Positions 1 to 64,000 of a stretch of DNA of 64,000 nt are shown here, one piece after another. A program made the translations under genes and the position numbers. The stretch is from the NCBI GenBank assembly GCA_964465575.1, contig CAYXIF010000004.1:12212-76211 (forward strand). The letters run 5' to 3'. How positions within the stretch are numbered: position 1 is the stretch's first letter; each line of letters starts with the position of its first letter. The DNA is from an uncultured Candidatus Bathyarchaeia archaeon. GTDB lineage: Archaea > Thermoproteota > Bathyarchaeia > Bathyarchaeales > DTEX01. The notes beneath the pieces are model-generated. The model made no database searches, was not told the origin of the DNA, and saw only the letters and a program-made list of their open reading frames with translations.

Positions 1-529
1 CCTGTCTATATCGCAACACCAGAGAGGCAAATACGGTGCCCAACTGAGCCAATGAAGCCACTGAAACTAGTGTCGCTACGAGTCCTAGGAGCAGTCCCTC
101 CATCGTTATCGTCTCCTTGGTGAACCATAAGCCAACGCTCAACATTGGCGCAAAGAAGAGTATTGACAGAATGGCTGAAGCAGCAATGTTGCTCGTCACA
201 TACCAGTAGCGTGAGAAGGGGCAGCTAAACGTGTAGTCAATCTGGCCTGTGCTGAGTTCGCCCTGGAACCTGCCCGCTGCGTTCCAGAGCGCGATGCCTT
301 GCCAGCTCTGGAAACTCAGTCCTAACGTGACAAAGGCTACGTAGTTAGTTGAACCAACAGTCTGGCCAAGGACAGAAACGTCGAACGCGACCGCGAATAC
401 GAGCATTCCGAAGGCGAAGAGCAAGCTCGTCAAAATTTCAAATACGAAGTTGGCCTTGTACCGGGTCAAGGTAAGTATCTCTCGCCAAACAGCCATATAG
501 AAGAGTTTCAGAGGACTTGCCATTTTCAT
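1..529 (-). CDS. ABC-2 type transporter permease, partial (C-terminus runs off the window start)
   Basis: Not in ORF track (no stop in window). Own minus-strand translation from ATG at 529: MKMASPLKLFYMAVWREILTLTRYKANFVFEILTSLLFAFGMLVFAVAF..., hydrophobic multi-TM. Start overlaps the stop of the upstream ATPase gene (ATGA at 526-529). Confidence 0.6.
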   Translation of the reverse strand, partial: MKMASPLKLFYMAVWREILTLTRYKANFVFEILTSLLFAFGMLVFAVAFDVSVLGQTVGSTNYVAFVTLGLSFQSWQGIALWNAAGRFQGELSTGQIDYTFSCPFSRYWYVTSNIAASAILSILFFAPMLSVGLWFTKETITMEGLLLGLVATLVSVASLAQLGTVFASLVLRYRQ

Positions 530-1485
530 CTCGCCTCATCGTTCTCTAGGAAGAATGCAAACGCGTCCTCAAGTGAAGGTTCAACCATCCTCACAGGGAC
601 TTTCAGGCCCTCGCTACTGAGTACAGCCAGTACCTCGCTGAGAGCTTTGAAGGCGTCATCGCAGTAGAGCCTGACATTCGGCTCATTTGTCATGTTGCTG
701 ATGCCTTCTATCTTGAGAAGCTTCGATTCCACGTTTCCGTCCAGCTTAGGAACGCCGATCTCTATTATCTCTTTGACTGTAACTCGTTTCTTGAATTCCG
801 ATGGCGTCCCAAGGAACTGGAGCCTTCCGTGGTTGATGAAAGCCAGTCTGTCACAGGACTCCTCGGCTTCTTTCATGTTGTGTGTTGTGAGTAACATCGT
901 CATACCGTGTTCCTGAGCGTAGGACTTGAGGAAGGTCCTAACGTTACGAGCCGTAACCGGATCAAGGCTCTTCGACGGCTCATCCAAGAAGCAAACTTCA
1001 GGATCATGCATGATCGCCCTCATAACAATGACAAGCTGTTTCTCGCCGCCCGAGAGTGCAATGAAATGCCTGTCCAGTCTGTCGGAAAAGCCGATCGCTG
1101 AAGCTACGAGACTGATCCTTTCCTTGACCGCGTCTATTGGCACATCTCGCAAGGCATGCGCGAAGTAGACGAGGTTCTCGCGAACAGAAAGTCTAAAGTA
1201 AGCAGACCTTTCCGAGTCTTGCCCCGCGTAGCCTATGATGCTACGGACTTTTCCTTCTTCCTTGTCGATGTCATACCCGCCCACTTGTGCGGTTCCCGAG
1301 GTAGCCTTAAGAAGAGTTGCCATTATCTTCACGAGGGTTGTCTTGCCAGCTCCGTTGGGTCCTAGAAGACCAAAGACTTCTCGCTTGGCAACCGAGAAAC
1401 TCACGTCGTCAAGAGCTTTGACTGCCTTGGCGCCTCCGTATTCCTTAGCTAGGTTCTGGCAGACTATAGCGTCTCCTAAACCCAT
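526..1485 (-). CDS. ABC transporter ATP-binding protein
   Basis: Walker A GPNGAGKTT, ABC signature LSGGEKQ, Walker B CFLDEPSKSLD in the 319-aa translation. Translationally coupled to the downstream permease. Confidence 0.9.
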   Translation of the reverse strand: MGLGDAIVCQNLAKEYGGAKAVKALDDVSFSVAKREVFGLLGPNGAGKTTLVKIMATLLKATSGTAQVGGYDIDKEEGKVRSIIGYAGQDSERSAYFRLSVRENLVYFAHALRDVPIDAVKERISLVASAIGFSDRLDRHFIALSGGEKQLVIVMRAIMHDPEVCFLDEPSKSLDPVTARNVRTFLKSYAQEHGMTMLLTTHNMKEAEESCDRLAFINHGRLQFLGTPSEFKKRVTVKEIIEIGVPKLDGNVESKLLKIEGISNMTNEPNVRLYCDDAFKALSEVLAVLSSEGLKVPVRMVEPSLEDAFAFFLENDEAR

Positions 1486-1540
1486 GACTCATCGTCGAAC
1501 TATAGGTGCTGAACACATCAGTTTAAGGTTATGGATAAAA

Positions 1541-1560
1541 GTGACCAAGTTGATGGTCAC
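1541..1560. promoter_or_regulatory. Inverted repeat GTGACCA-N6-TGGTCAC in divergent intergenic region
   Basis: Read directly: gtgaccaagttgatggtcac, perfect 7-bp arms, between the ABC operon (minus) and the sugar isomerase gene (plus). A TATA-like ttttaaatag lies at about 1655-1664. Confidence 0.35.
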
Positions 1561-1688
1561 CGCAGCCTTTCCGACGGCAAGAGTGGGGTGCTGAACGTCC
1601 ATGAGCGGAACGATGTGAGCTCCTAGCGATCTTGTGAACTTGCTGTAAGCTGGTTTTAAATAGTGAGGGAACATGAGATTGCTCTAAG

Positions 1689-2456
1689 GTGATAAATGTG
1701 GGCAAGCTCAAAGTTGGAGCTCAACTTATAATTTGGGGGAAAAGGATCAGCACAGACATTGAAGGCGTGCTCGATGAGGTCGCGTCCTTAGCATACGAAG
1801 GCGTAGAGACGGGGCCAGTCGCTTTTGAGAATATCGCAGACCCGAAGAAAGCTCTTGCTTCACGCAGACTCAGCCTCGCAGGTCTGCATATGGGCGTGAC
1901 CGCAGCTGACACCGCAGCCACGGACAAGGCTTTAGGCATCCTGAACAAGACTGACGGGCGCTACCTCCTTTTCAGCGGCGCCGGAGGCAAGGAGAACTCT
2001 GACACCGAGTACTTGCAGAACTCCAAGAAGCTTGAGGAGTTTGGGAAACGAGCCCTGAAACGCGGTGTTAAAGTCTGTTACCACAACCATTGGCAGGAGA
2101 TTGTTAACAACGCCCGTGGGATCCAGGTAATCCTCGAAAACACGAATCCAGAGCATGTCGCGCTCTGCGTCGACACCTACTGGGTCAAGTGCGGCGGATT
2201 GTCGCCAGTCGAGTTTATTAGAGAGCATGAACCACGCGTCGCCTACCTTCACCTGAAGGATGGAACAGAAGAAGGCATCAGGAAGCACGAGTTCTCGGAG
2301 CTCGGACGAGGGATTATCGACTTCCCCGCCACTATGAAAGCAGTCAAAGGGCTAAACATCGAATGGGCGGTCGTCGAGCAAGATAGAACAAACCTACCGC
2401 CGAAAGAAAGCATGGCAGCAAGCAGAGAATACTTGAGAGAGAAGCTCAAGCTCTAA
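1689..2456 (+). CDS. Sugar phosphate isomerase/epimerase (xylose isomerase-like TIM barrel family)
   Basis: 255-aa translation with family-typical YHNHWQE, LHLKD and VVEQD segments. GTG start 25-34 nt after a TATA-like box. Confidence 0.7.
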   Translation: MINVGKLKVGAQLIIWGKRISTDIEGVLDEVASLAYEGVETGPVAFENIADPKKALASRRLSLAGLHMGVTAADTAATDKALGILNKTDGRYLLFSGAGGKENSDTEYLQNSKKLEEFGKRALKRGVKVCYHNHWQEIVNNARGIQVILENTNPEHVALCVDTYWVKCGGLSPVEFIREHEPRVAYLHLKDGTEEGIRKHEFSELGRGIIDFPATMKAVKGLNIEWAVVEQDRTNLPPKESMAASREYLREKLKL

Positions 2457-2553
2457 CCAGTCACCAAGGTCCCCATCGCAAGACTCGTTCTGCAGTTTGC
2501 ACCAGTGCAGTCTAGCCCAGATGGGTTGCTCATTCCTACTGGCAAGATAACTA

Positions 2554-3252
2554 TCAAGATGAGTATTGTGCCACTGCTGTCGCATGGGCCTTGTCATAAG
2601 GCTCAAGAAAGATGACTTCGGAGATCATGAATCCATTTTCCCGCAGAACGCCGATCTCCCGTCTATAGACTTCTGATGGCTCTTCTGTGACGTCGATGCT
2701 TCTCGCTTTCACCACGAGCATTGCCCAACCTTTCTTCCTAAGGAATAGCTCTGCGTTGCTGACGAGGATTCGAGCCTGTTCGGGTTGAGCGACGTCGCAG
2801 TACACAGCATCCACCTTCCCTACGAGCATCGAGTATTTTCTCGGGACCCTTGCATCAGCAAGTATTGGTGTCATGTTTGCACGGAACTTGCAGACGTTGT
2901 CTATGAGATCGCGAATAGATCGAGGCGAAAACTCCACGCAGTAAACAAGTCCTTGCTCGCCAACAATGTCGGAAACATGGCTAGCTGTCGTTCCAGAGGC
3001 TGCCCCGAGATACAGAACCTTGTAACCTAGTTGGATAGGGAGGTGCGTCAGCCCCTTCAAGACTGCAGCCGCGAGTTTACTTCGGAAGGGGTCCCAGAGC
3101 CTATACTCAACATCCTCGACATTGAGCAGCTGTTCCCCGTAGACGATTCTTCCGGGAGCGACGTTCTTGGTTGCGAGCCTTTGCGACCCGTCCTCAAACG
3201 TGACGCGGTAGACATCATCGAACTGGGGATGCCGTTCAACCCTTACGCCCAT
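2554..3252 (-). CDS. flpA: Fibrillarin (C/D box sRNP 2'-O-methyltransferase)
   Basis: YRLWDPFRSKLAAA and SAM-binding LYLGAASGTTASHVSDIV motifs. Immediately downstream of and overlapping Nop5, the canonical archaeal nop5-flpA operon. Confidence 0.95.
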   Translation of the reverse strand: MGVRVERHPQFDDVYRVTFEDGSQRLATKNVAPGRIVYGEQLLNVEDVEYRLWDPFRSKLAAAVLKGLTHLPIQLGYKVLYLGAASGTTASHVSDIVGEQGLVYCVEFSPRSIRDLIDNVCKFRANMTPILADARVPRKYSMLVGKVDAVYCDVAQPEQARILVSNAELFLRKKGWAMLVVKARSIDVTEEPSEVYRREIGVLRENGFMISEVIFLEPYDKAHATAVAQYSS

Positions 3253-4450
3253 ATTTCTTCCTTCTTCTATGAGATGACTTTAGTTGTGCCCTAGGCTTGG
3301 GTTCAGCATGCTTCTTCCACATTTCCTCAATTCGCTTCCGCAGGTCTTCTTTTAGTCTGTCGCCGACAAGGTTGCCGCTGAAGGCGTCGGTCCTTACCGC
3401 AATCGAAAGTTTGCCCGCTAAGGCTCTGGCGACCTTGCCTCTAAGCCAACGTTTAGAGCCATGGACAAGAGGATGCTGGAAGATTATGCCATGCTTAGGG
3501 GGACGAGCGCCTGTCGTCAACGATCTGAAAAGAGCTTTCTCTGCACCCAACACCTGTATCGTGCTCGCAGGCCTCTTGGCCAAGTTTCCTATTCCGCCTG
3601 CAATGGCTATCAGTCTTGCTCCCAACGTTGCTCCTGCCAGGGCACGTGTGTTAGGTGCAGCTTCCTTCATAACTTCATCGAGGTACATCTCCAGTTTGGA
3701 TCTTGCGCCATACAACTCCAGAGATTGTCCACACAAGATCTGGATCTGCTCCATGTCTACGTCGTAGAAGTCGGCGCCCATTGAGGTCCTCGCAGCTTTG
3801 GCGAGCTGCACCGCCTTGTTCTTCGGCACGTTCTGTTTCTCAATGTTCTCCTCTGTGAAACCGTCTTTCCTGCCGAGATCGCGAACGAGTCTGGCGTAGA
3901 TTTCATGTTTCTCAAGAAGCCTATCAAGCTCTGGGAAATGAAGACCATACCATTCGCGTATGCGACTCATCAACAGATTCAGGGTCTTGTCTAACTCATC
4001 CAGCGCTTGAACAGCCTGCACAATCAACACGTCCCTTTTCTCAGCTGCCCTTCGCACCTTGATCTTGGATATCTCCATCGAGACGTCATGGACCCACTTG
4101 CTCAATTCAAGAGCGGATTCAAGGAAACCTGCCTCAACAGCGTATCTCGCCAGATTCTCACGCAAGGCTTCGGCGAATCTCGAAGGCGCCTCAACCTCAG
4201 TAACTACTTTTAACTCCTTTCTGACAGCTTGGGCCATCTCTGGATTCTCAAACACGAAACTGCTGTAGCCTCTCTCTTCTAGGTTCTTGACCAGAACCAC
4301 AATCTCGTTGATAGCTCTCCCAGACTCGACTTCAATGAGTCTTTCAGCTACCTTCAAAGTATCCTTAGGAAACAGAATCTTCTCAACTAGCTTCCCGTCT
4401 TCGCCGAAGCTGAAGACTCCCACAACCGACGGGACGATGGTTGCTTTCAA
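3236..4450 (-). CDS. nop5: Nop56/58 (Nop5) C/D box sRNP core protein
   Basis: NOP-domain motifs VLGAEKALFR and PKHGIIFQHP, plus a basic C-terminal tail. 17-nt overlap with the flpA start. Confidence 0.95.
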   Translation of the reverse strand: MKATIVPSVVGVFSFGEDGKLVEKILFPKDTLKVAERLIEVESGRAINEIVVLVKNLEERGYSSFVFENPEMAQAVRKELKVVTEVEAPSRFAEALRENLARYAVEAGFLESALELSKWVHDVSMEISKIKVRRAAEKRDVLIVQAVQALDELDKTLNLLMSRIREWYGLHFPELDRLLEKHEIYARLVRDLGRKDGFTEENIEKQNVPKNKAVQLAKAARTSMGADFYDVDMEQIQILCGQSLELYGARSKLEMYLDEVMKEAAPNTRALAGATLGARLIAIAGGIGNLAKRPASTIQVLGAEKALFRSLTTGARPPKHGIIFQHPLVHGSKRWLRGKVARALAGKLSIAVRTDAFSGNLVGDRLKEDLRKRIEEMWKKHAEPKPRAQLKSSHRRRKKYGRKG

Positions 4451-4546
4451 AAACGTTCACCATGAACCTTCAAACACTATTGTCTCGCCTAGTGAATAAC
4501 CTTTTCCGTAGGGGGCTGGCGTTCCCCGGAAGGGGAGCTTTAAACG

Positions 4547-4554
4547 TTAATATA
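4547..4554 (+). promoter_or_regulatory. TATA-box-like element (ttaatata) upstream of pyrD
   Basis: AT-rich octamer 31 nt upstream of the ATG at 4585, in the nop5/pyrD divergent region. Confidence 0.45.
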
Positions 4555-4584
4555 CCCAGAGTTGGCAAGACTTCAGTGATTGTC

Positions 4585-5505
4585 ATGCAGGATTCGACTA
4601 GGCTTAGAGCAGAGATCGGGGGGTTAAGCCTCAGCAATCCCACAATTCTTTCTTCGGGAATCCTGGGTACGTCATCGGACTTGTTAAGGCGGGTAGCTCG
4701 AGCCGGAGCAGGCGCGGTCACCACAAAATCTGTCGGGCTGAAAGCTCGCAGGAGCTACCAAAACCCAACAGTAATCCAAGTTGAGGGTGGACTGCTCAAT
4801 GCTCTGGGGCTGCCGAATCCCGGCATTCACGAGTTCGCCGAAGAGATCAGAGAACTGCATGATCTTGAGGTTCCATTGATCGTCAGCATCTATGGCTTCT
4901 CTGCTGAGGAGTACGCTGAGGTTGCAGCCGTCGCAGCAGACTCAGGCGCTGATGCATTGGAGCTCAATCTCTCATGTCCGCACGTGAAGGGAGCGGGAGC
5001 TGAGATCGGACAGAACCCCCAGACGATAAGCGAAGTCACAGAGAAAGTGAAAGACACGGTGGACGGGCCTGTCTTCGTCAAGCTGACCCCCAACGTGACC
5101 GACATTACGACGCTGGCCAGAGCAGCAGCCATGGTCGGCGCAGACGCTATCACGGCCATTAACACGGTCAAGGCGATGGCAATAGACATCGAGACTGCGA
5201 AGCCGATTTTGGCAAATAAGATTGGCGGGCTTTCAGGCGGAGCCATAAAACCCATCGCCGTCAGGTGCGTGTACGAGATCTATGAGGCCACGGACATTCC
5301 AGTTATTGGATGTGGAGGGATTAGAACATGGAGAGACGCTGTCGAGTTCATGTTGGCCGGAGCTTCGGCAGTCCAGATTGGTTCAGCCATAGCTTTCGAG
5401 GACTTGGCAATCTTCAATACTGTAGCGAAAGGTGTCGACTCGTACCTTGAAGGCAAAGGGCACAAGAGCGTGAAAGAGATTGTCGGGCTGGCACATAGAA
5501 GCTGA
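4585..5505 (+). CDS. pyrD: Dihydroorotate dehydrogenase, class 1B catalytic subunit
   Basis: MQDSTRLRAEIGGLSLSNPTILSSG N-terminus and NLSCPHVKG active-site region. The ORF-track start (4441) overlaps nop5 and precedes the TATA box, so the internal ATG at 4585 is preferred. Confidence 0.9.
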   Translation: MQDSTRLRAEIGGLSLSNPTILSSGILGTSSDLLRRVARAGAGAVTTKSVGLKARRSYQNPTVIQVEGGLLNALGLPNPGIHEFAEEIRELHDLEVPLIVSIYGFSAEEYAEVAAVAADSGADALELNLSCPHVKGAGAEIGQNPQTISEVTEKVKDTVDGPVFVKLTPNVTDITTLARAAAMVGADAITAINTVKAMAIDIETAKPILANKIGGLSGGAIKPIAVRCVYEIYEATDIPVIGCGGIRTWRDAVEFMLAGASAVQIGSAIAFEDLAIFNTVAKGVDSYLEGKGHKSVKEIVGLAHRS

Positions 5506-5509
5506 CCAG

Positions 5510-6304
5510 ATGCGCATGATTCAGATCCAGAAGGTGAAGGCCGAGGCTCCCAAGGTCAAGACCTTCTCTTTTAGGGACGAGCTCTGTTCATCAGCCGAGC
5601 CCGGCCAGTTCATCATGGTCTGGATCCCAGGGGTGGACGAGATACCGCTGAGCATCTCTTCCACTAGCAACGAGTCGTCATCTGTGACTGTGAGAGAAGT
5701 CGGAGAAGCAACCCAAGCGCTGAACGGAATGAAGAACCGCGATGTGTTCGGTGTTCGAGGACCCTTCGGCAACCCCTTCAGGATTGAGGGCAAAGAAGCC
5801 TTGGTCGTCGGCGGAGGCATTGGAACGGCGCCTCTGATGATGTTGACTACGAGGCTCCTCGCTGAGAAGGTGAAAACTACTGTCGTGGAGGGAGCAAAGA
5901 CCTGTAGCGAGCTTCTCTTTGTAGACCAGCTGAGAAACCTTGCTGTTAAGGGAGTTGCTGAAGTGATCTTGGCAACAGATGATGGCAGTTGCGGAACCAA
6001 AGGACTGGCAACCGAAGTGGCGGAGAGGTTCCTTTCCTCAAGAAAGTTCGATATCATTTATGCTTGTGGAAGCGAGGCTATGATTCGCAGAATGTACCTT
6101 CTAGCCAAGAAGCACAATACTTCCTTACAGGTGAGCTTGGAACGCGTCATGTTGTGTGCTATGGGCATCTGCGGAAGCTGTGTCATAGGAAAGTATCGGG
6201 TCTGCAAAGACGGCCCGGTCTTCGATCAGACCTGGCTGAAAGAAGTCGAGAACGAACTTGGCAAGACCAAACGCGACTTCAACGGGGGTAAGGTTCCCGT
6301 CTAA
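5510..6304 (+). CDS. pyrK: Dihydroorotate dehydrogenase electron-transfer subunit (FAD / 2Fe-2S)
   Basis: Ferredoxin-reductase-like fold motifs (GGGIGTAP) and C-terminal Cys cluster CAMGICGSCVIGKYRVCKDGPVF. ATG lies 5 nt after the pyrD stop. Confidence 0.85.
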   Translation: MRMIQIQKVKAEAPKVKTFSFRDELCSSAEPGQFIMVWIPGVDEIPLSISSTSNESSSVTVREVGEATQALNGMKNRDVFGVRGPFGNPFRIEGKEALVVGGGIGTAPLMMLTTRLLAEKVKTTVVEGAKTCSELLFVDQLRNLAVKGVAEVILATDDGSCGTKGLATEVAERFLSSRKFDIIYACGSEAMIRRMYLLAKKHNTSLQVSLERVMLCAMGICGSCVIGKYRVCKDGPVFDQTWLKEVENELGKTKRDFNGGKVPV

Positions 6305-6717
6305 GCAGTGCTTTCGCTAGTCTTGGGTTTGCTTGCTTGGCCAGTTACTGGCTTTATCTTCTTCAGATAGTCCTCAACAGCTGCACGTAGCCCATCAGCA
6401 GCCAGATTCGAGCAGTGCATTTTCACCGGAGGCAGCCCGTCCAGATTGTCAGCGACATCAGCTCTCGTTATCTTCATCGCTTCTTCGAGAGTCTTTCCTT
6501 TTGCCAGCTCAGTTACCATGCTACTTGTGGCAATCGCGGCTCCGCAGCCGAACGTCTTGAACTTTATGTCCAATATGCGATTCTTTGTGACCTTAATGTA
6601 GATGGTCATGAGGTCGCCGCAAACAGGGTTGCCGACCGTGCCAATCCCGTCGGCGTCCGGAATTTCGCCCATGTTACGTGGGTTCCTAAAGTGCTCCAGA
6701 ACTCTCTCACTATACAT
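6301..6717 (-). CDS. iscU: Fe-S cluster scaffold protein IscU/NifU-like
   Basis: Three ligand cysteines in GNPVCGD, FGCGAAIA and HCSNLA contexts. Start overlaps the iscS-like stop. Confidence 0.9.
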   Translation of the reverse strand: MYSERVLEHFRNPRNMGEIPDADGIGTVGNPVCGDLMTIYIKVTKNRILDIKFKTFGCGAAIATSSMVTELAKGKTLEEAMKITRADVADNLDGLPPVKMHCSNLAADGLRAAVEDYLKKIKPVTGQASKPKTSESTA

Positions 6718-7895
6718 TATGCGATCAGCCCCTTCGGTGTCAACGGCGAGATCAACCTCAACCTCCTCACTATTCCAGGCAACAAGTCAGCCACGTAGTC
6801 AACGTCTTCCTTGGTGTTCCCCTTTCCAAGGGTGAAGAGGAGTGAGCCATGCGCTTCCTCATGCTTCAAACCTGTCGCCAAGAGAACGTGAGAAGGCTCC
6901 AAGGTCTTTGATGTGCACGCTGAACCAGAGGAGCAGGATACTCCTTCCATGTCTAAGCTGAGTATCAGAGACTCGCCTTCAATGTAGCTGAAACGGACGT
7001 TGACATTATTGGGCAGGCGTCTGCTCGGGTGACCGTTCAGGTACGATTCAGGGACTTTGTCGAGAATCACCCCGATGAACCTGTCCCTTAGCTTTGCCAA
7101 CCTGTCGGCTTCATATCCGATTTCAGATCCCGTGATCTCTGCTGCTCTGCCCATACCCACTATCCCTGGAAGGTTCTCGGTTCCGGACCTTAGGCCTCGT
7201 TCTTGCCCACCCCCATGAATTAGTGGTTGGATGGGGACACCAGTCTTGATGTAAAGGGCTCCTGTCCCTCTTGGACCGTACATGTCGTTTGACGAAAGAG
7301 TGAGTAGATCGATGTTCTCTCCCAGAACGTCTATGGGTATCTGACTTGCCGCTGCCACTGCGTCAACGTGAAAGAAAGCTCCTTGGTCGTGCGCTATTCT
7401 GCCGATCTCGGCTATCTGCTGGATTGTACCTATCTCACCGTTAGCATACGCGATAGACACTAGGATCGTCTTGCTAGTGATCTCTTGCTTCAAGGTTTGA
7501 AGGTCAATAGTCCCGTACTTGTCGACTGGTAGGTAGGCGATGTCGAAACCTTGCTTGCTAAGGTCCCTGCACGCGTTGATCACCGACATGTGCTCAATCG
7601 AGCTGGTGACTATCTTGTTTCCTCTTGACTTGTTCTTTTGGGCAACGCCTTTGATAGCCAGATTGTTGCTTTCTGTTCCCCCTGAGGTGAAGATGATCTC
7701 CTCTCTTCGTTCTGCCCCAACAAGGTTCGCTATTTTTGTGCGAGCTTCGAATATAGCCTTTCGCGCCTCATCGCCAAGGGAATGCGTGGAGGACGGATTA
7801 CCATGCTTCTCGGCAAAGTAGGGTATCATAGCTTCTACAACGCGTTCATCGATAGGCATTCCTGCTGCGTGATCCATGTAGACTCTTCGCATCAT
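6717..7895 (-). CDS. iscS: IscS/NifS-family protein lacking the PLP-binding lysine (SSND in place of SGHK)
   Basis: Class V aminotransferase fold. The catalytic-loop Cys is retained (SSGSACTSKTLEPSHVL), but the Schiff-base Lys position reads DLLTLSSNDMYGPRG. Preferred start is MMRRVYMDHAAG (ATG 7895) after a GGCGG-like RBS. Confidence 0.85.
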   Translation of the reverse strand: MMRRVYMDHAAGMPIDERVVEAMIPYFAEKHGNPSSTHSLGDEARKAIFEARTKIANLVGAERREEIIFTSGGTESNNLAIKGVAQKNKSRGNKIVTSSIEHMSVINACRDLSKQGFDIAYLPVDKYGTIDLQTLKQEITSKTILVSIAYANGEIGTIQQIAEIGRIAHDQGAFFHVDAVAAASQIPIDVLGENIDLLTLSSNDMYGPRGTGALYIKTGVPIQPLIHGGGQERGLRSGTENLPGIVGMGRAAEITGSEIGYEADRLAKLRDRFIGVILDKVPESYLNGHPSRRLPNNVNVRFSYIEGESLILSLDMEGVSCSSGSACTSKTLEPSHVLLATGLKHEEAHGSLLFTLGKGNTKEDVDYVADLLPGIVRRLRLISPLTPKGLIA

Positions 7896-7914
7896 AGAAC
7901 CGCCATCCGCACTG

Positions 7915-8289
7915 TCAGAAGCACAGGACAGCATCAGCGTCTAGGAGTCGGTCGTTCAGTGTCGCCGCGCCCACTATCTTGGAAGCTTCCACGAAGTCTC
8001 CCCGGGACAGTCCAAGAAGCATACAGCTTTGCTCGCAGACCTCAAGCCTAACTCCGGCTTTGACCGCTTGGTCCATAACCTCCTTCAGGGACGGAAAGTC
8101 TCCCAGCTTGATCTTCTCAGCTTCACCTTTCTTGACCAACGTCACCCCTTTAATGAGAAAGTATATCGTGGCATCAATCCCCATTGCGGTAGCAGTAGTA
8201 CCGAGTATGAAAGGCGCGTAAGCCCGCTCTGGCGTATCGACACCACTCGTCTGGACATAGAGTATCTTTTTTTGACTCAAATCCTTCAA
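7915..8289 (-). CDS. DsrE/TusD-family sulfur-relay protein
   Basis: 124 aa. N-terminal ILYVQTSGVDTPERAYAPFILG alpha/beta pattern typical of DsrE/DsrF-like proteins, and conserved Cys region VCEQSC. Adjacent to tusA. Confidence 0.7.
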   Translation of the reverse strand: MKDLSQKKILYVQTSGVDTPERAYAPFILGTTATAMGIDATIYFLIKGVTLVKKGEAEKIKLGDFPSLKEVMDQAVKAGVRLEVCEQSCMLLGLSRGDFVEASKIVGAATLNDRLLDADAVLCF

Positions 8290-8292
8290 TCC

Positions 8293-8535
8293 TCATTCAG
8301 CCTTTCTTATTAGAAACCTGAGATGACTTCCATTGTCTCTAAGCTCAACCAGCTCTTGCCCAGTCCGCCTAACCAGGCTCTTTATGTCCTCCTCTGCTGC
8401 TGGGTCATCCGCAAGAACCTCTAGAACTTCGCCGACGGCAATCTTGTCCAATTCCACACGAGTTCGGAAGACTGGTTCTGGACAGTATAGCCCTATGCAG
8501 TCTAGAGTGCGGTTGGGCCTAGGGTTTGAGGGCAT
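8293..8535 (-). CDS. tusA: TusA/SirA-family sulfurtransferase
   Basis: 80 aa with the diagnostic LDCIGLYCPEPV (CPxP) motif. Confidence 0.85.
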   Translation of the reverse strand: MPSNPRPNRTLDCIGLYCPEPVFRTRVELDKIAVGEVLEVLADDPAAEEDIKSLVRRTGQELVELRDNGSHLRFLIRKAE

Positions 8536-8554
8536 AGTTGTTCCTCGCTAAAGG

Positions 8555-8571
8555 ATATAACAGCGTTATAT
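8555..8571. promoter_or_regulatory. Palindrome ATATAAC-AGC-GTTATAT overlapping the TATA region of the tusA-dsrE-iscS-iscU operon
   Basis: Read directly (atataacagcgttatat). Centre is about 28 nt upstream of the tusA ATG. Shares the core ATAAC-N3-GTTAT with 9688-9702. Confidence 0.5.
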
Positions 8572-8608
8572 ATATGCCTTTCGATACCCTCCATGAAGAC
8601 TGAGCCTG

Positions 8609-9673
8609 TCACGTGTTGCCCAGAATCCTGGTGCTGAAGCCCTGCGCCTCTTCCTCGCTCTGAAGACCTTCGACTATCACTATGCCACTTCTGAGGACAC
8701 TGCCCAAACTATTCTTGGGATTACTAAAGGTCACCCCAAGGTCGCCTTTGACCTTGATCTCGTAACCTTCATGTTCAAGGGAAAGGCGCAACTTCTCCAT
8801 GTCGAGTTCGAGGGGCTTTCTTGGTGACACAAGAAAAACCCTCTTCCCTCCTCTCCCACAAAGCTCGACAACTTGCTTCCGTTGAAGCGTCATTGGTGAC
8901 CCGCGAGGTTCTGAGCCGCACACTGGGCAGTTCTCGGCCTTCTGGATATCTATCTTCTCAAAATCCATTCTACCAATATCGCAGTGAAGCATTCTCCCTT
9001 TCAGAAGCGGTTCCTTCCCGAGTATGATTCTTACAGTTTCTGAAGCTTCGACGGAAGCGACTATGCCTAGAATCGAAGGGTGAACCCCCACGACCGAGCA
9101 TTTCGGCAGCGTCTCATCATCAAGGTTGCCCTGAAAGCACTCAAGGCAAGGGGTCTTTCCGGGTATTATCGTGGACACACTACCCATCATCATAATCGCA
9201 GCTCCGAAAACGTATGGCACGTTAAGCTTCTGGCACGCTCTGTTGATAGCATAGCGCGGGGTCATGCTATCGAGCCCATCCACAACCACATCAACGTTTC
9301 TGACCAAGTCCTCAGCATTATCGACGTTCAATGCCAAGGGCAAAGGCTCAACATCTACCCTAGGGCTAAGTTCACGCAGCTTTTTCGCCGCAACCTCAAC
9401 CTTAGCATAGCCGAGCGCACCCATGTCGTAGAGAGGTTGTCTATGCAGGTTGGAAAGCTCAACGACATCGCAATCGACTAAGCGGAGATGCCCTATGCCC
9501 ATAGCAGCTAACTGTAACAAGATAGGCGACCCAAGTCCACCTAACCCAACAACGCAGACTCTTGCGTTTCTGAGTTTCAACTGTCCTTTGTAGCCCACTT
9601 CGGCGAGGACTATCTGCCGTGAGTAGAGCTCTAGCTCTGCGTATGAGAGATCATTGGTTTCGATGTTAGTCAA
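8609..9673 (-). CDS. E1-like adenylyltransferase (UbaA/MoeB/ThiF family) with an extra C-terminal domain of about 100 aa
   Basis: YSRQI, nucleotide-binding VVGLGGLGSPILLQLAAMGIG, Zn-site CLEC...CPVCG and active-site-region KCSVVGV. A 101-aa tail follows the CPVCG motif and has no rhodanese CxxxxxR motif. Confidence 0.85.
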   Translation of the reverse strand: MTNIETNDLSYAELELYSRQIVLAEVGYKGQLKLRNARVCVVGLGGLGSPILLQLAAMGIGHLRLVDCDVVELSNLHRQPLYDMGALGYAKVEVAAKKLRELSPRVDVEPLPLALNVDNAEDLVRNVDVVVDGLDSMTPRYAINRACQKLNVPYVFGAAIMMMGSVSTIIPGKTPCLECFQGNLDDETLPKCSVVGVHPSILGIVASVEASETVRIILGKEPLLKGRMLHCDIGRMDFEKIDIQKAENCPVCGSEPRGSPMTLQRKQVVELCGRGGKRVFLVSPRKPLELDMEKLRLSLEHEGYEIKVKGDLGVTFSNPKNSLGSVLRSGIVIVEGLQSEEEAQGFSTRILGNT

Positions 9674-9687
9674 ATGACACCGCCTCG

Positions 9688-9702
9688 CATAACATCGTTA
9701 TG
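9688..9702. promoter_or_regulatory. Palindrome CATAAC-ATC-GTTATG between a TATA-like box and the E1 gene start
   Basis: Read directly (cataacatcgttatg). Centre is about 22 nt upstream of the E1 ATG (9673). TATA-like ttaatatg (minus strand) lies at about 9713-9722. Confidence 0.5.
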
Positions 9703-9827
9703 AAACGAGTCCGACATATTAACCTTGCGACAAACAGAAATCCGACCAGAGAAGCCAAAGCGAACACTAAGTTTAAGATCAAGTTGCCTCTGTTTTTCTT
9801 CTCGACTGATAGCCGGATGCAACCGTC

Positions 9828-10112
9828 ATGAAGGTCATAGTCAGATACTTCACAACTATGCGTGAACTAGCCGGTACCTCACAGGAAGAGATGCTGGTGG
9901 GGGAAGGCGCAACCTTGGGTGAGACTATAGAGAGATTGGCTTCGAAATACGGACAAGAGGCGCAACGCTACCTCTACTTTGAAGAGGGCAAGCTTGACCC
10001 GTCGATTCGGATTCTTGTCAACGGTACCGATGCAGGAACGTTGCTTGGCGCGGAGACCAAGCTGAGGGATGGTGATGTGGTGGCTTTAATCCCTCCGATT
10101 GGCGGAGGGTGA
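9828..10112 (+). CDS. MoaD/ThiS-family ubiquitin-like sulfur carrier / SAMP
   Basis: 94 aa, MKVIVRYFTTMRELAG... beta-grasp pattern, C-terminus ...IPPIGGG followed by stop. Divergent from the E1 gene. Confidence 0.8.
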   Translation: MKVIVRYFTTMRELAGTSQEEMLVGEGATLGETIERLASKYGQEAQRYLYFEEGKLDPSIRILVNGTDAGTLLGAETKLRDGDVVALIPPIGGG

Positions 10113-10188
10113 CCCAACCCTGCAGCGAATTGACGGCGCAGTCTGTTCTCTCATTCTACTTGCTGCGCATCGTGAGCAGCTACCTGCT

Positions 10189-11115
10189 TTAAGCTAGGGT
10201 TTCTCTCGTCTTCAACATGAACTCAATCGCAGTCCTAGCCTTCGCTAGAGTCTTTGGAGGCACGTGCACCTGGTACCTTTCCTGCTTTAGGCTCTGGTGG
10301 ATCTTACCGAGCGTGTGTAGCCTCATGTTCACACATATCGCTTCTTCGTATGCTGGAATGAACACAGCATCCGGCCTTTCCTTCTTCATGCGGTGAAGTA
10401 GCCCTACTTCTGTTGCGACGATGAACTTCTTTGCCTTTGAGACTAAAGCTTCCTTGTACATTCTTGAGGTGCTACCGACAAAATCCGCAACTCTGCGCAC
10501 TTCTTGGCTGCACTCTGGATGAGCCATTACCTCGGCATCCGGGTGGATTCTCCTAAGCGCTAGTATGGTTGGTCTGTTGAAGAGCTTGTGAACCGGGCAG
10601 AAGCCACATGCAGGTATAGGTACGACCTTCTTGCTGGTGAAGTTTCGGGCGTAGTCCGCTAAGTTTGAGTCTGGTCCGAAGAGAACAGCATCTGAGTTCA
10701 TTCGATCTATGATCTCGGCTGAGTTGGCCGAGGTACAGACTGCGTCACAGAGGGCTTTGGCCTCGGCTAGACTGTTGATGTACAGGACTACCCTTGCGTC
10801 GGGATGTTTCTCTCTGTAGAAATCTACAAGGTCTGCAGGTAACATGGAAGCCATTGGGCATAGAGCATTCCTGTCGGGAATCAGGACTTTCTTGTCTGAG
10901 TTGAGAATAGCTGCTGTCTCAGCCATGAAGGTGACTCCGCAAAAGACTATGATCTTTGCTTGCGTCTGGGTCGCGCAGAGGGACAGCTCCAAGCTGTCGC
11001 CGACGAAATCAGCTATGTCTTGGACCTCCGGACGTTGGTAATTGTGGGCGAGGATGACTGCCTGTTTCTCTTTCCTTAGTTTGTGGATCTTCTGAACTAA
11101 AGCGTTAGTATCCAT
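10189..11115 (-). CDS. nadA: Quinolinate synthase
   Basis: ILAHNYQRPEVQDIADFVGDSLELS and other NadA-typical blocks. The ATG at 11115 sits 5 nt after GAGGTGA; the track start at 11124 is a GTG inside that RBS. Confidence 0.9.
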   Translation of the reverse strand: MDTNALVQKIHKLRKEKQAVILAHNYQRPEVQDIADFVGDSLELSLCATQTQAKIIVFCGVTFMAETAAILNSDKKVLIPDRNALCPMASMLPADLVDFYREKHPDARVVLYINSLAEAKALCDAVCTSANSAEIIDRMNSDAVLFGPDSNLADYARNFTSKKVVPIPACGFCPVHKLFNRPTILALRRIHPDAEVMAHPECSQEVRRVADFVGSTSRMYKEALVSKAKKFIVATEVGLLHRMKKERPDAVFIPAYEEAICVNMRLHTLGKIHQSLKQERYQVHVPPKTLAKARTAIEFMLKTRETLA

Positions 11116-11387
11116 GCATTTCACCTCTTGGCTCGGAGCCCATCTTTGTTCGGGCGATGCGTTTGACTACTAATCCAAGCACCTAGGCAAAAGGCGGACG
11201 CACAGCCAACGGACTTCATCATCATTGTCATCTTGTCGTTCTCGAATCGATCAAGTGTAAAGTGACAGCACAATCAAGAATAAATTCTTTACCATTCAAG
11301 TTCCGCAGCCTAAGCCAACCCACGGCAACCATTTTGCTAGCAACCTATTTATGACAAAAAGCGTTCAGATAGCATAGGATTGCCCAG

Positions 11388-11861
11388 ATGATATTCATGA
11401 GCGCTGTTGACCTGGAGAAGTTTCTTGAGAGACACGACCTATGGCACAGATTCATCATCAAGAAAGAGACAATCCACACGTCTGACGCGGCGAAGGCCGC
11501 AGGGGTTAATCTTCATAGGTTGACAAAGAACTTGGTCTCAAGAACTGATACAGGTGAAAGCGTAATCCTGATCGTGCCCGGGGACAGAAGAGTCGATCTC
11601 GGGGCTGCAGCAAGAGCGCTCAATGTTGGTAGCGTTCAACTAGTCCAATCCTCTGAAGCTGAGAAGATCAGTGGTTACACGCCTGGAGCAACGCCTTCGG
11701 TCGGGCACAGGACCAAAATGCGAGCAGTAGTAGACAAGTCTCTCCTTGAGTACGAGACTGTGTACTGCGGAGGAGGGTCGCGTGATAGACTCCTTGAACT
11801 CAGAACCGAAGATATAATAGAACTCAACAACTCAATCGTCGCAGACATCTCTTCACAATGA
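11388..11861 (+). CDS. YbaK/EbsC-type aminoacyl-tRNA deacylase domain protein
   Basis: 157 aa, YbaK/ProRS-associated domain pattern including the YCGGGS block. Confidence 0.7.
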   Translation: MIFMSAVDLEKFLERHDLWHRFIIKKETIHTSDAAKAAGVNLHRLTKNLVSRTDTGESVILIVPGDRRVDLGAAARALNVGSVQLVQSSEAEKISGYTPGATPSVGHRTKMRAVVDKSLLEYETVYCGGGSRDRLLELRTEDIIELNNSIVADISSQ

Positions 11862-12050
11862 AGAAATAGGGAGAAGTATCAGAAGCCACTTGTGGCAGAA
11901 ACCTCTTTGCTTCTCTTTCTATTTGCCGCCATTGGACATGTCAGCTAACTTTCCTGCAAAGATGCCTCTAGCACGACTCTTTCTGTTCCTCGTGTTCAGC
12001 CGCCGACCGGTAGTTGGGAAAGATCCCTGGATGTGGGGAGCAAGCGCAGC

Positions 12051-13055
12051 CTATTTGTTCCAGTCCAGAATGACGCCGATGACTTGGTGCTTCGATTCGA
12101 CAAGTTTCTTGTAAGCTTCGTCGGCTTTCCTAAAGCTAATCTTTTCCGACACGAGTTCCCGGACTTTGAGCAATCCTTTGCTGATCAGTCTCAGTGCCAA
12201 GGCAGAATCGTCTTTCTGGGTCCACTGCCCATGGGCAGATTCATGAAGAGGCCTAAGGGACTCGTGTGCGCCGATTACTGATATTCCCTTCCTATGAACG
12301 CCGCTGTAGAAGTTCACCTCGGTCGTTCCTCTAGTGCTCCCTAGGAGAATCACCCTGCCGTATTTTCCGGCGAGATCAATCGCCGTTGAGACTGCTTGTG
12401 GGTTTCCTGTGGATTCGACCACCACATCTGCGCCCTTGCCGTCTGTAGCATTCCTTACAGCTTCCTCCAGACTCACTTGTGACGGGTTGAATGTAAGGTC
12501 TGCGCCGCATTTCTGAGATGTTTCCAGCCGGTTGTCAAACATGTCAATTCCAATAACTGGCATCCCTCCGCCCAGCTTCGCGAGTTGAAGTGCTAAGTTG
12601 CCCACCAAGCCTTGACCTAGAACTACCACGGACTCTCCGAGCTCGATATGAGCTTTTCTTATGCCCTGCATAGCTATTGAGCTGAGGGCGAAGAACGATG
12701 CGTCGTCGAAAGACATCGTATCCGGAATCCGTAGCGTTCTGTCTTCTTTGACAGTCACGTGTGTAGCGTGGTTCGAACGGGAGACAACTCTTTCTCCGGG
12801 CTTGAACGTGGAAGCGTCGCTTCCTGTGGCAACTATGATGCCAGCATTGGAGTAGCCAGGGTACATTGGGAACTTCTTCGGAGTGTTTGGGAGCGCCATG
12901 AGAAAGGCCGTTTCAGTCCCCGGGCTTATTAGTGAGCTTTCCGTTCGTACGAGAACTTGGTCCGGTTCTGGGCCTTTGACTACGAAATCTTCAGTCGTCA
13001 CTACACGCTTCTCTTTGAAGACAACTCTCTTCCCTCGCAGATCTATCTTCTTCAA
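12051..13055 (-). CDS. Medium-chain dehydrogenase/reductase (MDR) family oxidoreductase
   Basis: GroES-like N-domain (SLISPGTE) and Rossmann VLGQGLVGNLALQLAK. Substrate unknown. Confidence 0.7.
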   Translation of the reverse strand: MKKIDLRGKRVVFKEKRVVTTEDFVVKGPEPDQVLVRTESSLISPGTETAFLMALPNTPKKFPMYPGYSNAGIIVATGSDASTFKPGERVVSRSNHATHVTVKEDRTLRIPDTMSFDDASFFALSSIAMQGIRKAHIELGESVVVLGQGLVGNLALQLAKLGGGMPVIGIDMFDNRLETSQKCGADLTFNPSQVSLEEAVRNATDGKGADVVVESTGNPQAVSTAIDLAGKYGRVILLGSTRGTTEVNFYSGVHRKGISVIGAHESLRPLHESAHGQWTQKDDSALALRLISKGLLKVRELVSEKISFRKADEAYKKLVESKHQVIGVILDWNK

Positions 13056-13128
13056 GACAGTGCATCCTCAAAGCACTCTTGTGTTGCATCTCGGCTTAAG
13101 ACTTGCGAGGAAAGGAGATCTTTATCAC

Positions 13129-14037
13129 CTACGGCTCTTGGTAGTCTTCTTCCCTACTGCCTCCTTCCTTGAGGGCATTCTCTATCCTTCTTAGAACTGG
13201 CGCCTCTTTGGCCTCGAGTTGCCTATTGCCGATGACTATTCGTATTCTCTTAGGATTCGGTATGCCGTGAAGGGAGAAATATGTTGCCGCTCTTGGTCTT
13301 TGAACACTCCTACCTCCCGAGAAGCCGCCTCCTATCCGGTGTTTCTTGAAGGAGGTGGTTGAGGCTATGAAGGCTTGTGCTGAGTCTTCGCCAAGGCCAA
13401 AACCTGAGGATGATACGGGGATAACGGTTCCAAAGTTGAATATCCTGCCGAGTATCCCTTGGCTTACATAGATGTCTGTGATCTTGTCGTACATAATCTC
13501 TCTTTCCTCTTTTCCAATAAACCCTTTCTTGGCGACTATCCGGTAGTTTGTAATAACGTATACGTGCCCTCTCCGATATACTTCAGTAAGAACGATGGAT
13601 ATGACCGACGCAACGCATAGTAACACGAGCTTTACCATCGCCCCTTGAACCAGAGCCGACTCGTACTGCGCAAGAAAGAGGATTTCCAAGGCTGTTCCGG
13701 CCGCCCCGACCAAAACTATGTAGACAAGCGGAGCCTTGCTTACCCATAGAACTCCTATGCCAAAGCCGCTCAGAAGAAGAATGACCCAGAACAGAACTAA
13801 GAGCACTACGTCCGCTGTCGCGATGCCTGTTGTTCCGAATGCCGTATCAGTTAGACCAAGTGCATCTAGAAGAGGTTTGTGGGTTATCAGATATGAGTGG
13901 AACCACGCTAGGAAAGCCGCGACCGCAAAGAGATAGGCCGCAAAGAGATGGTATCTGGCAAATGAGAGGGCATGAGGCCTAGTCACAACGTCAACTTTCT
14001 CGCCGTGGAGAAGGTCTATGCTGGCCACTTGTGACAT
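13129..14037 (-). CDS. Membrane protein with bacterial PH (YdbS/YdbT-like) domain
   Basis: Several hydrophobic helices followed by VITNYRIVAKKGFIGKEEREIMYDKITDIYVSQGILGRIFNFGTV, typical of the bPH_2 domain. Confidence 0.55.
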   Translation of the reverse strand: MSQVASIDLLHGEKVDVVTRPHALSFARYHLFAAYLFAVAAFLAWFHSYLITHKPLLDALGLTDTAFGTTGIATADVVLLVLFWVILLLSGFGIGVLWVSKAPLVYIVLVGAAGTALEILFLAQYESALVQGAMVKLVLLCVASVISIVLTEVYRRGHVYVITNYRIVAKKGFIGKEEREIMYDKITDIYVSQGILGRIFNFGTVIPVSSSGFGLGEDSAQAFIASTTSFKKHRIGGGFSGGRSVQRPRAATYFSLHGIPNPKRIRIVIGNRQLEAKEAPVLRRIENALKEGGSREEDYQEP

Positions 14038-14364
14038 CTGATCACAGAGCCAACTAGAAGCGGACTCTCAGATAATGCTTACGAACATTGTCGGATATAT
14101 GCCGCAAATAACCAGTCTCGATCGATCATAGACTAGGCAAAGATTCGACTGTTGCGGAATCTGCTTCAGCAGGTCAGAACCGACGGAGGCGGCGTGACCC
14201 TTGTTTCGGTATGCCTCGTGTGTGACATTGGGAGTGACATTGCTTGCCCAGTTTTTGACTGCTTCGCCTCAGCTGTCGTGCTTCCAAAAGAGCAGTCTGA
14301 GGCTTGAGCTAAGCAATGTAATCCTCACTAACGAGATTCCTCAAGCCATGTACGGGATGGTAGC

Positions 14365-17300
14365 TTATGCCTTCTTGACTCGTATGAGACCAACCCGTAG
14401 GGGTTCCCCTTGGATCTTATAGTTGGCGACGTGAGCTTCTTCTGGTGGTTTCGCTGCACGGATCACCGTTGAGAGTGTCTCTGTGGCAATGTAGTCTGTG
14501 AAAGCTTCGAAAACCTTTGAAAGCTTGGGTACCGTTTCGTAGTATGTCTCGATCAGGTCCGCTATGTTGAAGTCCGCCTCTTTTCTCTGGTTCTGGATGT
14601 GGCGGACGATGTCTCGGGCTAGTCCCTCCATCTTCAGATCGCTTGTCAGTGTTGTGTCGATAGCGACGACAAGTTCCTCGTCCTCTGCTAGTGAGAAACC
14701 TTCCCGAGGTTGGGTTGCGATCTCTACCTCTTCTGGCAGCAAGGTCACTTTTTTCCCATCGACATTCAGGTCTACTCCAAGTCCTTTTTGTAGGGACGTT
14801 GCAAGTGCCTTCGCGTCCATGCCTGCAACAGTGTCTCTGATTCTTGCAAGCAGCTTGCCGTGCTTTCTTCCTAGGACACTTGGCAGAGGCTTCACAATGT
14901 ACTCTGTCAACTCGTCTTTCTGCGTCGTTAGAACAAGCCTCTTCACATTGAGCTCTTCTGCAACTAGGTCTTTCAGTGCTTCCACACGTTCCAGAGCTGT
15001 GCTCTCTCCAAAGACGACGACCTTCGAAAGGGGTTGGCGGAGCTTTATGCCTGCTTTGCCACGTGCTGAACGGCCAAGTTCGCAGACTTTGATAGCCAAG
15101 TCCATGTTCGCCATAAGCTCCTCGTTGACTGCTTTCTTATCGGGTACAGGCCAATCGTTGTGGTGCACACTTTCAGGAGACTTCTGGTATACAGCGCGGA
15201 CCAAGTTCTGGTACAATTCCTCAGTGCTGAAGGGGAGGAACGGTGCTAGAAGCTTAGTGAGTATCGTCAAGCATCTGTAAAGTGTTGCGTAGGCGGCGTT
15301 CTTGTCATCGTCTTTCTCACTTTTCCAAAACCGCCGCCTCGACCGCCTAACATACCAAGTGGATAGCTCCTCTACAAACCTTTCAATGGATGTGGCGGCA
15401 TTGTAAGGATCAAAGTCGTTAAGGCATGTGGTCGCATCTTCGACTAAGATGTTTGCCTTAGACAGTATCCAGCGGTCCAGAAGCGAGAGTGATGTTGGTT
15501 CAGGGGCGCTTTGAGGTGTCCACTTGTCCAGGTTGGCGTAGGTAACGAAGAAGCTATAGATATTCCAAAGTGGGATCAGGAAGCGCCTTTTTACCTCGTC
15601 TGCCCTCTTGTAACCGAAGAGCAGATTATTCTCCGGTCGTGTTGTACAGTACATCCACCTCATGACATCGGCTCCCATTGTCTCCACGGCGTCGTCGAAC
15701 CATATCGCGTTCCCCCAAGACTTATGCATCTCGCGTCCGTCTTCACCAAGAACTTGGCCGTGTCCAAAGCAAACTCTGAATGGTGCCCGTCTCTCCATAA
15801 TCGTGCTCATTGCCAGCATCGCGTAGAACCAGTTCCGGAATTGTCCAGGAAAAGACTCACAAATGAGCTCAGCTGGAAACCATTTCACCCAGCAGTCTCG
15901 GTCGTGCCTGTATCCCAGAGTTGAGTACGAGACAATGCCTGCGTCCAGCCACGGGTTCCCCACGTCGTGAATGCGCGATGCTGTGGCGCCGCATTTAGAG
16001 CACTTGATTTCTACCGCGTCCAACCATGGTCGATGCGGGGTGTGTCCTTCAAAGACGTCCCAACCGTCCACTGCCCGTGTCTTAAGCTCTTCTTTGCCAC
16101 CTACGACTTCAAAGCCTCCACATTCCGAGCATACCCAGATCGGAAGAGACAAGCCCCAGTACCGTTTCTTCGAGATCATCCAGTCTTCCATGTTCTCCAA
16201 CCAGTCAAGCTCCTGCTGGAGACCATACTCCGGGATCCATCTGACCTGCTTGGCGACGTCAACGATCTGGTACCGAAGATTCCTCTTCTTCTCTTCCTCA
16301 GCAATCTCCTCAAGTGATTTCGTGAACTTCTCCCCCATGCTAATGAACCATTCGTCAACAAGCCGGAAGACAAGCTCGGATCCACACCGCCAACACACAG
16401 GGTAACGGTGAGTATAGTCCTCAATCTTGAACGCCAAGCCTTTTTGCTTCAAGTCTTCGATCACTAGTGGCGCTGAATCGTAAACATGAACCCCGGTGAA
16501 CTCCCCAAAGCCTTCTATAATCGTCCCAAACTCGTCCAGCGGTGCAACCGCTGGCAACCCGTGGACTTCGCCGAGCTCTAGGTCTTCTTTTCCGCATCCC
16601 GGCGCTATGTGAACGATGCCTGTGCCTTCTTCCCTAGTTACTTCTGTCCACAGGATGATCTTGTGGGCTTCCGCAGCACCAGACTCCCTCTCGGCTGGCA
16701 GCTCGTCATAGGGTCCGTCGTAGACCCAGCATTCCATCTCGCTGCCCTGAATCTCCCCCGCTATCTCGTAAGCCCCCTGCTGGAGGGTCCTTTCAAGCGC
16801 GAATTTGCCAAAATAGAGGAATTCCTCTCCGTATCTGACTTTCACATATGTGAAGTCTGGATGGACAGCCGCTGCAACGTTTGACGTTAGAGTCCATGGG
16901 GTCGTTGTCCAGACAAGCAGTGACTCCTTTGGTCTGCCACGAAGTGGGAACCTTACAGTGATACCGCGATGGGTAAGTTCTCGATACCCCTCCGTGACTA
17001 TCTCATGCTGCGACAAGGCTGTTGAGCATCTGGGACACCATGGCATTACGTCTCTTCCCTTGAAGATCCAACCATTCTCGTGACATTTCTTCAACACAGT
17101 CCAGATCGTGTAGTTGTTTTCGTCTGAGAAGGTGAAGTAAGATCCCCCTAGCTCTGGCGAACCCAGTCTACCGACAAGCCTTTCAGCGGAATCTGTGACA
17201 GGGCCATTGGGACCTTGGACCGTGATGTCTTTGGCGGGATTCTCTAGGCTATTAGCTAGATAACGTAGCGTCTGGGGGTTGTCCCAGTCCATCCAGTAAC

Positions 17301-17724
17301 CGAGTCGTCTTGACTGCTCGACCTGCACAGCGGCGTAACGAAGTGCTCGCTGCTTGCATGCTTTGACAAACGGGGCGACGCCGAAGGCCTCAATGTCCTG
17401 TTTTGATTTGAAGCCGAGCTCCTTCTCGACTTCGACCTCAATCCAGAGGCCTTGACAGTCAAACCCGTTCTGGTACCGCAGATCGTAGCCTTGCATGGCT
17501 TTCAACCGTTGGAAAAGGTCCTTGTAGGTCCTCCCCCAAGCATGGTGGACGCCCATAGGATTGTTTGCAGTGATCGGTCCGTCCATGAACGACCAACGAT
17601 CCTTCCCTTTGTTCATGGCAACTCTTTTCCTGAAGGCGTCAGTCTCAGCCCAGAACTTCAGGATCTTATGTTCGAGCTTGGGGAAATCGACGGACGGGGT
17701 TACTTCTCTGAACATTTCTCGCAT
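14365..17724 (-). CDS. ileS: Isoleucyl-tRNA synthetase (divergent class I signature motifs)
   Basis: 1119 aa. IleRS blocks TTTPWTLTSN, PWCPRCSTALSQHE and CWRCGSELVFRLVDEWFI. The HIGH position reads MGVHHAWG and the KMSKS position reads EMHKS. Confidence 0.93.
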   Translation of the reverse strand: MREMFREVTPSVDFPKLEHKILKFWAETDAFRKRVAMNKGKDRWSFMDGPITANNPMGVHHAWGRTYKDLFQRLKAMQGYDLRYQNGFDCQGLWIEVEVEKELGFKSKQDIEAFGVAPFVKACKQRALRYAAVQVEQSRRLGYWMDWDNPQTLRYLANSLENPAKDITVQGPNGPVTDSAERLVGRLGSPELGGSYFTFSDENNYTIWTVLKKCHENGWIFKGRDVMPWCPRCSTALSQHEIVTEGYRELTHRGITVRFPLRGRPKESLLVWTTTPWTLTSNVAAAVHPDFTYVKVRYGEEFLYFGKFALERTLQQGAYEIAGEIQGSEMECWVYDGPYDELPAERESGAAEAHKIILWTEVTREEGTGIVHIAPGCGKEDLELGEVHGLPAVAPLDEFGTIIEGFGEFTGVHVYDSAPLVIEDLKQKGLAFKIEDYTHRYPVCWRCGSELVFRLVDEWFISMGEKFTKSLEEIAEEEKKRNLRYQIVDVAKQVRWIPEYGLQQELDWLENMEDWMISKKRYWGLSLPIWVCSECGGFEVVGGKEELKTRAVDGWDVFEGHTPHRPWLDAVEIKCSKCGATASRIHDVGNPWLDAGIVSYSTLGYRHDRDCWVKWFPAELICESFPGQFRNWFYAMLAMSTIMERRAPFRVCFGHGQVLGEDGREMHKSWGNAIWFDDAVETMGADVMRWMYCTTRPENNLLFGYKRADEVKRRFLIPLWNIYSFFVTYANLDKWTPQSAPEPTSLSLLDRWILSKANILVEDATTCLNDFDPYNAATSIERFVEELSTWYVRRSRRRFWKSEKDDDKNAAYATLYRCLTILTKLLAPFLPFSTEELYQNLVRAVYQKSPESVHHNDWPVPDKKAVNEELMANMDLAIKVCELGRSARGKAGIKLRQPLSKVVVFGESTALERVEALKDLVAEELNVKRLVLTTQKDELTEYIVKPLPSVLGRKHGKLLARIRDTVAGMDAKALATSLQKGLGVDLNVDGKKVTLLPEEVEIATQPREGFSLAEDEELVVAIDTTLTSDLKMEGLARDIVRHIQNQRKEADFNIADLIETYYETVPKLSKVFEAFTDYIATETLSTVIRAAKPPEEAHVANYKIQGEPLRVGLIRVKKA

Positions 17725-17894
17725 CTCCAGATTTGCATCGTGAGTTTCTTGATGAGGGTTGTATGGTCAAGTCTAGAACGCCGAAGAGAACTAGCTCCGA
17801 ATTTGGCGTCCACCTCGCATCCTACAACCCGCCAAGCAGAAATATGCATAAAGCAACAAGCATATAAACCTAGTGGACTCGCCGCCTCTGACCG

Positions 17895-18392
17895 ATGAAA
17901 GATCAGTCTGCGGGACCAAAGCTTAAGAAAGCACCATGGCTATCTCAGGTGTGCGTGAGACCGATGCCGATACAGTACTCAGAGGCGCAAGATGTCAAGC
18001 AACTAGTTGATGAGATCACAGAGATCCTAGACCTTTACCATGTTGTTCCTCAGTTCGTTTACTGCGTTCGCAGCAAGGGTTCTCGATCCACCCGCACTAT
18101 AGCCCGCATTCACGGTTTAGGGAAGATATGGCAAGAGGCTCTTCGCCGCCCGCCTTCCTACGCGATTGAGGTCATTTCAGAACAGTATGACATGCTGGGC
18201 GAGGGAGAGAAAGAGAAAACGTTGATCCATGAGCTCCTTCACATACCAAAAGGGTTCAAGGGAGGCTTCAGACCACACAAAGGCCTTGTTGACCAAAAAT
18301 CTGTGGAGAGTCTCTTCAGGAGACTGCAGGAACAAAGGACGATCAGAAGGCGAAACGACAAGGAACACCAAGATTCAGAGTTGCATCCGTAG
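17895..18392 (+). CDS. Predicted zinc metallopeptidase (HExxH)
   Basis: 165 aa with LIHELLHIPKGFKGGFRPH. Resembles small archaeal predicted metallopeptidases; the family was not verified. Confidence 0.45.
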   Translation: MKDQSAGPKLKKAPWLSQVCVRPMPIQYSEAQDVKQLVDEITEILDLYHVVPQFVYCVRSKGSRSTRTIARIHGLGKIWQEALRRPPSYAIEVISEQYDMLGEGEKEKTLIHELLHIPKGFKGGFRPHKGLVDQKSVESLFRRLQEQRTIRRRNDKEHQDSELHP

Positions 18393-18454
18393 CTCGTGTG
18401 TTCTGTAAACCTTATTATAGTCGGCCTGTGATCTTCCTGAAGAGGCGTTAGACA

Positions 18455-18910
18455 TTGACGGAAAGCCTAGTCGGGTACTGTGGGCTGTACTGTGGTGCCT
18501 GTGGCATCTACCAAGGAAGGATAAAACAAGCGGTTGAGAACCTTAGAAAGATTATGGGCTACTATGGCTTCGACAAGATCGCCTCGGAACTCATGACTTG
18601 GGAACAATCTTTTCAACACTACGCGGAATACGAGAAAGTCCTTGATGGCATAGTCAAGCTGTTCGGTGAATGTCCTGGATGTGTAAGTGGCGGAGGAGAC
18701 CCAAACTGTTCAATTCGTCAGTGCTGCGCACCAAGAGGCTATGCGACCTGTGCGGAATGCGGCGACTTGGAAGAGTGCCCCAAACTATGGCGACGTGGAC
18801 ACATGAAAGAGTTGCAAAGGATCAGAGCTATGGGAGTCGAAGAATGGGCCAGACACATGCAGAAAAAGGTGGAGGCAGGCTACTGCGACATAGACGAAAA
18901 GATCAAGTGA
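18455..18910 (+). CDS. Cys-rich DUF3795-like protein
   Basis: GYCGLYCGACGIYQG N-terminus and further CPGC/CxxC clusters, as in DUF3795. Confidence 0.55.
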   Translation: MTESLVGYCGLYCGACGIYQGRIKQAVENLRKIMGYYGFDKIASELMTWEQSFQHYAEYEKVLDGIVKLFGECPGCVSGGGDPNCSIRQCCAPRGYATCAECGDLEECPKLWRRGHMKELQRIRAMGVEEWARHMQKKVEAGYCDIDEKIK

Positions 18911-18923
18911 ATATATTCTGTCT

Positions 18924-19661
18924 CTAAAGGCTTGACCATTCAGTGTTGTTTTTCGAGATGTCTTCCCAGCACCTTTGGCAGATGGGTGTCATCCGTCCGT
19001 TGTAGTAGATGCTCAGCTCAATATCACTACTTCTGCAGTCTGGCTTCCACGGATTCATGCAGTGCACCCGAGACGACGTGGGACTTTCAAGCTTAGACGG
19101 TTCCTTTGTGATCACCCTCTTGCGCTTGTTGAAAGATTGCCTGTCAGTCTTTTTCTCGCATTCTTCTTCTTCGTCTTTGGGGAGAGATTCCCTCTCGGCT
19201 TCTGTCTCTAGCTTAGCCCCGACCTTGCTAGAAGAGTGTTCCTCCAGCTTGGTTTGGATAGGAAGGGCTGGCTCTGACCCTATCCTTGCTGATGTAGTCT
19301 CTCTGCTCCTAGCAGAGTCAAGTCCAAGGCTGATGATTCTGCTCCTCTGCTTCCAATACTCCTCCCCAATCTCTCCTAGGCGGTATCTAAGTTCAAGCTC
19401 CACAAGGACACTCTCAAGGATCCTCGTTTTTTCTGAAAGCCTGTCCTTCCAGAACGCTTCCTCTTTCTCCAGCGTTTCCTTCAAGTCTAAGGCAATATGT
19501 GCTACGCGGTCGACCTGCTTCTCCATGAAGTCAAAGGTGGTGACAGAGATTCTTCCGTTCTGCAGTAGTTTCTTTAGAGCCTCTTTCCTCTTGTCTCCCG
19601 ACCTGATGTAGAAATCGAGAGCGCTGACTACCTTGGAGAAACTCATCCAAGCCCAGCCCAT
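18924..19661 (-). CDS. Coiled-coil protein with C-terminal zinc-ribbon-like Cys pairs (possible CdvA-like coiled coil)
   Basis: Heptad-rich segment ALKKLLQNGRISVTTFDFMEKQVD...LELRYRLGEIGEEYWKQRSRIISLGL, an acidic/basic low-complexity linker, and C-terminal HCMNPWKPDC...ICQRCW. Start at ATG 19661 is preferred (TATA-like gttttaac 22-29 nt upstream); the track start is 19793. Confidence 0.35.
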   Translation of the reverse strand: MGWAWMSFSKVVSALDFYIRSGDKRKEALKKLLQNGRISVTTFDFMEKQVDRVAHIALDLKETLEKEEAFWKDRLSEKTRILESVLVELELRYRLGEIGEEYWKQRSRIISLGLDSARSRETTSARIGSEPALPIQTKLEEHSSSKVGAKLETEAERESLPKDEEEECEKKTDRQSFNKRKRVITKEPSKLESPTSSRVHCMNPWKPDCRSSDIELSIYYNGRMTPICQRCWEDISKNNTEWSSL

Positions 19662-19862
19662 CTTAGGAGGCGGGGAGGGAGTTAAAACTTCTTTCCAACA
19701 CGCCTGCATATCACGCGATATTATGCTGCGGGGCTTTGGCTGGAACCTGATGATAAGCCAAGATGAAAAACTGCGGCCTCTCTGGCGAAACATATCATCA
19801 AACAGTAAAAAGATGCCGAACGTATGTTGTGAGACCTTGAGGAAGCTTGCCTAAGACTATTC

Positions 19863-20921
19863 CTAAGCCTCGAGAACCGCTAGGTCCACATTTAGTTCCT
19901 TGGCGATGTTGATGATTTCGTCCCAGGTTCTCTCTGGCACGTAGATCCCCTCTCTAAGCCTTTTTTGTTCAGTTCTGTGTTCGGGTTCTCCCGGGGTAAA
20001 TATCTCCGTCCACCCTGGTCTAAGCTTGGAAGACTTGACAGTCCGAATAAGATCGTCCACGCGCCTCTTGAACTCTTCAACATGCATAAAGCTCCGGATG
20101 TCTATAGCTTCGAAGAAGATGCTGTTACCCCTCTTGGCGGGTTCGTAGGCACAACCAGCTCCAGACAGGATGCCCGCCATAACCTCGACCGCAAGTGCTA
20201 GACCAAATCCTTTGTATCCTACGAAGTCTCCACCTAATGGAAGAAGGGCACCCCCGGCATAATAGTCTTCAGGGTCGTTGCTTGGGTTTCCGTCCCCGTC
20301 CACTATGCAGCCCTCAGGCAGTTTCTCCCCTTTGTGTAGTGTTACCCTGACTTTGCCTTCAGCGCAGACGCTTGTCGCTATGTCCAACACAAAAGGGGTT
20401 TCCTTGGAGGTTGGGAAGGCATAGCTGACTGGGCTCGTGCTCAGTAGCCGCTCGTATCCGCCGTAAGGCGCTACGCTCTTGATTGCGTTTGCCATGGCGA
20501 TACCTATCATATCACTGTGCAGAGCCATCTCTGTGTAGTCCGCTAGTCTTCCGACGTGGTAGAGGTTGAATGCGCTTACAGCACCTACTGAACTCTCTCT
20601 TGCTTTGTTGATGGCCGTCACCATGGCCCTCTTCGCCACAACTTGGCCAAACCCCCAGTTACCGTTCAACAGAGCCGTGGAACATGTTTCTCGTACAACC
20701 TCGATTTCTGCGTCAGGTTTGATTTCTCCGCGTTCGATCGCCTTAACGTACTGGATGATGCGTATCACGCCGTGAGAGTCGTGCCCAGCAAGGTTAGCCT
20801 TGACGAGAAGGTTTGAAACCGAACGAGCGTCCTCTACCAGCGCCCCCGCGGCCACGAGGATGTCGGTTGCCAAGCTTTCTACGTGCCCTACCGTCAGAAC
20901 CGGCATCATGTCTTCCTCCAA
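19863..20921 (-). CDS. Ldh_2-family malate/L-lactate/sulfolactate dehydrogenase
   Basis: 352 aa, AGHDSHGVIRI motif and overall Ldh_2 pattern. Confidence 0.75.
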   Translation of the reverse strand: MEEDMMPVLTVGHVESLATDILVAAGALVEDARSVSNLLVKANLAGHDSHGVIRIIQYVKAIERGEIKPDAEIEVVRETCSTALLNGNWGFGQVVAKRAMVTAINKARESSVGAVSAFNLYHVGRLADYTEMALHSDMIGIAMANAIKSVAPYGGYERLLSTSPVSYAFPTSKETPFVLDIATSVCAEGKVRVTLHKGEKLPEGCIVDGDGNPSNDPEDYYAGGALLPLGGDFVGYKGFGLALAVEVMAGILSGAGCAYEPAKRGNSIFFEAIDIRSFMHVEEFKRRVDDLIRTVKSSKLRPGWTEIFTPGEPEHRTEQKRLREGIYVPERTWDEIINIAKELNVDLAVLEA

Positions 20922-21046
20922 TGTGTGAACGCTAATTCCATTCAGACCGGCAATAAAAAGCTGCTTGTTCTGACACCACGTGATTTCTCGGCGCCATTCT
21001 TTCCCATAAGGTTTTATGGACTCTTCTCAAGCATATTGCTGAGGGT

Positions 21047-24000
21047 TTGTCGTTGAACAAGAGGGATGTCAGTTACTGCGAGGATTGCTTGGTCGTCTGC
21101 GGCCAAGACGTGTACGTTTATGGCGGAGAGATCCACTACTTCAGGATTCCGAACGAGCTCTGGCTGGACCGTCTTTTGAAAGCCAAACGGTGCTTTTTGA
21201 ACACAATAGGGGCTTACGTGGCTTGGAACTGGCACGAGGAAAAGGAAGGTGTGTTCGACTTTTCTGGAGACCATGACCTAGACCGCTTCCTCGAGATATG
21301 CAAGGAATTGGGTCTCTATGTAATAGTGCGTCCTGGTCCCTATATCTGTGCGGAATGGGATGGAGGAGGGTTTCCGGCATGGATCTGGACCAAGAAGATG
21401 GCATATAGATCCACAGACCCAGCATTCCTAGGACAAATCTCAAGATGGTATGATATGATCTGTCCGATCGCAAGGAGACACCTTGTCACACAGGGAGGAT
21501 CCACGATACTCTTCCAGATTGAGAATGAATACTTCTGGGGCAACGTTCCCTACCTTCTTAGAATGGCTGAGATTGCCAAGGAAAGGGGGATCACTGTTCC
21601 CATAGTTCATAACGTTGACAGGCCTTTGCGAGGAACCAACGTGATAGACTCGCTAGACTTCTATCCCTCCGTGTGGCAGATAGAAGGAGTGCAGACAGGC
21701 ATCGACTTGCTTATAGAAGAGCAACCCGGCAAGCCTCCGATCGTCATGGAGCTAGAAGGCGGATGGTTCTCGGTATTTGGCGGATCACTGCCTACAGCTA
21801 GAGGTAGCTTCCCCGCAGAGTGGACTGACATACTAGCCAAGACCTGTATAGCCAAGGGCATAAACGGGATAAACTTCTATATGTTTCACGGTGGAACCAA
21901 CTTCGGATACTGGACGGCAAAGGGCATAACGACAACCTACGACTGCGAAGCTGCCGTTCGAGAATGGGGTGAGCTCGGCGAACGTTACTGGGTCGTGAGA
22001 CTTATCGGCGGGTTCCTCAAGTCATTCGGCAATATTCTAGTTCACTGCAAGCCTGCCGAAGGGCTCGTGGAATCATCGAACAATAATGTCGATGTATTCT
22101 GCAGAGAAGGCGAGAGAGGCTCGTTCATATTCGTCAGAAACATGGGGGAAGATGCCGGGTCAGTGAGACTTAGGACATCCCTAGTCGAGTTCGGTGAGAT
22201 CCCAGTTGAAGGAAGCATCCATCTGACGCCAAGATCGATGCTCGCATTGCCCGTCAACTGCTATCTTCGGAAGCCTGAGGCAACACTAGCCTACTCGACA
22301 TCGCAAGTCTTCCTGATTACAGAGATGAAGGACCGCACAGTTCTCGTTTTGTATGGATCGAAAGGCACACAAGGTGAGCTGTGCCTTAGGCTTGAAGAGA
22401 AACCTGTGGTTGTGGGCGACATAAGGCATGAATGGAATAGCAGACATAAGGTACTTCGGCTTAATTATGTTCATCCAGATACCGAGAAGGTCTTTTTGGT
22501 TCGACTTAGAGCGCCCCTTGAGCTTATCATAACCAACGAAGAGAGAGCGGCCAGAACTTGGCTTCCCTGCTTCGGTGACGAGGAGATGCCGATGGTCTCG
22601 AACCTTTACTTCCTGAGGGAGTGGGAAGTCCGAGACCAGTCTATCAGCCTCCTCGCTGAGCTCGAGCCGCAAAAGCGAACGGAAATCAGCATAGTTGTAC
22701 CCAGAAAGGTACGAGATGTAATGGTGAATGTGCGCAGAATCGGCTTCTCCCATGACAAAGACACCTCTATCCTTTCGTTCTCCCTTACCACTAAAGAGTC
22801 ACCGAACTTAGTCCAGAACCTGAACGGTACATGGAAAGCAAGAGCTGAACTCTTAGCAAAAGAGGTCGACTATGACCATTCTCAATGGCAGAGTTGGATT
22901 CCTGGAATGCCGCTAGAAGCTTTAGGCTACATGAAGAACGGGTACTCTTGGTATAGGTGCGCGTTCAAAGCGCCTCAAACGATGAAGAACGCGGTTCTTA
23001 GCATTCCCGAGATAAGGGATTGCGGAATAGTTTTCGTTAACGGCAAGTTTGTCGGAAAAGGAATAGGGAAGATCTCAGTAGATATTGGGGACACATTGAA
23101 GAAAGACGAAGAAAACGTGCTTGCAATCTGTGTTGAAAGTGTCGGGCACTGCAACATTCCCTGCCTGACAAAGGATGGCAACGGAATTCTATCTCCTGTG
23201 TATCTTTCAGAGGAGGAGAAGGTTGAACTGAGGGACTGGAAGCTCAGGATCGCCTCGGTTGAGATGAAGCCAGGGCTCCCAACTTCGATTGACGTTTCCC
23301 GAATGCTCATGAACAACGAAACCCCAGAGGAAGTCTTGCCCATCACAAATGACAGGGAATGGGAAACCCTCATGATCTCCTCCCCGGAAGAGCTGACCAA
23401 GAGATTCTCAGCTGAAGCAGATCGGCTCAAGATTCTCTGGCTCCGAGCTTGGGTGCGCATCCCAAAGAAGCATAAAGGGAAGTCCGCAGTTCTGAGTCTT
23501 AAGAACATGAGGCCTGGAACATACAAGCTCTACGTCAATGGTGCCGTCAGATCTTTTTCGAGCTGGACCATGAGTGCATCTGGTTTGGCAGGGACGGTTG
23601 ACATCGACATAACCGAATCAGTAAAGCTGGGGGAACCAAACCTTCTAGCTTTGGCCCTTTACACAATGAATGCTCTCCCAACACCCTTGCCCCGAAGCTT
23701 TCCCGAACTAGTCATCTACGGTCACAGAATCGAGGGAGATTGGAAGGTAACAGAAGGCTTACATGGTGAACGCGAAAAGTGGTTCTCACCTGAACTAGAC
23801 GACTCAGACTGGGAAGAGGTCCAAGCTTTCAGGTTACAGAAAGATCTAAGGTCACCTTTCAACGGGATCATCTGGTATAGGAAGAGATTCAGACTCAAAG
23901 GCGATCCGGAGTATGTCGCTCCCCTAAGGCTCACTCTCAATGAGGTCAAGTCGAAGTGCCTGATATATCTGAACGGGCATTTGGTCGGACGATATGCCGA

Positions 24001-24166
24001 TATCGGTCCTCAGAAAGATTTCTACTTGCCAGAGCCTTGGCTGAAGCAAGAGAACGTACTTGCATCAGCTGTTGAGTGCTTCGAAAGAGACGGAATGACT
24101 GGTGACATAGTAGTCTCGCCTTACTACGTTAGGGAAAAGGCGGAAATCAGAATCGAACTGGGATGA
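21047..24166 (+). CDS. Glycoside hydrolase family 35 beta-galactosidase, large multidomain, no signal peptide
   Basis: GH35 blocks YVAWNWHEEKEGVFDFSG, RPGPYICAEWDGGGFPAW and FQIENEY, followed by about 650 aa of beta-sandwich-like C-terminal sequence. Confidence 0.85.
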   Translation: MSLNKRDVSYCEDCLVVCGQDVYVYGGEIHYFRIPNELWLDRLLKAKRCFLNTIGAYVAWNWHEEKEGVFDFSGDHDLDRFLEICKELGLYVIVRPGPYICAEWDGGGFPAWIWTKKMAYRSTDPAFLGQISRWYDMICPIARRHLVTQGGSTILFQIENEYFWGNVPYLLRMAEIAKERGITVPIVHNVDRPLRGTNVIDSLDFYPSVWQIEGVQTGIDLLIEEQPGKPPIVMELEGGWFSVFGGSLPTARGSFPAEWTDILAKTCIAKGINGINFYMFHGGTNFGYWTAKGITTTYDCEAAVREWGELGERYWVVRLIGGFLKSFGNILVHCKPAEGLVESSNNNVDVFCREGERGSFIFVRNMGEDAGSVRLRTSLVEFGEIPVEGSIHLTPRSMLALPVNCYLRKPEATLAYSTSQVFLITEMKDRTVLVLYGSKGTQGELCLRLEEKPVVVGDIRHEWNSRHKVLRLNYVHPDTEKVFLVRLRAPLELIITNEERAARTWLPCFGDEEMPMVSNLYFLREWEVRDQSISLLAELEPQKRTEISIVVPRKVRDVMVNVRRIGFSHDKDTSILSFSLTTKESPNLVQNLNGTWKARAELLAKEVDYDHSQWQSWIPGMPLEALGYMKNGYSWYRCAFKAPQTMKNAVLSIPEIRDCGIVFVNGKFVGKGIGKISVDIGDTLKKDEENVLAICVESVGHCNIPCLTKDGNGILSPVYLSEEEKVELRDWKLRIASVEMKPGLPTSIDVSRMLMNNETPEEVLPITNDREWETLMISSPEELTKRFSAEADRLKILWLRAWVRIPKKHKGKSAVLSLKNMRPGTYKLYVNGAVRSFSSWTMSASGLAGTVDIDITESVKLGEPNLLALALYTMNALPTPLPRSFPELVIYGHRIEGDWKVTEGLHGEREKWFSPELDDSDWEEVQAFRLQKDLRSPFNGIIWYRKRFRLKGDPEYVAPLRLTLNEVKSKCLIYLNGHLVGRYADIGPQKDFYLPEPWLKQENVLASAVECFERDGMTGDIVVSPYYVREKAEIRIELG

Positions 24167-24235
24167 CGATGCAAAACGAACTACCAGAGAGATATACTGC
24201 TTTGCCCATCTCTTATAGGCGAAGGAGGCTAAGCG

Positions 24236-25531
24236 TTGAAGCTAATCTACGTAGTAATTGACGGCATGGGAGACCTGCCGATCAAAGAACTGGGCGACCG
24301 GACGCCTCTCGATTTTGCTGAAACCCCTCACATGGATTTCCTAGCGAGCAAGGGGAAACTCGGACTTATGCGTACCGTGGGAAAGCAGATAGCGCCTGAA
24401 AGCGATGTGGCTGTGATCTCGATTCTCGGCTACGATCCCTACAGGTACCATGTCGGAAGAGGACCACTTGAGGCTTACGGCTCCGGCCTAGAGATGGAGA
24501 ACGGAAACCTTGCCTTGCGATGCAACTTTGCAGCACTTGGTCAGGGAAGAACAATCATTGATCGAAGGGCCGGAAGGGACCTCACAACAAGAGAAACTAT
24601 GGAACTAGCTGACGCAGTTAACAAGCAGGTCAAGCTGGAGTCCCATCCGGCAGAGTTCGAGTTCAAAAGTACACTTGGGCACAGAGGGGTCTTGGTAATT
24701 CGAAGCAAGAGAAAGAGATCTCTTTCCGGGGGGGTAACGAACACTGACCCGGCCTATGAACGGGTCGCTGGGCTAGGCGTGGCAAAGACGGCTGTTGAGC
24801 TGGTTCTGAACGATTGTCACCCTCTCAAAGACACCGAAGCTGCAAGGCTGTCCGCAAGTCTTGTGAACGAATTCACCCGCAAGAGTCATGAAGTCTTAGA
24901 CCAGCACAAAGTGAACTTGAGACGCGCTGCTGAGGGGAGGATGAAGGCAAATGTCATACTGACACGAGACGCTGGAGACCGGTTGCCGAGGTTCTTCAGC
25001 ATTAGCGAACACTACGGCGTCAAGTTCGCATGTTTGGCAGATATGCCTGTTGAAAGAGGCATCTCTAGATTAGCTGGAATGCATCTTGTTGAGCTTCCAC
25101 CGCCTTCCGGCAACACCAAAGCGGACTGTAAGCTAAGAGCGAGCAGACTATTGGCCATTCTTCGAGACTTCGACTGTTTCTACATCCATCTTAAAGGTCC
25201 TGACGAGCCAGGGCACGACGGTGAATGCGAACGCAAAGCACAAAGCATCGCTGACATAGACAGGTATTTTTTGGGAGACCTTCTGCCCAGAATAGTGTTA
25301 GAAGAGACTCTTATGTGTATCACAGCCGACCATTCTACCCCTTGCCAGCTCAAGGCGCATAGTGACGATCCTGTGCCGCTGCTTATATCTGGATGCCGGA
25401 CGAAACCCGATGGAATCAGGAGTTTCTCTGAAAAAACCTGCGCTAAAGGAAGCCTAGGCATGCTGGAAAAAGGGACTCAACTCATGCCTATGCTCATGCG
25501 TTTCCTAAAGGAGAGCAAAGACCCCTTTTAG
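24236..25531 (+). CDS. apgM: Archaeal-type cofactor-independent phosphoglycerate mutase
   Basis: MKLIYVVIDGMGD...TPHMDFLA N-terminus and C-terminal ITADHSTP. TTG start after a GGAGG RBS. Confidence 0.9.
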   Translation: MKLIYVVIDGMGDLPIKELGDRTPLDFAETPHMDFLASKGKLGLMRTVGKQIAPESDVAVISILGYDPYRYHVGRGPLEAYGSGLEMENGNLALRCNFAALGQGRTIIDRRAGRDLTTRETMELADAVNKQVKLESHPAEFEFKSTLGHRGVLVIRSKRKRSLSGGVTNTDPAYERVAGLGVAKTAVELVLNDCHPLKDTEAARLSASLVNEFTRKSHEVLDQHKVNLRRAAEGRMKANVILTRDAGDRLPRFFSISEHYGVKFACLADMPVERGISRLAGMHLVELPPPSGNTKADCKLRASRLLAILRDFDCFYIHLKGPDEPGHDGECERKAQSIADIDRYFLGDLLPRIVLEETLMCITADHSTPCQLKAHSDDPVPLLISGCRTKPDGIRSFSEKTCAKGSLGMLEKGTQLMPMLMRFLKESKDPF

Positions 25532-25581
25532 CTTTGGACATCATCATGCATTAACGAGCTCAAGCGACTGGGCAAGAAGCC

Positions 25582-25588
25582 TTTATTA
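25582..25588 (+). promoter_or_regulatory. TATA-like box (tttatta) upstream of the SRP RNA
   Basis: Located 26-32 nt upstream of the proposed SRP RNA 5' end. Confidence 0.45.
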
Positions 25589-25613
25589 GATCCGGGAACC
25601 GACTATCTCCTCT

Positions 25614-25950
25614 GACGGCGGGTCTTAGGCGGGGGGCTAGGGGTCCCTTGAGAGGCTACGTGAGCTTCATCCGTAAATCCCCTATACGACGGGCCGAGAT
25701 CCGAGGCGAGGCTCAGAAGATCATGGGGCGCCTTAGCCGTCCATCTATGAGCATCCGTCCTCTTGGGCTGACGGTCGCGGGAGTGTCCTTCGTAAGGAGG
25801 ACGCAAATGCGTTTGCCAGGTGAATCTGGCCAGGACCGGGAGGGAGCAACCTAAGCTTGGACGTTCAGCGCTCAGAGGGGTGCGGGTGTGAGTGAAGAGG
25901 CTGAAGGAACCCTTTGAACACTATGCGTCGGACCCCGGTGACCCGCCGTC
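25614..25950 (+). ncRNA. Signal recognition particle RNA (archaeal 7S RNA)
   Basis: Helix-8 signature CCAGGACCGGGAGGGAGCAACC (compare E. coli 4.5S CAGGUCCGGAAGGAAGCAGCC) with a GGGA GNRA loop. G-rich Alu-domain 5' segment GGCGGGGGGCUAGGGGUCCC. 5' GACGGCGGGUC pairs with 3' GACCCGCCGUC. T-rich tract follows. Ends uncertain by about 10 nt. Confidence 0.8.
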
Positions 25951-26038
25951 TCGATACGAAGGCTTTCTTTCTGCGCAAGCTCAGAAGGGGGCATGTCAAG
26001 AGCCTATCTTCTTCCCATTCGTTGGTGAGCTCGCGTAT

Positions 26039-26980
26039 TCATTGCTGCTTCAGTCTGTGCAGCAATTGACAGGTTTGACATGTCATCCCTGTCGTGGGTT
26101 CGCCACAGGTTTTGCACTTCTTCAGTGACATGTTCTTGGCTGTTCTTTTGACTGCTTTCCGGATCCTTTCCGTTGAGCTGTAGGTCGTGTACTTCGTGCC
26201 CGGATGCTTCTCTTCGAGTCTATTCAGAATACGGCGCACGTCGTTTCTCAGTGCGTCTGCGGCATATGGGCAAGGCATCTCTTGGAATGGTATATGCTTC
26301 AGATGGGCATAAAAAGCGACCTCTCTCTCAAGGACTTCGCTCATGGGTTTCACTCTTGGGACGACGCTCGCTTCTGCCAAGTCGGACACAGACTCAGACC
26401 TGAATATTCTGGACGAGTCTCCATGGATAATGTTCAGAAGGAAGGTTTGCACTTCGTCATCCAAATTATGAGCTGTGGCGATCTTGTCTGCTTTAGCTTC
26501 TCGTGCTGCAATGTTTAGAGCTCGTCGTCTCAGGACGCCGCAGTAGGCGCAAGGCGTGAGCCTTCTGCCTTTTGTTTTCTCTACCACACCGTCCATAGTG
26601 CATCCAAAGAGCTCCTTGAAAGACACGATGATATGCTCGACGCCGAGATCTGCGCAGTTTCTCGCCGCTATCCCTATGGCTTCGTCCCGGTAGCCCGCTA
26701 TCCCCTCATCGACAGTGATGGCGCACAACGAAACCTTCGGAAAGCTCTGTTCAATCTTGGACAGAATATGTAGGAGGCTGACGCTGTCTTTTCCTCCTGA
26801 GACTGCAATAGCTATCCTGTCGTCGATCTCAAACATATCATACTTGCCGATTGTAGTCCGAACCTTTCCCTCGACAGACCGGAGGAAACACCTCTTGCAG
26901 AGCCTCTCCCCGGAGTGACGACGGGCGTAGATGGGCTCTATCCGTATGCATACTGAACACCTAATCATGCTCCTTTCCAT
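26039..26980 (-). CDS. tRNA 2-thiolation PP-loop ATPase (NcsA/Ncs6/TtuA family)
   Basis: N-terminal CSVC...CKRC, PP-loop SGGKDS and C-terminal CKTCGEPTTGMTCQTC zinc fingers. Confidence 0.85.
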   Translation of the reverse strand: MERSMIRCSVCIRIEPIYARRHSGERLCKRCFLRSVEGKVRTTIGKYDMFEIDDRIAIAVSGGKDSVSLLHILSKIEQSFPKVSLCAITVDEGIAGYRDEAIGIAARNCADLGVEHIIVSFKELFGCTMDGVVEKTKGRRLTPCAYCGVLRRRALNIAAREAKADKIATAHNLDDEVQTFLLNIIHGDSSRIFRSESVSDLAEASVVPRVKPMSEVLEREVAFYAHLKHIPFQEMPCPYAADALRNDVRRILNRLEEKHPGTKYTTYSSTERIRKAVKRTAKNMSLKKCKTCGEPTTGMTCQTCQLLHRLKQQ

Positions 26981-27179
26981 CCAGAGCAGGAGATGCTGAC
27001 CATAGGGCTTTTGCTTGGCGCAGGATTGCGTCGTTGATCTCTATGCGTAACCTTCATCAACAGTCTCCTCAGCTTTCCGTCACGGCGAGGGCGTATTTAA
27101 GTAGTTGCATTAGAGGGCTCCAAAGGATACTTTTGGGCTTTTCTGCCGAAAACATAAAGGCGTCGCGCGGGGATATCCT

Positions 27180-27926
27180 ATGCAAGAGAATGCACCCACA
27201 GAATGGAGACGCCTAGACTTGGCCAAGAAGCCCTTGACACGCGCTGAGAGGCTCGAAGTGGTCTACAGCGAGAAGCACTGGAAGCTGCTTAATAACTTGA
27301 GAGCTCGCGCAGCTGAAGTGATGGTAGCTCTTAGTCGGTCTCATATACACTCTGTAACCCATGGAAGCATAGCGAGAGGCGACGTCTCAGCTAGGAGCGA
27401 TGTTGATGTTTTCATTCCAGAGATGACTTCCTCCTTCGCAATAGAAACAGCGCTTGAAAGGGCTGGCTTCCCGATCAGTAGACGAGTTCTCGTTCAAGCC
27501 ACACCTACCTACTCCCTCAAAGGCTTCATCGAGATCGATGATAGGAGATGCGTCTCCTTTTCCTTGTCAAGACTGCGGAAGACAGAAAGAGAATTCTACA
27601 GGTTCGGCGGAGAAGCCGTACTTCAGACTCTGAAGGAAAATACCCGAGTTCCAGGCGTCGACAAGAGACTCATGCTCATAGAGCCAACAGCCAGTGGGCA
27701 CGTGGAAAGCTCGGTCATCGCAAACGAAGAGATAGTCGCTAGCATCTTGGGCATCTCCGTTGATACTGTTCTGAACAGGGTTCACGTGCTTCTTCGCCGA
27801 GACAAGGTGGGAAGAACGGGTCTCTTCATCGAAAGAGATCTGACGCCTGACGAGACATTTGATTCTGTTCTGAAGAAGCTCGAGGACGAGAAACCTTCAG
27901 TCCGCAGAAGGCTAAGAACAGTCTGA
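27180..27926 (+). CDS. Nucleotidyltransferase (Pol-beta superfamily) domain protein
   Basis: HGSIARGDVSARSDVDVF (GS...D.D) minimal NTase motif. The remainder is unassigned. Confidence 0.5.
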   Translation: MQENAPTEWRRLDLAKKPLTRAERLEVVYSEKHWKLLNNLRARAAEVMVALSRSHIHSVTHGSIARGDVSARSDVDVFIPEMTSSFAIETALERAGFPISRRVLVQATPTYSLKGFIEIDDRRCVSFSLSRLRKTEREFYRFGGEAVLQTLKENTRVPGVDKRLMLIEPTASGHVESSVIANEEIVASILGISVDTVLNRVHVLLRRDKVGRTGLFIERDLTPDETFDSVLKKLEDEKPSVRRRLRTV

Positions 27927-27942
27927 GAAAGCAGCAACCACC

Positions 27943-28842
27943 TCACGCAAGGATATCGTGAAGGAAAACTTTCATAGGACCAAACTTCCCGCCATAGTTG
28001 CCTGCCGATATTCTGACGATGCCTGGAACCTTAACTGCAACTCTTATGCCTTCAGCCATGGCTTTCTTGATACAGTCTAAGTTAAGCCCGTTTACCACGA
28101 TCTCGTAAACGCTGTTGGCGTCCTTGGGAACCAAGCTATCGGGGATCTTCTCTTTAAGTTTGGGACAGAAGGGATGATTTGTTGAAGCTGGAAGCTTGTA
28201 CTTTAAAGACCCAACCTTTGAGCCAGACCTACAGACTCCGCCCGGGAAGGGCATGATCACGCCTTCCACTTTGCTGCGGATCGACTCGACAGCTTCCTCT
28301 GCTGCTTTGAGCCCTGATGGCATGTCCTTGGCGAAGATGAGAAAGTTTCCTCCAGCGACTGCTTTTGCCGTGCCGAAGCTGCTTTCAACGATGAACTCAC
28401 CCTCCATCACTGGGATACGCCAGACCGTTCTGCCCGCAAGCTCGTCTTTCTTCTGGAAACCATCGCCAAAGAAGCGGAGGCTTCTGCCTACCTTCAATCT
28501 CCGAGTAGCCTTGGGCAGACCGTTAAAGGCCGCTGTTGTGGGGCAAGTCATCACGCACTGGCCGATCCTCGCGATCATCTGCTTCTTGAGGTCCCTTCGG
28601 CTAGTGTGGTATATCTGGATAAGAGTACCAATCCTGCCATCTGGAGTTTCGCTGGCAGGCACAAGGCGTTCTATGCCCGCCTCAGCTGGTGAGCCTATGA
28701 TTGATGAGCCGTACCCTGTGGCGACCTTGGCCGCTGTCAAGGCCCACTTCTCGTTCTGAGCGGTTATCAAAACCCTCCCAACCCACATTTCAAAGAGCTC
28801 TGCGAACGTGTCTTCAACCTCGACGCCATTAAGATCAAACAT
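27943..28842 (-). CDS. ftr: Formylmethanofuran:tetrahydromethanopterin N-formyltransferase
   Basis: MFDLNGVEVEDTFAELFEMWVGRVLITA...ETPDGR closely follows the Ftr N-terminal pattern. ATG 28842 follows a GAGGTG RBS; the track start is 28893. Confidence 0.9.
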   Translation of the reverse strand: MFDLNGVEVEDTFAELFEMWVGRVLITAQNEKWALTAAKVATGYGSSIIGSPAEAGIERLVPASETPDGRIGTLIQIYHTSRRDLKKQMIARIGQCVMTCPTTAAFNGLPKATRRLKVGRSLRFFGDGFQKKDELAGRTVWRIPVMEGEFIVESSFGTAKAVAGGNFLIFAKDMPSGLKAAEEAVESIRSKVEGVIMPFPGGVCRSGSKVGSLKYKLPASTNHPFCPKLKEKIPDSLVPKDANSVYEIVVNGLNLDCIKKAMAEGIRVAVKVPGIVRISAGNYGGKFGPMKVFLHDILA

Positions 28843-29005
28843 ATGCCGCACCTCAGCGATACGTACCCTGGATCCGCTAGATTCATGACACAACTTTGGC
28901 GTAATGGTACGTGCGCCAACCTTTTAAGTTTAGTGACGTGGAAAAGTATCGTAAAGCTGAAGTACTCAGAGTCACATATTGTCCGTTGGGAGCGTCTCAA
29001 CCTTT

Positions 29006-29614
29006 ATGGCCAAGTGGGAAAGAATCAAGTATAAGCCGATACCAGTGCGAAACCTGCTCGTGGAGATGAAGAATCTTTCTGAGATCATGCTTGACCTGGC
29101 TTATTCTGCGGCCCTTTTCAACAGTAAAGAGCTCGCCAAGGATGTCTTGGAGCTGGAACAACGAGTTGACACATTGGCTTACCTCCTTAGGATGAACACG
29201 ATGATAGCGGCCAGAGACGCCAGAGACGCCGAGTCCCTTATCGGCGTGTCCATTGTTGCGTCGTCCACGAACAAGATATCAGATGCGGCAGGCGATATAG
29301 CCCACATAGTGCTGCGTGAGATAGGCATCCACCCCCTAGTTAGAGAAGTGTTCAAGAAGGTTGAGGAGAACCTCGGCAGAACCGAAATCAAACCCAACTC
29401 CGTACTAGTGGACAGAGCGCTTGAGGATCTTGAGTTGGCTGCTAGGATGGGTGTCGACATAATTGCTATACGCAGAGGGGAGGAATGGGTGATCAACCCC
29501 AAGCCGCATGAACTGATACTCAAGGGCGATGTGCTCATAGCTCGTGGAACTCCTGATGGCATCGAAGAACTCAATGAGCTTGCAGCGGGCATATCACAGG
29601 AATGGGTGGATTGA
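29006..29614 (+). CDS. PhoU-like plus TrkA-C (RCK C-terminal) domain protein, paralog 1
   Basis: N-terminal helical PhoU-like half (LLVEMKNLSEIMLDLAYSAALFN) and C-terminal TrkA_C-like half (SVLVDRALEDLELAARMGVDIIAIRRGEEWVINP...GDVLIARG). Confidence 0.6.
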   Translation: MAKWERIKYKPIPVRNLLVEMKNLSEIMLDLAYSAALFNSKELAKDVLELEQRVDTLAYLLRMNTMIAARDARDAESLIGVSIVASSTNKISDAAGDIAHIVLREIGIHPLVREVFKKVEENLGRTEIKPNSVLVDRALEDLELAARMGVDIIAIRRGEEWVINPKPHELILKGDVLIARGTPDGIEELNELAAGISQEWVD

Positions 29615-29619
29615 AGGCA

Positions 29620-30240
29620 ATGGCAGAGAACCACTTCCAGAAGATAGTCGACACTCTTGTTGTGCTGAAGGATACTTCAGAACTCATGCTGGACCTTGCA
29701 TACTCGTCTATCCTCTTGAACAACCGCGAATTGGCGCAGGATGTTCACGAACTCGAAGAATACATGGACAACCTTCATACTGAGCTTGAGTTCATGGTCC
29801 TTTCGAGCGGCTTCAAACCAGAGGAATCAAAAGACTTTCTCGGCTTGATAAGGCTTGGCGTCGTAACTGAGCAGATAGCGGACGCGGCAGCCGAGATTGC
29901 TGAGGTCGTTCTTTATGGACTTGAACCCCACCCTGTCCTAAAGCTCGCAATCGAAGACGCTGAAGAGACTGTGACATCAGCCCGAGTCTCAGAACACTCT
30001 GTGCTTGCTGGTAAGGCTCTGAAGGAGACCAGGGTCGCTGACGAAACCGGCATGTGGGTGCTCGCAATCAAACGAGGAAAGATGTGTATTCACCCTAAGC
30101 CAAATACGGTGATAGAAGCCGGAGATGTCCTGATCGCCTCAGGGTATGCCGAGGGAGAAGATGATTTCAAAAGGTTAGCTTCGGAGAAACGAACCCCTAG
30201 GATAGCGCCGAGCCATCCCAGCAAGCGACGTGTGCCTTGA
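29620..30240 (+). CDS. PhoU-like plus TrkA-C domain protein, paralog 2
   Basis: Same architecture as the upstream gene (LVVLKDTSELMLDLAYSSILLNN; SVLAGKALKETRVADETGMWVLAIKRGKMCIHP...GDVLIASG). Tandem duplication. Confidence 0.6.
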   Translation: MAENHFQKIVDTLVVLKDTSELMLDLAYSSILLNNRELAQDVHELEEYMDNLHTELEFMVLSSGFKPEESKDFLGLIRLGVVTEQIADAAAEIAEVVLYGLEPHPVLKLAIEDAEETVTSARVSEHSVLAGKALKETRVADETGMWVLAIKRGKMCIHPKPNTVIEAGDVLIASGYAEGEDDFKRLASEKRTPRIAPSHPSKRRVP

Positions 30241-30382
30241 GTCCAATCGAAGCTCGTGCCAACACTTATGCCTTAGTAATTCTTTCGAGTGAAACATGTT
30301 CTTGGTGATGATCGACACCGTGCATCGGTAGGTTGATAAATTGGTAGATGAATCTCTATGACAAGCTTAGCTGAGGGTTGAG

Positions 30383-30766
30383 TTGAAAGTCTTAGTCGTG
30401 ACTGGAAGGACGATAGATCAGGGCTGCGGGAAGGAGTCTGGTAAGCTCTCAGAAGAATACATGGGCAACGTTGCTCTCTGCGAGATAAACCCAGAAGACA
30501 TGGACAAGCTCAAGATACGAGACGGCGGAAACGTAAAGGTTACTACTAGATACGGCTCAGTCGTAGTTAGAGCGAAGAAATCACGGAGAACAAGAACTCC
30601 TAGCACCGTCTTCATTCCTTACGGTCCATGGACTAACACGGTCTTTGCATCAGCGACTAACGCCACGGGCATGCCCTTGCTAAAAGGTGTGGAGGCGGAT
30701 ATCGAGGCCACAGATGAAAAGATTCTGACTCTGCACGAACTCCTCAACCAGTCATATAGCAAGTGA
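30383..30766 (+). CDS. fwdD: Formylmethanofuran dehydrogenase subunit D
   Basis: 127 aa molybdopterin-dinucleotide-binding-type barrel (LVVTGRTIDQG...GNVKVTTRYGSVVVRA). GTGA overlap with fwdB. Confidence 0.8.
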   Translation: MKVLVVTGRTIDQGCGKESGKLSEEYMGNVALCEINPEDMDKLKIRDGGNVKVTTRYGSVVVRAKKSRRTRTPSTVFIPYGPWTNTVFASATNATGMPLLKGVEADIEATDEKILTLHELLNQSYSK

Positions 30767-32229
30767 AGGCATTCTGGAAGGGACCATCATTGCCGGTTGT
30801 GTCCGGGGTTGTCTGTCCCGTCTGTGGATGTTGCTGCGACGATATCGAAGTAACCGTAGAAAACGAACGAATAGTCGAAGTAAGAAACGCCTGCGCCATG
30901 GGTGCAGCGAAATTCGAGAGCTTTGGCAACCACCGGAACACAACTCCCCTCGTTAGGAAGAACGGAAAGCTCGTTGAAGCTTCGCTTGACGAATCCATAG
31001 CAAAGGCAGCGGAGATTCTCGCAAAGGCTTCTTACCCTATTCTCTATGGTTGGAGCTCAACCAGTTGCGAAGCCATAAGAACTGGCTTAGAGTTGGCTGA
31101 ACAGGTGGGTGGCCTCATAGACAACACTTCGACGATCTGTCACGGCCCGTCGATTCTCGCCGTGCAAGATGTGGGCTTGCCGGCGTCCACTCTAGGGCAA
31201 ATACGGCACCGAGCGGACCTCATCATATACTGGGGAAGCAACCCTTGGAGTGCCCACCCTCGCCACATGGAGAGATACACTGCTCTTACCGAAGGAAGGT
31301 TCCAGAAGAGCGTCTGGAGAGGACTTCTGCTCCGTGTGCAAGCAAGCTCAATCAGCAAGAGAATCCTGAGAGTCGCCGAGCTAGTTCTTAAGCGCGGCTC
31401 CCATCGCTTGCCTTCCGATGTGAGCGCACCTCAACAGGCTCTCTCAGCAGAAGAGAGAAAGGTAATCGTCGTGGATGTTCGAAGAACACGTTCAGCCGAC
31501 CTAGCCAACTACTTCGTCCAAGTCGAGCCTGGGAAAGACTTTGAAGTTCTTCAAGCGCTTCGAGCACTGGTCAGGGACGAAGAGCTCGATGCCGAAGAAG
31601 TCGGGGGAGTTCCAGTCGAAACCCTTGAAGAGATAGCTGAGGCTATGGTCAACTGCAGGTTTGGCGTTATCTTCTTCGGACTGGGACTCACAATGAGCCG
31701 CGGGAGAAACCGCAACGTTGAAGCAGCGATCAGGTTGGCTAGAGACCTGAACAAGCGGACGAAATTCCTCATCATGCCCATGAGGGGACACTTCAACGTC
31801 GCTGGAGCGGACACTGTCTTCACCTGGCAGACAGGTTACCCATACGCTGTCGACTTCTCCCATGGTTACCCTCGCTACAACCCCGGAGAGACCTCGGCTG
31901 TCGACGTGCTGAGCCGTGGAGACTCGGACGCGGCGCTTGTTGTAGCATCCGATCCCGTCTCAAACTTCCCTAGGGAGGCTGTGGCCAATCTGGTCAGAAA
32001 GGAATTGATAGTTGTTGATCCTCATCTTTCCGCCACAGCATTGATGGCTGACGTAGTGATCCCGTCAGCCCTTGTAGGGATTGAGGCTGAAGGAACGGCC
32101 TACAGAATGGATCACGTCCCGCTGCCGCTGAAGAAAATCGTTGATCCACCTGAAGGCTGTCCACCAGACGAGAAGATACTGGGCATGATACTGAACGAAG
32201 TACGACGAATCAAGAACTCGGAAATCTGA
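30763..32229 (+). CDS. fwdB: Formylmethanofuran dehydrogenase subunit B (Cys-type) with an internal insertion
   Basis: N-terminal VCPVCGCCCDDIEV cluster, TICHGPS (Cys ligand region), YWGSNPWSAHPRHM and EAEGTAYRMD blocks. 488 aa. Confidence 0.85.
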   Translation: MKAFWKGPSLPVVSGVVCPVCGCCCDDIEVTVENERIVEVRNACAMGAAKFESFGNHRNTTPLVRKNGKLVEASLDESIAKAAEILAKASYPILYGWSSTSCEAIRTGLELAEQVGGLIDNTSTICHGPSILAVQDVGLPASTLGQIRHRADLIIYWGSNPWSAHPRHMERYTALTEGRFQKSVWRGLLLRVQASSISKRILRVAELVLKRGSHRLPSDVSAPQQALSAEERKVIVVDVRRTRSADLANYFVQVEPGKDFEVLQALRALVRDEELDAEEVGGVPVETLEEIAEAMVNCRFGVIFFGLGLTMSRGRNRNVEAAIRLARDLNKRTKFLIMPMRGHFNVAGADTVFTWQTGYPYAVDFSHGYPRYNPGETSAVDVLSRGDSDAALVVASDPVSNFPREAVANLVRKELIVVDPHLSATALMADVVIPSALVGIEAEGTAYRMDHVPLPLKKIVDPPEGCPPDEKILGMILNEVRRIKNSEI

Positions 32230-32431
32230 CGCGTCTCGGAAGAACGACTTGGGATGATCCGTCGTCCCAGCATCAAGGAAGCGCAGAGAGAAGAGCAGAT
32301 CGGGCCTTTGTTACATCGGTCACAGATTGGAAGGGACTGGCGTCAGAGGAGAGATGTCGTAGATCCCGTAAGGCCTGTAGCTTCGAGAAAAGATTTTAAC
32401 TGTCTACTAGAATAGTGAATCTCGCCTTGAG

Positions 32432-33475
32432 ATGTTGCCCACCGCATTTGAGCGAATGTCTCGGCTTCTCGAAGATTTCGTTCAGCTAGAATCGCAAGAT
32501 AGGCGTGTTGCAGGGATCCTTGTTTTTGGCAGCTTCGTCAAGGGGAAGGTACGCGCGACAAGCGACCTTGACCTTCTTGTATTGCACAGGGATATCGATG
32601 AATATTCTAGGACAAGACAGATCAAGAATGGTACATACTTTGAGGTTCACAGATGGCCTCTTGCCACGTTTGCCAGACCGTTTTCTGGCCGGTCTGGAGG
32701 TGCATTTCAGGACGCTTTCTGCTTTGAAGTGATGAGAAATGGACGGATACTATATGACCCGGAAGGGGTCTTGCAGAGGTTCAGGATATACGCCCAGACA
32801 CATAGACTGCCTTTGTCTCATGCAGAATGGTTTGTCCAGAGAGCCCAAAGGAACCTAAGACTTGCAGACAGTCTTCTCAAAGCTGCAGAATTGGAGGGTG
32901 CCGAACTTGAGTTGAGGAAAGCTGCTGAAGAACTTGCTAGAGCCGTACTACTTGAGAACGATGTTCTTGAGTTGATTCCGCCAAAGAACCTTGTTCCTAG
33001 CTTGAGAGATAAGGCTTCAGGTTTCTACGGGACATTTCGGGCAGTTCATAACATAGAGAAGATCGATGTCGAAGATGTAGAAGTAGCCATTCACGAGGTT
33101 TCGCACTGGGTGGACAGAACAGCTGAAGAGATACGCTGTCAAGGCAGACAAGACTTGCTGAAGCTAGGTAGCACAGTCCATGGTTCACGGACCGAACTGC
33201 TTAACGCAAGAGACTGCCTGGAGAATGGAGACATTGAAGCAGCCGTCCTCGAGGTGAGGTACTCAGCGATGCTCTTGGCATCTTTCATTGTCACCATGAT
33301 TCAAGGCTCTGGAAGTGGCTCGCAATCGAGAACCCAAAGTGACAGATATGTTCTGCTAGCTCGAAGCAGCCATCCTTTCGCGGAGACTCTCAAAGCCATC
33401 ATGAATTTCTCACGCGACAAGACCAAGCTCCGCAAGCATATCGATGCCTTGGAGGATGCTGCTGGAAGCCACTAG
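32432..33475 (+). CDS. Nucleotidyltransferase domain fused to helical (HEPN/KNTase_C-like) region
   Basis: GSFVKGKVRATSDLDLLVL minimal NTase motif, followed by about 230 aa of predicted helical repeats. Confidence 0.45.
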   Translation: MLPTAFERMSRLLEDFVQLESQDRRVAGILVFGSFVKGKVRATSDLDLLVLHRDIDEYSRTRQIKNGTYFEVHRWPLATFARPFSGRSGGAFQDAFCFEVMRNGRILYDPEGVLQRFRIYAQTHRLPLSHAEWFVQRAQRNLRLADSLLKAAELEGAELELRKAAEELARAVLLENDVLELIPPKNLVPSLRDKASGFYGTFRAVHNIEKIDVEDVEVAIHEVSHWVDRTAEEIRCQGRQDLLKLGSTVHGSRTELLNARDCLENGDIEAAVLEVRYSAMLLASFIVTMIQGSGSGSQSRTQSDRYVLLARSSHPFAETLKAIMNFSRDKTKLRKHIDALEDAAGSH

Positions 33476-33535
33476 AGAATTCCTCAGGGACTTCCCGAAA
33501 GGTATTGCGAGGTTGTTCTCCATTGCGCTTAAGTA

Positions 33536-35575
33536 ATGGAGGCTACATTCTCACTTGCTGATACTCGGAGGTGCACCGCGCTCGGAAAGGTTCTGGTCAC
33601 TGCAGCGTGGCCGTACATCCAACACGTGCTTCATCTAGGGAACCTCTTGCCTATCCTCTCGGCCGATGTGATTGCCAGATATCACCGACTTAAGGGAGAT
33701 GAAGTCCTTTTCGTGAGTGGATCGGATGTGCATGGAACACCTATAGAAGTTGAGGCTGTAAGACAGGGAATCTCGCCCAAGGAACTGACAGAACGAAACC
33801 ACCGGGCAGTGTCTCAGTTGTTCGAGAAATGGGCGATCTCCTTCGACAACTACACCCACACGGAAAGTGCTGTCCACAAGGAATTCGTGAGAGACTTCCA
33901 CCGCAAAGTAGAGAAAAACGGATACGTCTTCACTCAAGAGACCGAGCTGCCATACTGCAAGAAATGCGAACGGTTTCTGCCCGACAGGTTCGTCGAGGGC
34001 ACATGCCCATACTGTGGGGACAAGGGTGCCAGAGGAGACCAGTGCGAACAGTGTGGCAGACTTCTAGACCCAACAAAGGTCATAGAAGCCCACTGCACAA
34101 TCTGCGGAACACGACCCGCTTTCCGCTACGTAATCCACTGGTACTTCGACCTCCCAGTGTTCGCTGAGCGACTTCTAGCGTTCATTGAGAACAACAAACA
34201 GCTTCCTGACAATGCCCGCAACTTCAGCCTGAACTACATTAAAGAAGGGTTGAAGCCACGACCTTTGACTAGAGACAGTGAATGGGGGATACCTGCGCCT
34301 TACAACGGCGCTGATGGCAAGACCCTCTATGTCTGGTTCGAGAACGTTCTGGGCTACATCTCGGCGACGATCGAATACTTCATTAGGCACGGGGTCCCTG
34401 AGAAGTGGAGAGAATACTGGTTTGACAAAGACGCGAAAACCCTCTTCTTCATAGGCAAGGACAACATCCCCTTTCATACACTGATTTTCCCAGCGCTCTT
34501 GCTCGCTACTAACGAAGGGTACAACCTTCCGTGGAACATAAGCACAAACGAGTTCCTGAACTTCGAGGGACAAAAGTCATCAAAGAGTCGCAGAGTCGGA
34601 GTCTGGATTGACGAAGCCCTTGAGACATTCCCAGCTGACTATTGGAGATACACGCTCATCGCAATACGCCCTGAGACCAAAGACACAGACTTCACTTGGA
34701 AGACGTTTCTCGAGAAAGTGAACTCAGACCTTAACGATACTTTGGGGAACTTCGTTCACCGCACGCTCAAGTTCATCAACAGCTACTACAAAGGGAGGAT
34801 TCCTGAACCCAGCGAACTAGACGGCCTTGACAATCAAACACTCCAGTCAGTTCACAAGACCTTTGGGGAAGTAGATAGAGCGTTACAGGGGATCCTACTG
34901 CAGACAACGGTCCGCCAAATCATCGAGCTGAGTCGCGAAGGAAACAGGTATCTCAACGAGAAGAAGCCTTGGAAGACCAGCAAAACAGACCCGAAGTCGA
35001 CTGCGAACACCTTGTTTGTTGCAGCTCAGATCGTCAGCGCTCTTTCAGTGTTGATTGAACCGTTCACGCCTTTCACAGCTAGGGAACTTCGTGGCTTCCT
35101 GAACCTGCCCGAGAAAGTGCAGTGGCAAGACGCCATCAAACTGGTTCCCGCAAATCACAAGATAAAAGAGGCTGAGCCCCTCTTCCGCAAGGTAGAGGCT
35201 TCAGAAGAAGGATTGGAGGAAATGGTAGAGAAAGCTAGATCGGCTTCGCAGAAGGTATCGTTCGCAGATTTTTCAAAGCTCGATATTCGTGTCGGAAAAA
35301 TAGTTAAGGCCGAAAAAGTCCCCAGATCAAGCAACCTGTTTAAACTCAGTATCGACATCGGCAGCCCCAATCTGAAAACAGCTGTAGCCGGGATTGCCAG
35401 GTACTACGCTCCCCAAGAGCTCGAGGAACGCCAGATAGCCGTGATAGTGAACTTGGAACCTAGGAAGATATTCGGGATCGAGTCCAACGTCATGATCCTC
35501 GCAGCACAGGACGAGAAGAGCGTTGTGATACTTCAGCCTGAAAAGCCTATCAAGACCGGAAGCGAGATAAGCTAG
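33536..35575 (+). CDS. metG: Methionyl-tRNA synthetase with C-terminal tRNA-binding (Trbp111/EMAP-like) domain
   Basis: Zn knuckles CKKC...CPYCG...CEQCG...CTICG, KSSKS (KMSKS position) and C-terminal FSKLDIRVGKIVKAEKV. The HIGH position reads HLGN. Confidence 0.93.
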   Translation: MEATFSLADTRRCTALGKVLVTAAWPYIQHVLHLGNLLPILSADVIARYHRLKGDEVLFVSGSDVHGTPIEVEAVRQGISPKELTERNHRAVSQLFEKWAISFDNYTHTESAVHKEFVRDFHRKVEKNGYVFTQETELPYCKKCERFLPDRFVEGTCPYCGDKGARGDQCEQCGRLLDPTKVIEAHCTICGTRPAFRYVIHWYFDLPVFAERLLAFIENNKQLPDNARNFSLNYIKEGLKPRPLTRDSEWGIPAPYNGADGKTLYVWFENVLGYISATIEYFIRHGVPEKWREYWFDKDAKTLFFIGKDNIPFHTLIFPALLLATNEGYNLPWNISTNEFLNFEGQKSSKSRRVGVWIDEALETFPADYWRYTLIAIRPETKDTDFTWKTFLEKVNSDLNDTLGNFVHRTLKFINSYYKGRIPEPSELDGLDNQTLQSVHKTFGEVDRALQGILLQTTVRQIIELSREGNRYLNEKKPWKTSKTDPKSTANTLFVAAQIVSALSVLIEPFTPFTARELRGFLNLPEKVQWQDAIKLVPANHKIKEAEPLFRKVEASEEGLEEMVEKARSASQKVSFADFSKLDIRVGKIVKAEKVPRSSNLFKLSIDIGSPNLKTAVAGIARYYAPQELEERQIAVIVNLEPRKIFGIESNVMILAAQDEKSVVILQPEKPIKTGSEIS

Positions 35576-35602
35576 GAGTAACCCCGCGAAAGGCAAATCC
35601 AA

Positions 35603-36283
35603 GTGAGCATTTTGCCGCTCAAGATTGACCTTCACGTTCATACGAGCTACTCTCACGACTGCCTGACAAGCCTCGATAGCGTGATCTCTTTTGCACAGAA
35701 ACGACGCTTAAACGGTGTTTCCATAGCAGATCATGATACAATTGAAGGCGCTCTAAGACTCCTAGAGATGGCGGGCACAGGGTTGATCATAATCCCAGGG
35801 ATCGAGGTGTCAACAAGCCAAGGGCACCTACTGGGCATCAATGTTACCACGCCAATCCCTCGGGGACTTAGCATAGTGGAAACCGCTGCCAGAATACACG
35901 AAGCCGGCGGTATTGCTGTCGCTGCTCACCCGTCTTCGCCATTCAAACATGCTATAGGCCTTGACGAACGACTCATCTCATACGGTGTGGACGCGGTTGA
36001 GACTGTCAATTCAACGAATTTCCCGTTCTTTCTACTGAACTACTTGGACAAGCGGCTCGCCAGACGCACAGGGCTTCCGGTGACTGGAGGAAGCGACGCC
36101 CACTTACCTGAGGCCATAGGACTAGGCTACACTTTGATAGATGAAACGGGAACTGAAACAGACATTGACGCTGTGGTCCAAGCCATCAAGAGGGGAAGGT
36201 GCGTTCCCATTGGTAGGCCAATGCCGTGGAGACTGAGGCTGCGGAAGATTACACTAATGAGCAGTAAGCCTCCTGCGCACTAG
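35603..36283 (+). CDS. PHP-domain metal-dependent phosphoesterase
   Basis: IDLHVHTSYSHDC, ADHDT and GGSDAH motifs. Confidence 0.75.
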   Translation: MSILPLKIDLHVHTSYSHDCLTSLDSVISFAQKRRLNGVSIADHDTIEGALRLLEMAGTGLIIIPGIEVSTSQGHLLGINVTTPIPRGLSIVETAARIHEAGGIAVAAHPSSPFKHAIGLDERLISYGVDAVETVNSTNFPFFLLNYLDKRLARRTGLPVTGGSDAHLPEAIGLGYTLIDETGTETDIDAVVQAIKRGRCVPIGRPMPWRLRLRKITLMSSKPPAH

Positions 36284-37380
36284 AGCTGGTACAGGCCTAG
36301 GTCCATGGTTAGGGGCTTCACAGTTTCTTCGGCGGCATCCAACTCGTAGATCTCGGGTACAGCTGAACCGTATCCGCCGTACACGTACTGGGATCGGACC
36401 CCAGTCATGACGAGCGTGACTTTCAGGTTTCCCGCTAGGCTTGGGTCGACTCTGGCCCCCCAGATGATCAGAGCATCATCGCTCATCATTTGGGTAACGA
36501 TTTCGCCTACTCTATTGGCTTCGTCTATGGTCATCTGCTCGTCGCCTGAAACGTGGATTAAAGCTCCTTTCGCGCAGGTATAGTCGACATCTAGCAAAGG
36601 CATGTCCAAAGCTTTCTGCACTGCTTCTTCGGCTCTGTTGGGCGCGTCTGATTGCCCCACACCAGCCACAGATATGCCACCCTTCTTTACGATTGTTCTG
36701 AAATCCGCGAAGTCTAGGTTTATCAAGCTCGGCGCGGAAACTATCTCAGTGATTCCCGCGATCATGTTCGCCAAGACACCGTCCCCAACTCTGAAGGCTT
36801 CATTTAGCGGCAGCTGTGGAACGAGACGTATCAGCTTGTTGTTATCTATCACTATGACAGTGTCACATTCCCTTCGCATTTCGGTAAGCCCCTTAACGGC
36901 GTAGGCGATCCTTCCCTTTTCAATCTTGAAAGGCATTGTTACAACCCCGATGACAATGGCCGCCTTGTCCCTAGCCATCCTAGCAACAACAGACGCGGCA
37001 CCTGTGCCAGTCCCACCTCCCATGCCAGCTGTGACGAAGACTATGTCCACATCCTCCAGAACTTTTCCAACTAGCTCAGCGGACTCCTCAATCGCTGCCC
37101 TTCCAACGCGAGGGTCTCCACCTGAACCCAGTCCACGTGTTAGCTTTTCTCCAATCAGGATCTTCTGCTTCGCGTGTGTGGCTTTCAAGTGTTGCATATC
37201 AGTATTGATGGCGATGCATTCAGCGCCCACAATATTGGACTCAGTCAGACGACTCACCGTGTTGTTTCCCGCCCCCCCAACGCCCAGAACCATTATCCGA
37301 CAGGAGCCGGGCTCCCGAAGCCCTTCAGGGATCGTCTCGTCCCACGTGAATTGCAGCGCCTTGTCAGCTATCTTTGTCAT
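36280..37380 (-). CDS. ftsZ: Cell division GTPase FtsZ (canonical motifs)
   Basis: VLGVGGAGNNTV, tubulin signature AGMGGGTGTGA and T7 loop NLDFADF. ATG 37380 (MTKIADK) is preferred over the track start at 37410. Confidence 0.93.
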   Translation of the reverse strand: MTKIADKALQFTWDETIPEGLREPGSCRIMVLGVGGAGNNTVSRLTESNIVGAECIAINTDMQHLKATHAKQKILIGEKLTRGLGSGGDPRVGRAAIEESAELVGKVLEDVDIVFVTAGMGGGTGTGAASVVARMARDKAAIVIGVVTMPFKIEKGRIAYAVKGLTEMRRECDTVIVIDNNKLIRLVPQLPLNEAFRVGDGVLANMIAGITEIVSAPSLINLDFADFRTIVKKGGISVAGVGQSDAPNRAEEAVQKALDMPLLDVDYTCAKGALIHVSGDEQMTIDEANRVGEIVTQMMSDDALIIWGARVDPSLAGNLKVTLVMTGVRSQYVYGGYGSAVPEIYELDAAEETVKPLTMDLGLYQL

Positions 37381-37528
37381 CCTTTTCCCTTCCCCATAGC
37401 TCCATGGCAATCAAGTCCCTGATGGCCACGCGGATAGCTTCCGCTCTATGCGGATAGTACCGCTTGTTCACCAGCTCCTCGAGTGCCTCCAAGTATGGTT
37501 CGGGAAGATATATTGTGATGAGTTTCAC
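37364..37528 (-). CDS. Small ribbon-helix-helix (CopG/CdrS-like) DNA-binding protein, overlaps ftsZ start
   Basis: Not in ORF track (54 aa). Own translation from GTG 37528, with GGTGAG RBS at 37531-37537: VKLITIYLPEPYLEALEELVNKRYYPHRAEAIRVAIRDLIAMELWGREKDDKDS. Classic RHH pattern (beta strand ITIYLP, then two helices). Stop TGA at 37364-37366, 17 nt inside ftsZ. Confidence 0.65.
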   Translation of the reverse strand: MKLITIYLPEPYLEALEELVNKRYYPHRAEAIRVAIRDLIAMELWGREKDDKDS

Positions 37529-37580
37529 TCTCTCACCTACGGACTATAAGTCAAACAGATGGCAATAAGTGTCTGCATAA

Positions 37581-37610
37581 CATGATTTAATCATGATTCA
37601 ATCATGAATG
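37581..37610. promoter_or_regulatory. Three CATGA(T/A)T repeats at 11-bp phasing upstream of the RHH-ftsZ operon
   Basis: catgatttaatcatgattcaatcatgaatg: CATGA begins at 37581, 37592 and 37603. Internally palindromic (TCATGA). Lies between the TATA-like ctttataaag (37619-37628) and the RHH start. Confidence 0.5.
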
Positions 37611-37749
37611 AACCTTCCCTTTATAAAGTTGCACCGAGATAGGCCACTACACCCTCCTCTTTTATGTAAAAAAGGCACGATCGATCCAAATCGTTTTCTC
37701 TTAACGCTACAACTCCGGCGCTTAGAGTGCGCAGTCAAGTATATATATC

Positions 37750-39126
37750 GTGCCCGCATGGATTTGCTTGATAAGGTTGGTCCCTGATGTATTTTCAAGC
37801 GTTCAAGGGTTGTCGAACGCTTCCTCTGCGGAGTGTCCCGCCGCTGGTCTGTTCTATGTAGAGAATTACGGGTGCGCAGCCAACTCCTTTGATCTAGGTG
37901 TTATAAACGCCCTCTTGATCAATGCGGGATACCGGCCGGTCAGTAGGCCTGATCAGGCAAGTGTCGTTGTCGTGAATACCTGCGGGGTGAAGAAACCTAC
38001 TGAGGACAGGATCATTGGAAGAATACGACTCCTCAACCAAATCAACAAACCTCTGGTGATTGCAGGTTGTCTTCCAAAGATCAACTTGGAAGCTGTGCTG
38101 AGAGCAGCACCAAACTTCTCTGCCATCCTTGACCCTTGGAGCGTCGATAAGATACTCTTAGCCGTGGAAGAAGCTGTCAGCGGTGGGAAGAATAGGATAT
38201 ACTTCTCTCAAAAGCCCATCCAGAAGTTGGACCAGCCTAGAATGCGGCTCAACTCTACAATCGAGATCGTGCAAGTCTCTGAAGGATGTACCCGCGCCTG
38301 TGCCTTCTGCTGTGTAAGGCTTGCCAGAGGCGCGCTTTTCTCCTATCCAGTAGAGAAGATAGTTCGAAGGATCACTCAAGCAGTCTCGGAGGGCGCGAAC
38401 GAGGTTTGGCTCACTTCCCAGGACAATGGAGCTTACGGTCTAGACATCGGCACCAATATCGCTGAGTTGCTCTACCAGTGTTGCCAAGTCGCGGGGAAGT
38501 TTCTGATCCGAGTCGGCATGATGAATCCTGACCATGTACTTGGGATGCTTCCTGAGCTAGTCCGCGCATACAAGCAAAAGAAAGTTTTCAAGTTCTTGCA
38601 TGTGCCTATTCAAAGCGGCGACGACGAGACATTGAAGCGCATGAACCGTGGTTACACTGTTGATGAGTTCGAAACGATAGTCAACTCGTTCAGGGAGGTC
38701 ATTCCCCGGATAACTCTTTCCACAGACGTCATATGTGGATTCCCCGGAGAGGGCCGGGAAGCCTTTGGGGAGACTCTAAAGATAATCAATAAAACAAAGC
38801 CTGACATAGTCAACATTTCAAAGTTCTTTCCAAGACCAAACACGCCTGCAGAGAAGATGGAGCGCGTCGACCCAAAAGAGGTGAAGGACAGAAGCCGGGA
38901 GCTAACCAAGCTGGCAAGAGAGATTTCTTCCCAAAGAAACAGGACCTGGCTGGGTTGGGAGGGCGAGATGCTCGTCGACGAGAAAGGGAAGGATTTCACG
39001 TGGGTTGGGAGAAACTTTGCCTACAAACCAGTAGTGGTGAAGAGCGATGAGAACCTGGCTGGGAAGTTTGTGCGTGCAAGGGTCGTTGAGTTCTTCTCGA
39101 CCTATCTTGGAGCCGTGGTCACTTAG
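37750..39126 (+). CDS. Radical-SAM methylthiotransferase, MiaB/MtaB (CDKAL1-like) family
   Basis: MTTase N-domain Cys (YGCAANSFD, NTCGVK, AGCLP), radical SAM CTRACAFC and a C-terminal TRAM-like segment. The true start is probably downstream (for example TTG 37810), because a TATA box (gtatatatat) abuts 37750. Confidence 0.8.
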   Translation: MPAWICLIRLVPDVFSSVQGLSNASSAECPAAGLFYVENYGCAANSFDLGVINALLINAGYRPVSRPDQASVVVVNTCGVKKPTEDRIIGRIRLLNQINKPLVIAGCLPKINLEAVLRAAPNFSAILDPWSVDKILLAVEEAVSGGKNRIYFSQKPIQKLDQPRMRLNSTIEIVQVSEGCTRACAFCCVRLARGALFSYPVEKIVRRITQAVSEGANEVWLTSQDNGAYGLDIGTNIAELLYQCCQVAGKFLIRVGMMNPDHVLGMLPELVRAYKQKKVFKFLHVPIQSGDDETLKRMNRGYTVDEFETIVNSFREVIPRITLSTDVICGFPGEGREAFGETLKIINKTKPDIVNISKFFPRPNTPAEKMERVDPKEVKDRSRELTKLAREISSQRNRTWLGWEGEMLVDEKGKDFTWVGRNFAYKPVVVKSDENLAGKFVRARVVEFFSTYLGAVVT

Positions 39127-39162
39127 CGGTTTACTTCTGTTGTCCCGATTGTCCTTCTTCTT

Positions 39163-39516
39163 CTACTTGTTGACTGTTTGGTTGATCTCCTCCTCGATAA
39201 TGTGACCGTGGCAGTAGACGAGAGCCTTCTTGACGCCCTCGATGTTCTCTGCTCTGCTCTTTACCTCGATCGCCATCTTTGTCGCGTCTGTGCAGATGGG
39301 GCTTGAGAGCGTGAAGTCAATTCTGACGACCCCTGGTTGGATCTCCTTGACGCTTTGGACCATTTCCATCTGGCCAAAGGTTAGCCCTGTCTCGAGGTCG
39401 ACCACCTTCTCTACCTCAGCTAGAACTTTGCTCTCAAGGTCCTTCATCAGTTCTTCACGCAACTCAGGAGCTTCAAGATGGGTACGCAACAGATTGTTGT
39501 GGAGAATAGGGGTCAC
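39163..39516 (-). CDS. DUF59/MIP18-family Fe-S assembly-related protein
   Basis: 117 aa. VVDLETGLTFGQMEMVQSV...VRIDFTLSSPIC resembles the DUF59 (SufT/PaaD-like) core. Confidence 0.5.
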   Translation of the reverse strand: MTPILHNNLLRTHLEAPELREELMKDLESKVLAEVEKVVDLETGLTFGQMEMVQSVKEIQPGVVRIDFTLSSPICTDATKMAIEVKSRAENIEGVKKALVYCHGHIIEEEINQTVNK

Positions 39517-39549
39517 TTCCTAATAAGATTACCGTGGTCATCTTGGCCT

Positions 39550-40257
39550 TCAGAGATCCCCTTTCAGTATTGCCAGCATCTTCCTTGAGTTGTCGAGCAT
39601 CGCGTGATTATTGTTGAAGAACACATAGGCTTTCTCCGATTTCGTCTCAATTATTTTCGTTGCAACATCTTTCAGTTCTTCGTCAGAGTAACGATGAGAA
39701 TACCACCCAAGCCGGCCGTGCATTCTCTGGTAGACGATTCCGCTCGTGTCAAACACCACTAGGGGCAGAGTGGGGCAATCAACACCTACAAGAGTTATTC
39801 CTAGCTCTCTTGCCCATTCAACCCACTTGCCGCTAAACCAAGTAGCGTTCCTTGGTTCGAACGCGAACCTGTGACCTAAGAGCGTCTTCTCTGCAAAGGA
39901 AGCAATCGCTGAAGCCGAACTTGCTTTCGTGCTGGGTGGAAGCTGGAAAAGGTAGAAGTCGATCAGGTGATCTAGTGGGCCGAACAGTTCCATGAAGCTC
40001 TCCCAAAGGCCTAGGGCCTTCTCATTAAATCTGTAGAGATGTGTTATGGCCCTGTTGGTCTTGATCGACCATCTGAGCGATCTACATTTCACTGCCCAGG
40101 ATCTTACGGCATTGGGAAACGGGAATCGGTAGAAACTGGCGTTCAGTTCAACAGCGTTTAGGCCGGCGTTGATCACATACCAGTCTAAGCTCGCCTTCTT
40201 ATTCCAGCCGTAAAGCCAGCCCGATGTGCCAACATAAACCTCCATAGGCCTCAGCAA
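39550..40257 (-). CDS. DUF72 (UPF0759) family protein
   Basis: VGTSGWLY...ELNASFYRFP pattern typical of DUF72. Confidence 0.7.
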   Translation of the reverse strand: MLRPMEVYVGTSGWLYGWNKKASLDWYVINAGLNAVELNASFYRFPFPNAVRSWAVKCRSLRWSIKTNRAITHLYRFNEKALGLWESFMELFGPLDHLIDFYLFQLPPSTKASSASAIASFAEKTLLGHRFAFEPRNATWFSGKWVEWARELGITLVGVDCPTLPLVVFDTSGIVYQRMHGRLGWYSHRYSDEELKDVATKIIETKSEKAYVFFNNNHAMLDNSRKMLAILKGDL

Positions 40258-40267
40258 CAGGTAAGGA

Positions 40268-41329
40268 TCAATGGGAGAAACCTTGCCGAAGTGTATTGAA
40301 CGAGGCTGGACCCTCTAGTAGGAACCTGCTACCCACGCCTGCCAGCACCAATGTCACACGAATGAAACCCGTCATGCTTGTGTCCACTCCGGTACCCCAT
40401 GAAACGTTGGCGTCAGGTGAAATCCTGCTCACGATCATCTCTCCTGCTTTGTTAAACTCCTCTAAGGTCATGTCGTCTCCCCCTTCAATGTTAACCAAGG
40501 CGGCTTGGCATTTGTCTATGTCTTCGATGTCGAGAAGCTGGGAGTCCAACGCTTTATGCACAGCGTCTTCAACCCTAGTCTGTCCTGAGCCTTCTCCTAT
40601 GCCCATGGCGCATACTCCACTTTCAGTCGCGATCGCCTTCAAGTCCGCGAAGTTCAAGTTCACAAGGCTTGGGTAAGATATTGCCTCCGATAGGCTTCTG
40701 ATGAAAGAAGCAATCAGATTGTTCGCGAGACCGAAAGATTCGATGATGGGCAAGTTGCCTGCGATTTTCCTAAGCCTATTATTATCAACGACGATGACAG
40801 CGTCACAGGTCTCGACGAGCCGCTCCAATCCTTTCTTGGCCTTTGCCAGCCTCGGTCCCTCAGCTAAGAAGGGAATCAAAACGACTCCAAAGGTCAGAAC
40901 CTGCATTTCCTTCGCGATCGTCGCCACAACGGGAGTAGCACCAGTCCCTGTTCCTCTCCCTAGTCCTGCAATCAGAAAGGACAGACCAGATCCTTTCAGC
41001 ACACTTGCTATTTCGATTGAACTTTCTCCTGCAACCCTTGCCCCTAGCTCTGGAGAGTCACCGCAACCAAGACCCCGACAGACATCGTATCCTAACAAGA
41101 TTTTCCTGTCGGCTGCAATCCTGCTCAGTTGCATGGCGTCGCTGTTCAATGCGTAGATTCTTGCGCCAAAGACGCCTTTTTCTTTGATCCAAGAAGCAAT
41201 ATTGCATCCCGCTCCTCCAATGCCCAGTACACTGATACGAGGGATAGACTCTGTGGCTATTTCCTCTATGCTCTTCTCACAGAATGCCTTGTCCCGGACT
41301 ATACTGGGTTCCTTGAGCTGTTCCGCCAA
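40268..41329 (-). CDS. FtsZ/tubulin-family paralog with degenerate GTPase motifs
   Basis: VLGIGGAGCNIASWI. The G-box reads AGLGRGTGTGA (Arg at codon 40955-40957) and the T7 loop reads NLNFADL (Asn at 40652-40654) instead of NxDFAD. Confidence 0.8.
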   Translation of the reverse strand: MAEQLKEPSIVRDKAFCEKSIEEIATESIPRISVLGIGGAGCNIASWIKEKGVFGARIYALNSDAMQLSRIAADRKILLGYDVCRGLGCGDSPELGARVAGESSIEIASVLKGSGLSFLIAGLGRGTGTGATPVVATIAKEMQVLTFGVVLIPFLAEGPRLAKAKKGLERLVETCDAVIVVDNNRLRKIAGNLPIIESFGLANNLIASFIRSLSEAISYPSLVNLNFADLKAIATESGVCAMGIGEGSGQTRVEDAVHKALDSQLLDIEDIDKCQAALVNIEGGDDMTLEEFNKAGEMIVSRISPDANVSWGTGVDTSMTGFIRVTLVLAGVGSRFLLEGPASFNTLRQGFSH

Positions 41330-41523
41330 TTCTTGCCCACGCTCTTAGCATTTGATCTGAAGAAGCCTTCCCAGTTCTGCCAGCCTAAGATTCGGTTCAG
41401 AAAGGGATAAAGCTTTTGGGGTGTCTAACGGAGCTTGCGGTTCGCTACTACTCAGAATTCCTGGCCTGCAGCACAAACCTTTCAAACCGGTGGAGTGATT
41501 ATCTCACGGGGTTGGACGAAGCA

Positions 41524-42411
41524 ATGATCGGAATCTTGACGCGCAACGAAGGATCTTGGTGTTCTGCCCAATTGAGGAAGGCATTCACTAGACAAGGAGT
41601 CCCGTCGATGTGTTTTGGCTTTCCTAGCCTCGTGGCTCGTGTTGCGCTCAGGCCTGAAGTCTCAGTTGCAGAGACCGATGTTCTCAAGGAACTCGAAGCT
41701 GTGATCGTGCGACCAGTGGGACGCGGGTCCTTGGAAGAGATCATTTTCCGGATGGATCTTCTTCATCGACTCGAACGGTTAGGCACTTACGTGGTAAACC
41801 CGCCTTCAGCTATTGAACGGTCGGTTGACAAGTACTATACTCTTGCGCTTCTTGAGGAAGCGGGCCTCGCTGTCCCTCGAACAGTTGTAGCTGAAGACGC
41901 TGATAACGCCCTGAAGGCATTCGAAGAGCTAGGAGGCGATGTTGTAGTCAAGCCCATTTTCGGCTCGCGCGGCATTGGCTCAGTGAGAGTCTCTGAGCCC
42001 AACTTGGCTGAAAGAGTCTTCAGAGCAGTTGCTTTTCAGCATCAAGTCCTGTACATTCAAGAATTCGTTCCACATGGGAACTACGATGTGCGAATCTTCG
42101 TTCTAGGCAGACGAGTCCTGGCGTCCATGCGAAGAATAGCCGACTCATGGAAGACCAACGTGAGTCTCGGCGCAAAGCCCGTTGCTTACAGGCCACAAAG
42201 CAAAGTCAGAAAGCTAGCTCTTAAAGCCACGGAGATCATCGGCTGCGAGATAGCTGGGGTAGATGTCTTGGAGACTGAGAAAGGTCCTTTGGTGATCGAG
42301 CTCAATAGTCAGCCGGGCTGGAAAGGTCTTCAATCCGTTACTGAAGTGAACATAGCGGACGAGATAGTCAGATACATGCTCGATAGACTTAAGGCGAAGG
42401 TAAAGCGATGA
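41524..42411 (+). CDS. RimK-family ATP-grasp alpha-L-glutamate ligase (MptN/CofF-like)
   Basis: ATP-grasp blocks VVKPIFGSRGIGS, IQEFV, DVRIFVLG and AGVDVLE. ATG 41524 (MIGILTR) is preferred over the track start. Confidence 0.7.
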   Translation: MIGILTRNEGSWCSAQLRKAFTRQGVPSMCFGFPSLVARVALRPEVSVAETDVLKELEAVIVRPVGRGSLEEIIFRMDLLHRLERLGTYVVNPPSAIERSVDKYYTLALLEEAGLAVPRTVVAEDADNALKAFEELGGDVVVKPIFGSRGIGSVRVSEPNLAERVFRAVAFQHQVLYIQEFVPHGNYDVRIFVLGRRVLASMRRIADSWKTNVSLGAKPVAYRPQSKVRKLALKATEIIGCEIAGVDVLETEKGPLVIELNSQPGWKGLQSVTEVNIADEIVRYMLDRLKAKVKR

Positions 42412-43034
42412 GCAAAACCGCCATAATCCTTGCGGGAGGCGTTTCTAGAAGGTTCGGGCAAGACAAGGGGCTCATATCACTTGCAGGAAAACCCTTGGTT
42501 ATGCATGTGTTTGAGAAGGCTTGCCTAGTTGCTGAGGAACTCATTGTCGTCGTTGGCTCAGCCACTCAACGGGACCTTTATTTGCCGTTGTTTCCCAAGG
42601 GCACTAAGATAGTGGTGGATGCTGAAGAGTTGCGTAGTCCTCTGGTCGGTGCCTTGAGTGGGTTCACAAGCGCTGGAGGTGACTACTCGGTTCTGCTTCC
42701 TTGTGACACACCTTTCGTTTCGAAGGAGGTCATGGATCTCCTCTTCCACGTTGCACCGAACATGGACGCCGTCATCCCAAGGTGGCCGAACGCTTACATT
42801 GAACCTCTCCAAGCCGTATATAGAACAAGTTCCACGTTGCGGGCAGCACAAGAGGCGCTCGACAAAGGAGAAGTCAGACTGTTACCCATGATAATGTTGC
42901 TCAAGAAGGTGCGGTACATCTCGACAATGGTCATTCAGGAGATTAACCCGCGTCTGACCACGTTCTTCAACATTAACACGCCCACAGATCTCAGAAGAGC
43001 AGAAAATCTGATAAAGAGAAGCACAGTGATGTAG
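42408..43034 (+). CDS. mobA: Molybdenum cofactor guanylyltransferase (MobA-like NTP transferase)
   Basis: AIILAGGVSRRFGQDKGL N-terminal signature. ATGA overlap with the upstream ligase gene. Confidence 0.75.
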   Translation: MSKTAIILAGGVSRRFGQDKGLISLAGKPLVMHVFEKACLVAEELIVVVGSATQRDLYLPLFPKGTKIVVDAEELRSPLVGALSGFTSAGGDYSVLLPCDTPFVSKEVMDLLFHVAPNMDAVIPRWPNAYIEPLQAVYRTSSTLRAAQEALDKGEVRLLPMIMLLKKVRYISTMVIQEINPRLTTFFNINTPTDLRRAENLIKRSTVM

Positions 43035-43052
43035 AAGCAAACTTGTCGCGTG

Positions 43053-43811
43053 CTAGATAAACAATGCCTTCTCCTTAGGCCATAGAAGGTCCTTTGCGGT
43101 TGCCTCTTCGGACTTCTGGTATGGGTATCCTCTGATTATGGCTGCTGGGATCCCTTCGTTCGCCTGTCCAATGACGAGCTCAGCGGCTGAAGTCAACTCA
43201 TCTGCAACGGCCGTCTGCTTGATTCTGAGGGTGTAGCCGAAGAGATCTGTTTCCCCTCTTCGGTCACGGATCGGTTTGATCCCCGCTACGCCTACAGCTA
43301 CGTTTATTTCTCCTCTTCGGAGTGCGCGACCATGCGTGTCTGAAATAATGACCGCAACGTTGTGGCCTGTTAATTCTCTTGTTCTCTGGCGGATTCGTTG
43401 GGCTGATTCATCAGGATTTTTCGGCAATGGCACTACGTTTCTCTCACCCGGCACGTTTGACCTATCAACCCCCGCGTTGGCGCATATGAAGCCGTGTTTG
43501 GTTTCAGCAATTATGTGGCCATTCCCCATGCGCACAATCGACTTGGATTCTCTTAGGACAACCTCAACCAACGCAGGATCCTTTTCAGACTCAGCTGCGA
43601 TAAACTTTGAGAAATCAGAGGGGCTTACATTGTCTAGGCTTATGACATTTCCCTCAGCCCGAGAGACTACGACATGGGTCACAACGATGATATCTCCTTC
43701 TTTCACAGGTGTACCTTGCTTCTCTGCGGCTGTGCATATTAACGCTCCGAGGTCATCACCTTCTCGGATGATTGGCAGACCTTTGACTGCAATCACCCCA
43801 ATGTCGCCCAT
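43053..43811 (-). CDS. cofE: Coenzyme F420-0:L-glutamate ligase
   Basis: GLPIIREGDDLGALI, ICANAGVDRSNV and SDTHGRALRRG blocks typical of CofE. Confidence 0.85.
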   Translation of the reverse strand: MGDIGVIAVKGLPIIREGDDLGALICTAAEKQGTPVKEGDIIVVTHVVVSRAEGNVISLDNVSPSDFSKFIAAESEKDPALVEVVLRESKSIVRMGNGHIIAETKHGFICANAGVDRSNVPGERNVVPLPKNPDESAQRIRQRTRELTGHNVAVIISDTHGRALRRGEINVAVGVAGIKPIRDRRGETDLFGYTLRIKQTAVADELTSAAELVIGQANEGIPAAIIRGYPYQKSEEATAKDLLWPKEKALFI

Positions 43812-43870
43812 ACAAGATGCCTCCAATTCTCTACTTTCATGATAGAAGGTGCTTTTATCCCTGACGAGTC

Positions 43871-44758
43871 TTATTTCCTTAGCTTCGGACCTTTCCCTTG
43901 GACAATGTACGGCATCTTCCTTGTTCTGAAGGCAACTAGTTTCTCATTGGACTCCATCAAGTAGGAGAGCAGAAGGTTCTTGCCATGTCTCGTCAATGCA
44001 AACACAGGGATCACAACGCCCACTTGAAGAAGAGCCTTCGGACCGATCCTTTCTCGCATGAGCCGAGACGCACTGGCACAGGCGATGTCTGCGCCTGCAA
44101 GGATCCTTTCAATGTCAGCTTCATCTGCGCAAGTATTGCAGACCGAGAATACGGATACTTCAGTGTTCATCTCTCTTTCCGCCCTTCGGATCGGTTCTAT
44201 CTGCGCCGAATTGAAGCTTGCCACGGTGACTGCGATACGGCGGAAACCAAGCTCGGCAGCTTTGATCACGCCTCGGCACTGGTCGATCTTCGCTGTTTCC
44301 TCATCAAGCACTATCCCCGAGTTTGACTTTATATATTGAATGTTGCTCACTATGGGCGAAGTCTTAATGATCCCGGTGAGTCTTGCGCCGATGGCTTGAA
44401 CAAGGTTGGGGTTGCTTGCTATGACTGTTCCGGCGCCATCACAGACCGTTACGGCGCAGTCAAGTAGCCCCCTCTTAAGGCATACTGACATGACTTCTGT
44501 GCTCCCGTAAGGAACCACCATCGAGTCATCGAAGATTCTATGCTCGCAGCAGAAGCCTGACTTCTTGGCCTTCAGCTTGACAGACCGTTTCACGGCGGTT
44601 TTGTCAAGCTTCTTAATTCCGTAAAGCGACTCGTGAAGTGGGCAATACGTGATCTTGGGTTCAGTTAGGACCTTGATCTTTCCGTCTTTGATCAGAACTC
44701 TCGAGCCGCAGCAGTAGAACTCGTGTTCGCCAACCAGCCTATATGGCATAGGTTCCAT
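43871..44758 (-). CDS. DUF2099-like protein (possibly methanogenesis-marker-8-related), function unknown
   Basis: Cys-rich N-terminus (FYCCGS, YCPLH, FCCEH) and a VCDGAGTVI block that I associate with DUF2099; not verified. ATG 44758 is preferred (TATA-like tttgatat about 24 nt upstream). Confidence 0.35.
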   Translation of the reverse strand: MEPMPYRLVGEHEFYCCGSRVLIKDGKIKVLTEPKITYCPLHESLYGIKKLDKTAVKRSVKLKAKKSGFCCEHRIFDDSMVVPYGSTEVMSVCLKRGLLDCAVTVCDGAGTVIASNPNLVQAIGARLTGIIKTSPIVSNIQYIKSNSGIVLDEETAKIDQCRGVIKAAELGFRRIAVTVASFNSAQIEPIRRAEREMNTEVSVFSVCNTCADEADIERILAGADIACASASRLMRERIGPKALLQVGVVIPVFALTRHGKNLLLSYLMESNEKLVAFRTRKMPYIVQGKGPKLRK

Positions 44759-44895
44759 AGAACTTCCCTTTCTTGGGCATATCAAATGTGCTGCCGCCCA
44801 TTTTACTCTTTGCGCCAGAACCCTAAACTGTCGAAGCAAACTTGGCTCAAAGCATGGCAGGAACAACCCTTGAGTTTATGGTAGCGGGGGGTCGA

Positions 44896-44924
44896 CTTTC
44901 CGGAGACCAGAGCCCTAGCCTCCT
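44896..44924 (-). other. tRNA intron 2 (non-canonical, T-loop 59/60, 29 nt)
   Basis: AGGAGGCTAGGGCTCTGGTCTCCGGAAAG. T stem / bulge AGU / helix UUCA:GGAA (3 WC plus A.G) / bulge AAA / helix GGAG:CUCC. Removal restores the T loop TTCAAAT. Exact junction ambiguous by 1-3 nt. Confidence 0.65.
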
Positions 44925-44946
44925 TTTGAACGACCGATCTCTGGGT

Positions 44947-44964
44947 CTCTCAGGCGAGGAGCCT
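44947..44964 (-). other. tRNA intron 1 (canonical 37/38 position, 18 nt)
   Basis: AGGCTCCTCGCCTGAGAG. Bulge-helix-bulge: anticodon stem / bulge AGA / helix CUCA:UGAG / bulge UAA / helix GGC:GCC. Confidence 0.8.
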
Positions 44965-45191
44965 TATGAGCCCAGCGGGTTAAACCTGGCTACCCCACCC
45001 CGCTACTTGTGTTACGCCTTTTCTTGCCAGTCGCCGGCTTATTCCACTGTGAAATACAAAGCTCTACAATAAAAGAGTTGCGACAACGGTTCTTACTTGG
45101 GTCTTTCGGAAAGCCTTCCTCTCGTCTGCCGTGGGAGAGCTTGAAAAATGATAAATCCACAGTCTCAGACTCTTGTAAGAGGGCAACATGA

Positions 45192-46367
45192 TTGGTTAAG
45201 GGGCTCAGCATCATCGAGAACGCTTCGCTCAAGAGGAAGCTAGCTCAACCTGTTCGTTCACGGGTCTTCGAAGTCATAGGACCGTATAAGATGCAGGAAC
45301 GCTGGGAAGAGATTACAGAGCTTCCAAGCAACTGTCTGCTCTTGGCAACGAGACTGACTGGAATCTGTCAAGCTGACCTAAGGTATGTGAACTGTTCCCG
45401 TTCACCCGAAATCCTGAGAGAACGTCTTCCATTGCCAATCTTTCATGAAGGCGTCGCCGAGGTCTTGGACGTAGGAGATGATATCCACGGGTTCTCTAAG
45501 GGCGACCTTGCCGTCATCGCGCCGAACATACCATGCTACCTGCATGATCCTTGGAAGTATCCGGATGTGTACCGAGCCTGCAGATCCTGCCGACCTGAAG
45601 GGGCTGGTGAGAACCTCTGTGAGGACGTCAGGTTCCTTTCCAGCAATGCACCGGGTCTTTCAAGAACATTGTTCGTTCATCTTGGGTCGTGCCTCTTCCC
45701 CATTTCTCTCGGTGTTCCCGAAGAGATTGCTGTGCTGACTGAGCCCTTGACCGTCGTAAACAGAGCCTTGAAGCAAGTCAGGGTCAACTTTGACGACCGT
45801 GTAGCCGTACTAGGCGGAGGGTTCATGGGTTACATCACTGCCACGATGCTTTCGAAAATTGTTGGGATACGCAAATCTGATCTGCTCGTGACCGACATCT
45901 TCGATTCCAAGCTCGAAAAGCTCCGAAGTTTCGCAACGACGGTCAACGTGAAGGAGACGCCGCTTGAGAAAGAGTTCGTGTCCATGTATGATGTAGCGTT
46001 TGAGTGTGCGGGTGGGAAGGCGTCCGAGATGACGATTGATCAGGCCCTTTCAGTTCTGTCTCCTGGCGGAAGATGTATGCTCATCGGTGTAAGCGAAGAT
46101 AAGATTCCGGTGGGGACGAGAACGGTTCTCGAGAAAGGCTTGACCCTCAAGGGCACAACAAGAAGTGCCGCTACAGACTTCCGCGAAGTTCTCGAATGGC
46201 TGAAAAAGGAAGACTTCAGAAAAGCCCTTCAGCAGGCTGTCTACCCCTACATGTTCCCCGCCACGAACTGTGAATCCTTACTCGCCGCATGTAAGGTAGC
46301 CGAGAACCGTGAAACCCACGGCAAAGTCCTGATAGATTGGCGCAAGGAAGTCGCAAGTAAAGGGTGA
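45192..46367 (+). CDS. MDR-family alcohol/polyol dehydrogenase-like protein
   Basis: GICQADLRY, HEGVAEV and Rossmann VLGGGFMGY. TTG start per track; substrate unknown. Confidence 0.6.
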   Translation: MVKGLSIIENASLKRKLAQPVRSRVFEVIGPYKMQERWEEITELPSNCLLLATRLTGICQADLRYVNCSRSPEILRERLPLPIFHEGVAEVLDVGDDIHGFSKGDLAVIAPNIPCYLHDPWKYPDVYRACRSCRPEGAGENLCEDVRFLSSNAPGLSRTLFVHLGSCLFPISLGVPEEIAVLTEPLTVVNRALKQVRVNFDDRVAVLGGGFMGYITATMLSKIVGIRKSDLLVTDIFDSKLEKLRSFATTVNVKETPLEKEFVSMYDVAFECAGGKASEMTIDQALSVLSPGGRCMLIGVSEDKIPVGTRTVLEKGLTLKGTTRSAATDFREVLEWLKKEDFRKALQQAVYPYMFPATNCESLLAACKVAENRETHGKVLIDWRKEVASKG

Positions 46368-46370
46368 AAC

Positions 46371-47723
46371 GTGAGTATGTTATGTGCAGCCTTGGAAAGA
46401 CCCAAGAGGTTGGTAGTGAAGGAGAAGGAAATCCCTAGGATTGGCGAAGGAGACATTCTCGTTAAGATCGCAGCGTGCGCGATATGCGGAACAGACGTGA
46501 AGAAGTACTTCCTTGGGCACAGACTCATTAAGTCGTATCCGATAGTTCCGGGACATGAGCTCTCCGGAGAGATCGTGGAAGTTGGTAGAAAAGCAAAGGA
46601 ATTCGATGTTGTAATCGACGGCGAGAAGGAAGCGAGAACATACAATGAGGGCGAAAAGGTCGTGATCGCGCCCGTCATCGCCTGTGAAAAATGCGGTAGC
46701 TGTGTTGAAGGTCGTCCAGAGTCCTGCAACTTCCGTGAGGACTTCGGCTTCAACTACGACGGAGGATACGAAGAGTATACAGTCGTCCCAGAGAATCTCC
46801 TGAGAAAGAAGATCAACCCCGTCGTTCCGGTTCCGCAAGGTGTCCCACTCTACATGGCAGCTGTTTCAGAACCATTCGCTTGCGCCCTTCACGCTCATAA
46901 GAAGCTCGTGAGACCGGGAAGATGGGACAGAAAAAGGAATGTCTACGACTATGTTCAAGGAGTTGTTGATGGCGACGTTGTCGTCGTCATCGGCGGAGGA
47001 CCTTTAGGGTGCATGCATGCGGAGCTGGCGAAGAGTTCAGGCGCCGGGATGGTAATCGTCGCTCAGCACTCGGAGTGGAGGCTGAATATGATAAGGAACT
47101 TGGGCGTAGCTGACTATTGCGTGCTCAACGACTCTACTGAGGCTCTCATAAACTCCGTAAACGCCCTGACGGACGGTAGCGGCGCAGATGTCGTCATAAC
47201 CGCCACAAGTAGCGCCATAGCCCAGGTTCAAGCTATGAAGATTGTTCGGCAAGGAGGTGTTGTGAGTTTCTTTGGAGGCGTCGATGAGGACTCGGTCGAG
47301 ATTCCCACAAACAAGATCCACTACAACGGACCCTTCATCACAGGAACTAGCGGAGCCTCACCTTACCATATCCCGATTATCCTGAAGCTCATGGCAGAAG
47401 GCAGGATCGATGCAACGAAGTACATCACACATCTTCTGGGACTCCACGACCTCGAAAAGGTCCTTTTGCTTAGCGGGGTTCCAGCTTTCGAGTCCGTTGA
47501 GAGGATTGTCAAAGTCCACGGAGAAGACTATCTGGGCTTTCTCAGCAACCAGCGCCTTGGGTTGGAGAGGTATAAGACTTCGGCTGAGAAGGCTGCAGGC
47601 TTCAAAGGAAGCATCCTAAAAGCTCTAGTGGTTCCTTCACTATCCGTAGAAGGAGGCATTGTCTCTCTCTCATCGCTGCCTTTGGCGAGACGCAGGAAAA
47701 CTTTGATCAGTAAGGTAGGGTAA
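46371..47723 (+). CDS. Zinc-dependent MDR alcohol/polyol dehydrogenase with a C-terminal extension of about 100 aa
   Basis: CAICGTDVKKY, GHELSGEIVEVG, structural-Zn CEKCGSCVEGRPESC and Rossmann VIGGGPLGC. Sequence continues about 100 aa beyond the usual MDR end. Confidence 0.75.
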   Translation: MSMLCAALERPKRLVVKEKEIPRIGEGDILVKIAACAICGTDVKKYFLGHRLIKSYPIVPGHELSGEIVEVGRKAKEFDVVIDGEKEARTYNEGEKVVIAPVIACEKCGSCVEGRPESCNFREDFGFNYDGGYEEYTVVPENLLRKKINPVVPVPQGVPLYMAAVSEPFACALHAHKKLVRPGRWDRKRNVYDYVQGVVDGDVVVVIGGGPLGCMHAELAKSSGAGMVIVAQHSEWRLNMIRNLGVADYCVLNDSTEALINSVNALTDGSGADVVITATSSAIAQVQAMKIVRQGGVVSFFGGVDEDSVEIPTNKIHYNGPFITGTSGASPYHIPIILKLMAEGRIDATKYITHLLGLHDLEKVLLLSGVPAFESVERIVKVHGEDYLGFLSNQRLGLERYKTSAEKAAGFKGSILKALVVPSLSVEGGIVSLSSLPLARRRKTLISKVG

Positions 47724-47756
47724 TGTGTAAGTGCGCATTTGCAGAGATGATGGTTT

Positions 47757-49274
47757 ATGACGCCATACCTCATTGGAGTTGACCTTGGAACATCTGCATG
47801 CAAAACAGTAGTCTTCACCATGGAAGGCAGAAAAGTGTCTGAGGCTCAGAGAGAGTACCCTGTCTATCATCTCAAACCAAGGTGGGCTGAGCAGAAGCCT
47901 CTGGATTGGTGGAACGCTGCAGCCGAAACGTTAAGGGAGAGCCTTAAGAAAGCCAAGGTCATCGAGGACGAGATCGCGGGGCTATCAGTGGATTCCCAAA
48001 GGGAAGCCGTTGTTCCCATCGGGAAGAAAGGTGAGGAACTGTATAACAGCATAATCTGGCTGGACAACCGAACTGGCCCGCAGGTAGAAGAGATCAAGAA
48101 GCTCATAAGCGAAGAAAGAGTGCTATCGATCACAGGAATTAGCATTGACCCAATCTTCTCGGCTTCCAAGATACTCTGGCTCAAGGAGAACGTCCCAAGA
48201 GTCTACGAGGACACGGAGTGTCTTCTCTGCGCGAAGGACTACATCATCTACAAACTCTCGGGGGCGATGGTGACAGACTACTCCATGGCCTCGAGAACGT
48301 TGCTCTTCGATATCAGGAAACGCAAATGGTCGGAGAACGTATGCTCAACTATCGGCATACCCGTTGAGAAGCTTCCGCCGGCAAAGGAGTCATTGGCCGT
48401 CGTCGGAGAAGTCTCACATCAGGCTTCTGAGATTACTCTACTTCCCAAGGGGCTTCCCATTGTGAACGGGGGCGGAGACCGACCATGTGAGTGCCTGGGT
48501 GCTGGTGTAACCAACCCCGGACCTGTCAACATAGGAACTGGCACCGGCTCGGTTGTGGAGGTTCCTCTTAGCGAACCAGCGATCGACATTGAGGGAAGGC
48601 TTCACTGCTGTTGCCACGTCATCCCTGACACATGGGAGTATGAGGCCATAATCACGACCACAGGGGCCTCCTTGCGCTGGTTCAGGGACACACTCGGAAT
48701 CGAAGAGAAGATTGAAGCACGGAAAGCTGGGCAAGACCCCTACGACCTCCTGACTGAGAAAGCCACAAAGGTTCCCGCAGGTTCCGATGGTCTGTTTTTC
48801 TACCCCTATCTCACAGGCGCGTTCTCGCCCAAGTTCAATGAGAAAGCTCGGGGGGTCTACTTCGGCATTACTCTTTCGCACACAAAGGGGCACTTCGTTC
48901 GAGCTATATTGGAAGGGGTAGCCTTCCAGTATCTTGAGACCTTTGGGCTTTTGAAGGAGCTAGGCGTAAAGGTCAGAGAAGTCAGCATGGTTGGAGGAGA
49001 GACAAAGAGCGACCTCTGGAACCAGATCAAGGCCGACATATTTGGAAGAAGCATCCGGCTCCCAGGGGTTGAAGATGCCGCCGCACTGGGCGCGGCTCTC
49101 CTTGCCGGGACTGGTGTCGGACACTACACAAGTCTGCGTAAGGCGGCTGAGGATGCTGTAAGGATAGAAAGAGTTTACACGCCAAATCCTAAAGCCCAAA
49201 GGATGTACCGGAAAGTCTACGGGCACTATAGAAGAGCATATTCTTTCATAGAGAACGCTTACGAGATCTGCTAA
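47757..49274 (+). CDS. FGGY-family carbohydrate kinase (xylulokinase/glycerol kinase-like)
   Basis: IGVDLGTSACKTVVF phosphate-1 motif and GGGDRPCE / GGETKSDLWNQIKADIFG C-domain motifs. Confidence 0.85.
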   Translation: MTPYLIGVDLGTSACKTVVFTMEGRKVSEAQREYPVYHLKPRWAEQKPLDWWNAAAETLRESLKKAKVIEDEIAGLSVDSQREAVVPIGKKGEELYNSIIWLDNRTGPQVEEIKKLISEERVLSITGISIDPIFSASKILWLKENVPRVYEDTECLLCAKDYIIYKLSGAMVTDYSMASRTLLFDIRKRKWSENVCSTIGIPVEKLPPAKESLAVVGEVSHQASEITLLPKGLPIVNGGGDRPCECLGAGVTNPGPVNIGTGTGSVVEVPLSEPAIDIEGRLHCCCHVIPDTWEYEAIITTTGASLRWFRDTLGIEEKIEARKAGQDPYDLLTEKATKVPAGSDGLFFYPYLTGAFSPKFNEKARGVYFGITLSHTKGHFVRAILEGVAFQYLETFGLLKELGVKVREVSMVGGETKSDLWNQIKADIFGRSIRLPGVEDAAALGAALLAGTGVGHYTSLRKAAEDAVRIERVYTPNPKAQRMYRKVYGHYRRAYSFIENAYEIC

Positions 49275-49293
49275 TGAACGTAGTCCAGCAATC

Positions 49294-50355
49294 TCACTTG
49301 TATTCTCCGTATCTCTTGACGAGTTCGATGACTCGTTTGTACTGCTGGAAGCTCACGTTCTTTGGGACTGAGTGATCTGAGTGGTAGATATATCCGCCTC
49401 CTTCCTTGGCTTTCGTGACCTTTTCTTTGATCTCCTTTTCGATGGGCTTAGGGTCGTCAAGCGCCATCAGCCTGACATCTATGCCTCCCATGAAGCAGAT
49501 TTTGTCCCCGTATTGCTCCTTCAGCTGCATGAGGTTCATTCCTGACTTAACTTCGAGCGGCTGGAGACAGTCTATGCCCTCTTCGATGAAGTACGGCACA
49601 AGATCCTTCACTTTACCGCAACAGTGAAGGAGCACAGACATACCCTTGCTGTGGAAGAAGCTGCACAGATCCTTAAAGACGGGGTGCAACTGAGCCTCGT
49701 AGTGCTTAGGTGAAAAGAAGAGGCCACCCCTATAGCCCAGGTCGCAGTATAGAAATGCTCCATCGAACTCGAAACCGCCTCCTATCATGCGGTCGCACAT
49801 GCCTATCGCCAGCTTAGCATCAGTCCGGTACATGTCCTCAACCCACTCTGGCTCAGCTATGACAGCCTTCAGCAGCCGGGGCGAAGCCACGTAGCTCTGG
49901 ACTTTGTCGTATCCCACGGTTGCGTTGTATGTGATGAATCTTCCTCGGCTTCGTTCCCGGCTAAAGGCTTGCAGACCCGAAACCCAGTCAACGCGGTAAT
50001 CACTTGGTGTCAGCTTAGGCTTCATATTATCCCAGTCCTCTCTACCCTTGCAGGGATAGTCAATGATCATGGGTGTCGTCGAAAAGTCCCGGTGGTTCTT
50101 CCTGATGCCCCCGAAACTGTTTCGCTCAACAATATATTGTTCATCCTCGGAGAGAACCTCAACGGGAAACTGCGGCGAAGTGTCGGCTCCAAAACCGCAC
50201 AGTTCATAGCCGAAGTAATCCGCAGGTGAAATTCCAGATGGCAGCCCCTCGGTTCTCCACCGATCTGCGGTCGCTGCCCAAGGGCTGTCATGGATGGGCA
50301 CTCGATCTGGTTCACGGTGCTGAAGGGCTAACTTTACTCTTTCACGCGAGTTCAT
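49294..50355 (-). CDS. Uroporphyrinogen decarboxylase (URO-D) superfamily protein (MtaA/CmuA-like methyltransferase or decarboxylase)
   Basis: RERVKLALQHREPDRVPI N-terminus and overall TIM-barrel URO-D pattern. Specific activity not determinable. Confidence 0.6.
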   Translation of the reverse strand: MNSRERVKLALQHREPDRVPIHDSPWAATADRWRTEGLPSGISPADYFGYELCGFGADTSPQFPVEVLSEDEQYIVERNSFGGIRKNHRDFSTTPMIIDYPCKGREDWDNMKPKLTPSDYRVDWVSGLQAFSRERSRGRFITYNATVGYDKVQSYVASPRLLKAVIAEPEWVEDMYRTDAKLAIGMCDRMIGGGFEFDGAFLYCDLGYRGGLFFSPKHYEAQLHPVFKDLCSFFHSKGMSVLLHCCGKVKDLVPYFIEEGIDCLQPLEVKSGMNLMQLKEQYGDKICFMGGIDVRLMALDDPKPIEKEIKEKVTKAKEGGGYIYHSDHSVPKNVSFQQYKRVIELVKRYGEYK

Positions 50356-50447
50356 GCTAGATACGTAACCGCTTTTCGATATTAAAGATTATCCGCAAAG
50401 CATCTGATTGTCCAGATTTATATGCAGAAGATGGAATAGAATCTGTC

Positions 50448-50966
50448 ATGGCCAATCAGAAAATAGTCATCATCATGGGTTCGAAAAGCGATCTACCTTT
50501 CGCCCAAAAGATTGAGCGCTTCTTGCAGAATGAAGGCCTCGCAGTAGGTTGTGAATTCACGGTGGCTTCTGCTCATAGAATCCCGAATATACTCCTAGAG
50601 AAACTGATGAGGTACGAAAAGTCAGGAGACAAGATAGTGTTCGTAACAATCGCAGGCTTGTCGGATGCGCTCTCCGGCGTCACAGCGGGCTTCTCGATGT
50701 ACCCTGTTATTGCCTGCCCTCCTGACTTGGACAGTCTAGGCTGGACTAAGGCTTTTTCCTCTCTAGCAACTCCCATCGGGGTTCCTGTCCTTCTAGCCTC
50801 GAAACCAGAGAATGCTGCTCTGGCTGCAATAAAGATCTTGGCACTTTCAGATCGCGGTCTTCAGGAAGAGGTTGAGCGGTACATTCAGAAGAAGAGAAAC
50901 GAGGTCGTCCAGGCTGACAAGATGATAAAAAGCGACAGCAAGTCGAATCGGAGGAGTGAATTGTGA
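50448..50966 (+). CDS. purE: PurE-family AIR carboxylase / N5-CAIR mutase (class II-like motif)
   Basis: KIVIIMGSKSDL. The second block reads IAGLSDALSGV...YPVIACPP, closer to the class II AGRSNGLGPV...YPVISCPP pattern than to class I AGGAAHLPG. Confidence 0.8.
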   Translation: MANQKIVIIMGSKSDLPFAQKIERFLQNEGLAVGCEFTVASAHRIPNILLEKLMRYEKSGDKIVFVTIAGLSDALSGVTAGFSMYPVIACPPDLDSLGWTKAFSSLATPIGVPVLLASKPENAALAAIKILALSDRGLQEEVERYIQKKRNEVVQADKMIKSDSKSNRRSEL

Positions 50967-51826
50967 ACACAGAATTGAGAAACGTTGTCATGGAAACGAA
51001 TCTGCATTACCCCTTGTACAAAAAGGGTAAGGTGCGCGATATATATGACCTCGGCGACAACCTGCTCATAGTGACAACCGACAGGATCTCAGCTTTCGAC
51101 GTTGTTCTACCCAATGGGATACCGTGCAAAGGTGAGGCTTTGAACCTCCTTTCAGCATACTGGTTCAGTGAGACACGCGACATCATCCCAAACCATCTCT
51201 TGGAAGTGGTGGATTCAAGGACAGTCCTCGTGAAGAAGACCAAGAACATAAAGATAGAGTTCGTTGTCAGAGGCTACCTCTACGGTCAGTCTTGGGAAAA
51301 CTATAGGGAAGGAAAAGACATATGCGGGATAAGGCTTCCTTCTGGATTGAGAAAAGCGCAGAAGCTGTCACAGCCGATTCTGACTCCTACAACCAAGGCG
51401 GACACGGGGCACGATGTTGAACTGACGAGCAGCAGGGTGGTGAAGATGATTGGGAAGGGGCTGACAGAAGAGATCGAAGAAGCTATCTTGAAGATCTATG
51501 ATGTGGCTTCACGGAGGGCTGATTCTAAGGGGCTGATCGTGGCGGACACGAAGTTCGAGTTTGGCCTACGCGACGATGAGCTGCTGTTGATTGATGAGTT
51601 GGTTACTCCTGATTCATCTCGCTTTTGGCCCAAAGATCAATACGAGATAGGAAAAGATCAGCCCAGCTTCGACAAGCAACCGGTGAGGGACTACCTCGTA
51701 TCCATTGGCTGGGACAAGCATCCACCGGCCCCGTCGCTTCCGGAACATGTAATCCTCGAGACGTCCAAAAGATATATAGACGCCTATGAAAGACTATCTG
51801 GAACCAAATTTGGTGATAGGCAATGA
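50963..51826 (+). CDS. purC: SAICAR synthetase
   Basis: YKKGKVRDIYD, TDRISAFD and ADTKFEFG motifs. Overlaps the purE stop. Confidence 0.9.
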   Translation: MNTELRNVVMETNLHYPLYKKGKVRDIYDLGDNLLIVTTDRISAFDVVLPNGIPCKGEALNLLSAYWFSETRDIIPNHLLEVVDSRTVLVKKTKNIKIEFVVRGYLYGQSWENYREGKDICGIRLPSGLRKAQKLSQPILTPTTKADTGHDVELTSSRVVKMIGKGLTEEIEEAILKIYDVASRRADSKGLIVADTKFEFGLRDDELLLIDELVTPDSSRFWPKDQYEIGKDQPSFDKQPVRDYLVSIGWDKHPPAPSLPEHVILETSKRYIDAYERLSGTKFGDRQ

Positions 51827-53199
51827 TACAACGGGAAGAGATGCAGGAAGTTGTCAAGTCCTACAAAGAGCCTATTGGGCTGAACTTGGGCTCTCACTCA
51901 GCGCTGGACGCTTGGCAAGGACAACGGAACTATGGGTTAAGAAGCATAGTCTACGTTCCGAAAGGGCGTGCGAGAATCTACCTCCAGAACCCTATGGTAG
52001 GCAATCCAGGTGAGGAAATGGAGGATCTCCCCTCGGCTGTCAGCAGAGACTTGATAGTGGTAAACGACACGGAGGATATAAAGAAGAAGGGTTCGTGGAA
52101 ATCTGCAATTTTGATCGTTGATTCGTATGACCAGATAGTCAAGCATGTGGATGAGCTCGTCGAGCTGGAGTGCATCCAGATACCAAACAGAGCTTTCGCA
52201 GTTTATGTTGGTGGAGACGCCTACTGCACCGTGATCGAGAAGGAGTTCGGTGTTCCAATCCTTGGTTCTAGAAACATCCTTAAAATTGAGAACCGAGGCA
52301 TGCTTGAACGCGACTACTACTGGTTCGCAGAGAGAGCAGGGATTCCTTATCCCAAGGCGTACGAGTACAAGGTGGCCGAGACTGGCATCCGGTTCAAGGA
52401 GTATATTGACGAGCCGCTTCTTATGAAGGCTGAACACGCTCACAGGGAGCTTGAGAGGGAGTTCATTTTCGCCGCTGACTCGCACGACCTTGAGGAAAAG
52501 GTGGAGAGTGAGCTGAAACTGGGGAACATCACGGTCGAGGGGCTAGAATCAGCTCGAGTTGAACAGATCGTGCTCGGTCCCCATGCGAACTTCAACCTTT
52601 TCTTCTCGCCTATAAGTGCGGAGAAAGAATGGGGGGACGCGGACGATGCCTTCGCCAAGCTCTTCAAAGTGAGCCTTGAGCAGGCTCGTGTGCACCTGGC
52701 TAATGAATTCTTGTCCATAGACGAGCGGCGAGAGACCATTCTTGACGGTGTAAAGAGACTTCCGATAGATGTCCAACAGAAGATAAAGAAGGTCCCTTCG
52801 TTCGAAGTCACATGCCATCTCGCAATGAGCCTGAGAGAGTCGCTCCTCAAGGATGTGCATAAGTACGCTGATGCATTTCTTCTCGCAACAAGGCAATACG
52901 AACCTCCTGGCATCATTGGCGCTTGGTGCCTTCAAACCCTCATTACTTGGTCGAAGATCCCGGGCGCAGCTGTTGAATACGGGCTTTACGATGTGCCTGC
53001 GGGCAAGGAGACCTATATGCATGTGCCAGTAACCCAAGACATCGCGGTAAGACATGGTGGCGGAACCAACGTTCACATGGGCATAGGCTCCCAGTACGCG
53101 AACGCCATGTACCAAAGAAGCATGAGTATGGGCGACCGAATAGCGCTAGAGATCCTAAGAGCAACGAAAGAGAAGAAGCTAGAGAGAATTGTAACATAA
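51823..53199 (+). CDS. purP: FAICAR synthetase, archaeal formate-dependent (PurP)
   Basis: LGSHSALD N-terminal motif and ATP-grasp C-half ending VRHGGGTNVHMG...MSMGDRIALEI. 458 aa, longer than the roughly 360 aa that I recall for PurP. Confidence 0.75.
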   Translation: MIQREEMQEVVKSYKEPIGLNLGSHSALDAWQGQRNYGLRSIVYVPKGRARIYLQNPMVGNPGEEMEDLPSAVSRDLIVVNDTEDIKKKGSWKSAILIVDSYDQIVKHVDELVELECIQIPNRAFAVYVGGDAYCTVIEKEFGVPILGSRNILKIENRGMLERDYYWFAERAGIPYPKAYEYKVAETGIRFKEYIDEPLLMKAEHAHRELEREFIFAADSHDLEEKVESELKLGNITVEGLESARVEQIVLGPHANFNLFFSPISAEKEWGDADDAFAKLFKVSLEQARVHLANEFLSIDERRETILDGVKRLPIDVQQKIKKVPSFEVTCHLAMSLRESLLKDVHKYADAFLLATRQYEPPGIIGAWCLQTLITWSKIPGAAVEYGLYDVPAGKETYMHVPVTQDIAVRHGGGTNVHMGIGSQYANAMYQRSMSMGDRIALEILRATKEKKLERIVT

Positions 53200-53201
53200 C
53201 A

Positions 53202-54371
53202 ATGCGTGGCACATTTGGAATGAGTTCAAAGTACGCTGAAGCCGGAGTTGACGTAAAGAAGCATGGAATCGAAGTCTTCCAGGCGACTGTCCACAACCTT
53301 TTTCCTGAAGCTTTCTGCGTCGTAGCAGAGGATCCAGTGGCTCCCGGCTTCGGTCTGGTCACACACGTAGACAGTGCCGGGAGCAAGCCAGTTCAAGCCT
53401 ATCTTAACTGGAAAGAGACAGGTATCCTCGAATGGTTCAGGGGACTTGGACAAGATGTTCTGGCAATGAACTTGAACGACGTAGCCTGCGTTGGCGCCAG
53501 ACCGGTGAACTTCGTCGACTACATAGCACTAAACCCTCGTAAAGTCCCCAAAGCCGCGCTCCTGAAGGTTCTGAACGCAGGGTTCAGGGATTGCTTTGAG
53601 ACGCTTGAGCGATGCGGAATCAAGATCCTCTTTTCTGGTGGCGAAACGGCTGATCTTCCTGATCAGCTCAGGACCCTCGACATCTCCGGCGTCGTAAACG
53701 GGCGCGTAGAACTGTCCAAGGCGGTGACTGGAGCCAACATATCACCGGGAGATGTCATCATAGGTCTAAGAAGCGGCGGAAGGACGATATTCGAGCCAAA
53801 GATGAATAGTGGAATCATGTGCAACGGACTCACTTTGGCAAGGCGTTGCCTTTTGAAGAGGGACTACCAAGCGAAGTACCCGGAGATCGCGGATCCCGAA
53901 GGAAGAGGATACAGCGGAAGGTACAGGATTGACCAATATCTGGACGAACTGGACATGACAATCGGCGAGGCGTTGGTCTCGCCCATGAGGTTCTTTGTCC
54001 CTGTCGTCCTGAGAATACTGGAGAAGTCCGGACCCAGCGTGACCGGACTGGTGCATAACATGGGAGGCGGAATGACGAAATGCCTGCGGGTTGGCAGAAA
54101 CACCGACTTTGTCAAGGACTCTCTCTTTGAACCTGACCCTATCTTCAGTTTGATTCAAAGGGAATCCGGTGAAAGCTGGAGAGCCATGTTCGAGATCTAC
54201 AACATGGGGACGGGCTTCGAAGTTGTCGCAAAGCCTGAAGCCCAAGACGACATACTGAGCATCTCGGCCGGTTTTGGACTCGAAGCTAAGGTCATTGGAA
54301 GGTGCAGAAAGAGCCGTGGGGAGAATAAGGTAACGATCAAGAGTCAATGGGGCAGGTTCCGATATGGATAG
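53202..54371 (+). CDS. purM: AIR synthase (PurM)-family protein
   Basis: KYAEAGVDVKK N-terminus, DSAGSK and NDVACVGARP blocks of the PurM/AIRS fold. Divergent, so a PurM-related paralog cannot be excluded. Confidence 0.7.
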   Translation: MRGTFGMSSKYAEAGVDVKKHGIEVFQATVHNLFPEAFCVVAEDPVAPGFGLVTHVDSAGSKPVQAYLNWKETGILEWFRGLGQDVLAMNLNDVACVGARPVNFVDYIALNPRKVPKAALLKVLNAGFRDCFETLERCGIKILFSGGETADLPDQLRTLDISGVVNGRVELSKAVTGANISPGDVIIGLRSGGRTIFEPKMNSGIMCNGLTLARRCLLKRDYQAKYPEIADPEGRGYSGRYRIDQYLDELDMTIGEALVSPMRFFVPVVLRILEKSGPSVTGLVHNMGGGMTKCLRVGRNTDFVKDSLFEPDPIFSLIQRESGESWRAMFEIYNMGTGFEVVAKPEAQDDILSISAGFGLEAKVIGRCRKSRGENKVTIKSQWGRFRYG

Positions 54372-54441
54372 CATCCCTTTTGCGGCGGTGGGAAAAGGCT
54401 CGTGAACTGAAAGGACCTGCTGGCTAGGGGTTGATTATCCG

Positions 54442-55734
54442 GTGTTCTTGAAGAAGATCAAAGATGAATTTTCCTTTGTCAGAGGGAACTACTTGATACT
54501 CATCGTAAGCTGGATTCTGATGGATTTCGCTGGTGAGCTTCCTGGCACCTACTATTCGGATTATGTTCTTCAGCTTGGCGGAAGCCCCTCAGCTTTGGGT
54601 TTGATCACTTTTTCCTCTATGCTTGCATTGGCTTCGGTTCAGTTTCCTGGCGGGTACCTGGCTGACAAGTATGGCAGGCGATGGCTAGTATCAACGATGA
54701 CCTTTGGTGTGGCTCTTTCCTACCTGTTGTACACATTCGCCCCAAGCTGGGAGTACATTCTCTTGGGTGAGTCGATTCGCAGCCTATTCTTGATCTATCA
54801 ACCGGCGTTGAATGCGATGTTTGCAGATTCGTTGTCGCCTGAGAAGAGGGGAATGGGCTTCTCCATTTTGACCCTAGTAATGAGCGTAGCCACAACACCT
54901 GCTCCAGTCGCCGCATTGTACCTAGTGACCGCCTACGGTTCTCTGACAGGCATGAGGATAGCTTATGCCATTGTTACAGCATTGTTCTTCGCTGGCGCGA
55001 CCGTGCGGCTGAAACTGAAAGAGAGCATGGCAAGTACAGAGAGATTAGACCTGAGACATGTGCTACGCTCCTATCCCCTAGCATTGAAGGAGGGTGTAGG
55101 TGTCTGGAGGAAGGTTCCACGCTCAATGTTCTTTCTCTTCGTCTCACAACTCATTCAGCGTTTCGCGTTTGCCATGACAATGACCTTGTTTCTTGTCTAT
55201 GCCTTCTACGTCCTACAGATAGGAGGCGTTCCCAATCCTGCACTTCCCCCACAACAGGACCCAGCCCTTCAGCTCGCTCGTGAAAGATGGGGATACATCT
55301 CCATCGTGCTGTTTGTGAGCATGATAGTCCTTTCGTTTCCTACAGGAAGCCTTATCGACAGGATTGGCAGAAAAAAGCCATCAGTCCTGTCCAGTTTGGT
55401 CCTGATTCCCGGTGTCTTACTCTTTGTATATGGGAACTACTTGTCACTTTACCTATCAGTCATCCTCTTCTCATTTGGGCAACTTCTTGGCTTTTCAGCC
55501 TATCAAGCAATGTTCGCTGATCTCGTTCCGAAATCCCAGCGAGGAAAGGCCACAGGGTCCATGAACTTCTTCACGAACATCTCCATGGCCATCGGGGGGA
55601 TAGCCGGCGGGCTGCTTTATGATAACGTGTCTCCGCAGCTTCCATTTCTCCTTATGCCCGTGTTCATCGTGTTGGCAACCTCGCTCGTGTTCGTCTATGT
55701 ACAGGAGCCAAAACCAGAGGAAAGGCAGGCCTAG
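54442..55734 (+). CDS. Major facilitator superfamily transporter
   Basis: About 12 predicted TM segments and the MFS loop motif GYLADKYGRRW. Confidence 0.8.
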   Translation: MFLKKIKDEFSFVRGNYLILIVSWILMDFAGELPGTYYSDYVLQLGGSPSALGLITFSSMLALASVQFPGGYLADKYGRRWLVSTMTFGVALSYLLYTFAPSWEYILLGESIRSLFLIYQPALNAMFADSLSPEKRGMGFSILTLVMSVATTPAPVAALYLVTAYGSLTGMRIAYAIVTALFFAGATVRLKLKESMASTERLDLRHVLRSYPLALKEGVGVWRKVPRSMFFLFVSQLIQRFAFAMTMTLFLVYAFYVLQIGGVPNPALPPQQDPALQLARERWGYISIVLFVSMIVLSFPTGSLIDRIGRKKPSVLSSLVLIPGVLLFVYGNYLSLYLSVILFSFGQLLGFSAYQAMFADLVPKSQRGKATGSMNFFTNISMAIGGIAGGLLYDNVSPQLPFLLMPVFIVLATSLVFVYVQEPKPEERQA

Positions 55735-55904
55735 ACCAACAGTTTCCATAAAGATGGCAGAAAGCTGCTTGTCCACCTCTGTATTGTTCCGCGGAAAATG
55801 GCTTGCGGGTCTCCGCAATAGGACCATCTGTCCGTGTCCCTTTCGTGCAGCAATGATTGCTCAAGCTACTTGGAAATTCGAGGTGACCTAGTAGTCTTTT
55901 GCAG

Positions 55905-56432
55905 CTATTCTCCTTCGAATTCGACTAGACGGAAAACGTCATATTCCTTCAGTTTGTCTCGTCCACGCAACTCTGGCAACTCCACCACAAAAGCGCAGCC
56001 AATCACTTTTCCGCCACACTTCTCAACCAACTGGCAAGACGCTCTCATTGTGCCTCCAGTGGCGAGCAAATCGTCCACGACGAGCACTTTGTCCCCTTCT
56101 TTGATGGCGTCCTTGTGTATCTCGACTGCATCAATGCCGTATTCAAGTTGGTACTCCTGTCTCATGGTTTCCGCGGGAAGCTTGCCTTTCTTTCTTATGG
56201 GGACGAAACCCTTCTTTAGTAGTATTGCCAAGGCGGTACCGAATACGAAGCCACGTGACTCGATTCCTGCGACAATGTCTATGTCTTTGTCCTTGTAGTG
56301 CTCAAAAAGCCTTTGGCACGTGTCGCGGAAGCCTTTTTCATCCTTCATTAGCGTGGTGATGTCTCTGAACATCACTCCCTGCTTGGGCCAGTTTGGGATG
56401 GTTCGAATCTTTGCCTTTATGTCCTCGTTCAA
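55905..56432 (-). CDS. apt: Adenine phosphoribosyltransferase
   Basis: PRPP-binding VLVVDDLLATGGT. Length and N-terminal pattern are typical of Apt. Confidence 0.9.
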   Translation of the reverse strand: MNEDIKAKIRTIPNWPKQGVMFRDITTLMKDEKGFRDTCQRLFEHYKDKDIDIVAGIESRGFVFGTALAILLKKGFVPIRKKGKLPAETMRQEYQLEYGIDAVEIHKDAIKEGDKVLVVDDLLATGGTMRASCQLVEKCGGKVIGCAFVVELPELRGRDKLKEYDVFRLVEFEGE

Positions 56433-56444
56433 CTAATCCCCTGC

Positions 56445-57236
56445 CTATCGCATCACAGCGTTCTTTATGTCTTTTGTGCATCTGCAGTCATCATAGTCTT
56501 CTACCTTGGGAATCGTCTCTACCAACAACTTCTGAACTTTGTCAACGTTCTCTCTAAAGGTCTTCATGACCATTGATACATCAACAGCTGCCTCACTAGG
56601 TTTCCAACAGTCATAGTCAGTAGGCATAGCGACCACGGCATAGTGTAGCCCGGCCTCTCGCGCCAAGACGACTTCTGGGACGGTGGTCATGTTGATCACG
56701 TCTCCTCCCCAGAGTCTGAACATAAGGCTCTCTGCTCTAGTGGAGAACCTAGGACCTTCGATGGTGACAGCTGTTCCCTTCTCGTGGCACCTGTAGCCGA
56801 GTGTCTTTGCTTGGTCGAAAAGAAGCTTTCTCAGGTTCGGGCAGAATGGCTCAGCCATGGGTATGTGACAGACACGGTCCTTCTCATAGAAGGTCGATCT
56901 TCGTTTGGTCGTCCTGTCTATGAACTGGTCTATGAAGACGAAGTCTCCTGGCTTGATCTCTTCTCTCAAAGAGCCGCAAGCAGTGGTGGCAAGTATGTGT
57001 GTGCAGCCAGCATTCTTCAGGGCGCATATGTTTGCTTGGAAAGGAACGTTAGTAGGCATTACTGTGTGTTTCTTGCCATGCCGCGAAAGTATAACAACGT
57101 CAACGCTCTTAATCTTGCCTACCGTGAGATTTGATGAAGGTTTTCCATACAAGGTCTCGACATCAGTCACCTTTGCTTGTTTCAGGATTCGCGGGTCTTC
57201 AAGCCCTGAACCGCCGATTATTCCGATCTTGACCAT
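56445..57236 (-). CDS. mtnP: S-methyl-5'-thioadenosine phosphorylase
   Basis: [18 protein letters not shown] and [15 protein letters not shown] motifs. Confidence 0.9.
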
Positions 57237-57371
57237 CTTTCCAACCTTCCCAAAGTACGCTTATTCTATGCATCCTTTTCTTGGAGAGCCTCGCATCAGT
57301 AAGAGCCATACCGACTTGCGCAAAGGAGTCAGCAATGGCACTATGATTTCGTGCAAAGCCGTATTTCAGTC

Positions 57372-57953
57372 TTATCGTGTCACGTCCAGCGAGACGTTGT
57401 CTTCTAGCTCGTCTCTTGGCAGTACGAAATACTGGAAAAGGCCGAGAAAAGTGATCACGACGCCGGCGATGCCTAGGATAACTGCCAACGCTACAAATAA
57501 GAAGTATGCAGACGGGCTCTTGGTGTACGTTAGCTGGACTTCGCAGTTTGCCTTGCTCCAACCTTCGTTCTTGATGGTTATCTGTAGCTGATCTAGGCTG
57601 TCATCCAACGTGACTTGGCCAAATAGGTTTCCGGCTCCTTGGATTATTCCTGCTCTGTAGTGAAGAACTCTCCCCCCTGGTCTTATGAGTTCGACGCTTA
57701 TGTCCAGCGGTCTTGTTGCACTGGTCGAGACGTTGTATGTGACGAGAGCTATGTTGGTCTCTCCAACGCTCAGTGCGAAGCTCCTGCTGACATTCTCTTC
57801 TAGTTCAAATCGGCGATCTATTCTGTACCTTGTGTTGAAAAGGAGTGGCAGGTATGCGTTTAGAACGATTGAAACGACGGCTATGATTATGCCCAGCAGC
57901 AGGAGCCGTTTGGCATGTCGTCTACTTCTTGCCGTACAACCAGCAGAGGACAA
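57372..57953 (-). CDS. Hypothetical bitopic membrane protein
   Basis: N-terminal and C-terminal hydrophobic helices flank a beta-rich domain of about 120 aa. The ORF overlaps the oppF 3' end by 32 nt. No recognizable family. Confidence 0.3.
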   Translation of the reverse strand: MSSAGCTARSRRHAKRLLLLGIIIAVVSIVLNAYLPLLFNTRYRIDRRFELEENVSRSFALSVGETNIALVTYNVSTSATRPLDISVELIRPGGRVLHYRAGIIQGAGNLFGQVTLDDSLDQLQITIKNEGWSKANCEVQLTYTKSPSAYFLFVALAVILGIAGVVITFLGLFQYFVLPRDELEDNVSLDVTR

Positions 57954-58914
57954 AATGCCCTCCTTCCTGCTCTATGTCAGGCGGATCCTTCACGCAGACC
58001 TCCATCCTATATGGGCATCTCGGGTGGAACCGGCATCCTGGAGGCGGGTTTATCAAGTTTGGCGGTTCGCCTGCGGGAACGTCTCGCAGTATCTTCCTGT
58101 TCCCTGGGTCCGGGTCCGGTATGGCCTTGAGTAAGGCTTGCGTGTAGGGATGCAGCGGGTTGCGAAGGACTTCCAACATTCTTCCAGACTCAACAATCTT
58201 GCCAGCATACATGATAGACAACCTTTCCGAGAAGTACTTTGTAGTGGCCAAGTCGTGGGTTATGTAGATGAAACTGATTCTTCTTCTCTCCTGCAGTTCT
58301 CTTAAGAGGGTCAGGATCTCAATCCTAACGGAAGCATCCAGCATCGAGACCGGCTCGTCCGCGACTACAAGTTCGGGTCTCAGGGTTAGGGCTCTGGCGA
58401 TGGCGACCCTTTGTAGCTGTCCTCCACTAAGCATGTGTGGGTATTTGGGCGCAAAATCCTCAATGGGAGTCAGCCTCACGTCTTCCAAGACTTCATGGAC
58501 TCTCTTGATCCTCTCTTCTCTGTTGCCAGCCTTGTGTATCAGCAATGGTTCTTCCAGAATCCTGTGGATCGTGAAGAATGAAGGAAGTGCCCCATAAGGG
58601 TCTTGCTCGACTATGGATGTCTCACGTCGGTACCACATTAAGTCATCAGGGTCCAAGTGCGTGATGTCCTTGCCCTTGATTGTGATTCTCCCCTCTGTCG
58701 GTTCGTACAACCTGAGTATTGTCTTGCCTAGAGTGGTCTTGCCGCTTCCTGATTCGCCCACGAGCGAGATCGCTTCTCCCTTCTTGAGGTCGAAGCTTAC
58801 CCCGTCCACTGCTCGGACATGCACTGGATTCGAGAAGAGTCCTTTCCTCAACTCGAACCATTTCTTCAAGTTCTCTAGGCTGAGGAATCCTTCGTCCTCA
58901 CTCATTCTTCTCAC
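57922..58914 (-). CDS. Oligopeptide/dipeptide ABC transporter ATP-binding protein (OppF/DppF type)
   Basis: Walker [18 protein letters not shown], and a C-terminal oligopeptide-ABC extension with CRFHPRCP. Confidence 0.9.
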
Positions 58915-59881
58915 CGGACTGCTCGTACCACCAGCATTTTACATAGTGTCCTGATCCTAGATCGAAGGCGGGTGGATTCTCTTTGGAGCATCTGTCGAAC
59001 GCGGAAGGGCATCTTGGGTGGAACCTGCATCCAGTAGGCGGACTTATGAGGCTTGGAGGAGCGCCGGGGATGAATTCTGGTTTCTTGTCGGTCCTCAGTG
59101 TCGGCACACTGGCCATAAGCTTCTGTGAGTAGGGGTGGGTCGGCTTTCGGTAGAAGGCTTCGGCTTTTGCTATCTCTTGCACCTCTCCGGCGTACATGAC
59201 AGCGACCTTGTCAGCCAGTTCGCTACTTAGTCCAATGTCGTGTGTTATGAAGATGTAGCTTAGCCCCATCTCATTCTTGAGTTTCTTCAGCAGGTTCATT
59301 ATGTTCGCTTGGGTTATCACGTCGAGAGCAGAAGTAGGTTCATCAAGTATGAGTATCCTGGGGTGGGTGACAAGTGCCATTGCTATAACTGCTCTTTGTT
59401 TCATGCCGCCGCTGAGCTCAAAGGGATACCTTTCCATAAAAGATTCGTGTATCCCCACCATTCTCAAAGACTCTATCGATTTTTCCAAGGCTTCTTGCTT
59501 TTTCATGTCTTCATGAATGAGCAGCGGCTCAGCCACTTGGTATCCCACCTTCAATACTGGGTTTAGCGAGTTCATTGCACCTTGGAAAGCCATTGAAATC
59601 TTCTTCCATCTTACATCCTTTCGGAAGGTTGTTTCGTCGTGCTCCATGATGTTCTGTTGTTCAAGGAGGACTTCGCCATCATATTTGTCGATGTTTCTGG
59701 GAAGCAACCTTATCACAGCTTTTGCTATGGAGCTCTTTCCACACCCAGACTCGCCGACTAGCGCCAACGTCTCTCCTTTCTTGAGATCGAATGAGACGCT
59801 GTCAACCGCTTTTACCGTTCCTTTTCTTGTTGCGTAGTACAAGAACAGCTTCCTAACTTCTAGTATGTTATCTGTCATCAA
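58898..59881 (-). CDS. Oligopeptide/dipeptide ABC transporter ATP-binding protein (OppD/DppD type)
   Basis: Walker [18 protein letters not shown] and C-terminal CRFHPRCP. Confidence 0.9.
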
Positions 59882-59895
59882 GGTTTCACCAGATT

Positions 59896-61320
59896 CTAGA
59901 TCTCTCTGAGCTTCGGGTTGACTATCTTGTCTAATGCGAACCCTAGGAAGGAGAAGGCGAAAGCTGTCAGTATGAGCATAAGGGCTGGCTCAGTGACCCA
60001 GTAGTAGTATCCCTTGTAGAGAGCTCCACCTCTATAGCTGTCTTCTATCACTTTGCCCCATGAGGGCAGGTAAGGATCTCCTAATCCCAGAAGTGAAAGA
60101 GCGGCTTCTAGGAAAACATAGCCGGGAACAGAGCCTATTAAGCTGGGCACGATCGGCGGCAGAATCTTTGGGATTATGTATAGTAGGACGATCCTTTTTG
60201 AGCTCGCTCCATAAGCCCTTGCAGCTTCGATGTAGGGGTACTCCTTTATCTGCATCACAAGTGCCCTTGTGCTCTTTACGCCACCACCAAACACGCTCAG
60301 TACAATAATCACCGTCAAGAGAATCCAGATGTCGAGTCTGTAGAAAGTCGCTATCAGGATCAAGAATGGCAAGAACGGCAGGATCATGTAGCCCTCTGTG
60401 AACCTCTGTATCAGCGAATCTATCTTGCCTCCGTAGTAGCCGCTGACAGTCGCTATCAGCAGTTGCAGCAGACTTATGGTGAGTGAGGCGGTCAACCCGA
60501 AAGAAAGTGCAATAGGGGTTCCCCAAAGCAAAGCGATCGTGAGATCTCTTCTCAAGTGGTCAGTCCCAGCCAAGCCGCAAATTCTTCCATATATTACGAC
60601 TCTCGCGTCGAGATCCGAATCCTCTCCGAACAAGGTGCCGTCTATGACTAGCTTGTATGTCCCCTTGAGAGGTTTAGCCGTGGTTGTGCTCTTGATAGTT
60701 TGGTCTTCAACTGCGAACAATGCCTGCTCTACTGGTAGAGGCGCTAACGGCTTCTCGCCGACAATCCCCGCAATGTATGAGTCAATATTGGCGGCTACTT
60801 GCGGATGGATGGAAAGGTAGAAGTTATCGTTGGCGGTTCTCGTTATATAGTCTAGGAGCTTGATCTCTGTACTTCCGGGCTTGGTCCAGTAGATCCTCAG
60901 GAAAGGTGCGCTTTCATTGAACCTGGCAGAAAAGAAAATGTTTATCTCACTTGGAAAAGCATCATACACATAATCGAAAGAAAAACCTATGCGAAGCATT
61001 TTGAGGTTCGTTTGTGGAATGGGAATCAGGACTTTGACTGTTCCTGCGCCTGTTTGGTGAGAGTCTCGCTTGATGGTTTCGGGCAGGTTTGGGCCGAAAT
61101 AGTTCACCCAGTATGGCTGGGCGTTTCTCGGGTTCTCAATCCAAACATTGCCTTCTCCTCTCCATAGATCTATCGCTCCGCCGTAAGGTATCGCTATTAT
61201 AGTGTAGACAGACAACGAGATCAGCACGACAAGGAAGGCTATCCCGAAAACTCCAGACTTGTAGGTCAGCAGCTCCTTTGCGATACCTTTCAGACGGTAT
61301 TCGCCGCCAACTGACCCCAT
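59896..61320 (-). CDS. Oligopeptide/dipeptide ABC transporter permease (OppC type) with a large extracytoplasmic loop
   Basis: MGSVGGEYRLKGIAKELLTYKSGVFGIAFLVV start at ATG 61320, 6 nt after the oppB stop. About 200 aa lie between TM1 and the conserved permease core. The track ORF extends spuriously to 61719. Confidence 0.85.
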   Translation of the reverse strand: MGSVGGEYRLKGIAKELLTYKSGVFGIAFLVVLISLSVYTIIAIPYGGAIDLWRGEGNVWIENPRNAQPYWVNYFGPNLPETIKRDSHQTGAGTVKVLIPIPQTNLKMLRIGFSFDYVYDAFPSEINIFFSARFNESAPFLRIYWTKPGSTEIKLLDYITRTANDNFYLSIHPQVAANIDSYIAGIVGEKPLAPLPVEQALFAVEDQTIKSTTTAKPLKGTYKLVIDGTLFGEDSDLDARVVIYGRICGLAGTDHLRRDLTIALLWGTPIALSFGLTASLTISLLQLLIATVSGYYGGKIDSLIQRFTEGYMILPFLPFLILIATFYRLDIWILLTVIIVLSVFGGGVKSTRALVMQIKEYPYIEAARAYGASSKRIVLLYIIPKILPPIVPSLIGSVPGYVFLEAALSLLGLGDPYLPSWGKVIEDSYRGGALYKGYYYWVTEPALMLILTAFAFSFLGFALDKIVNPKLREI

Positions 61321-61325
61321 GCACG

Positions 61326-62393
61326 TCACCGACCAAATTTCGCTTTTATCCTCGGATCGATTAGCCCGTATGCAACATCGAGAAGCAGTACTGTAGCAGC
61401 AAGCAGGTATGCATATATTATCGTCACGCCGATGAGCACCGGGGTATCGAAAGCAGATATGGCTGAGTAGGTCACTGAACCTAAGCCAGGCCAGTTGAAG
61501 ACTCGTTCTGTAATGATTGCGCCGCTCCACGAGTTGATTAGGCCCAACGCAAAGCTTGTTACTATCGGTGGAAGTGAAGGTCGAAGAATGTACTTCGTTT
61601 CGATCTGTCTTGGGGGAACTCCCTTGGCACGTGCAGCCTCGACGTAATCCTCGGTGGAGAAGATGAGAAAGAATGTCCTGTTTCCATAGCAGCCAAGGAA
61701 GAACGCCGAAGTAACCCAAGACGCAAGGGGGAGAATCATGTGCTTGATCATACTAAGGAAGTACTGTATCGGATCGGAGGGCGGTGGGACATCCACTAGG
61801 CCTCCGTATGGCAACACGTGAAAGTAAGATGCGAAGATAAGAATCAGGAAGATCCCGTAGAACCATCCCGGTATGACAGAGGTTGGAGCGCCAGCTATGA
61901 ACAGTTTGTCAAGTTTGCTTCCGTGGTGTCTGGACAGGTACAGCCCGATTGACATAGTTATGGAGAAGTTCACGAGCATCGCCGTGGTGAAGAGCATCAC
62001 GGTTTGCGGAAGTCTCTCCAGGATTATGTTCTTGACGAGCCTAGAGCCGGAATCGCTATACATGTACTGTGCGTTCCCGAGGTCCAGAGTTAAGGCGTTT
62101 CTGAGGTATATCACGCTTCGGATCGGGAATGGCAGGTCCAGCCCACTGCGTTTGATCTGTAGCTGTATCTCGTCTTGGGTCAGTTTGTCGATGACATCTG
62201 GGGGATACCCTTGGTAAGCTGGATCGTTTCTGAATCGTGAGGTTATAGCGAAAGTCAGCTCGCTTTTCACGATTTCGTCAACGTATCCGCCCATGTTGGC
62301 GATTATGATTGTGAGGTAGATGGCAAAAACAACTACTAGGTATATTACGACAGTTCTTCTCAGGATGAACTTTATGAGACCTTTCATGGCCAT
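61326..62393 (-). CDS. Oligopeptide/dipeptide ABC transporter permease (OppB type)
   Basis: LIKFILRRTVVIYLVV N-terminus and the binding-protein-dependent transport EAA-type region (EDYVEAARAKGVP). Confidence 0.9.
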   Translation of the reverse strand: MAMKGLIKFILRRTVVIYLVVVFAIYLTIIIANMGGYVDEIVKSELTFAITSRFRNDPAYQGYPPDVIDKLTQDEIQLQIKRSGLDLPFPIRSVIYLRNALTLDLGNAQYMYSDSGSRLVKNIILERLPQTVMLFTTAMLVNFSITMSIGLYLSRHHGSKLDKLFIAGAPTSVIPGWFYGIFLILIFASYFHVLPYGGLVDVPPPSDPIQYFLSMIKHMILPLASWVTSAFFLGCYGNRTFFLIFSTEDYVEAARAKGVPPRQIETKYILRPSLPPIVTSFALGLINSWSGAIITERVFNWPGLGSVTYSAISAFDTPVLIGVTIIYAYLLAATVLLLDVAYGLIDPRIKAKFGR

Positions 62394-62507
62394 TAGGATT
62401 TCACTATCGCCCTTGTCTTGTGCTCAGATTGTCATATAAACGTTGCTTTTCGAGCTGGAATGAATTGGCAGAGCCTCTTTCTCAAGAGTGGCTATGGATT
62501 CTGCCGC

Positions 62508-62518
62508 AAAAAAAGAAA
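62508..62518 (-). terminator. Poly-T tract after the substrate-binding protein gene
   Basis: The minus strand reads CCTTTCTTTTTTTG about 15 nt after the SBP stop. Archaeal terminators are oligo-T. A TATA-like gtttatatgac for oppB follows. Confidence 0.45.
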
Positions 62519-62532
62519 GGAGGGGAAGTTTG

Positions 62533-64000
62533 TTACGCTTTCTTTCTGGCAGCTGTCGAATAGATCGCCACTACTATGGCGACTGCAGCAAGGGCAACTG
62601 AGGCATAGGCAATTGTCTGTAATGTGCTCACCGTACCCTGAAGAGTCGTGACTTGACTTGTCAGGGTCGACTGTAGTGCTGAGAGCTGTGCGTTGAGGCC
62701 AGATTCAGCTTTCGCTAGTAGGGACTGGAAGTAGCTTATTTCTGGAATAACTACGAACGGTGCATCGAGGAATCCCGGGGTCCCAACATCTTTGCTCAGC
62801 GCGATTGCCATTAGCCTATAGGTTCCTGCTGTCAGCTTGGCAGTCTCAATGTCCTTTAGCTTGATTGACCATTGTCCTTGGGCGGCAGCTGTGGCGTCCC
62901 CGACTACAAGCACATTGCCGGCTGAGTCAAGCACAAGGTACTTCACGAGCTCTATCCTATCGTTCGCATATGGTTGTCCCTTCGTCGTTAGGTTTAGGGT
63001 GAAAGGTGCCTCTAGTCCTGGGACAATGTTCTGCGGCATCTTGAGTGACAACTCTGGAATTGGCGGTTCAGCCAGCCAAGCCCATCTGTCAGCCTTGAAA
63101 GTATAGTCTCTGAAGGCCTTCACAACAGCGATGTGGGCTGTGAAGTCCGCGGTCGCAAGATAGAATGGGCCTGAAGCGACATAGTAGTGCTTGCGATCAG
63201 TGTTCCACTTCTTTAGGTTGTCGTATCTTGCCGACGCATCCTGTGCCGTTATGTATTTGCTTGCATGTTGTCTGAACGGTATGTATCCGGTGTTCTTCGC
63301 TTCATCTAGGACTGCAGAGAAGGTGACCAAGCTTGGACCGCCGATGTAGTTTGCCCATTCAACCTTCTTTTCCACAGCTTTGGACGCAGAGAACGCAAGC
63401 AGCCCCTTCTCTTCTGCGAGTATGCCCAGCCCGACGGCGTGCCACGGCATATTTGGCCATCCAGAGGCCCAGTCTGCCATGAACTCGGCTTCGATGAATG
63501 TGTAGTTAATATAGTACGCCACGACGAGTGGGCTTGTGCTTATTATCTGCTCTCCACGGTAGTTATCTCTCCAAGCTTTGAACGCAGACACAGCGCTTGC
63601 GTCGTAAAGCGGACTAGCTGTATCAGCTCTTTCGAATACCAACGGCCAGGTCGCGAACCAGTCTGCCATGCTCACCACTGAACCATCATGGTATTTCACT
63701 TTCCCTATTACATCGCCGTAGTTCACCACGACTTTGGCTTTCGCGTAAGTCCCGCTCGGCGGGTTAGTTATGGTCTTGGTTGCTACATCCCAGCCGAACC
63801 ATGCATCTGACGGAACTAGGACCTTGTCAACTGTCTTCAGCGTTAACCATGGGCTGCTTGAAAAGCAAGGTACCCCCTTTTCCACCTCCATGGTGACTGA
63901 TTCGAGTCTGTTAGGCATTGGGATGCCAGTATACGGGTTGTAGATGAAATCGTAGTCTTGGACACATCTCAAGATCACTTGGTCATAGACCCAGTTTGTT
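62533..64000 (-). CDS. ABC transporter substrate-binding protein (family 5-like), partial, with C-terminal Ig-like segment, coiled-coil and membrane anchor
   Basis: The frame stays open to the window end (TNWVYDQVILRCVQDYDF...). C-terminus: QSLLAKAESGLNAQLSALQSTLTSQVTTLQGTVSTLQ, then hydrophobic IAYASVALAAVAIVVAIY, then basic ARKKA. Confidence 0.7.
   Translation of the reverse strand, partial: TNWVYDQVILRCVQDYDFIYNPYTGIPMPNRLESVTMEVEKGVPCFSSSPWLTLKTVDKVLVPSDAWFGWDVATKTITNPPSGTYAKAKVVVNYGDVIGKVKYHDGSVVSMADWFATWPLVFERADTASPLYDASAVSAFKAWRDNYRGEQIISTSPLVVAYYINYTFIEAEFMADWASGWPNMPWHAVGLGILAEEKGLLAFSASKAVEKKVEWANYIGGPSLVTFSAVLDEAKNTGYIPFRQHASKYITAQDASARYDNLKKWNTDRKHYYVASGPFYLATADFTAHIAVVKAFRDYTFKADRWAWLAEPPIPELSLKMPQNIVPGLEAPFTLNLTTKGQPYANDRIELVKYLVLDSAGNVLVVGDATAAAQGQWSIKLKDIETAKLTAGTYRLMAIALSKDVGTPGFLDAPFVVIPEISYFQSLLAKAESGLNAQLSALQSTLTSQVTTLQGTVSTLQTIAYASVALAAVAIVVAIYSTAARKKA

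Follow-up and report, generated by a model that had tools for sequence, protein, structure and literature searches.

TusA- and DsrE-type sulfur carriers encoded in a bathyarchaeial contig are part of a conserved four-gene operon, tusA–dsrE–iscS*–iscU, in which the IscS-like protein (IscS*) lacks the lysine that binds pyridoxal phosphate (PLP). We modestly favor a reading in which TusA and DsrE would constitute a desulfurase-independent supply of sulfane sulfur, serving mainly IscS*/IscU, with a neighboring E1-like enzyme and its ubiquitin-like carrier (SAMP) as a second client. Every sulfur-transfer step and its direction are proposed here from gene context and homology. Such a supply would suggest how sulfur could reach Fe-S clusters and thiocarboxylates in some anaerobic archaea independently of any cysteine desulfurase.

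Gene content of the cluster

The cluster occupies positions 6301–10112 of the 64,000-nucleotide stretch analyzed (the window). Its six genes are genuine and belong to the families named in the initial annotation: the ORF coordinates were confirmed for all six, every protein scored above the gathering threshold in a Pfam profile search, and an NCBIfam profile search agreed with the Pfam calls. The features are as follows.

6301–6717, minus strand: iscU, MisU-type Fe-S scaffold (138 aa; Cys33, Cys58, Cys102, Asp35)
6717–7934, minus strand: iscS*, IscS/NifS fold (SSNDMYGP, without the PLP-binding Lys; loop SGSAC kept, Cys340 of the ORF)
7915–8289, minus strand: dsrE, putative single DsrE3-like persulfide carrier (124 aa; active-site Cys85 in VCEQSC)
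8293–8535, minus strand: tusA (80 aa; Cys18 in CPEP; clade-specific second cysteine, Cys13, Cx4C)
8557–8569, strandless: palindrome ATAAC-AGC-GTTAT, putative operator of the tusA operon, overlapping a TATA-like run
8609–9673, minus strand: E1 (ThiF/MoeB/UbaA-like; 354 aa)
8612–8908, minus strand: C-terminal TBP-like-fold domain of E1, residues 256–354, with a conserved CGR motif
8921–9625, minus strand: adenylation domain of E1, residues 17–251 (Pfam ThiF, 241.9 bits)
9689–9701, strandless: palindrome, second copy (ATAAC-ATC-GTTAT), within the divergent E1/SAMP intergenic region
9828–10112, plus strand: MoaD/SAMP1-type ubiquitin-like sulfur carrier (94 aa), divergent from E1, ending in -GGG

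Both small ORFs on which the initial annotation depended match their family models well above the cut-offs. TusA scores 81.6 bits against Pfam TusA (PF01206; cut-off 28.6), with E. coli TusA as its best PDB match, and keeps both the active-site Cys18 in CPEP and the equivalents of Asp45/Asp51 (ADDPAAEEDI). DsrE scores 67.8 bits against PF02635 (cut-off 22.7); its nearest solved structure is SSO1125 (3MC3), whose VCVQS cysteine aligns with Cys85. The cysteines of both motifs are conserved: Cys18 of TusA is found in 69/69 orthologues and the full C13-x4-C18 pair in 65 of them, while the first cysteine of the Cys85-x3-Cys89 pair in DsrE is present in 83/83 orthologues and the complete VCEQSC in 70. 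Carriage of persulfide/thiosulfonate sulfur is well established for DsrE3-type proteins and for TusA, with DsrE as the donor and TusA as the acceptor (PMC4175335, PMC11094781).

An IscS-like protein without its catalytic lysine

IscS* has the class-V aminotransferase fold (Pfam Aminotran_5, 262.1 bits), and its NifS/IscS matches in NCBIfam fall below the equivalog cut-offs. The description of this protein as "Lys-less" in the initial annotation is correct, with Asp occupying the PLP-Lys position (SSNDMYGP, compared to the canonical S-x-H-K-I-Y-GP); the persulfide-forming loop cysteine (SGSAC) is retained in IscS* and its orthologues. Homology begins at about position 7895, so Met14 of the ORF is the likely true start. 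The adjacent IscU scores 163.7 bits against Pfam NifU_N and 203 bits, above the cut-off, against NCBIfam NifU_clost.

The closest characterized protein is A. fulgidus IscS2 (PDB 4EB5/4HVK), which is about 70% identical to IscS* (E=9e-143 against 4EB5) and has the same SSND motif. With its Lys-to-Asp replacement, high identity and downstream iscU, IscS* belongs to the IscS2 type, and the likeness to the A. fulgidus IscS2–IscU system extends to the retained Cys loop and the immediate adjacency of iscU. SSND is found in 119 of 120 homologues; the single exception, with SSNK, is apparently the D199K variant (PDB 4R5F). Because the PLP-binding Lys is replaced by Asp, IscS* should be unable to desulfurate cysteine and is not to be filed as a cysteine desulfurase. 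Inactivity of the type is taken from the literature on A. fulgidus IscS2, which has no desulfurase activity; the sulfur source of the A. fulgidus IscS–IscU complex is stated there as an open question (PMC8918507, PMC7585200). By analogy with what was shown for IscS2, the role of IscS* is probably solely that of a partner that binds IscU and donates a Cys ligand.

The conserved unit is tusA–dsrE–iscS*–iscU

Gene neighborhoods were surveyed in 80 DsrE-seeded metagenome loci. tusA lies directly upstream of dsrE in 60/68 of these loci, an IscS gene lies downstream of dsrE in 50/71, and IscS together with IscU follows in 33/42 with enough flanking sequence, with iscU as the last gene; 9 of the 42 have no IscS downstream. 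All 49 IscS proteins adjoining DsrE lack the lysine, whereas in five loci (L001, L003, L006, L009 and L106) the canonical paralogue, with SAHK, adjoins E1. The initial annotation had treated IscS and IscU as an ordinary scaffold pair; the survey instead identifies Lys-less IscS and IscU as the dominant conserved partner of TusA–DsrE.

The arrangement extends beyond the Bathyarchaeia. The order TusA–DsrE–IscS*–IscU is also found in Hadesarchaea and in two other MAGs. Partial versions occur in Ferroglobus (TusA–IscS*–IscU, without dsrE) and in A. fulgidus (DsrE–IscS2–IscU, without tusA), where a 67% identical dsrE is located directly upstream of iscS2. Of six loci with IscS* outside the Bathyarchaeia, one has neither carrier; at L108, Lys-less iscS–iscU has no carrier next to it. 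According to its description, the minimal Fe-S system MIS (MisS/MisU) consists of two proteins and has no accessory components (PMC13066941). Here the IscS-like/IscU-like pair is present, yet in most loci tusA and dsrE belong to its operon, and the literature searched contained no mention of a MIS-type pair linked to TusA/DsrE carriers.

A palindrome common to the tusA and E1 units

tusA is preceded by its own TATA-like, promoter-like region, in which the palindrome ATAAC-N3-GTTAT is found. This motif has two matches in the window compared to 0.01 expected, and they lie only before tusA and before E1. The first is centered 28 nt before the tusA ATG; in six related loci the element lies 20–22 nt before tusA, and in a seventh 27 nt before it. 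The second precedes the E1 start codon by 15 nt, with equal spacing in six relatives.

Across 788 kb of related loci the palindrome occurs at 55 sites, making it the top outlier of all 1024 palindromes of the 5-N3-5 form. Its distance from the following gene is fixed, and the genes that it precedes include E1, tusA, iscS(K), cysteine synthase and sulfite reductase; the related loci were selected through E1, DsrE or IscS* and are therefore enriched for sulfur genes. The palindrome marks sulfur-assimilation genes across relatives. The data would fit two units, E1 and tusA–dsrE–iscS*–iscU, that have separate promoters and one common palindromic putative operator, which would place both units in a wider sulfur-assimilation regulon. 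Alternatively, it may belong to a specialised type of promoter and not act as an operator.

E1 and SAMP as a second client

The best PDB matches of the E1 adenylation domain are MoeB and ThiF. All 40 homologues compared keep its ATP-site motif GxGxxG, the two CxxC motifs of the Zn-binding pair (176/179 and 249/252) and Cys192, the presumed catalytic cysteine. Its score against the UbaA equivalog NF047750 (208 bits) is below the cut-off of 450, and the protein is therefore better called E1-like than a strict UbaA orthologue. The initial annotation had proposed a UbaA-like E1 without a rhodanese domain. No rhodanese match was found in E1 with Pfam, in agreement with that proposal, but the enzyme is not a bare UbaA: a TBP-like domain takes up its C-terminus (Pfam TBP, E=0.21; AF2 pLDDT 85–90; top Foldseek PDB matches are TBPs, probability ~1.0, TMq ~0.55). 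This architecture has already been described (Makarova and Koonin 2010, Brindefalk 2013). The SAMP protein scores 67.5 bits against Pfam ThiS, 72.4 against moaD_arch (cut-off 49.5) and 66.1 against SAMP1 (cut-off 60), and its C-terminus reads IGGG, containing the Gly-Gly expected of such carriers. The divergent SAMP/E1 pair beside nadA is conserved in four relatives (L001, L002, L005 and L009).

An E1-like enzyme together with a GG-ended MoaD/SAMP1-type carrier is also found in Haloferax UbaA–SAMP, Thermus TtuC–TtuB–TtuD and eukaryotic Uba4–Urm1; the present system differs in having no rhodanese domain or partner, and TusA/DsrE is its proposed persulfide donor. As the initial annotation had pointed out, the sulfur donor of archaeal UbaA/SAMP is still listed as unknown (PMC5372739, PMC11323500). 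The downstream users that it had named hold at the family level and are encoded in the same window as E1 and SAMP: an NcsA-like PP-loop protein (26039–26980), FwdB (30763–32229; 568 bits, cut-off 328) and a MobA-like protein (42408–43034).

The relay from TusA/DsrE to E1/SAMP that the initial annotation had put forward is partly borne out. Its comparative support comes from loci in which carriers and E1 share an operon or cluster. Orthologous TusA(CPEP)–DsrE is found inside ThrC-like/ThiS/E1/ThiI operons of other Bathyarchaea, with L104 reading ThrC-like–ThiS–TusA (67% identical)–DsrE (80% identical)–E1–ThiI and L038 being similar. L106 reads IscS(K)–IscU–TusA–E1–JAB–SAMP, and a second A. fulgidus cluster reads SAMP–E1–TusA–DsrE–TusA–type III SQR. 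Together with the common palindrome, these arrangements indicate that the link of E1 to TusA–DsrE is not accidental. The adjacency seen in the window is, on the other hand, not conserved. Among DsrE-seeded loci, 0/38 with enough flank have E1 immediately before tusA and only 2/80 have E1 at any position, and DsrE is near E1 in 1/14 E1-seeded loci.

In its stronger form, this relay would be the main function of TusA/DsrE, with IscS/IscU an ordinary scaffold that is nearby by chance. The abutting E1 and tusA genes of the window, the mixed operons, the common palindrome and the donor gap would all fit. We nevertheless consider it unlikely, given that IscS*–IscU is the dominant partner of the carriers, that the loss of the catalytic Lys tracks perfectly with DsrE adjacency, and that tusA has its own promoter-like region. 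In the favored model, TusA–DsrE would also supply the neighboring rhodanese-less E1, and persulfidated TusA (TusA-SSH) would react with the C-terminal adenylate of the SAMP/MoaD-like protein, yielding a thiocarboxylate for Moco and tRNA thiolation.

A related logic is seen in sulfur-carrier-dependent synthesis of (homo)cysteine, as in M. tuberculosis CysO/CysM/MoeZ and Streptomyces MetM/MetO. In L104, L105, L038 and A. fulgidus, E1 has a ThrC-like PLP enzyme and a ThiS-like carrier as neighbors, and in loci of this type TusA–DsrE stands where MoeZ has its rhodanese domain. The window encodes no such ThrC-like/ThiS-like pair.

A proposed route for sulfane sulfur

In the main branch of the favored route, a predicted DsrE trimer would take up sulfane sulfur onto Cys85 from polysulfide, persulfide or oxidised sulfide and hand it to Cys18 of TusA. 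TusA-SSH would then deliver it to the loop Cys of IscS* or to IscU, where reduction would be followed by assembly of a [2Fe-2S] cluster. The second cysteine of each carrier (TusA Cx4C, DsrE Cx3C) may serve as a resolving thiol. In E. coli, TusA docks on IscS beside the loop Cys (PMC2854127), but W45, E49 and D52, the IscS residues that bind it there, are not kept in IscS*, which argues against the route. It is also possible that free sulfide loads IscU directly in sulfidic habitats, in which case the carriers would be dispensable.

An explanation that we regard as improbable is that TusA–DsrE handles reactive sulfur (polysulfide/thiosulfate buffering or detoxification) while IscS*–IscU uses free sulfide, co-location reflecting a common regulon only. 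A detoxification role has been proposed for DsrE4/DsrE5-type proteins, sulfide is enough to assemble archaeal Fe-S clusters both in vitro and in Methanococcus, and TusA–DsrE or DsrE alone occurs in unrelated contexts at four loci (L017, L059, L079 and L060). The tight packing of the operon in Bathyarchaeia, Hadesarchaea and Archaeoglobi (intergenic gaps of 3–20 nt) and the exclusive pairing of the carriers with the inactive IscS paralogue point the other way, as does DsrE identity of 76–90% across the listed Bathyarchaeia relatives (81% in Hadesarchaea), which suggests constrained protein–protein contacts.

The cluster resembles the E. coli IscS–TusA–TusBCD relay and the supply of MoaD by TusA in its CPEP motif, its Asp45/Asp51 equivalents and its DsrE/TusD-family and IscS-fold partners, but has a single DsrE-family gene in place of TusBCD. 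With IscS* catalytically dead, cysteine cannot be the starting point for the sulfur, and the direction of flow would be opposite to that in E. coli. A flow in the E. coli direction, with IscS* mobilising sulfur PLP/PMP-dependently from an unknown substrate to TusA and on to a TusD-like DsrE, is suggested by the mirrored component set and by the PMP still bound by A. fulgidus IscS, but is very unlikely considering that neither A. fulgidus IscS2 nor its D199K variant has desulfurase activity, that the Asp is fixed in nearly all homologues, that an incidental look at the neighborhoods examined revealed no tusE or mnmA, and that the window thiolase is NcsA-type.

The direction proposed in the favored route, from DsrE to TusA, is the one shown in Metallosphaera cuprina and sHdr-associated systems. 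DsrE is closest to the DsrE3A-type SSO1125, recalling the M. cuprina DsrE3A–DsrE2B–TusA and sHdr-associated DsrE3/TusA cascades. Those cascades feed dissimilatory sulfur oxidation (sHdr/Dsr), whereas the neighbors here are biosynthetic (IscS*/IscU and E1/Ubl), and the cysteine spacing is Cx3C here compared to Cx7C in those systems.

Gene identities in the sulfur island

The six ORFs of the island, at the positions and with the families proposed in the initial annotation, pass the curated thresholds of NifU_N, Aminotran_5, DsrE, TusA, ThiF and ThiS, and NCBIfam concurs. Apart from the IscS-like protein, all parts are members of known families.

Features of the island and its palindromes (window coordinates)
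6301-6717, minus strand: iscU
6717-7934, minus strand: iscS, Lys-less, inactive-type
7915-8289, minus strand: dsrE
8293-8535, minus strand: tusA
8557-8569: palindrome before tusA
8609-9673, minus strand: E1
9689-9701: palindrome before E1
9828-10112, plus strand: MoaD/SAMP1-type carrier (SAMP)

The claim that the IscS lacks its lysine holds, as the protein reads SSNDMYGP compared with S-x-H-K-I-Y-G-P of type I desulfurases. Its closest solved structure is A. fulgidus IscS2 (4EB5/4HVK, E=9e-143), with the SSND motif common to both; a further entry, PDB 4R5F, is apparently a D199K variant of A. fulgidus IscS2. The mobile-loop cysteine (SGSAC) is kept. Judged by sequence, the protein fails the defining lysine test of type I desulfurases and belongs with the inactive paralogue of A. 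fulgidus.

TusA has CPEP (Cys18) and a further Cys13, and DsrE has VCEQSC; the corresponding Cx4C and Cx3C spacings are found in 65/69 and 74/83 orthologues, respectively, the second cysteine being clade-specific in both families. The SAMP ends in -GGG, and E1 has the ATP loop, two CxxC pairs and Cys192. Relatives seeded by E1 in genome collections were all Bathyarchaeia MAGs, which places the window in Bathyarchaeia too. Of the downstream users named initially, FwdB is bona fide; the other two are NcsA-like (a PP-loop protein) and MobA-like. A search of the 64 kb for canonical IscS, SQR, ThrC-like/ThiS, JAB, ThiI and sulfite reductase returned none.

A family profile search identified no rhodanese domain on the window E1. 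Residues 256-354 (window 8612-8908) form a single C-terminal domain with a TBP-like fold and a conserved CGR motif, an architecture that has been described before, with these E1s noted to be without strong neighbourhood links (Makarova and Koonin 2010). This extension was considered as a rhodanese substitute and rejected, given its TBP-like fold and a conserved Cys272 that is His in some homologues. It matched 61 representative clusters, mostly E1 fragments, in a 1.8-billion-protein library at 50%-identity representatives, and these matches gave no functional clue.

TusA and DsrE accompany an inactive-type IscS

Seeding with DsrE in metagenome contigs recovered 80 loci, in which a compact operon is the prevailing arrangement.

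Gene order in DsrE-seeded loci (denominators are loci with enough flank)
tusA immediately upstream of dsrE: 60/68
iscS immediately downstream of dsrE: 50/71
dsrE, then iscS, then iscU: 33/42

The IscS adjoining DsrE is Lys-less in 49 of 49 cases (SSND, once SSNN), and the IscS beside E1 in the E1-seeded loci L001, L003, L006, L009 and L106 is a canonical SAHK paralogue, about 50% identical, which indicates that Bathyarchaeia have two IscS paralogues and that TusA-DsrE track the dead one only. With A. fulgidus IscS2 as seed, SSND was found in 119 of the 120 best homologues. Loci of the Lys-less iscS extend beyond the Bathyarchaeia.

Gene order at other Lys-less iscS loci
Hadesarchaea MAG: TusA-DsrE-IscS-IscU
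Two other MAGs: TusA-DsrE-IscS-IscU, with FTR1 upstream in one
Ferroglobus placidus: TusA-IscS-IscU
A. fulgidus: DtxR-like, DsrE (67% identical), IscS2, IscU, with dsrE directly upstream of iscS2
One further locus (L108): IscS-IscU alone, without a carrier

DsrE itself is unusually conserved: the listed relatives within Bathyarchaeia show 76-90% identity, and the figure for Hadesarchaea is 81%.

Directly upstream of tusA, two loci carry a small ferredoxin gene (L018 5503-5721; L019 5481-5720), and elsewhere an FTR1 iron permease or FeS_assembly_P gene lies beside tusA-dsrE (L107 3520-4344; L017 2373-2684 and 4221-5138). Such neighbours fit a role of the operon in Fe-S assembly. In three further loci (L060, L087 and L094), the slot between a ybaK-like gene and pyrK-pyrD carries tusA-dsrE only; compared with these, the larger island of the window (4441-11861 in this comparison), with iscS-iscU, E1, SAMP and nadA, looks like a lineage-specific rearrangement that united modules.

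Linkage of TusA and DsrE to the E1 gene

The order E1-tusA-dsrE had been expected to recur in relatives. It did not: E1 lies directly upstream of tusA in 0 of 38 DsrE-seeded loci with enough flank, only two loci of that set (L038 and L083) have an E1 anywhere, and DsrE is present in none of 11 E1-seeded genome loci. E1 and tusA of the window are 73 nt apart, and a TATA-like run lies in this gap, so that tusA has its own promoter-like region. The conserved context of E1 is the divergent SAMP/E1 pair beside nadA. This gene, encoding the [4Fe-4S] enzyme quinolinate synthase (window 10189-11124), also adjoins the pair in L001, L002, L005, L009 and L106. In L001, nadA is directly 3' of the canonical iscS, reminiscent of the NifS-NadA donor-acceptor pair of B. 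subtilis (PMC13066941).

Linkage of E1 to TusA/DsrE nevertheless recurs, in arrangements other than that of the window.

Gene orders linking the E1 family to sulfur carriers
L104: ThrC-like, ThiS, TusA (67% identical), DsrE (80% identical), E1, ThiI
L038: ThrC-like, ThiS, TusA, DsrE, gap, E1
L106: canonical IscS, IscU, TusA (CPVP), E1, JAB, SAMP
L105: ThrC-like, ThiS, E1, sulfite reductase, TusA (CPYP)
A. fulgidus (L100, AE000782.1, ~504.3-507.6 kb): ThrC-like PLP enzyme, SAMP/MoaD-like, UbaA-like E1, TusA (YedF/YeeD-like), DsrE2-like, TusA, type III SQR

From these orders, what stands upstream of the E1 family is either a canonical desulfurase with TusA or TusA-DsrE, as would be expected if E1 receives its sulfur by relay from TusA, and DsrE takes the place of the desulfurase at the source. 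The A. fulgidus cluster, 4.5 kb from the dsrE-iscS2-iscU genes of that organism, suggests that, in a cultured archaeon, sulfide could supply E1/Ubl by way of SQR and then persulfide carriers. The relay from TusA and DsrE to E1 advanced in the initial annotation is plausible and recurs elsewhere, but the exact adjacency seen in the window is lineage-specific, and the dead IscS with IscU is the conserved and more telling partner.

Beside the E1 family, a ThrC-like PLP enzyme is followed by a ThiS-like, GG-ended carrier in L104 (3723-5025), L105 (4739-5963) and L038 (3-510), a pair that resembles the synthesis of homocysteine or cysteine with a sulfur carrier (MetM/MetO, CysM/CysO). In L105 (7243-9333), L106 (1712-3510) and L002 (~3800-5600), an assimilatory-type sulfite reductase (NIR_SIR) has as its partner a third TusA paralogue, which is of the CPYPQ type; L106 also carries ATP sulfurylase and PAPS reductase close to this pair.

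A proposed desulfurase-free sulfur route

A. fulgidus IscS2 is without desulfurase activity, binds PMP and contributes a Cys to the ligation of the [2Fe-2S] cluster that IscU carries. How sulfur arrives at this IscS-IscU complex, the crystal structure of which is solved, has been posed as a question still open, sulfide being the guess (PMC8918507, PMC7585200). MIS systems have been described without accessory proteins (PMC13066941). The sulfur donor of those archaeal E1/SAMP systems that have no rhodanese domains and often no cysteine desulfurases is also stated to be open (PMC5372739, PMC11323500). For DsrE3-type proteins and for TusA, a carrier function for persulfide or thiosulfonate is established, DsrE being the donor and TusA the acceptor (PMC4175335, PMC11094781), and TusA of E. 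coli docks on IscS such that 4 Å separate its cysteine from the IscS loop Cys (PMC2854127).

Based on this literature on inactive IscS2, MIS, transfer from DsrE to TusA and TusA docking, a route with two branches can be drawn. In the Fe-S branch, sulfane sulfur would pass to DsrE Cys85, then to TusA Cys18, and from there to the loop Cys of the Lys-less IscS or to IscU, ending in an Fe-S cluster. In the thiocarboxylate branch, TusA-SSH would react with the adenylate of SAMP on E1, yielding SAMP-COSH. The second cysteines of TusA (Cx4C) and DsrE (Cx3C) could serve in persulfide resolution. We lean, by a modest degree, toward a model in which TusA-DsrE provide a desulfurase-free supply to the Lys-less IscS and IscU, with E1/SAMP as a second client.

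The E. coli TusA-docking residues W45, E49 and D52 were looked for on the Lys-less IscS and are not conserved, with Lys-less and canonical paralogues alike there. A possible charge swap, with Asp of TusA at the Arg31 position and Lys/Arg of the Lys-less IscS at the Glu49 position, is no more than a lead.

A TusA-DsrE persulfide module, replacing cysteine desulfurase or rhodanese, apparently serves both an E1/Ubl system and a scaffold of the MIS/ISC type. None of the accessible papers links DsrE/TusA with a Lys-less IscS or with archaeal ThiF/ThiS (E1/Ubl), and prior mention is possible because key subscription reviews lay outside this literature scope. TusA and DsrE are a candidate answer to both sulfur-donor questions and, since the candidates for both roles are present in cultured A. 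fulgidus, both become testable with purified proteins, in simple in vitro experiments that can include an archaeon with proteins of known crystal structure. If the model is true, there are cases in which the 'minimal' MIS system is more than minimal, and desulfurase-free sulfur mobilisation has a defined protein route with no reliance on free sulfide.

A shared palindrome and a candidate regulator

The palindrome ATAAC-N3-GTTAT occurs twice in the 64-kb window, even with one mismatch allowed (chance expectation 0.01), once centred 28 nt before the tusA ATG and once 15 nt ahead of the start of E1. The related loci, 788 kb in all, hold 55 sites, and the motif is the top outlier of 1024 possible 5-N3-5 palindromes (mean 0.9, next highest 14), an enrichment that describes a regulon rather than a genome-wide statistic, because the loci were picked through sulfur genes. 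Example sites are L001 6974; L009 6973, 10593 and 10669; L106 3579, 3683 and 5973; and L105 4395, 4416, 7163 and 8808.

The extended consensus is TATAAC-N3-GTTATA in A/T-rich surroundings. The distance to the gene downstream is fixed: about 16 nt for E1 (seven lineages) and for canonical iscS, and 20-22 nt for tusA in seven lineages, the window included (27 nt in L094). Further copies lie upstream of sulfite reductase, PAPS reductase, cysteine synthase, a MetY-like enzyme and an FdhD fusion, and of a PF03601 transporter-like membrane protein, FTR1 and a TFB paralogue. The common palindrome appears to outline a putative sulfur-assimilation regulon of uncultured Bathyarchaeia. As it is placed where the TATA box of leaderless transcripts is expected, it may compete with TBP as an operator, or else be a promoter element of a specialised kind.

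The sites have a candidate regulator in a small HTH_3/Cro-like protein of 104-126 aa with conserved cysteines (N-terminal xCE, C-terminal FCxxC), to which no Pfam family is dedicated and for which the PDB has no relative; the 64-kb window contains no homologue. We entertain, tentatively, a broader joint proposal in which TusA-DsrE would be the entry to a third, cysteine-desulfurase-independent biosynthetic sulfur route in anaerobic archaea, passing environmental or SQR-derived sulfane sulfur as protein persulfide both to Fe-S assembly (IscU with the dead IscS) and to E1 thiocarboxylation, under a previously unrecognised palindromic operator and this Cys-containing HTH regulator. The HTH protein lies between three palindromes in L003 (12757-13137), after E1 in L010 (3416-3742) and divergent from tusA in L023, L024, L026 (2079-2390, minus strand), L028 and L062, and L105 has it too (11742-12071); in A. 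fulgidus it is encoded directly 3' of iscU (L100 9620-9958).

Follow-up and report, generated by a model that had tools for sequence, protein, structure and literature searches.

In the canonical cysteine desulfurase IscS of E. coli, PLP is bound to Lys206 in an internal aldimine (PMC2854127). IscS homologues without this lysine are known from archaea. IscS2 of Archaeoglobus fulgidus carries Asp199 at the position, shows no cysteine desulfurase activity, and contributes one of its cysteines as a ligand of the [2Fe-2S] cluster on IscU (PMC8918507, PMC7585200); in the (IscS-IscU)2 complex of this organism it is the IscS Cys that ligates the cluster (PMC8918507). The A. fulgidus protein was found with PMP bound and was crystallized with PMP or PLP, the binding of either being non-covalent, and activity was not rescued in a D199K variant (PMC8918507). 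Sulfide has been put forward, as a hypothesis only, as the sulfur source of A. fulgidus IscS-IscU (PMC8918507). Methanosarcina acetivorans IscS1 is, according to published reports, another IscS without the catalytic lysine (PMC7585200, PMC13066941).

Since Lys-to-Asp IscS proteins were already published between 2012 and 2015, a further example from an uncultured archaeon would be no news. What is new here is scale and context, namely a large clade under strong selection, a loss confined to seven pocket positions, a fixed linkage to TusA and often to DsrE, and the return of this pairing in a second Lys-less family in bacteria. The starting point is a Lys-less IscS gene on a contig of an uncultured Candidatus Bathyarchaeia archaeon, examined within a stretch of 64,000 nucleotides that is referred to below as the window. 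A first-pass annotation of this DNA had noticed the missing lysine and had interpreted the neighboring genes in its light.

Aspartate at the Schiff-base position

The gene product has a class-V aminotransferase fold, with a PF00266 match that spans its full length and matches to IscS and NFS1 chains in the PDB at E values of 1e-101 to 1e-108. Its best match among solved structures is A. fulgidus IscS2 (4EB5, 4EB7, and 4HVK; E 9e-143). Two NCBIfam models score it under their cut-offs, TIGR03402 (NifS) at 510.8 bits against 530.75 and TIGR02006 (IscS) at 429 bits against 643.2. The open reading frame 6717..7934 on the minus strand includes IDLLTLSSNDMYGPRGTGALYI and SSGSACTSKTLEPSHVL. Its start needs a small correction: the ATG at 7892, which is used in all homologues and is the choice of gene callers, is likelier than the upstream ATG at 7934, from which a 405-aa protein would be made and in which the aspartate discussed here would be numbered 217 (Table 1).

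Table 1. Positions of the features discussed, counted from the first nucleotide of the window.
Feature	Position	Strand	Match or correspondence
IscU/MisU scaffold, 138 aa	6301..6717	-	Pfam NifU_N 2.7e-48; TIGR03419 203 bits, above the 187.9 cut-off
Lys-less IscS/MisS-type gene, 391 aa	6717..7892	-	Pfam PF00266 E 1e-77; PDB 4EB5 E 9e-143
Leu352	6837-6839	-	at E. coli R354
Mobile Cys loop S-S-G-S-A-C	6915..6932	-	Cys326 at 6915-6917
S-S-N-D motif	7284..7295	-	stands for S-G/A-H-K of canonical type I desulfurases
Asp203 codon GAC	7284..7286	-	Schiff-base Lys position (E. coli Lys206, A. fulgidus Asp199)
Asn202	7287-7289	-	at E. coli H205
Ala180	7353-7355	-	at E. coli Q183
Gly152	7437-7439	-	at E. 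coli N155
DsrE-family sulfur carrier, 121-124 aa	7915..8289	-	Pfam DsrE 1.2e-18; PDB 3MC3 9e-16
TusA sulfur carrier, 80 aa	8293..8535	-	Pfam TusA 3.6e-23; PDB 1DCJ, 3LVJ 2e-12
ThiF/MoeB/UbaA-type E1 adenylyltransferase, 354 aa	8609..9673	-	Pfam ThiF 6.7e-72
ThiS/MoaD/SAMP-type Ubl sulfur carrier, Gly-Gly end	9828..10112	+	Pfam ThiS 1.6e-18
NcsA/TtuA-like PP-loop tRNA 2-thiolation protein	26039..26980	-	Pfam ATP_bind_3; TIGR00269 passes

The SSND motif is encoded by TCG TCA AAC GAC, read as the reverse complement of 7295..7284. In a MAFFT alignment with E. coli K-12 IscS (translated from NC_000913.3), A. fulgidus IscS2, and the Lys-bearing PDB chain 9wep, which is ungapped around the motif, Asp falls on Lys206 and Asn on His205 of the E. 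coli enzyme. HMMER independently pairs SSND with the SAHK of 9wep, the SSND of 4EB5, and the SSNK of the D199K variant (4R5F). Both replacements, which the first-pass annotation had aligned by eye, and its GAC codon are thereby confirmed, and an alignment of the kind that it had proposed as a check places no lysine at the Schiff-base position. A misalignment or a nearby replacement lysine is ruled out, as the alignment is ungapped and holds no lysine within six residues of Asp203. A sequencing error, for which the reads at 7284-7295 had been singled out for inspection, is likewise ruled out: the 1176-nt gene is identical at the nucleotide level in four independent assemblies (ERR12264624, ERR12264623, SRR9661762, and JGI 3300031898).

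The loss extends beyond the lysine. Unlike canonical IscS, NifS, and NFS1, the window protein lacks Lys206, His205, Gln183, Asn155, Arg354, and Thr12/13 (E. coli numbering), the two threonine positions being taken by Gly and Met. Arg354 is presumably the ligand of the substrate carboxylate in desulfurases. Five other pocket residues are kept, namely Thr73, His101, Asp177, Ser200, and Thr238 (T76, H104, D180, S203, and T243 in E. coli). The catalytic-loop cysteine block is intact, as had been stated, with Cys326 in the place of E. coli Cys328 and of A. fulgidus Cys321, the [2Fe-2S] cluster ligand in 4EB5.

The protein shares about 45% identity and the same fold with canonical E. coli IscS, which also has an adjacent IscU partner, and 58% identity over 379 residues with A. 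fulgidus IscS2 (AF_0564). The likeness to IscS2 includes SSND itself, the K206D, H205N, Q183A, and R354L replacements, and the retained Cys loop; the window protein differs in having additionally lost N155 to Gly. Judged by sequence, it belongs to the known A. fulgidus IscS2-type, Lys-less kind of IscS. From the dismantling of the substrate pocket and the likeness, SSND included, to an inactive relative, we strongly infer that the window IscS does not mobilize sulfur from cysteine, which is what the first-pass annotation had suggested; the Lys-to-Asp A. fulgidus IscS without desulfurase activity on which it had drawn agrees with the published record (PMC8918507, PMC7585200).

A pocket that has kept T76, H104, D180, S203, and T243, all cofactor-binding, might still use non-covalent PLP or PMP for B6-dependent catalysis on some substrate that is not cysteine, and either cofactor is found in crystals of A. 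fulgidus IscS. Such a role is highly improbable given that R354 is gone from every Lys-less lineage, along with N155, Q183, and T12/T13, that no activity was detected for the A. fulgidus protein, and that restoring the lysine by D199K fails to rescue it (PMC8918507).

A large Lys-less clade under selection

The variant is not confined to one genome. Of the 120 closest homologues in the databases, 116 have either SSND or SAND. Among 80 related genome loci, 78 encode SSND, one SAND, and one SSNN, so that Asp is kept in 79 of them, written as GAC in 68 and GAT in 11 (the remaining codon is AAC), and the motif as a whole appears in 32 distinct 12-nt versions. The SSGSAC loop is found in all 80, with protein identities of 58-78% across Bathyarchaeia, Hadarchaeia, and Archaeoglobi. 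The use of both synonymous codons in the 79 genomes points to purifying selection on the aspartate. A total of up to 472 loci match the clade patterns among GTDB species genomes, and all 80 of those inspected are Lys-less; the Lys-less variant is thus a large clade under strong selection. The window IscS, whose nearest relatives are from Bathyarchaeia and Hadarchaeia, clusters with the Asp-bearing clade in a neighbor-joining tree.

An unbiased scan for columns with at least 85% conservation among 134 Lys-bearing representatives and at most 10% retention among 82 clade members showed that only seven positions set the clade apart: T12, T13, N155, Q183, H205, K206, and R354. Apart from the lysine, these positions are 86-99% conserved in the Lys-bearing set. 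All other conserved columns are kept in the clade, C328, H104, and D180 among them.

These patterns bear on whether the gene could be a degenerating, redundant paralogue, that is, a functionless pseudo-enzyme, or an artefact of sequencing or alignment, as the absent catalytic lysine and an NCBIfam NifS score just under the cut-off might suggest. The conservation data already refute that reading. The DNA is the same in four assemblies, the protein is maintained across three archaeal lineages with an invariant Cys loop, the Asp persists through a GAC/GAT synonymous change, only the seven pocket positions differ from active enzymes, and IscU and TusA stay with the gene in a conserved operon. A second Lys-less family, in which the lysine is changed to Q or P, occurs in Nitrospirota, Chloroflexi, and Archaeoglobaceae, with TusA adjacent in 4 of 5 sampled loci. 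At a Chloroflexi locus, a Lys-bearing NifS lies beside NadA, and a conserved IscS-IscU-DsrE-TusA set with a Lys-less IscS is found 2 kb away; the canonical and the Lys-less form each have their own partners. The first-pass annotation had held that a canonical desulfurase elsewhere in the genome would mark the Lys-less gene as a degenerate paralogue, an argument that is invalidated by this coexistence. Within the 64-kb window, a phmmer search of all six-frame open reading frames returned no second class-V aminotransferase and no SufB or SufD.

Genomic context and the possible source of sulfur

The neighboring genes support a role in Fe-S cluster assembly. The start of IscU overlaps the stop of IscS (TAATG), and the IscU cluster ligands Cys33, Asp35, Cys58, His101, and Cys102 are present. 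As in A. fulgidus, where IscU (74% identical to that of the window) lies immediately downstream of IscS2 and DsrE (66% identical) immediately upstream, IscS is flanked by both genes here, with DsrE 22 nt upstream; IscU follows the Lys-less IscS in 77 of 80 relatives. Cys82 of DsrE is conserved in 96% of orthologues. TusA carries the motif G-L-Y-C18-P-E-P, with Cys18 conserved in 100%, and its nearest solved relative is E. coli TusA, which has been crystallized in complex with IscS. Another 73 nt upstream of TusA and in the same orientation is the E1 gene, and divergent from it is the gene of a Ubl protein that ends in IGGG (TIGR01687, 72.4 bits against a cut-off of 49.5; SAMP1, 66.1 against 60). 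The earlier identification of the flanking TusA, DsrE, and E1 genes is upheld by Pfam and NCBIfam, as are the assignments of IscU and of the ThiS/SAMP-type carrier.

With its fold and mobile Cys loop kept and its Schiff-base lysine and cysteine-holding residues gone, the Lys-less IscS would make no persulfide from cysteine. By analogy with the 58%-identical A. fulgidus homologue, on which the predicted lack of desulfurase activity, the IscU complex, and the role of the cysteine as a ligand are all modeled, it is probably an IscS2-type protein without a desulfurase role. It would most likely join IscU, to which it is translationally coupled, in an (IscS-IscU)2 complex, where the loop Cys326 could act as the fourth ligand of, or the transfer arm for, a nascent [2Fe-2S] cluster. 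That the assembly is not cysteine-fed is well supported.

TusA and DsrE are carriers of cysteine persulfide or thiosulfonate. Of 70 clade loci, 67 have TusA directly upstream of IscS; among the 59 nearest Lys-bearing relatives, controls that are metagenome contigs of unknown taxonomy, only 1 has it within 2.5 kb of IscS (Fisher p = 8e-32). DsrE occurs at 42 of the 70 clade loci, that of A. fulgidus included, and is absent from about 40%. The same module is found as DsrE-IscS2-IscU in A. fulgidus, TusA-IscS-IscU in Ferroglobus, and TusA-DsrE-IscS-IscU in a MAG labeled Thaumarchaeota, and it is present on the complete Bathyarchaeia chromosomes CP070828.1, CP070835.1, CP070730.1, and OY970072.1. 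The association has exceptions on both sides: one Lys-less locus (P0183) is without TusA, and TusA-DsrE also lies downstream of a Lys-bearing IscS (L170), which keeps the linkage from being exclusive to Lys-less IscS. In the searchable open-access literature, no description of a link between TusA or DsrE and Lys-less IscS was found, which is not proof of its absence.

Residues that face each other in the E. coli IscS-TusA complex (PMC2854127) are in part retained. On the TusA side, E21, R27, D45, and D51 are strongly conserved, and 71 of 73 proteins have D in place of R31. Among the IscS proteins, all 80 have R55 and 66 of 80 have R237, W45 is replaced by D, Q, or N, E49 is variable, and D52 is Phe in the window and E or D in 65 of 80 relatives. 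This conservation of the interface is suggestive only.

From the conserved synteny, we tentatively propose that co-transcribed TusA, together with DsrE where it is present, loads sulfane sulfur from a source other than cysteine onto the loop cysteine of IscS, from which it would pass to IscU, in a reversal of the trans-persulfidation from IscS to TusA in E. coli. On this reading, which is less likely than not, the Lys-less IscS would be no orphan scaffold but the core of a widespread four-part module for Fe-S assembly, TusA-(DsrE)-IscS-IscU, a former desulfurase turned into a mere persulfide-shuttling arm. Such a module would extend through Bathyarchaeia, Hadarchaeia, and Archaeoglobi, and Nitrospirota and Chloroflexi would have their own parallel form of it. 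The conserved linkage to TusA and DsrE, both of them carriers of sulfane sulfur, points to S0, polysulfide, thiosulfate, or oxidized sulfide, and not to free S2-, as the source.

Alternatively, in line with the sulfide-fed relay of the first-pass annotation, free sulfide could load IscU directly, with IscS only lending its Cys, and TusA, DsrE, E1, and SAMP could form a separate, co-located, sulfide-fed relay that would serve tRNA thiolation or Moco. Besides the sulfide hypothesis for A. fulgidus IscS-IscU (PMC8918507), Methanococcus derives both its Fe-S clusters and its tRNA thiolation from sulfide and not from cysteine (PMC5372739). In addition, genes for an E1, a Ubl of the SAMP type, and a PP-loop protein resembling NcsA (NCBIfam NcsA, 239 bits, below the cut-off) are found in the window; the last of them, encoded outside the operon, is a likely consumer of SAMP thiocarboxylate. 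A ThiS-ThiF-TusA-DsrE-TusA cluster lies 6-8 kb upstream of IscS2 in A. fulgidus, whereas in the window TusA and E1 are in the IscS operon itself. Several considerations nevertheless make this alternative unlikely. First, the sulfane sulfur carried by TusA and DsrE is bound to cysteine, and loading by S2- would need an oxidation. Second, in Thermococcus kodakarensis, S0 or polysulfide substitutes for the desulfurase and sulfide does not (PMC12442378). Third, ThiF or ThiS is found within 8 kb of the Lys-less IscS in 2 of 80 relatives, against 67 of 70 for TusA beside IscS-IscU, which implies that TusA goes with the Fe-S pair and not with E1.

The same counts settle the place of E1. The first-pass annotation had included it in the IscS relay; unlike those of TusA and DsrE, its adjacency to IscS is not conserved and is lineage-specific, and the E1/SAMP pair is ruled out as a conserved part of the unit. 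The E1 protein has no rhodanese domain and no recognizable IscS-binding module, and its C-terminal extension of about 100 aa has no match in Pfam, NCBIfam, or the PDB. These observations also weigh against a scheme in which the Lys-less IscS, no longer able to generate sulfur itself but still a distributor like E. coli IscS, would be a hub from which sulfur received from TusA or DsrE goes out to an E1/SAMP thiocarboxylate or to other acceptors. The one Cys loop of E. coli IscS does serve several acceptors (PMC2854127), and E1 and Ubl genes are adjacent in the window and near IscS2 in A. fulgidus. A hub of this kind is improbable, however, when E1/SAMP is linked to IscS so rarely and IscU almost always.

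Should the relay from TusA and DsrE through the IscS cysteine to IscU prove correct, it would answer how A. fulgidus IscS-IscU obtains its sulfur, which has been an open question (PMC8918507). The synteny names TusA and DsrE as candidate donors, a proposal that can be tested with proteins that already crystallize. The genes of this clade carry the database label 'cysteine desulfurase NifS', by which metabolic reconstructions for Bathyarchaeia and related lineages would overstate cysteine-dependent sulfur mobilization; the Lys-less IscS is a caution against automatic annotation.

Comparison with known sulfur-transfer systems

The IscS-IscU operon of the window contains no HscAB, IscA, or Fdx genes. 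In this it resembles MIS (MisS-MisU), where the core in an anaerobic archaeon likewise consists of just two genes, IscS and IscU, and lacks chaperones. The two differ in that MIS was defined with an active desulfurase, the PLP-dependent IscS2 of M. acetivorans, whereas the MisS-type protein of the window is predicted to be inactive. TusA or DsrE as a MIS component is not mentioned in the accessible MIS literature. The UbaA-SAMP-NcsA system has its counterparts here as well, a ThiF-type E1, a Gly-Gly Ubl, and a PP-loop protein all being encoded in the window.

The DsrE3A-TusA carriers of sulfur-metabolizing archaea and bacteria bind thiosulfonate or persulfide and feed dissimilatory sulfur oxidation by Hdr-like or Dsr systems. 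Here, too, TusA is paired with a DsrE that is small, has a single domain, and carries a conserved Cys. The window pair differs in being fixed beside an Fe-S scaffold, in hosts that are not known as sulfur oxidizers, and Pfam scans of most of the larger open reading frames in the 64-kb window found no rhodanese, SQR, or DsrC.

With the relay of E. coli, in which sulfur moves through IscS, TusA, TusBCD, TusE, and MnmA, the locus has the IscS, TusA, and DsrE/TusD families in common. Neither TusE/DsrC nor MnmA was found among the Pfam-scanned open reading frames of at least 70 aa, a scan that covered all but about a dozen of the 60 selected. In E. coli, the genes are unlinked, and the persulfide that TusA takes up is made by IscS; in the window, the corresponding genes form one operon with IscU. 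As the window IscS is predicted to be unable to make a persulfide, sulfur would have to flow in the opposite direction or come from elsewhere.

The Asp substitution in the window IscS homolog

The ORF at 6717..7934 on the minus strand, which includes IDLLTLSSNDMYGPRGTGALYI and SSGSACTSKTLEPSHVL, encodes an IscS homolog (IscS*) with Asp where the PLP Schiff-base Lys is expected. Translation probably begins at the ATG at 7892, in agreement with all homologs and with gene callers, and yields a 391-aa protein. Counted from there, the Asp is residue 203 and the Cys of the loop is residue 326 (other IscS positions below follow E. coli numbering). Base-by-base reading of the minus strand gave TCG TCA AAC GAC at 7295..7284, with GAC at 7286..7284. 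When the window protein was aligned with E. coli K-12 IscS (translated from NC_000913.3), A. fulgidus IscS2, and the Lys-bearing PDB desulfurase 9wep, the motif region was gapless and Asn-Asp stood opposite E. coli His205-Lys206, a pairing given independently by HMMER. The replacement of SGHK by SSND described in the first-pass annotation is thus confirmed exactly, in both residue and position. The protein scores 510.8 with the NCBIfam NifS equivalog, just under the cut-off of 530.75, and despite this its relatives are annotated "cysteine desulfurase NifS" in databases.

An artefactual Asp codon is excluded, as the 1176-nt gene has the same nucleotides throughout in contigs of four independent assemblies. 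The 120 nearest database proteins are at least 72% identical, and the named ones come from Bathyarchaeia or Hadarchaeia; their motif is SSND in 109, SAND in 7, SSNS in 2, and SSNN in 1, and SSGSACTS is present in 119. Two peptide patterns derived from this Asp clade, run against a single genome for each GTDB species, identified 472 loci for related proteins. The top 80, nearly all labelled Bathyarchaeia or Hadarchaeia and 63-75% identical, carry SSND (78), SAND (1), or SSNN (1). Their Asp codons (68 GAC, 11 GAT), spread over 32 different versions of the 12-nt motif, are a signature of selection for Asp. Decay of the gene is likewise ruled out, since Asp is kept via both codons and the SSGSAC loop is retained in 80/80 loci.

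To define what else distinguishes the clade, 82 members were compared in an unbiased column scan with 134 Lys-bearing representatives of 50%-identity clusters. Only seven columns combined conservation of at least 85% in the Lys-bearing proteins with retention of 10% or less in the clade: T12, T13, N155, Q183, H205, K206, and R354, all changed in the Lys-less proteins. In IscS/NifS structures these positions presumably line the PLP O3'/phosphate and substrate-carboxylate sites. The pattern is one of selective loss of residues for catalysis and substrate binding from a protein that is otherwise strongly conserved. T76, H104, D180, S203, T243, and C328 are unchanged in the window protein (positions checked in the alignment), and the retained ring- and phosphate-binding residues fit non-covalent B6 binding, as in A. 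fulgidus. In E. coli IscS, Lys206 holds PLP as an internal aldimine (PMC2854127).

Other IscS-like proteins without the lysine

The Lys is absent from 16 of 150 representatives at 50% identity, replaced by D, A, S, G, P, T, Q, M, or R; most of these also lack Q183 and R354 while keeping C328, and several group with the Asp clade. Three (P0183, P0188, and P0266) are instead closest to Lys-bearing proteins. Searches with P0183 recovered a second Lys-less family with SAQQ, SADQ, AGNQ, or SAHQ motifs, whose named members are from Nitrospirota, Chloroflexi, and Archaeoglobaceae. Gene context was inspected for five of its proteins: IscS*-TusA in a Nitrospirae MAG (P0408) and in Nitrospira defluvii (P0429), Rrf2-TusA-IscS*-IscU in an Archaeoglobaceae MAG (P0436), IscS*-IscU-(Zn ribbon)-DsrE-TusA in a Chloroflexi MAG (P0430), and no TusA near P0183 itself. 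The Chloroflexi MAG also encodes, 2 kb from the Lys-less set, a canonical Lys-bearing NifS beside NadA; the two forms therefore coexist with different partners, and the suggestion that a canonical desulfurase elsewhere would make the Lys-less protein a degenerate paralog fails. Additionally, P0131, P0190, P0238, P0246, and P0266 are isolated proteins with Lys-bearing nearest relatives in which the Schiff-base position is occupied by M, T, S, or R; R354 is kept in some of them. They could represent additional independent losses or else errors.

Gene context and linkage to TusA and DsrE

Features of the window (positions in window coordinates)
Feature	Positions	Strand	Remarks
IscU	6717-6301	minus	last operon gene
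IscS*	7892-6717	minus	1-nt overlap with IscU (TAATG)
DsrE	8289-7915	minus	22 nt to IscS*
TusA	8535-8293	minus	3-12 nt to DsrE
ThiF-type E1	9673-8609	minus	73 nt to TusA
E1 C-terminal extension	8609-8911	minus	residues about 255-354
ThiS/SAMP-like Ubl	9828-10112	divergent from E1 operon	C-terminal GG; NadA next
NadA	10189-11124	minus	quinolinate synthase, [4Fe-4S] enzyme
Small ORF	17895-18392	plus	matches putative phage metallopeptidase family
GH35 beta-galactosidase	21047-24166	plus	1039 aa; galactose-binding domains
NcsA/TtuA-like PP-loop thiolase	26039-26980	minus	
Formylmethanofuran:H4MPT formyltransferase (Ftr)	27943-28893	minus	
Split molybdopterin oxidoreductase	30383-32229	plus	possibly Fwd-like
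FtsZ/tubulin-family paralog	36280-37410	minus	
MtaB-like radical-SAM methylthiotransferase	37750-39126	plus	
DUF59/SufT-like FeS_assembly_P protein	39163-39516	minus	
FtsZ/tubulin-family paralog	40268-41329	minus	
MobA-like transferase	42408-43034	plus	
F420-0:gamma-glutamyl ligase	43053-43826	minus	

The window IscU shares 74% identity with its A. fulgidus counterpart and has complete cluster ligands (C33, D35, C58, H101, and C102). At residues about 96-100 it keeps LPPVK, the HscA-binding motif of bacterial IscU, although the operon lacks an HscA or HscB gene. A small ORF of 47-63 aa often lies 3' of IscU in Lys-less modules (L009, 9546-9689; L010, 9555-9725; L177, 6591-6782) and is a zinc ribbon at the Chloroflexi locus; it is absent from the window, where PyrK converges on IscU. 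The roughly 100-residue extension of the ThiF/MoeB-type E1 had no match in Pfam, NCBIfam, or PDB and is not a rhodanese domain. NadA adjoins the sulfur-gene cluster, and a Lys-bearing IscS/NifS lies directly beside NadA in several loci (NadA loci: L103, L104, L144, and L177), reminiscent of the B. subtilis NifS-NadA donor-acceptor pair (PMC13066941).

Elsewhere, the window contains dispersed genes with sulfur, Fe-S, or Moco functions (NcsA/TtuA-like, MtaB-like, DUF59, MobA-like). No second class-V aminotransferase, SufB, or SufD was found by phmmer among all six-frame ORFs of at least 50 aa, and no rhodanese or SQR in Pfam scans of most larger ORFs. The window also holds methanogen-type C1 and cofactor genes (Ftr, the molybdopterin oxidoreductase, and the F420 ligase), two FtsZ/tubulin paralogs less than 5 kb apart, and, as unusual neighbors for an archaeal housekeeping region, the GH35 enzyme and the phage-metallopeptidase-like ORF.

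Across the 80 related loci, IscU is 3' of IscS in 77, and among the 70 with 1 kb or more of sequence on the upstream side TusA is directly upstream in 67 and DsrE lies between TusA and IscS in 42. Of the carrier cysteines, TusA Cys18 (CPxP) never varies and DsrE Cys82 is kept in 96%. The control was a set of 80 metagenome loci, of unassigned taxonomy, for the closest Lys-bearing relatives; 59 extended far enough upstream, and of these only one has TusA or DsrE within 2.5 kb (Fisher p = 8e-32, with TusA and DsrE profiles built from clade loci). In a single control locus (L170; metagenome contig Ga0078972_1000022, 4965-7483), IscU-TusA-DsrE follow a Lys-bearing IscS in which Q183 is Leu; it could be an intermediate between canonical and Lys-less modules. 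ThiF or ThiS is near IscS in only 2/80 related loci, and the E1 proposed earlier as part of the relay is thus not a conserved component.

Sulfur source and comparison with known systems

By analogy with the A. fulgidus homolog, the window IscS* would lack desulfurase activity and form an (IscS-IscU)2 complex, with its loop Cys acting as cluster ligand or transfer arm. The earlier interpretation of the operon is partly supported: that it is not cysteine-fed is well supported, but a sulfide-fed relay is unproven. Free sulfide needs oxidation to load cysteine persulfide, and sulfide is therefore one possibility but not the one favored by the TusA and DsrE carriers. S0 or polysulfide replaces the desulfurase in T. 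kodakarensis, and sulfide does not (PMC12442378). Synteny suggests, tentatively and with less than even probability, a sulfane relay in which TusA, with or without DsrE, would load sulfane sulfur onto the IscS* loop Cys for delivery to IscU. Such a transfer would reverse the E. coli IscS-TusA reaction, in which Cys328-SSH of IscS sits roughly 4 Å from Cys19 of TusA (PMC2854127). Among proteins of known structure, E. coli TusA is the most similar to the window TusA. Of the IscS-facing TusA residues, E21, R27, D45, and D51 are strongly conserved in the clade and R31 is D in 71/73; on the IscS side, R55 is kept in 80/80 loci and R237 in 66/80, position 52 is acidic in 65/80 (Phe in the window protein), position 49 is basic in 39/80, and W45 is lost. 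This conservation lends weak support to the relay.

Lys-less IscS proteins are already known, since A. fulgidus IscS and M. acetivorans IscS1 (PMC7585200) were both published without the Lys; no account of the clade-wide linkage to TusA/DsrE was found in the searchable literature. According to a 2022 review, A. fulgidus IscS has Asp199 for Lys, binds PMP, lacks desulfurase activity, and was proposed to be a mere scaffold partner providing one Cys ligand for the [2Fe-2S] cluster on IscU, with sulfide as the hypothesized sulfur source (PMC8918507). The TusA/DsrE linkage offers a testable answer to the acknowledged open question of where the A. fulgidus IscS-IscU pair obtains its sulfur. Beyond Bathyarchaeia and Hadarchaeia, related arrangements are DsrE-IscS2-IscU in A. 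fulgidus (that DsrE is 66% identical to the window DsrE), TusA-IscS-IscU in Ferroglobus placidus, and TusA-DsrE-IscS-IscU in a MAG labelled Thaumarchaeota. In A. fulgidus, the gene call for the DsrE just 5' of IscS2 spans only 94 aa, a stop codon breaking its expected N-terminus, and ThiS-ThiF-TusA-DsrE-TusA-flavoprotein lies 6-8 kb upstream of IscS2 (L091, AE000782.1, 45-3241); the flavoprotein, a 380-aa Pyr_redox_2 protein, might act as an oxidoreductase on sulfide or persulfide. A. fulgidus IscS2 is also the top solved-structure match of the window protein (4EB5, 4EB7, and 4HVK; E 9e-143), 4R5F being its engineered D199K variant, and identity is 58% to IscS2 versus 45% to E. coli IscS. Both proteins have SSND and, among the positions checked, share K206D, H205N, Q183A, and R354L, with N155G an additional change in the window protein.

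Follow-up and report, generated by a model that had tools for sequence, protein, structure and literature searches.

Two intergenic palindromes with the same core, ATAAC-N3-GTTAT, stand in front of neighbouring transcription units in the window, i.e. the whole 64-kb stretch of Bathyarchaeia DNA analyzed here: one ahead of an operon headed by tusA, the other ahead of a gene for an E1-type adenylyltransferase. Do they constitute a common operator that joins both units in one regulon, as a preliminary description of the sequence had proposed, and, if so, how far might this regulon reach and which protein might bind the site?

Two palindromes ahead of sulfur-transfer genes

Both palindromes were recovered where the preliminary description had placed them, and so were their distances to the start codons. 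The center of operator 1 (8563) lies 28 nt upstream of the tusA ATG (8535), within the 73-nt gap that separates the E1 stop codon from the tusA start, and the center of operator 2 (9695) lies 22 nt upstream of the E1 TTG (9673), a start codon backed by orthologues whose ATG aligns there (Table 1). Positions 8556-8570 of operator 1 agree without a mismatch with the 15-bp consensus TATAAC-RNY-GTTATA described below, and operator 2 has the exact core with C/G, not T/A, at its outer positions. Scanning the 64-kb window for ATAACNNNGTTAT returned exactly two matches against 0.01 expected (none of 100 dinucleotide shuffles reached two), in line with the earlier impression, gained by eye, that there were no more copies. 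Likewise, the window holds no extra copy of ATAAC-N3-GTTAT with one mismatch and no other intergenic copy of the 15-bp consensus with up to two mismatches; the palindrome is contained in 2 of its 35 intergenic regions. Because the pattern was picked after being seen, the window statistic is weak by itself, and the decisive support is the recurrence of the motif across genomes. The remaining duplicated palindromes in the intergenic DNA of the window form a single tandem element (37581-37610) that is unrelated to ATAAC-N3-GTTAT.

Table 1 Features of the window around the two predicted operators
Feature	Position	Strand	Sequence or role	Evidence or remark
nifU/iscU	6301..6717	-	Fe-S scaffold; last gene of the operon	Pfam NifU_N; NCBIfam NifU_clost above cut-off
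nifS/iscS	6717..7934	-	Cysteine desulfurase	Pfam Aminotran_5; NCBIfam NifS, E 2e-153
dsrE-like	7915..8289	-	Sulfur relay; second gene of the operon	Pfam DsrE and DrsE_2; ORF map
tusA	8293..8535	-	Sulfur carrier; first gene of the operon	Pfam TusA, E 3.6e-23; NCBIfam TusA
Operator 1 (predicted)	8555..8571		ATATAAC-AGC-GTTATAT	Sequence read directly
BRE/TATA of the tusA promoter (putative)	8566..8582	-	GAAAGGCATATATATAA	Overlaps the upstream half-site of operator 1
E1-type adenylyltransferase (ThiF/MoeB/UbaA-like)	8609..9673	-		Pfam ThiF, residues 17-251, E 6.7e-72
Operator 2 (predicted)	9688..9702		CATAAC-ATC-GTTATG	Sequence read directly
BRE/TATA of the E1 promoter (predicted)	9716..9726	-	AAGGTTAATAT	13 nt upstream of operator 2
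MoaD/SAMP-like	9828..10112	+	Ubiquitin-fold sulfur carrier with GG end; divergent from E1	Pfam ThiS; NCBIfam MoaD_arch and SAMP1 above cut-offs

Pfam and NCBIfam searches upheld the original gene assignments, namely TusA, DsrE, NifS/IscS, NifU/IscU and an E1 of the ThiF/MoeB/UbaA type. The gap between tusA and dsrE measures 3 nt and nifS/iscS overlaps both of its neighbors, as in an operon. The E1 protein belongs to a large Bathyarchaeia family and has a C-terminal extension of ~100 aa; its matches to the NCBIfam models MoeB and UbaA fall below the respective cut-offs. By its position, operator 2 would control E1. Membership of the divergent SAMP gene in the regulon is uncertain, because operator 2 is located as far as 133 nt upstream of this gene and ~75 nt beyond its own TATA-like box. 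The divergent SAMP–E1 layout is kept in three related loci (L001, L004 and L016), and in other genomes SAMP lies within ThrC-like operons that are predicted to be controlled by a site.

As for the promoters, the BRE/TATA element of tusA is assigned by analogy only, i.e. from DsrE2-type and sulfite-reductase promoters in which TTTATATA or TTTAAATA abuts or overlaps a half-site. In front of E1, the spacing between the predicted BRE/TATA and operator 2 is such that, by standard archaeal promoter geometry, transcription would be expected to start inside the palindrome.

Recurrence of the motif and the predicted regulon

Across 1.18 Mb of related loci, ATAAC-N3-GTTAT occurs 190 times in exact form, compared to ~1 occurrence expected under a Markov model: 76 sites reside in 80 E1-centered genome loci and 114 in 80 metagenome loci centered on the candidate regulator gene introduced below. 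In the E1-centered loci and the window, 67 of 78 sites are intergenic in DNA that is ~84% coding. The preliminary description had named a random frequency without promoter bias as the outcome that would speak against a common operator; in the related loci, the motif is instead ~190-fold above expectation and strongly intergenic. The consensus TATAAC-RNY-GTTATA, built from 152 unique sites, displays an extended symmetry, with T at -1, A at +1 and R/Y beside the center. Tandem sites spaced 13-17 bp apart are found at CysK, YeiH and PAPS-reductase promoters, and a complete Bathyarchaeota chromosome carries two further sites ahead of a PAPS reductase–ATP sulfurylase–sulfite reductase operon.

The genes flanking the sites are almost all sulfur-related, in a collection of loci that was gathered around E1 or the regulator and is to that extent biased toward sulfur genes. 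As judged by Pfam and NCBIfam, they include genes of sulfate activation and reduction (for ATP sulfurylase, PAPS reductase and sulfite reductase), those for CysK/M, CysE, SepCysS, MetY, a ThrC-like enzyme and homoserine dehydrogenase, and those for SAMP, E1, TusA, DsrE2, cysteine desulfurases, IscU, ThiI, Thi4 and FdhD, as well as the transporters YeiH-like and FTR1. In six loci (L019, L026, L033, L034, L043 and L059), the site precedes operons of DsrE2, TusA, cysteine desulfurase and IscU. It is also present at 14 of 19 tRNA-Cys genes, with 12 sites centered exactly 23 nt upstream, and at none of 15 other tRNA genes in the same collection of loci.

For E1, an exact palindrome was found at the equivalent place in L001, L003, L004, L007, L016 and L017. 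Phylogenetic footprinting, which the preliminary description had suggested, revealed that seven orthologous E1 upstream regions keep nothing invariant except the BRE/TATA block (AA-GTTAATA) and the palindrome, being otherwise 49% identical. Over all 77 E1 homologue loci, the E1-proximal site is exact in nine, which belong to the closest clade except for a small number of further loci; elsewhere, E1 is either inside operons that carry a site at their first gene or in unrelated contexts without a site. Judging from this distribution, direct control of E1 would be lineage-specific.

Taken together, recurrence, the E1 footprint and the sulfur-gene context support the proposal that the tusA operon and E1 share an operator and form one regulon, and the required conservation upstream of orthologous operons extends to functionally linked genes. 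The proposed scope of tusA/Fe-S operon plus E1 is too narrow, as the predicted regulon broadly covers sulfur assimilation and mobilization. The shared predicted operator also lends support to a functional link of E1/SAMP to TusA/DsrE/IscS sulfur donors, which the preliminary description had suspected.

A small HTH/Cys protein as candidate regulator

A single DNA-binding protein gene lies consistently beside the sites. It encodes a protein of ~126 aa (120-137 aa), in which a helix-turn-helix (HTH) domain is followed by a conserved CxxC..CxxH..CxxC tail. In 74 of 75 copies, which represent 37 clusters at 90% identity, an exact site follows a TTTATAAG TATA box at a distance of 2-4 nt and precedes the start codon by 21-27 nt. 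Divergent copies (43-52% identical) have exact or one-mismatch sites too, and the regulator-gene site recurs in the complete Bathyarchaeota chromosome and in a MAG labelled Hermodarchaeota; at distant homologues, i.e. in Hydrothermarchaeota and at one ThiN-fused protein, the palindrome is absent. HTH_3/XRE-type models match 36 of 36 members with a best E of 6.4e-5 (at a Pfam HTH_3 cut-off of 23 bits, the L042 copy scores 23.6 and P0121 20.2), an ArsR (HTH_5) match is marginal and confined to 2 of 36, and Pfam and NCBIfam returned no Rrf2, LysR or TetR match. Residues C94, C97, C120 and C123 are invariant and C5, C107 and H110 nearly so, while two shortened paralogues are devoid of most of the Cys motif. 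The family comprises 647 clusters at 50% identity (E <=1e-10), and the complete Bathyarchaeota chromosome CP070759.1 encodes the regulator. Its predicted structure (alignment A3) reached a pLDDT of 80.6, and no relative of solved structure emerged from a PDB sequence search, which gave nothing significant, or from Foldseek against the PDB (best E 0.35).

The regulator gene was not found in the window by tblastn, and none of the captured regulator loci matches the tetranucleotide composition of the window (best correlation 0.78, as compared to 0.93 for the window against itself). We infer that the protein is present in the genome from which the window derives. A terminal protein of the window, looked up as a way to the DNA past its edge, is not on record. 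A look-up with E1 located the organism in the JGI samples Ga0315306, Ga0315310, Ga0315312 and Ga0212089, and returned no regulator.

The closest parallel is ThiR, the archaeal thiamine regulator, in which an N-terminal DNA-binding domain is fused to ThiN; its operators, likewise palindromic, lie in the promoters of genes devoted to sulfur-containing metabolites. ThiR was reportedly described in 2017 by Rodionov and colleagues and by Hwang and colleagues, both in J Bacteriol. Over its full length, including the Cys/His motif that both groups of proteins have in common, the candidate matches the N-terminal 120 residues of ThiN-domain proteins at 41% identity (P0121 versus P0289: E 5e-29, residues 1-123), a likeness judged on ThiN-fused homologues of ThiR architecture. 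Indeed, the profile of the candidate family matches 303-323-aa proteins across their first ~125 residues, and these fused homologues match Pfam ThiN with E 1e-45 to 1e-52. The candidate family, too, is linked to promoter palindromes, and Thi4 and ThiI are among the site-flanked genes. Unlike ThiR, however, the ~126-aa candidate lacks the ThiN effector domain: in the 120-137-aa palindrome-associated proteins, Pfam and NCBIfam detected neither ThiN, for which there would be no room, nor any other recognizable effector domain. Moreover, the predicted regulon is one of sulfur assimilation and relay, of Cys/Met synthesis and of Fe-S assembly, together with tRNA-Cys, and not one of thiamine genes: Thi4 (thiamine thiazole synthase) and ThiI are the sole thiamine-related genes among those flanked by sites. 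In the one ThiN-fused homologue that was examined, the gene is not accompanied by an ATAAC-N3-GTTAT. A homology search started from the Hydrothermarchaeota protein gave five matches and no named characterized relative. The Cys/His cluster could sense sulfur or Fe-S status; alternatively, it may be merely structural, because the same cluster occurs in the ThiN-fused relatives.

SurR, the sulfur-response regulator of Thermococcales, combines an ArsR-type winged HTH with an N-terminal CxxC, which acts as a switch, recognizes GTT-N3-AAC at core-promoter sites, controls hydrogenase and S0-reduction genes, and is autoregulated. The system proposed here would resemble it in being archaeal, sulfur-linked and cysteine-based, in its short core-promoter palindromes and in the presumed autoregulation of the candidate. 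In contrast, its half-sites come in the opposite order (AAC-N3-GTT within ATAAC-N3-GTTAT), the candidate is HTH_3/XRE-like with its conserved CxxC pairs at the C-terminal end, and the targets are genes of assimilation and biosynthesis. As with the bacterial Fe-S cluster regulators IscR and SufR and the bacterial sulfur and cysteine regulators CysB, CymR and McbR, a single and usually autoregulated protein would coordinate cysteine desulfurase/IscU or sulfur assimilation, and the Cys-rich ligand set of the candidate might accommodate a metal or an Fe-S cluster; yet the protein families are unrelated, the operator differs and the context here is that of archaeal TATA/BRE promoters. AmzR (bioRxiv 10.1101/2025.05.05.652248) belongs to a family unrelated to the candidate as well.

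Might the operator be genuine, but bound by another transcription factor, with the small HTH/Cys protein being just one of the regulated genes? A site upstream of the regulator gene is no proof of autoregulation and would fit a target of another factor equally well, the absence of a recognizable effector domain would be in keeping with such a role, and other regulators do occur beside sites, namely a DtxR/FeoA-type repressor in L073 and pairs of genes for stand-alone RAM (Lrp/AsnC ligand-binding) domains in L042 and L046. However, the DtxR-type repressor adjoins a site at one locus only, the RAM-only proteins have no DNA-binding domain, the ThiN-fused relatives are without a site on their own gene, and the HTH/Cys gene alone adjoins the sites consistently, in nearly every copy and across all its clusters. 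We thus regard binding by another factor as unlikely, even if it is the strongest of the competing readings.

Site position, sign of regulation and implications

The sites either overlap a TATA box, as at the tRNA-Cys, DsrE2 and sulfite-reductase promoters, or sit between the TATA box and the start codon, as in E1 orthologues, where the palindrome follows the conserved BRE/TATA by 13-16 nt. The preliminary description had likened their location at or just downstream of TATA-like boxes to that of archaeal repressor sites, and the positions relative to TATA boxes and start codons do fit repressor geometry. Such promoter positions are used by the characterized archaeal repressors MDR1, LrpA, Phr and NrpR. 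The resemblance to these proteins and to the TrmB family lies in a palindrome that overlaps the TATA box or the interval between TATA box and transcription start, as well as in some tandem sites; the protein family and the operator are different, and the targets here include an RNA gene, that of tRNA-Cys.

We favor, with a probability of roughly three in four, the reading that sulfur assimilation and mobilization form a lineage-wide regulon in the Bathyarchaeia, with the palindromes as its operators, and that the HTH/Cys protein would bind these and co-repress the genes. In this scenario, built from sequence comparison, a homodimeric helix-turn-helix regulator would recognize the 15-bp inverted repeat of the consensus, the best candidate binder being the ThiR-type N-terminal module alone, encoded outside the window. 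Operator 1 would overlap the TATA region of the tusA–dsrE–iscS–iscU promoter and operator 2 would cover the predicted E1 transcription start. Given this coverage, the bound regulator would block TBP/TFB or RNA polymerase and thereby repress both units together, and the signal sensed via the Cys/His cluster could be sulfur or Fe-S status.

A factor that binds the same sites might instead activate or act both ways, e.g. by aiding TBP on a weak TATA box under sulfur limitation. Several half-sites are TATA-like themselves (TATAAC, GTTATA), in some cases a second gene, divergently oriented, is located ~90-130 nt from the site, and the sign of regulation is unreadable from sequence. Against this stand the regulator-gene site, which is always placed between the canonical TTTATAAG box and the start codon, the location of the E1 site downstream of its BRE/TATA, the TATA overlap at the three promoter types named above and the agreement with the positions of the known archaeal repressors, such that activation appears improbable, and slightly more so than binding by another factor.

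Far less credible is a function of the palindromes as RNA, be it a 5′ UTR hairpin, an attenuator or an E1 terminator before tusA. Although the inverted repeat can fold into a hairpin whose 6-7 bp stem encloses a 3-nt loop and operator 1 comes after the E1 stop codon, the two hairpins amount to only -2.0 and -2.2 kcal/mol, and that of tusA is not the minimum-energy fold in its context (z -0.23). It is the bases that are conserved, not their pairing, with ~190 exact copies as opposed to 17 intergenic compensatory double variants, mostly in unrelated AT-rich sequence. In addition, many sites would lie outside the transcript, given their position at or ahead of TATA boxes, sites appear to work in either orientation at divergent promoters, and there is no Rfam family match at the palindromes. 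With weak hairpins and no covariation, the hairpin or terminator reading was rejected. Finally, chance similarity of AT-rich promoters or a generic basal element without a specific regulator, to which the choice of the pattern after sight, the AT-rich intergenic DNA and the TATA-like half-site might point, is already contradicted by the excess over expectation in both the window and the related loci, by the small share of intergenic regions involved, by the restriction to sulfur-related genes and tRNA-Cys and by the separate conserved BRE/TATA upstream of E1, and its probability is negligible.

To our knowledge, the regulation of sulfur assimilation and cysteine synthesis in archaea is not known; our literature search agrees, having found nothing relevant on the motif, on an archaeal sulfur regulator or on a Bathyarchaeota regulon. 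That the co-repressing regulator proposed here is the first master regulator of archaeal sulfur assimilation, a minimal stand-alone ThiR-type HTH protein with a Cys/His sensor of its own, is a tentative idea that we hold to be possible rather than probable. If true, co-repression would extend from sulfate reduction and the synthesis of cysteine and homocysteine to the SAMP/E1 thiocarboxylate system, to TusA/DsrE/IscS/IscU and to the tRNA-Cys–SepCysSn–SepCysS operon, and a protein factor would adjust a tRNA gene to how much of the cognate amino acid is available.

In sediments, Bathyarchaeia rank with the most abundant of all uncultured archaea. For this group, the analysis provides a concrete, testable pair of candidate regulator and operator, easily studied in vitro without a cultured host given the small size of the protein and its short, nearly invariant site, and thereby a candidate role for a widespread, unannotated small protein family. 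In the predicted regulon, sulfate reduction is joined to both the tRNA-dependent and the direct synthesis of cysteine, to sulfur relay and to Fe-S assembly, along with a probable protein-thiocarboxylate route to homocysteine. It also suggests that a tRNA gene is controlled by a transcription factor.

Recurrence of the palindrome

Re-reading of the sequence confirmed two palindromes with the same core and spacer, ATAAC-N3-GTTAT (hereafter the site), upstream of tusA (operator 1) and of the gene for the ThiF/MoeB/UbaA-type adenylyltransferase E1 (operator 2), and the measured distances to the start codons agreed with the preliminary description. These were the only matches to ATAACNNNGTTAT in the 64-kb window, just as none had been noticed by eye beyond them (0.01 expected; at least two matches in 0 of 100 shuffles of the window), a statistic that by itself is not decisive since the pattern was defined post hoc. 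Scans for single-mismatch copies of ATAACNNNGTTAT in the window, and for the extended consensus at up to two mismatches in its intergenic DNA, returned no additional copies. As a separate observation, tandem overlapping palindromes, CATGATTTAATCATGATTCAATCATGA (CATGATT-N-AATCATG twice), lie between the divergent ftsZ and MiaB/RimO-like genes and are a second candidate operator with no relation to the ATAAC motif. An archaeal SRP RNA (Rfam RF01857, 127.7 bits) is also encoded in the window, and an ORF predicted at the same place was rejected as spurious.

Eighty genome loci fetched around E1 homologues (794 kb) contained 76 exact sites and 80 metagenome loci (387 kb) a further 114. This total of 190 compares with ~1 expected when coding and intergenic DNA are each given their own first-order Markov model, in a collection that, being centred on E1 or the candidate regulator, is biased to sulfur genes. 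Among the sites of the genome loci and the window, 67/78 were intergenic, with coding sequence making up ~84% of the DNA. Alignment of 152 unique sites revealed the extended symmetry T-ATAAC-R-N-Y-GTTAT-A; operator 1 matches the 15-bp consensus perfectly, and operator 2 deviates at the two outer positions only.

An exact site directly precedes E1 in 9/77 E1 homologue loci, namely in the nearest relatives and in three further loci (L042, L043, L072). In many others, E1 belongs to an operon whose first gene carries the site, or stands in a non-sulfur context without one. The nearest E1 homologues derive from Bathyarchaeia MAGs (64-68% identical), and the window contig was also found in four JGI sediment metagenomes. 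The best available relative is a Bathyarchaeia MAG contig (CAYRBK010000006.1) with five exact sites, whose tetranucleotide correlation to the window (r = 0.947) equals the window's self-level, despite merely 64% E1 identity.

Features of the window and of related loci (L-numbers)
Feature	Location	Strand	Remark
NifU/IscU	6301-6717	-	
NifS/IscS	6717-7934	-	
DsrE	7915-8289	-	
TusA	8293-8535	-	ATG start, 8535
Operator 1	8555-8571		ATATAAC-AGC-GTTATAT; centre 28 nt upstream of tusA ATG
ThiF/MoeB/UbaA-type E1	8609-9673	-	TTG start, 9673
Operator 2	9688-9702		CATAAC-ATC-GTTATG; centre 22 nt upstream of E1 TTG
E1 TATA block	9716-9726	-	
MoaD/SAMP-like protein	9828-10112	+	C-terminal GG; divergent from E1
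YbaK/ProX-type tRNA_edit protein	11388-11861	+	adjoins NadA
Archaeal SRP RNA	25616-25948	+	
Rejected ORF	25648-25854		
ftsZ	36280-37410	-	
Tandem palindromes	37581-37610		
MiaB/RimO-like radical-SAM methylthiotransferase	37750-39126	+	
ThrC-like-to-TusA cluster	L019 2446-8130		example
RAM gene pairs	L042 3630-4205; L046 7980-8556		
tRNA-Cys-headed operons	L093-L106, L113, L152 and others		example, L095 4784-4887
tRNA-Thr_ED genes	L093 2887-3339; L096 1924-2346		preceded by palindrome
Shortened/second regulator copies	L012 1645-1986; L034 9203-9544		
Shortened/second regulator copy	L085 614-1021		
Distant Hydrothermarchaeota regulator homologue	L167 733-2614		divergent from thiI

Genes flanking the sites

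Genes starting within 250 nt of a site were clustered and annotated. The most common were a ThrC-like PLP enzyme with a zinc-ribbon N-terminus (14) and E1 (10), followed by DsrE2-like carriers (7), CysK/M (6) and assimilatory sulfite reductase (6), and by SAMP/MoaD (ubiquitin-fold sulfur carriers), YeiH-type transporters, FTR1 permeases, PAPS reductase and stand-alone RAM domains (4 each). Cysteine desulfurases, TusA, FdhD, Thi4, MetY, CysE, ATP sulfurylase, SepCysS with its small partner SepCysSn, and a stand-alone tRNA-Thr_ED domain also occurred. This restriction to sulfur genes, together with the enrichment in the window and related loci, excludes a chance match or a generic promoter element. 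The proposal that a common operator unites the tusA operon and E1 is thus supported by site number, intergenic bias and neighbouring genes, and is widened beyond these two units.

One recurrent arrangement reads [site] ThrC-like-SAMP-homoserine dehydrogenase-E1-[site]-sulfite reductase-TusA (conserved in L019, L022, L026, L033, L034, L053, L063 and L073), with [site] DsrE2-TusA-cysteine desulfurase-IscU in divergent orientation; tusA-dsrE-iscS-iscU of the window is the local version of the latter. The former resembles a pathway that would lead from sulfite to homocysteine by way of a protein thiocarboxylate, and suggests a possible use for the window's E1/SAMP pair. The window E1 itself carries a conserved ~100-aa extension beyond its ThiF domain (Pfam match, residues 17-251) that has no match in Pfam, with an invariant CPxC (residues 249-252) at the boundary. 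Elsewhere, divergent pairs of ~80-aa stand-alone RAM (Lrp/AsnC ligand-binding) genes share one palindrome between them; their products may sense amino acids as partners of the regulon.

Sites also precede 14 of 19 tRNA-Cys(GCA) genes, in 12 cases with the centre exactly 23 nt ahead of the mature 5' end, and none of the 15 other tRNA genes in the fetched loci. In L093-L106, L113, L152 and others, tRNA-Cys is the first gene of a tRNA-Cys-SepCysSn-SepCysS operon that has its own palindrome and runs divergently from the regulator gene. This operon has been described in Bathyarchaeota, with no regulator mentioned, and SepCysS loci have been linked with editing-domain genes (PMC5424206), which fits the palindrome before stand-alone archaeal tRNA-Thr_ED genes in relatives. 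The tRNA_edit gene of the window has no site.

A candidate regulator related to ThiR

One cluster of site-flanking genes encodes 120-137-aa proteins with an HTH_3-like helix-turn-helix and no NCBIfam name. The family is large and almost unannotated: its 740 close homologues bear the names 'predicted transcriptional regulator' or 'hypothetical', and at 50% identity it comprises 647 clusters (E 1e-10 or better). L13, P14, R17, the HTH residues, C94, C97, C120 and C123 are invariant, and C5, C107 and H110 nearly so; an AF2 model is all-helical (pLDDT 80.6), and solved structures offered no significant relative by sequence or by fold. Upstream DNA was long enough for 75 metagenomic copies, which form 37 clusters at 90% identity. 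In 74 of them an exact palindrome precedes the gene, its centre 21-27 nt ahead of the start codon and 2-4 nt past a canonical TTTATAAG box; the palindrome of the remaining copy has one mismatch. The gene is again preceded by a palindrome in a MAG labelled Hermodarchaeota, beside SepRS, and in a complete Bathyarchaeota chromosome, where an operon for PAPS reductase, ATP sulfurylase and sulfite reductase has two more sites ahead of it. Further copies in L012, L017 and L034 have a single-mismatch site just upstream; shortened or second copies in two of these loci (L012, L034) keep only the first CxxC, and of two copies encoded in L085 one lacks the exact site. Neither the window nor a composition match of the captured regulator loci yielded the regulator gene of the window organism.

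Comparative regulon reconstruction commonly takes sites at a regulator's own gene as a pointer to the binder; on that reasoning this protein probably binds the palindrome, and it would act on its own gene. Binding by another protein is possible but less probable, a single DtxR gene being the only other DNA-binding protein gene beside a site.

In a profile search, the whole regulator aligned with the first ~125 residues of 303-323-aa proteins that carry a Pfam ThiN domain (E 1e-45 to 1e-52) and keep the CxxC..CxxH..CxxC motif (41% identical, E 5e-29). ThiR, the archaeal thiamine repressor, consists of a DNA-binding domain followed by ThiN. Judged from this alignment, the shared motif and the ThiR architecture, the palindrome-associated protein is a stand-alone ThiR-type DNA-binding module. 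While ThiR is thus the closest known family, two of the features that define it, ThiN and a regulon of thiamine genes, are missing here. The Cys/His motif was already present in the ancestral module and may therefore bind a metal for structural purposes instead of sensing sulfur. ATAAC-N3-GTTAT was not found at the genes of one ThiN-fused and one Hydrothermarchaeota homologue, so the operator is specific to the Bathyarchaeia-centred clade. Bathyarchaeia regulator copies adjoin thiI, ThiI being encoded directly downstream among the site-linked genes; the same linkage in a Hydrothermarchaeota MAG (L167) without the palindrome indicates that it predates the operator sequence.

Promoter geometry and mode of action

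Phylogenetic footprinting of seven orthologous E1 upstream regions (49% identical overall; proteins 60-66% identical) revealed two invariant blocks, AA-GTTAATA (BRE/TATA) and, 13-16 nt further downstream, the palindrome ATAAC..GTTAT. Archaeal transcription usually starts ~26 nt from the TATA box, which places the predicted E1 start within operator 2, and the predicted leader of ~18 nt contains GAGGCGGTG. A third, weaker block upstream of the E1 TATA is probably part of the divergent SAMP promoter; with operator 2 ~75 nt beyond it, control of the window SAMP gene is uncertain.

At tusA, DsrE2, sulfite-reductase and tRNA-Cys promoters, the upstream half-site adjoins or overlaps a TATA-like box, and CysK, YeiH and PAPS-reductase promoters carry two or three sites 13-17 bp apart. 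The repressor-like placement proposed earlier therefore holds in that sites lie at TATA boxes or at transcription starts, the latter as we infer them. Bound regulator would occlude TBP/TFB or RNA polymerase, causing repression, and the site positions fit such occlusion; it is possible that the sites activate instead. Action of the palindromes as RNA hairpins is unlikely, given folding energies of only -2.0 and -2.2 kcal/mol, a tusA hairpin that in context is not the minimum-energy fold, conservation of palindrome sequence rather than pairing, and the many sites that lie ahead of the transcribed DNA.

The general scheme, with an HTH protein acting at a palindromic core-promoter operator, is well known. 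Our literature search found nothing on this motif, an archaeal sulfur-assimilation regulator or a Bathyarchaeota regulon. No earlier description seems to exist of the regulator family and its operator, of the archaeal sulfur regulon or of tRNA-Cys as a member of it. Overall, we consider it likely (probability roughly 0.75) that the window palindromes serve a conserved sulfur regulon as operators, where a stand-alone ThiR-type protein binds and represses.
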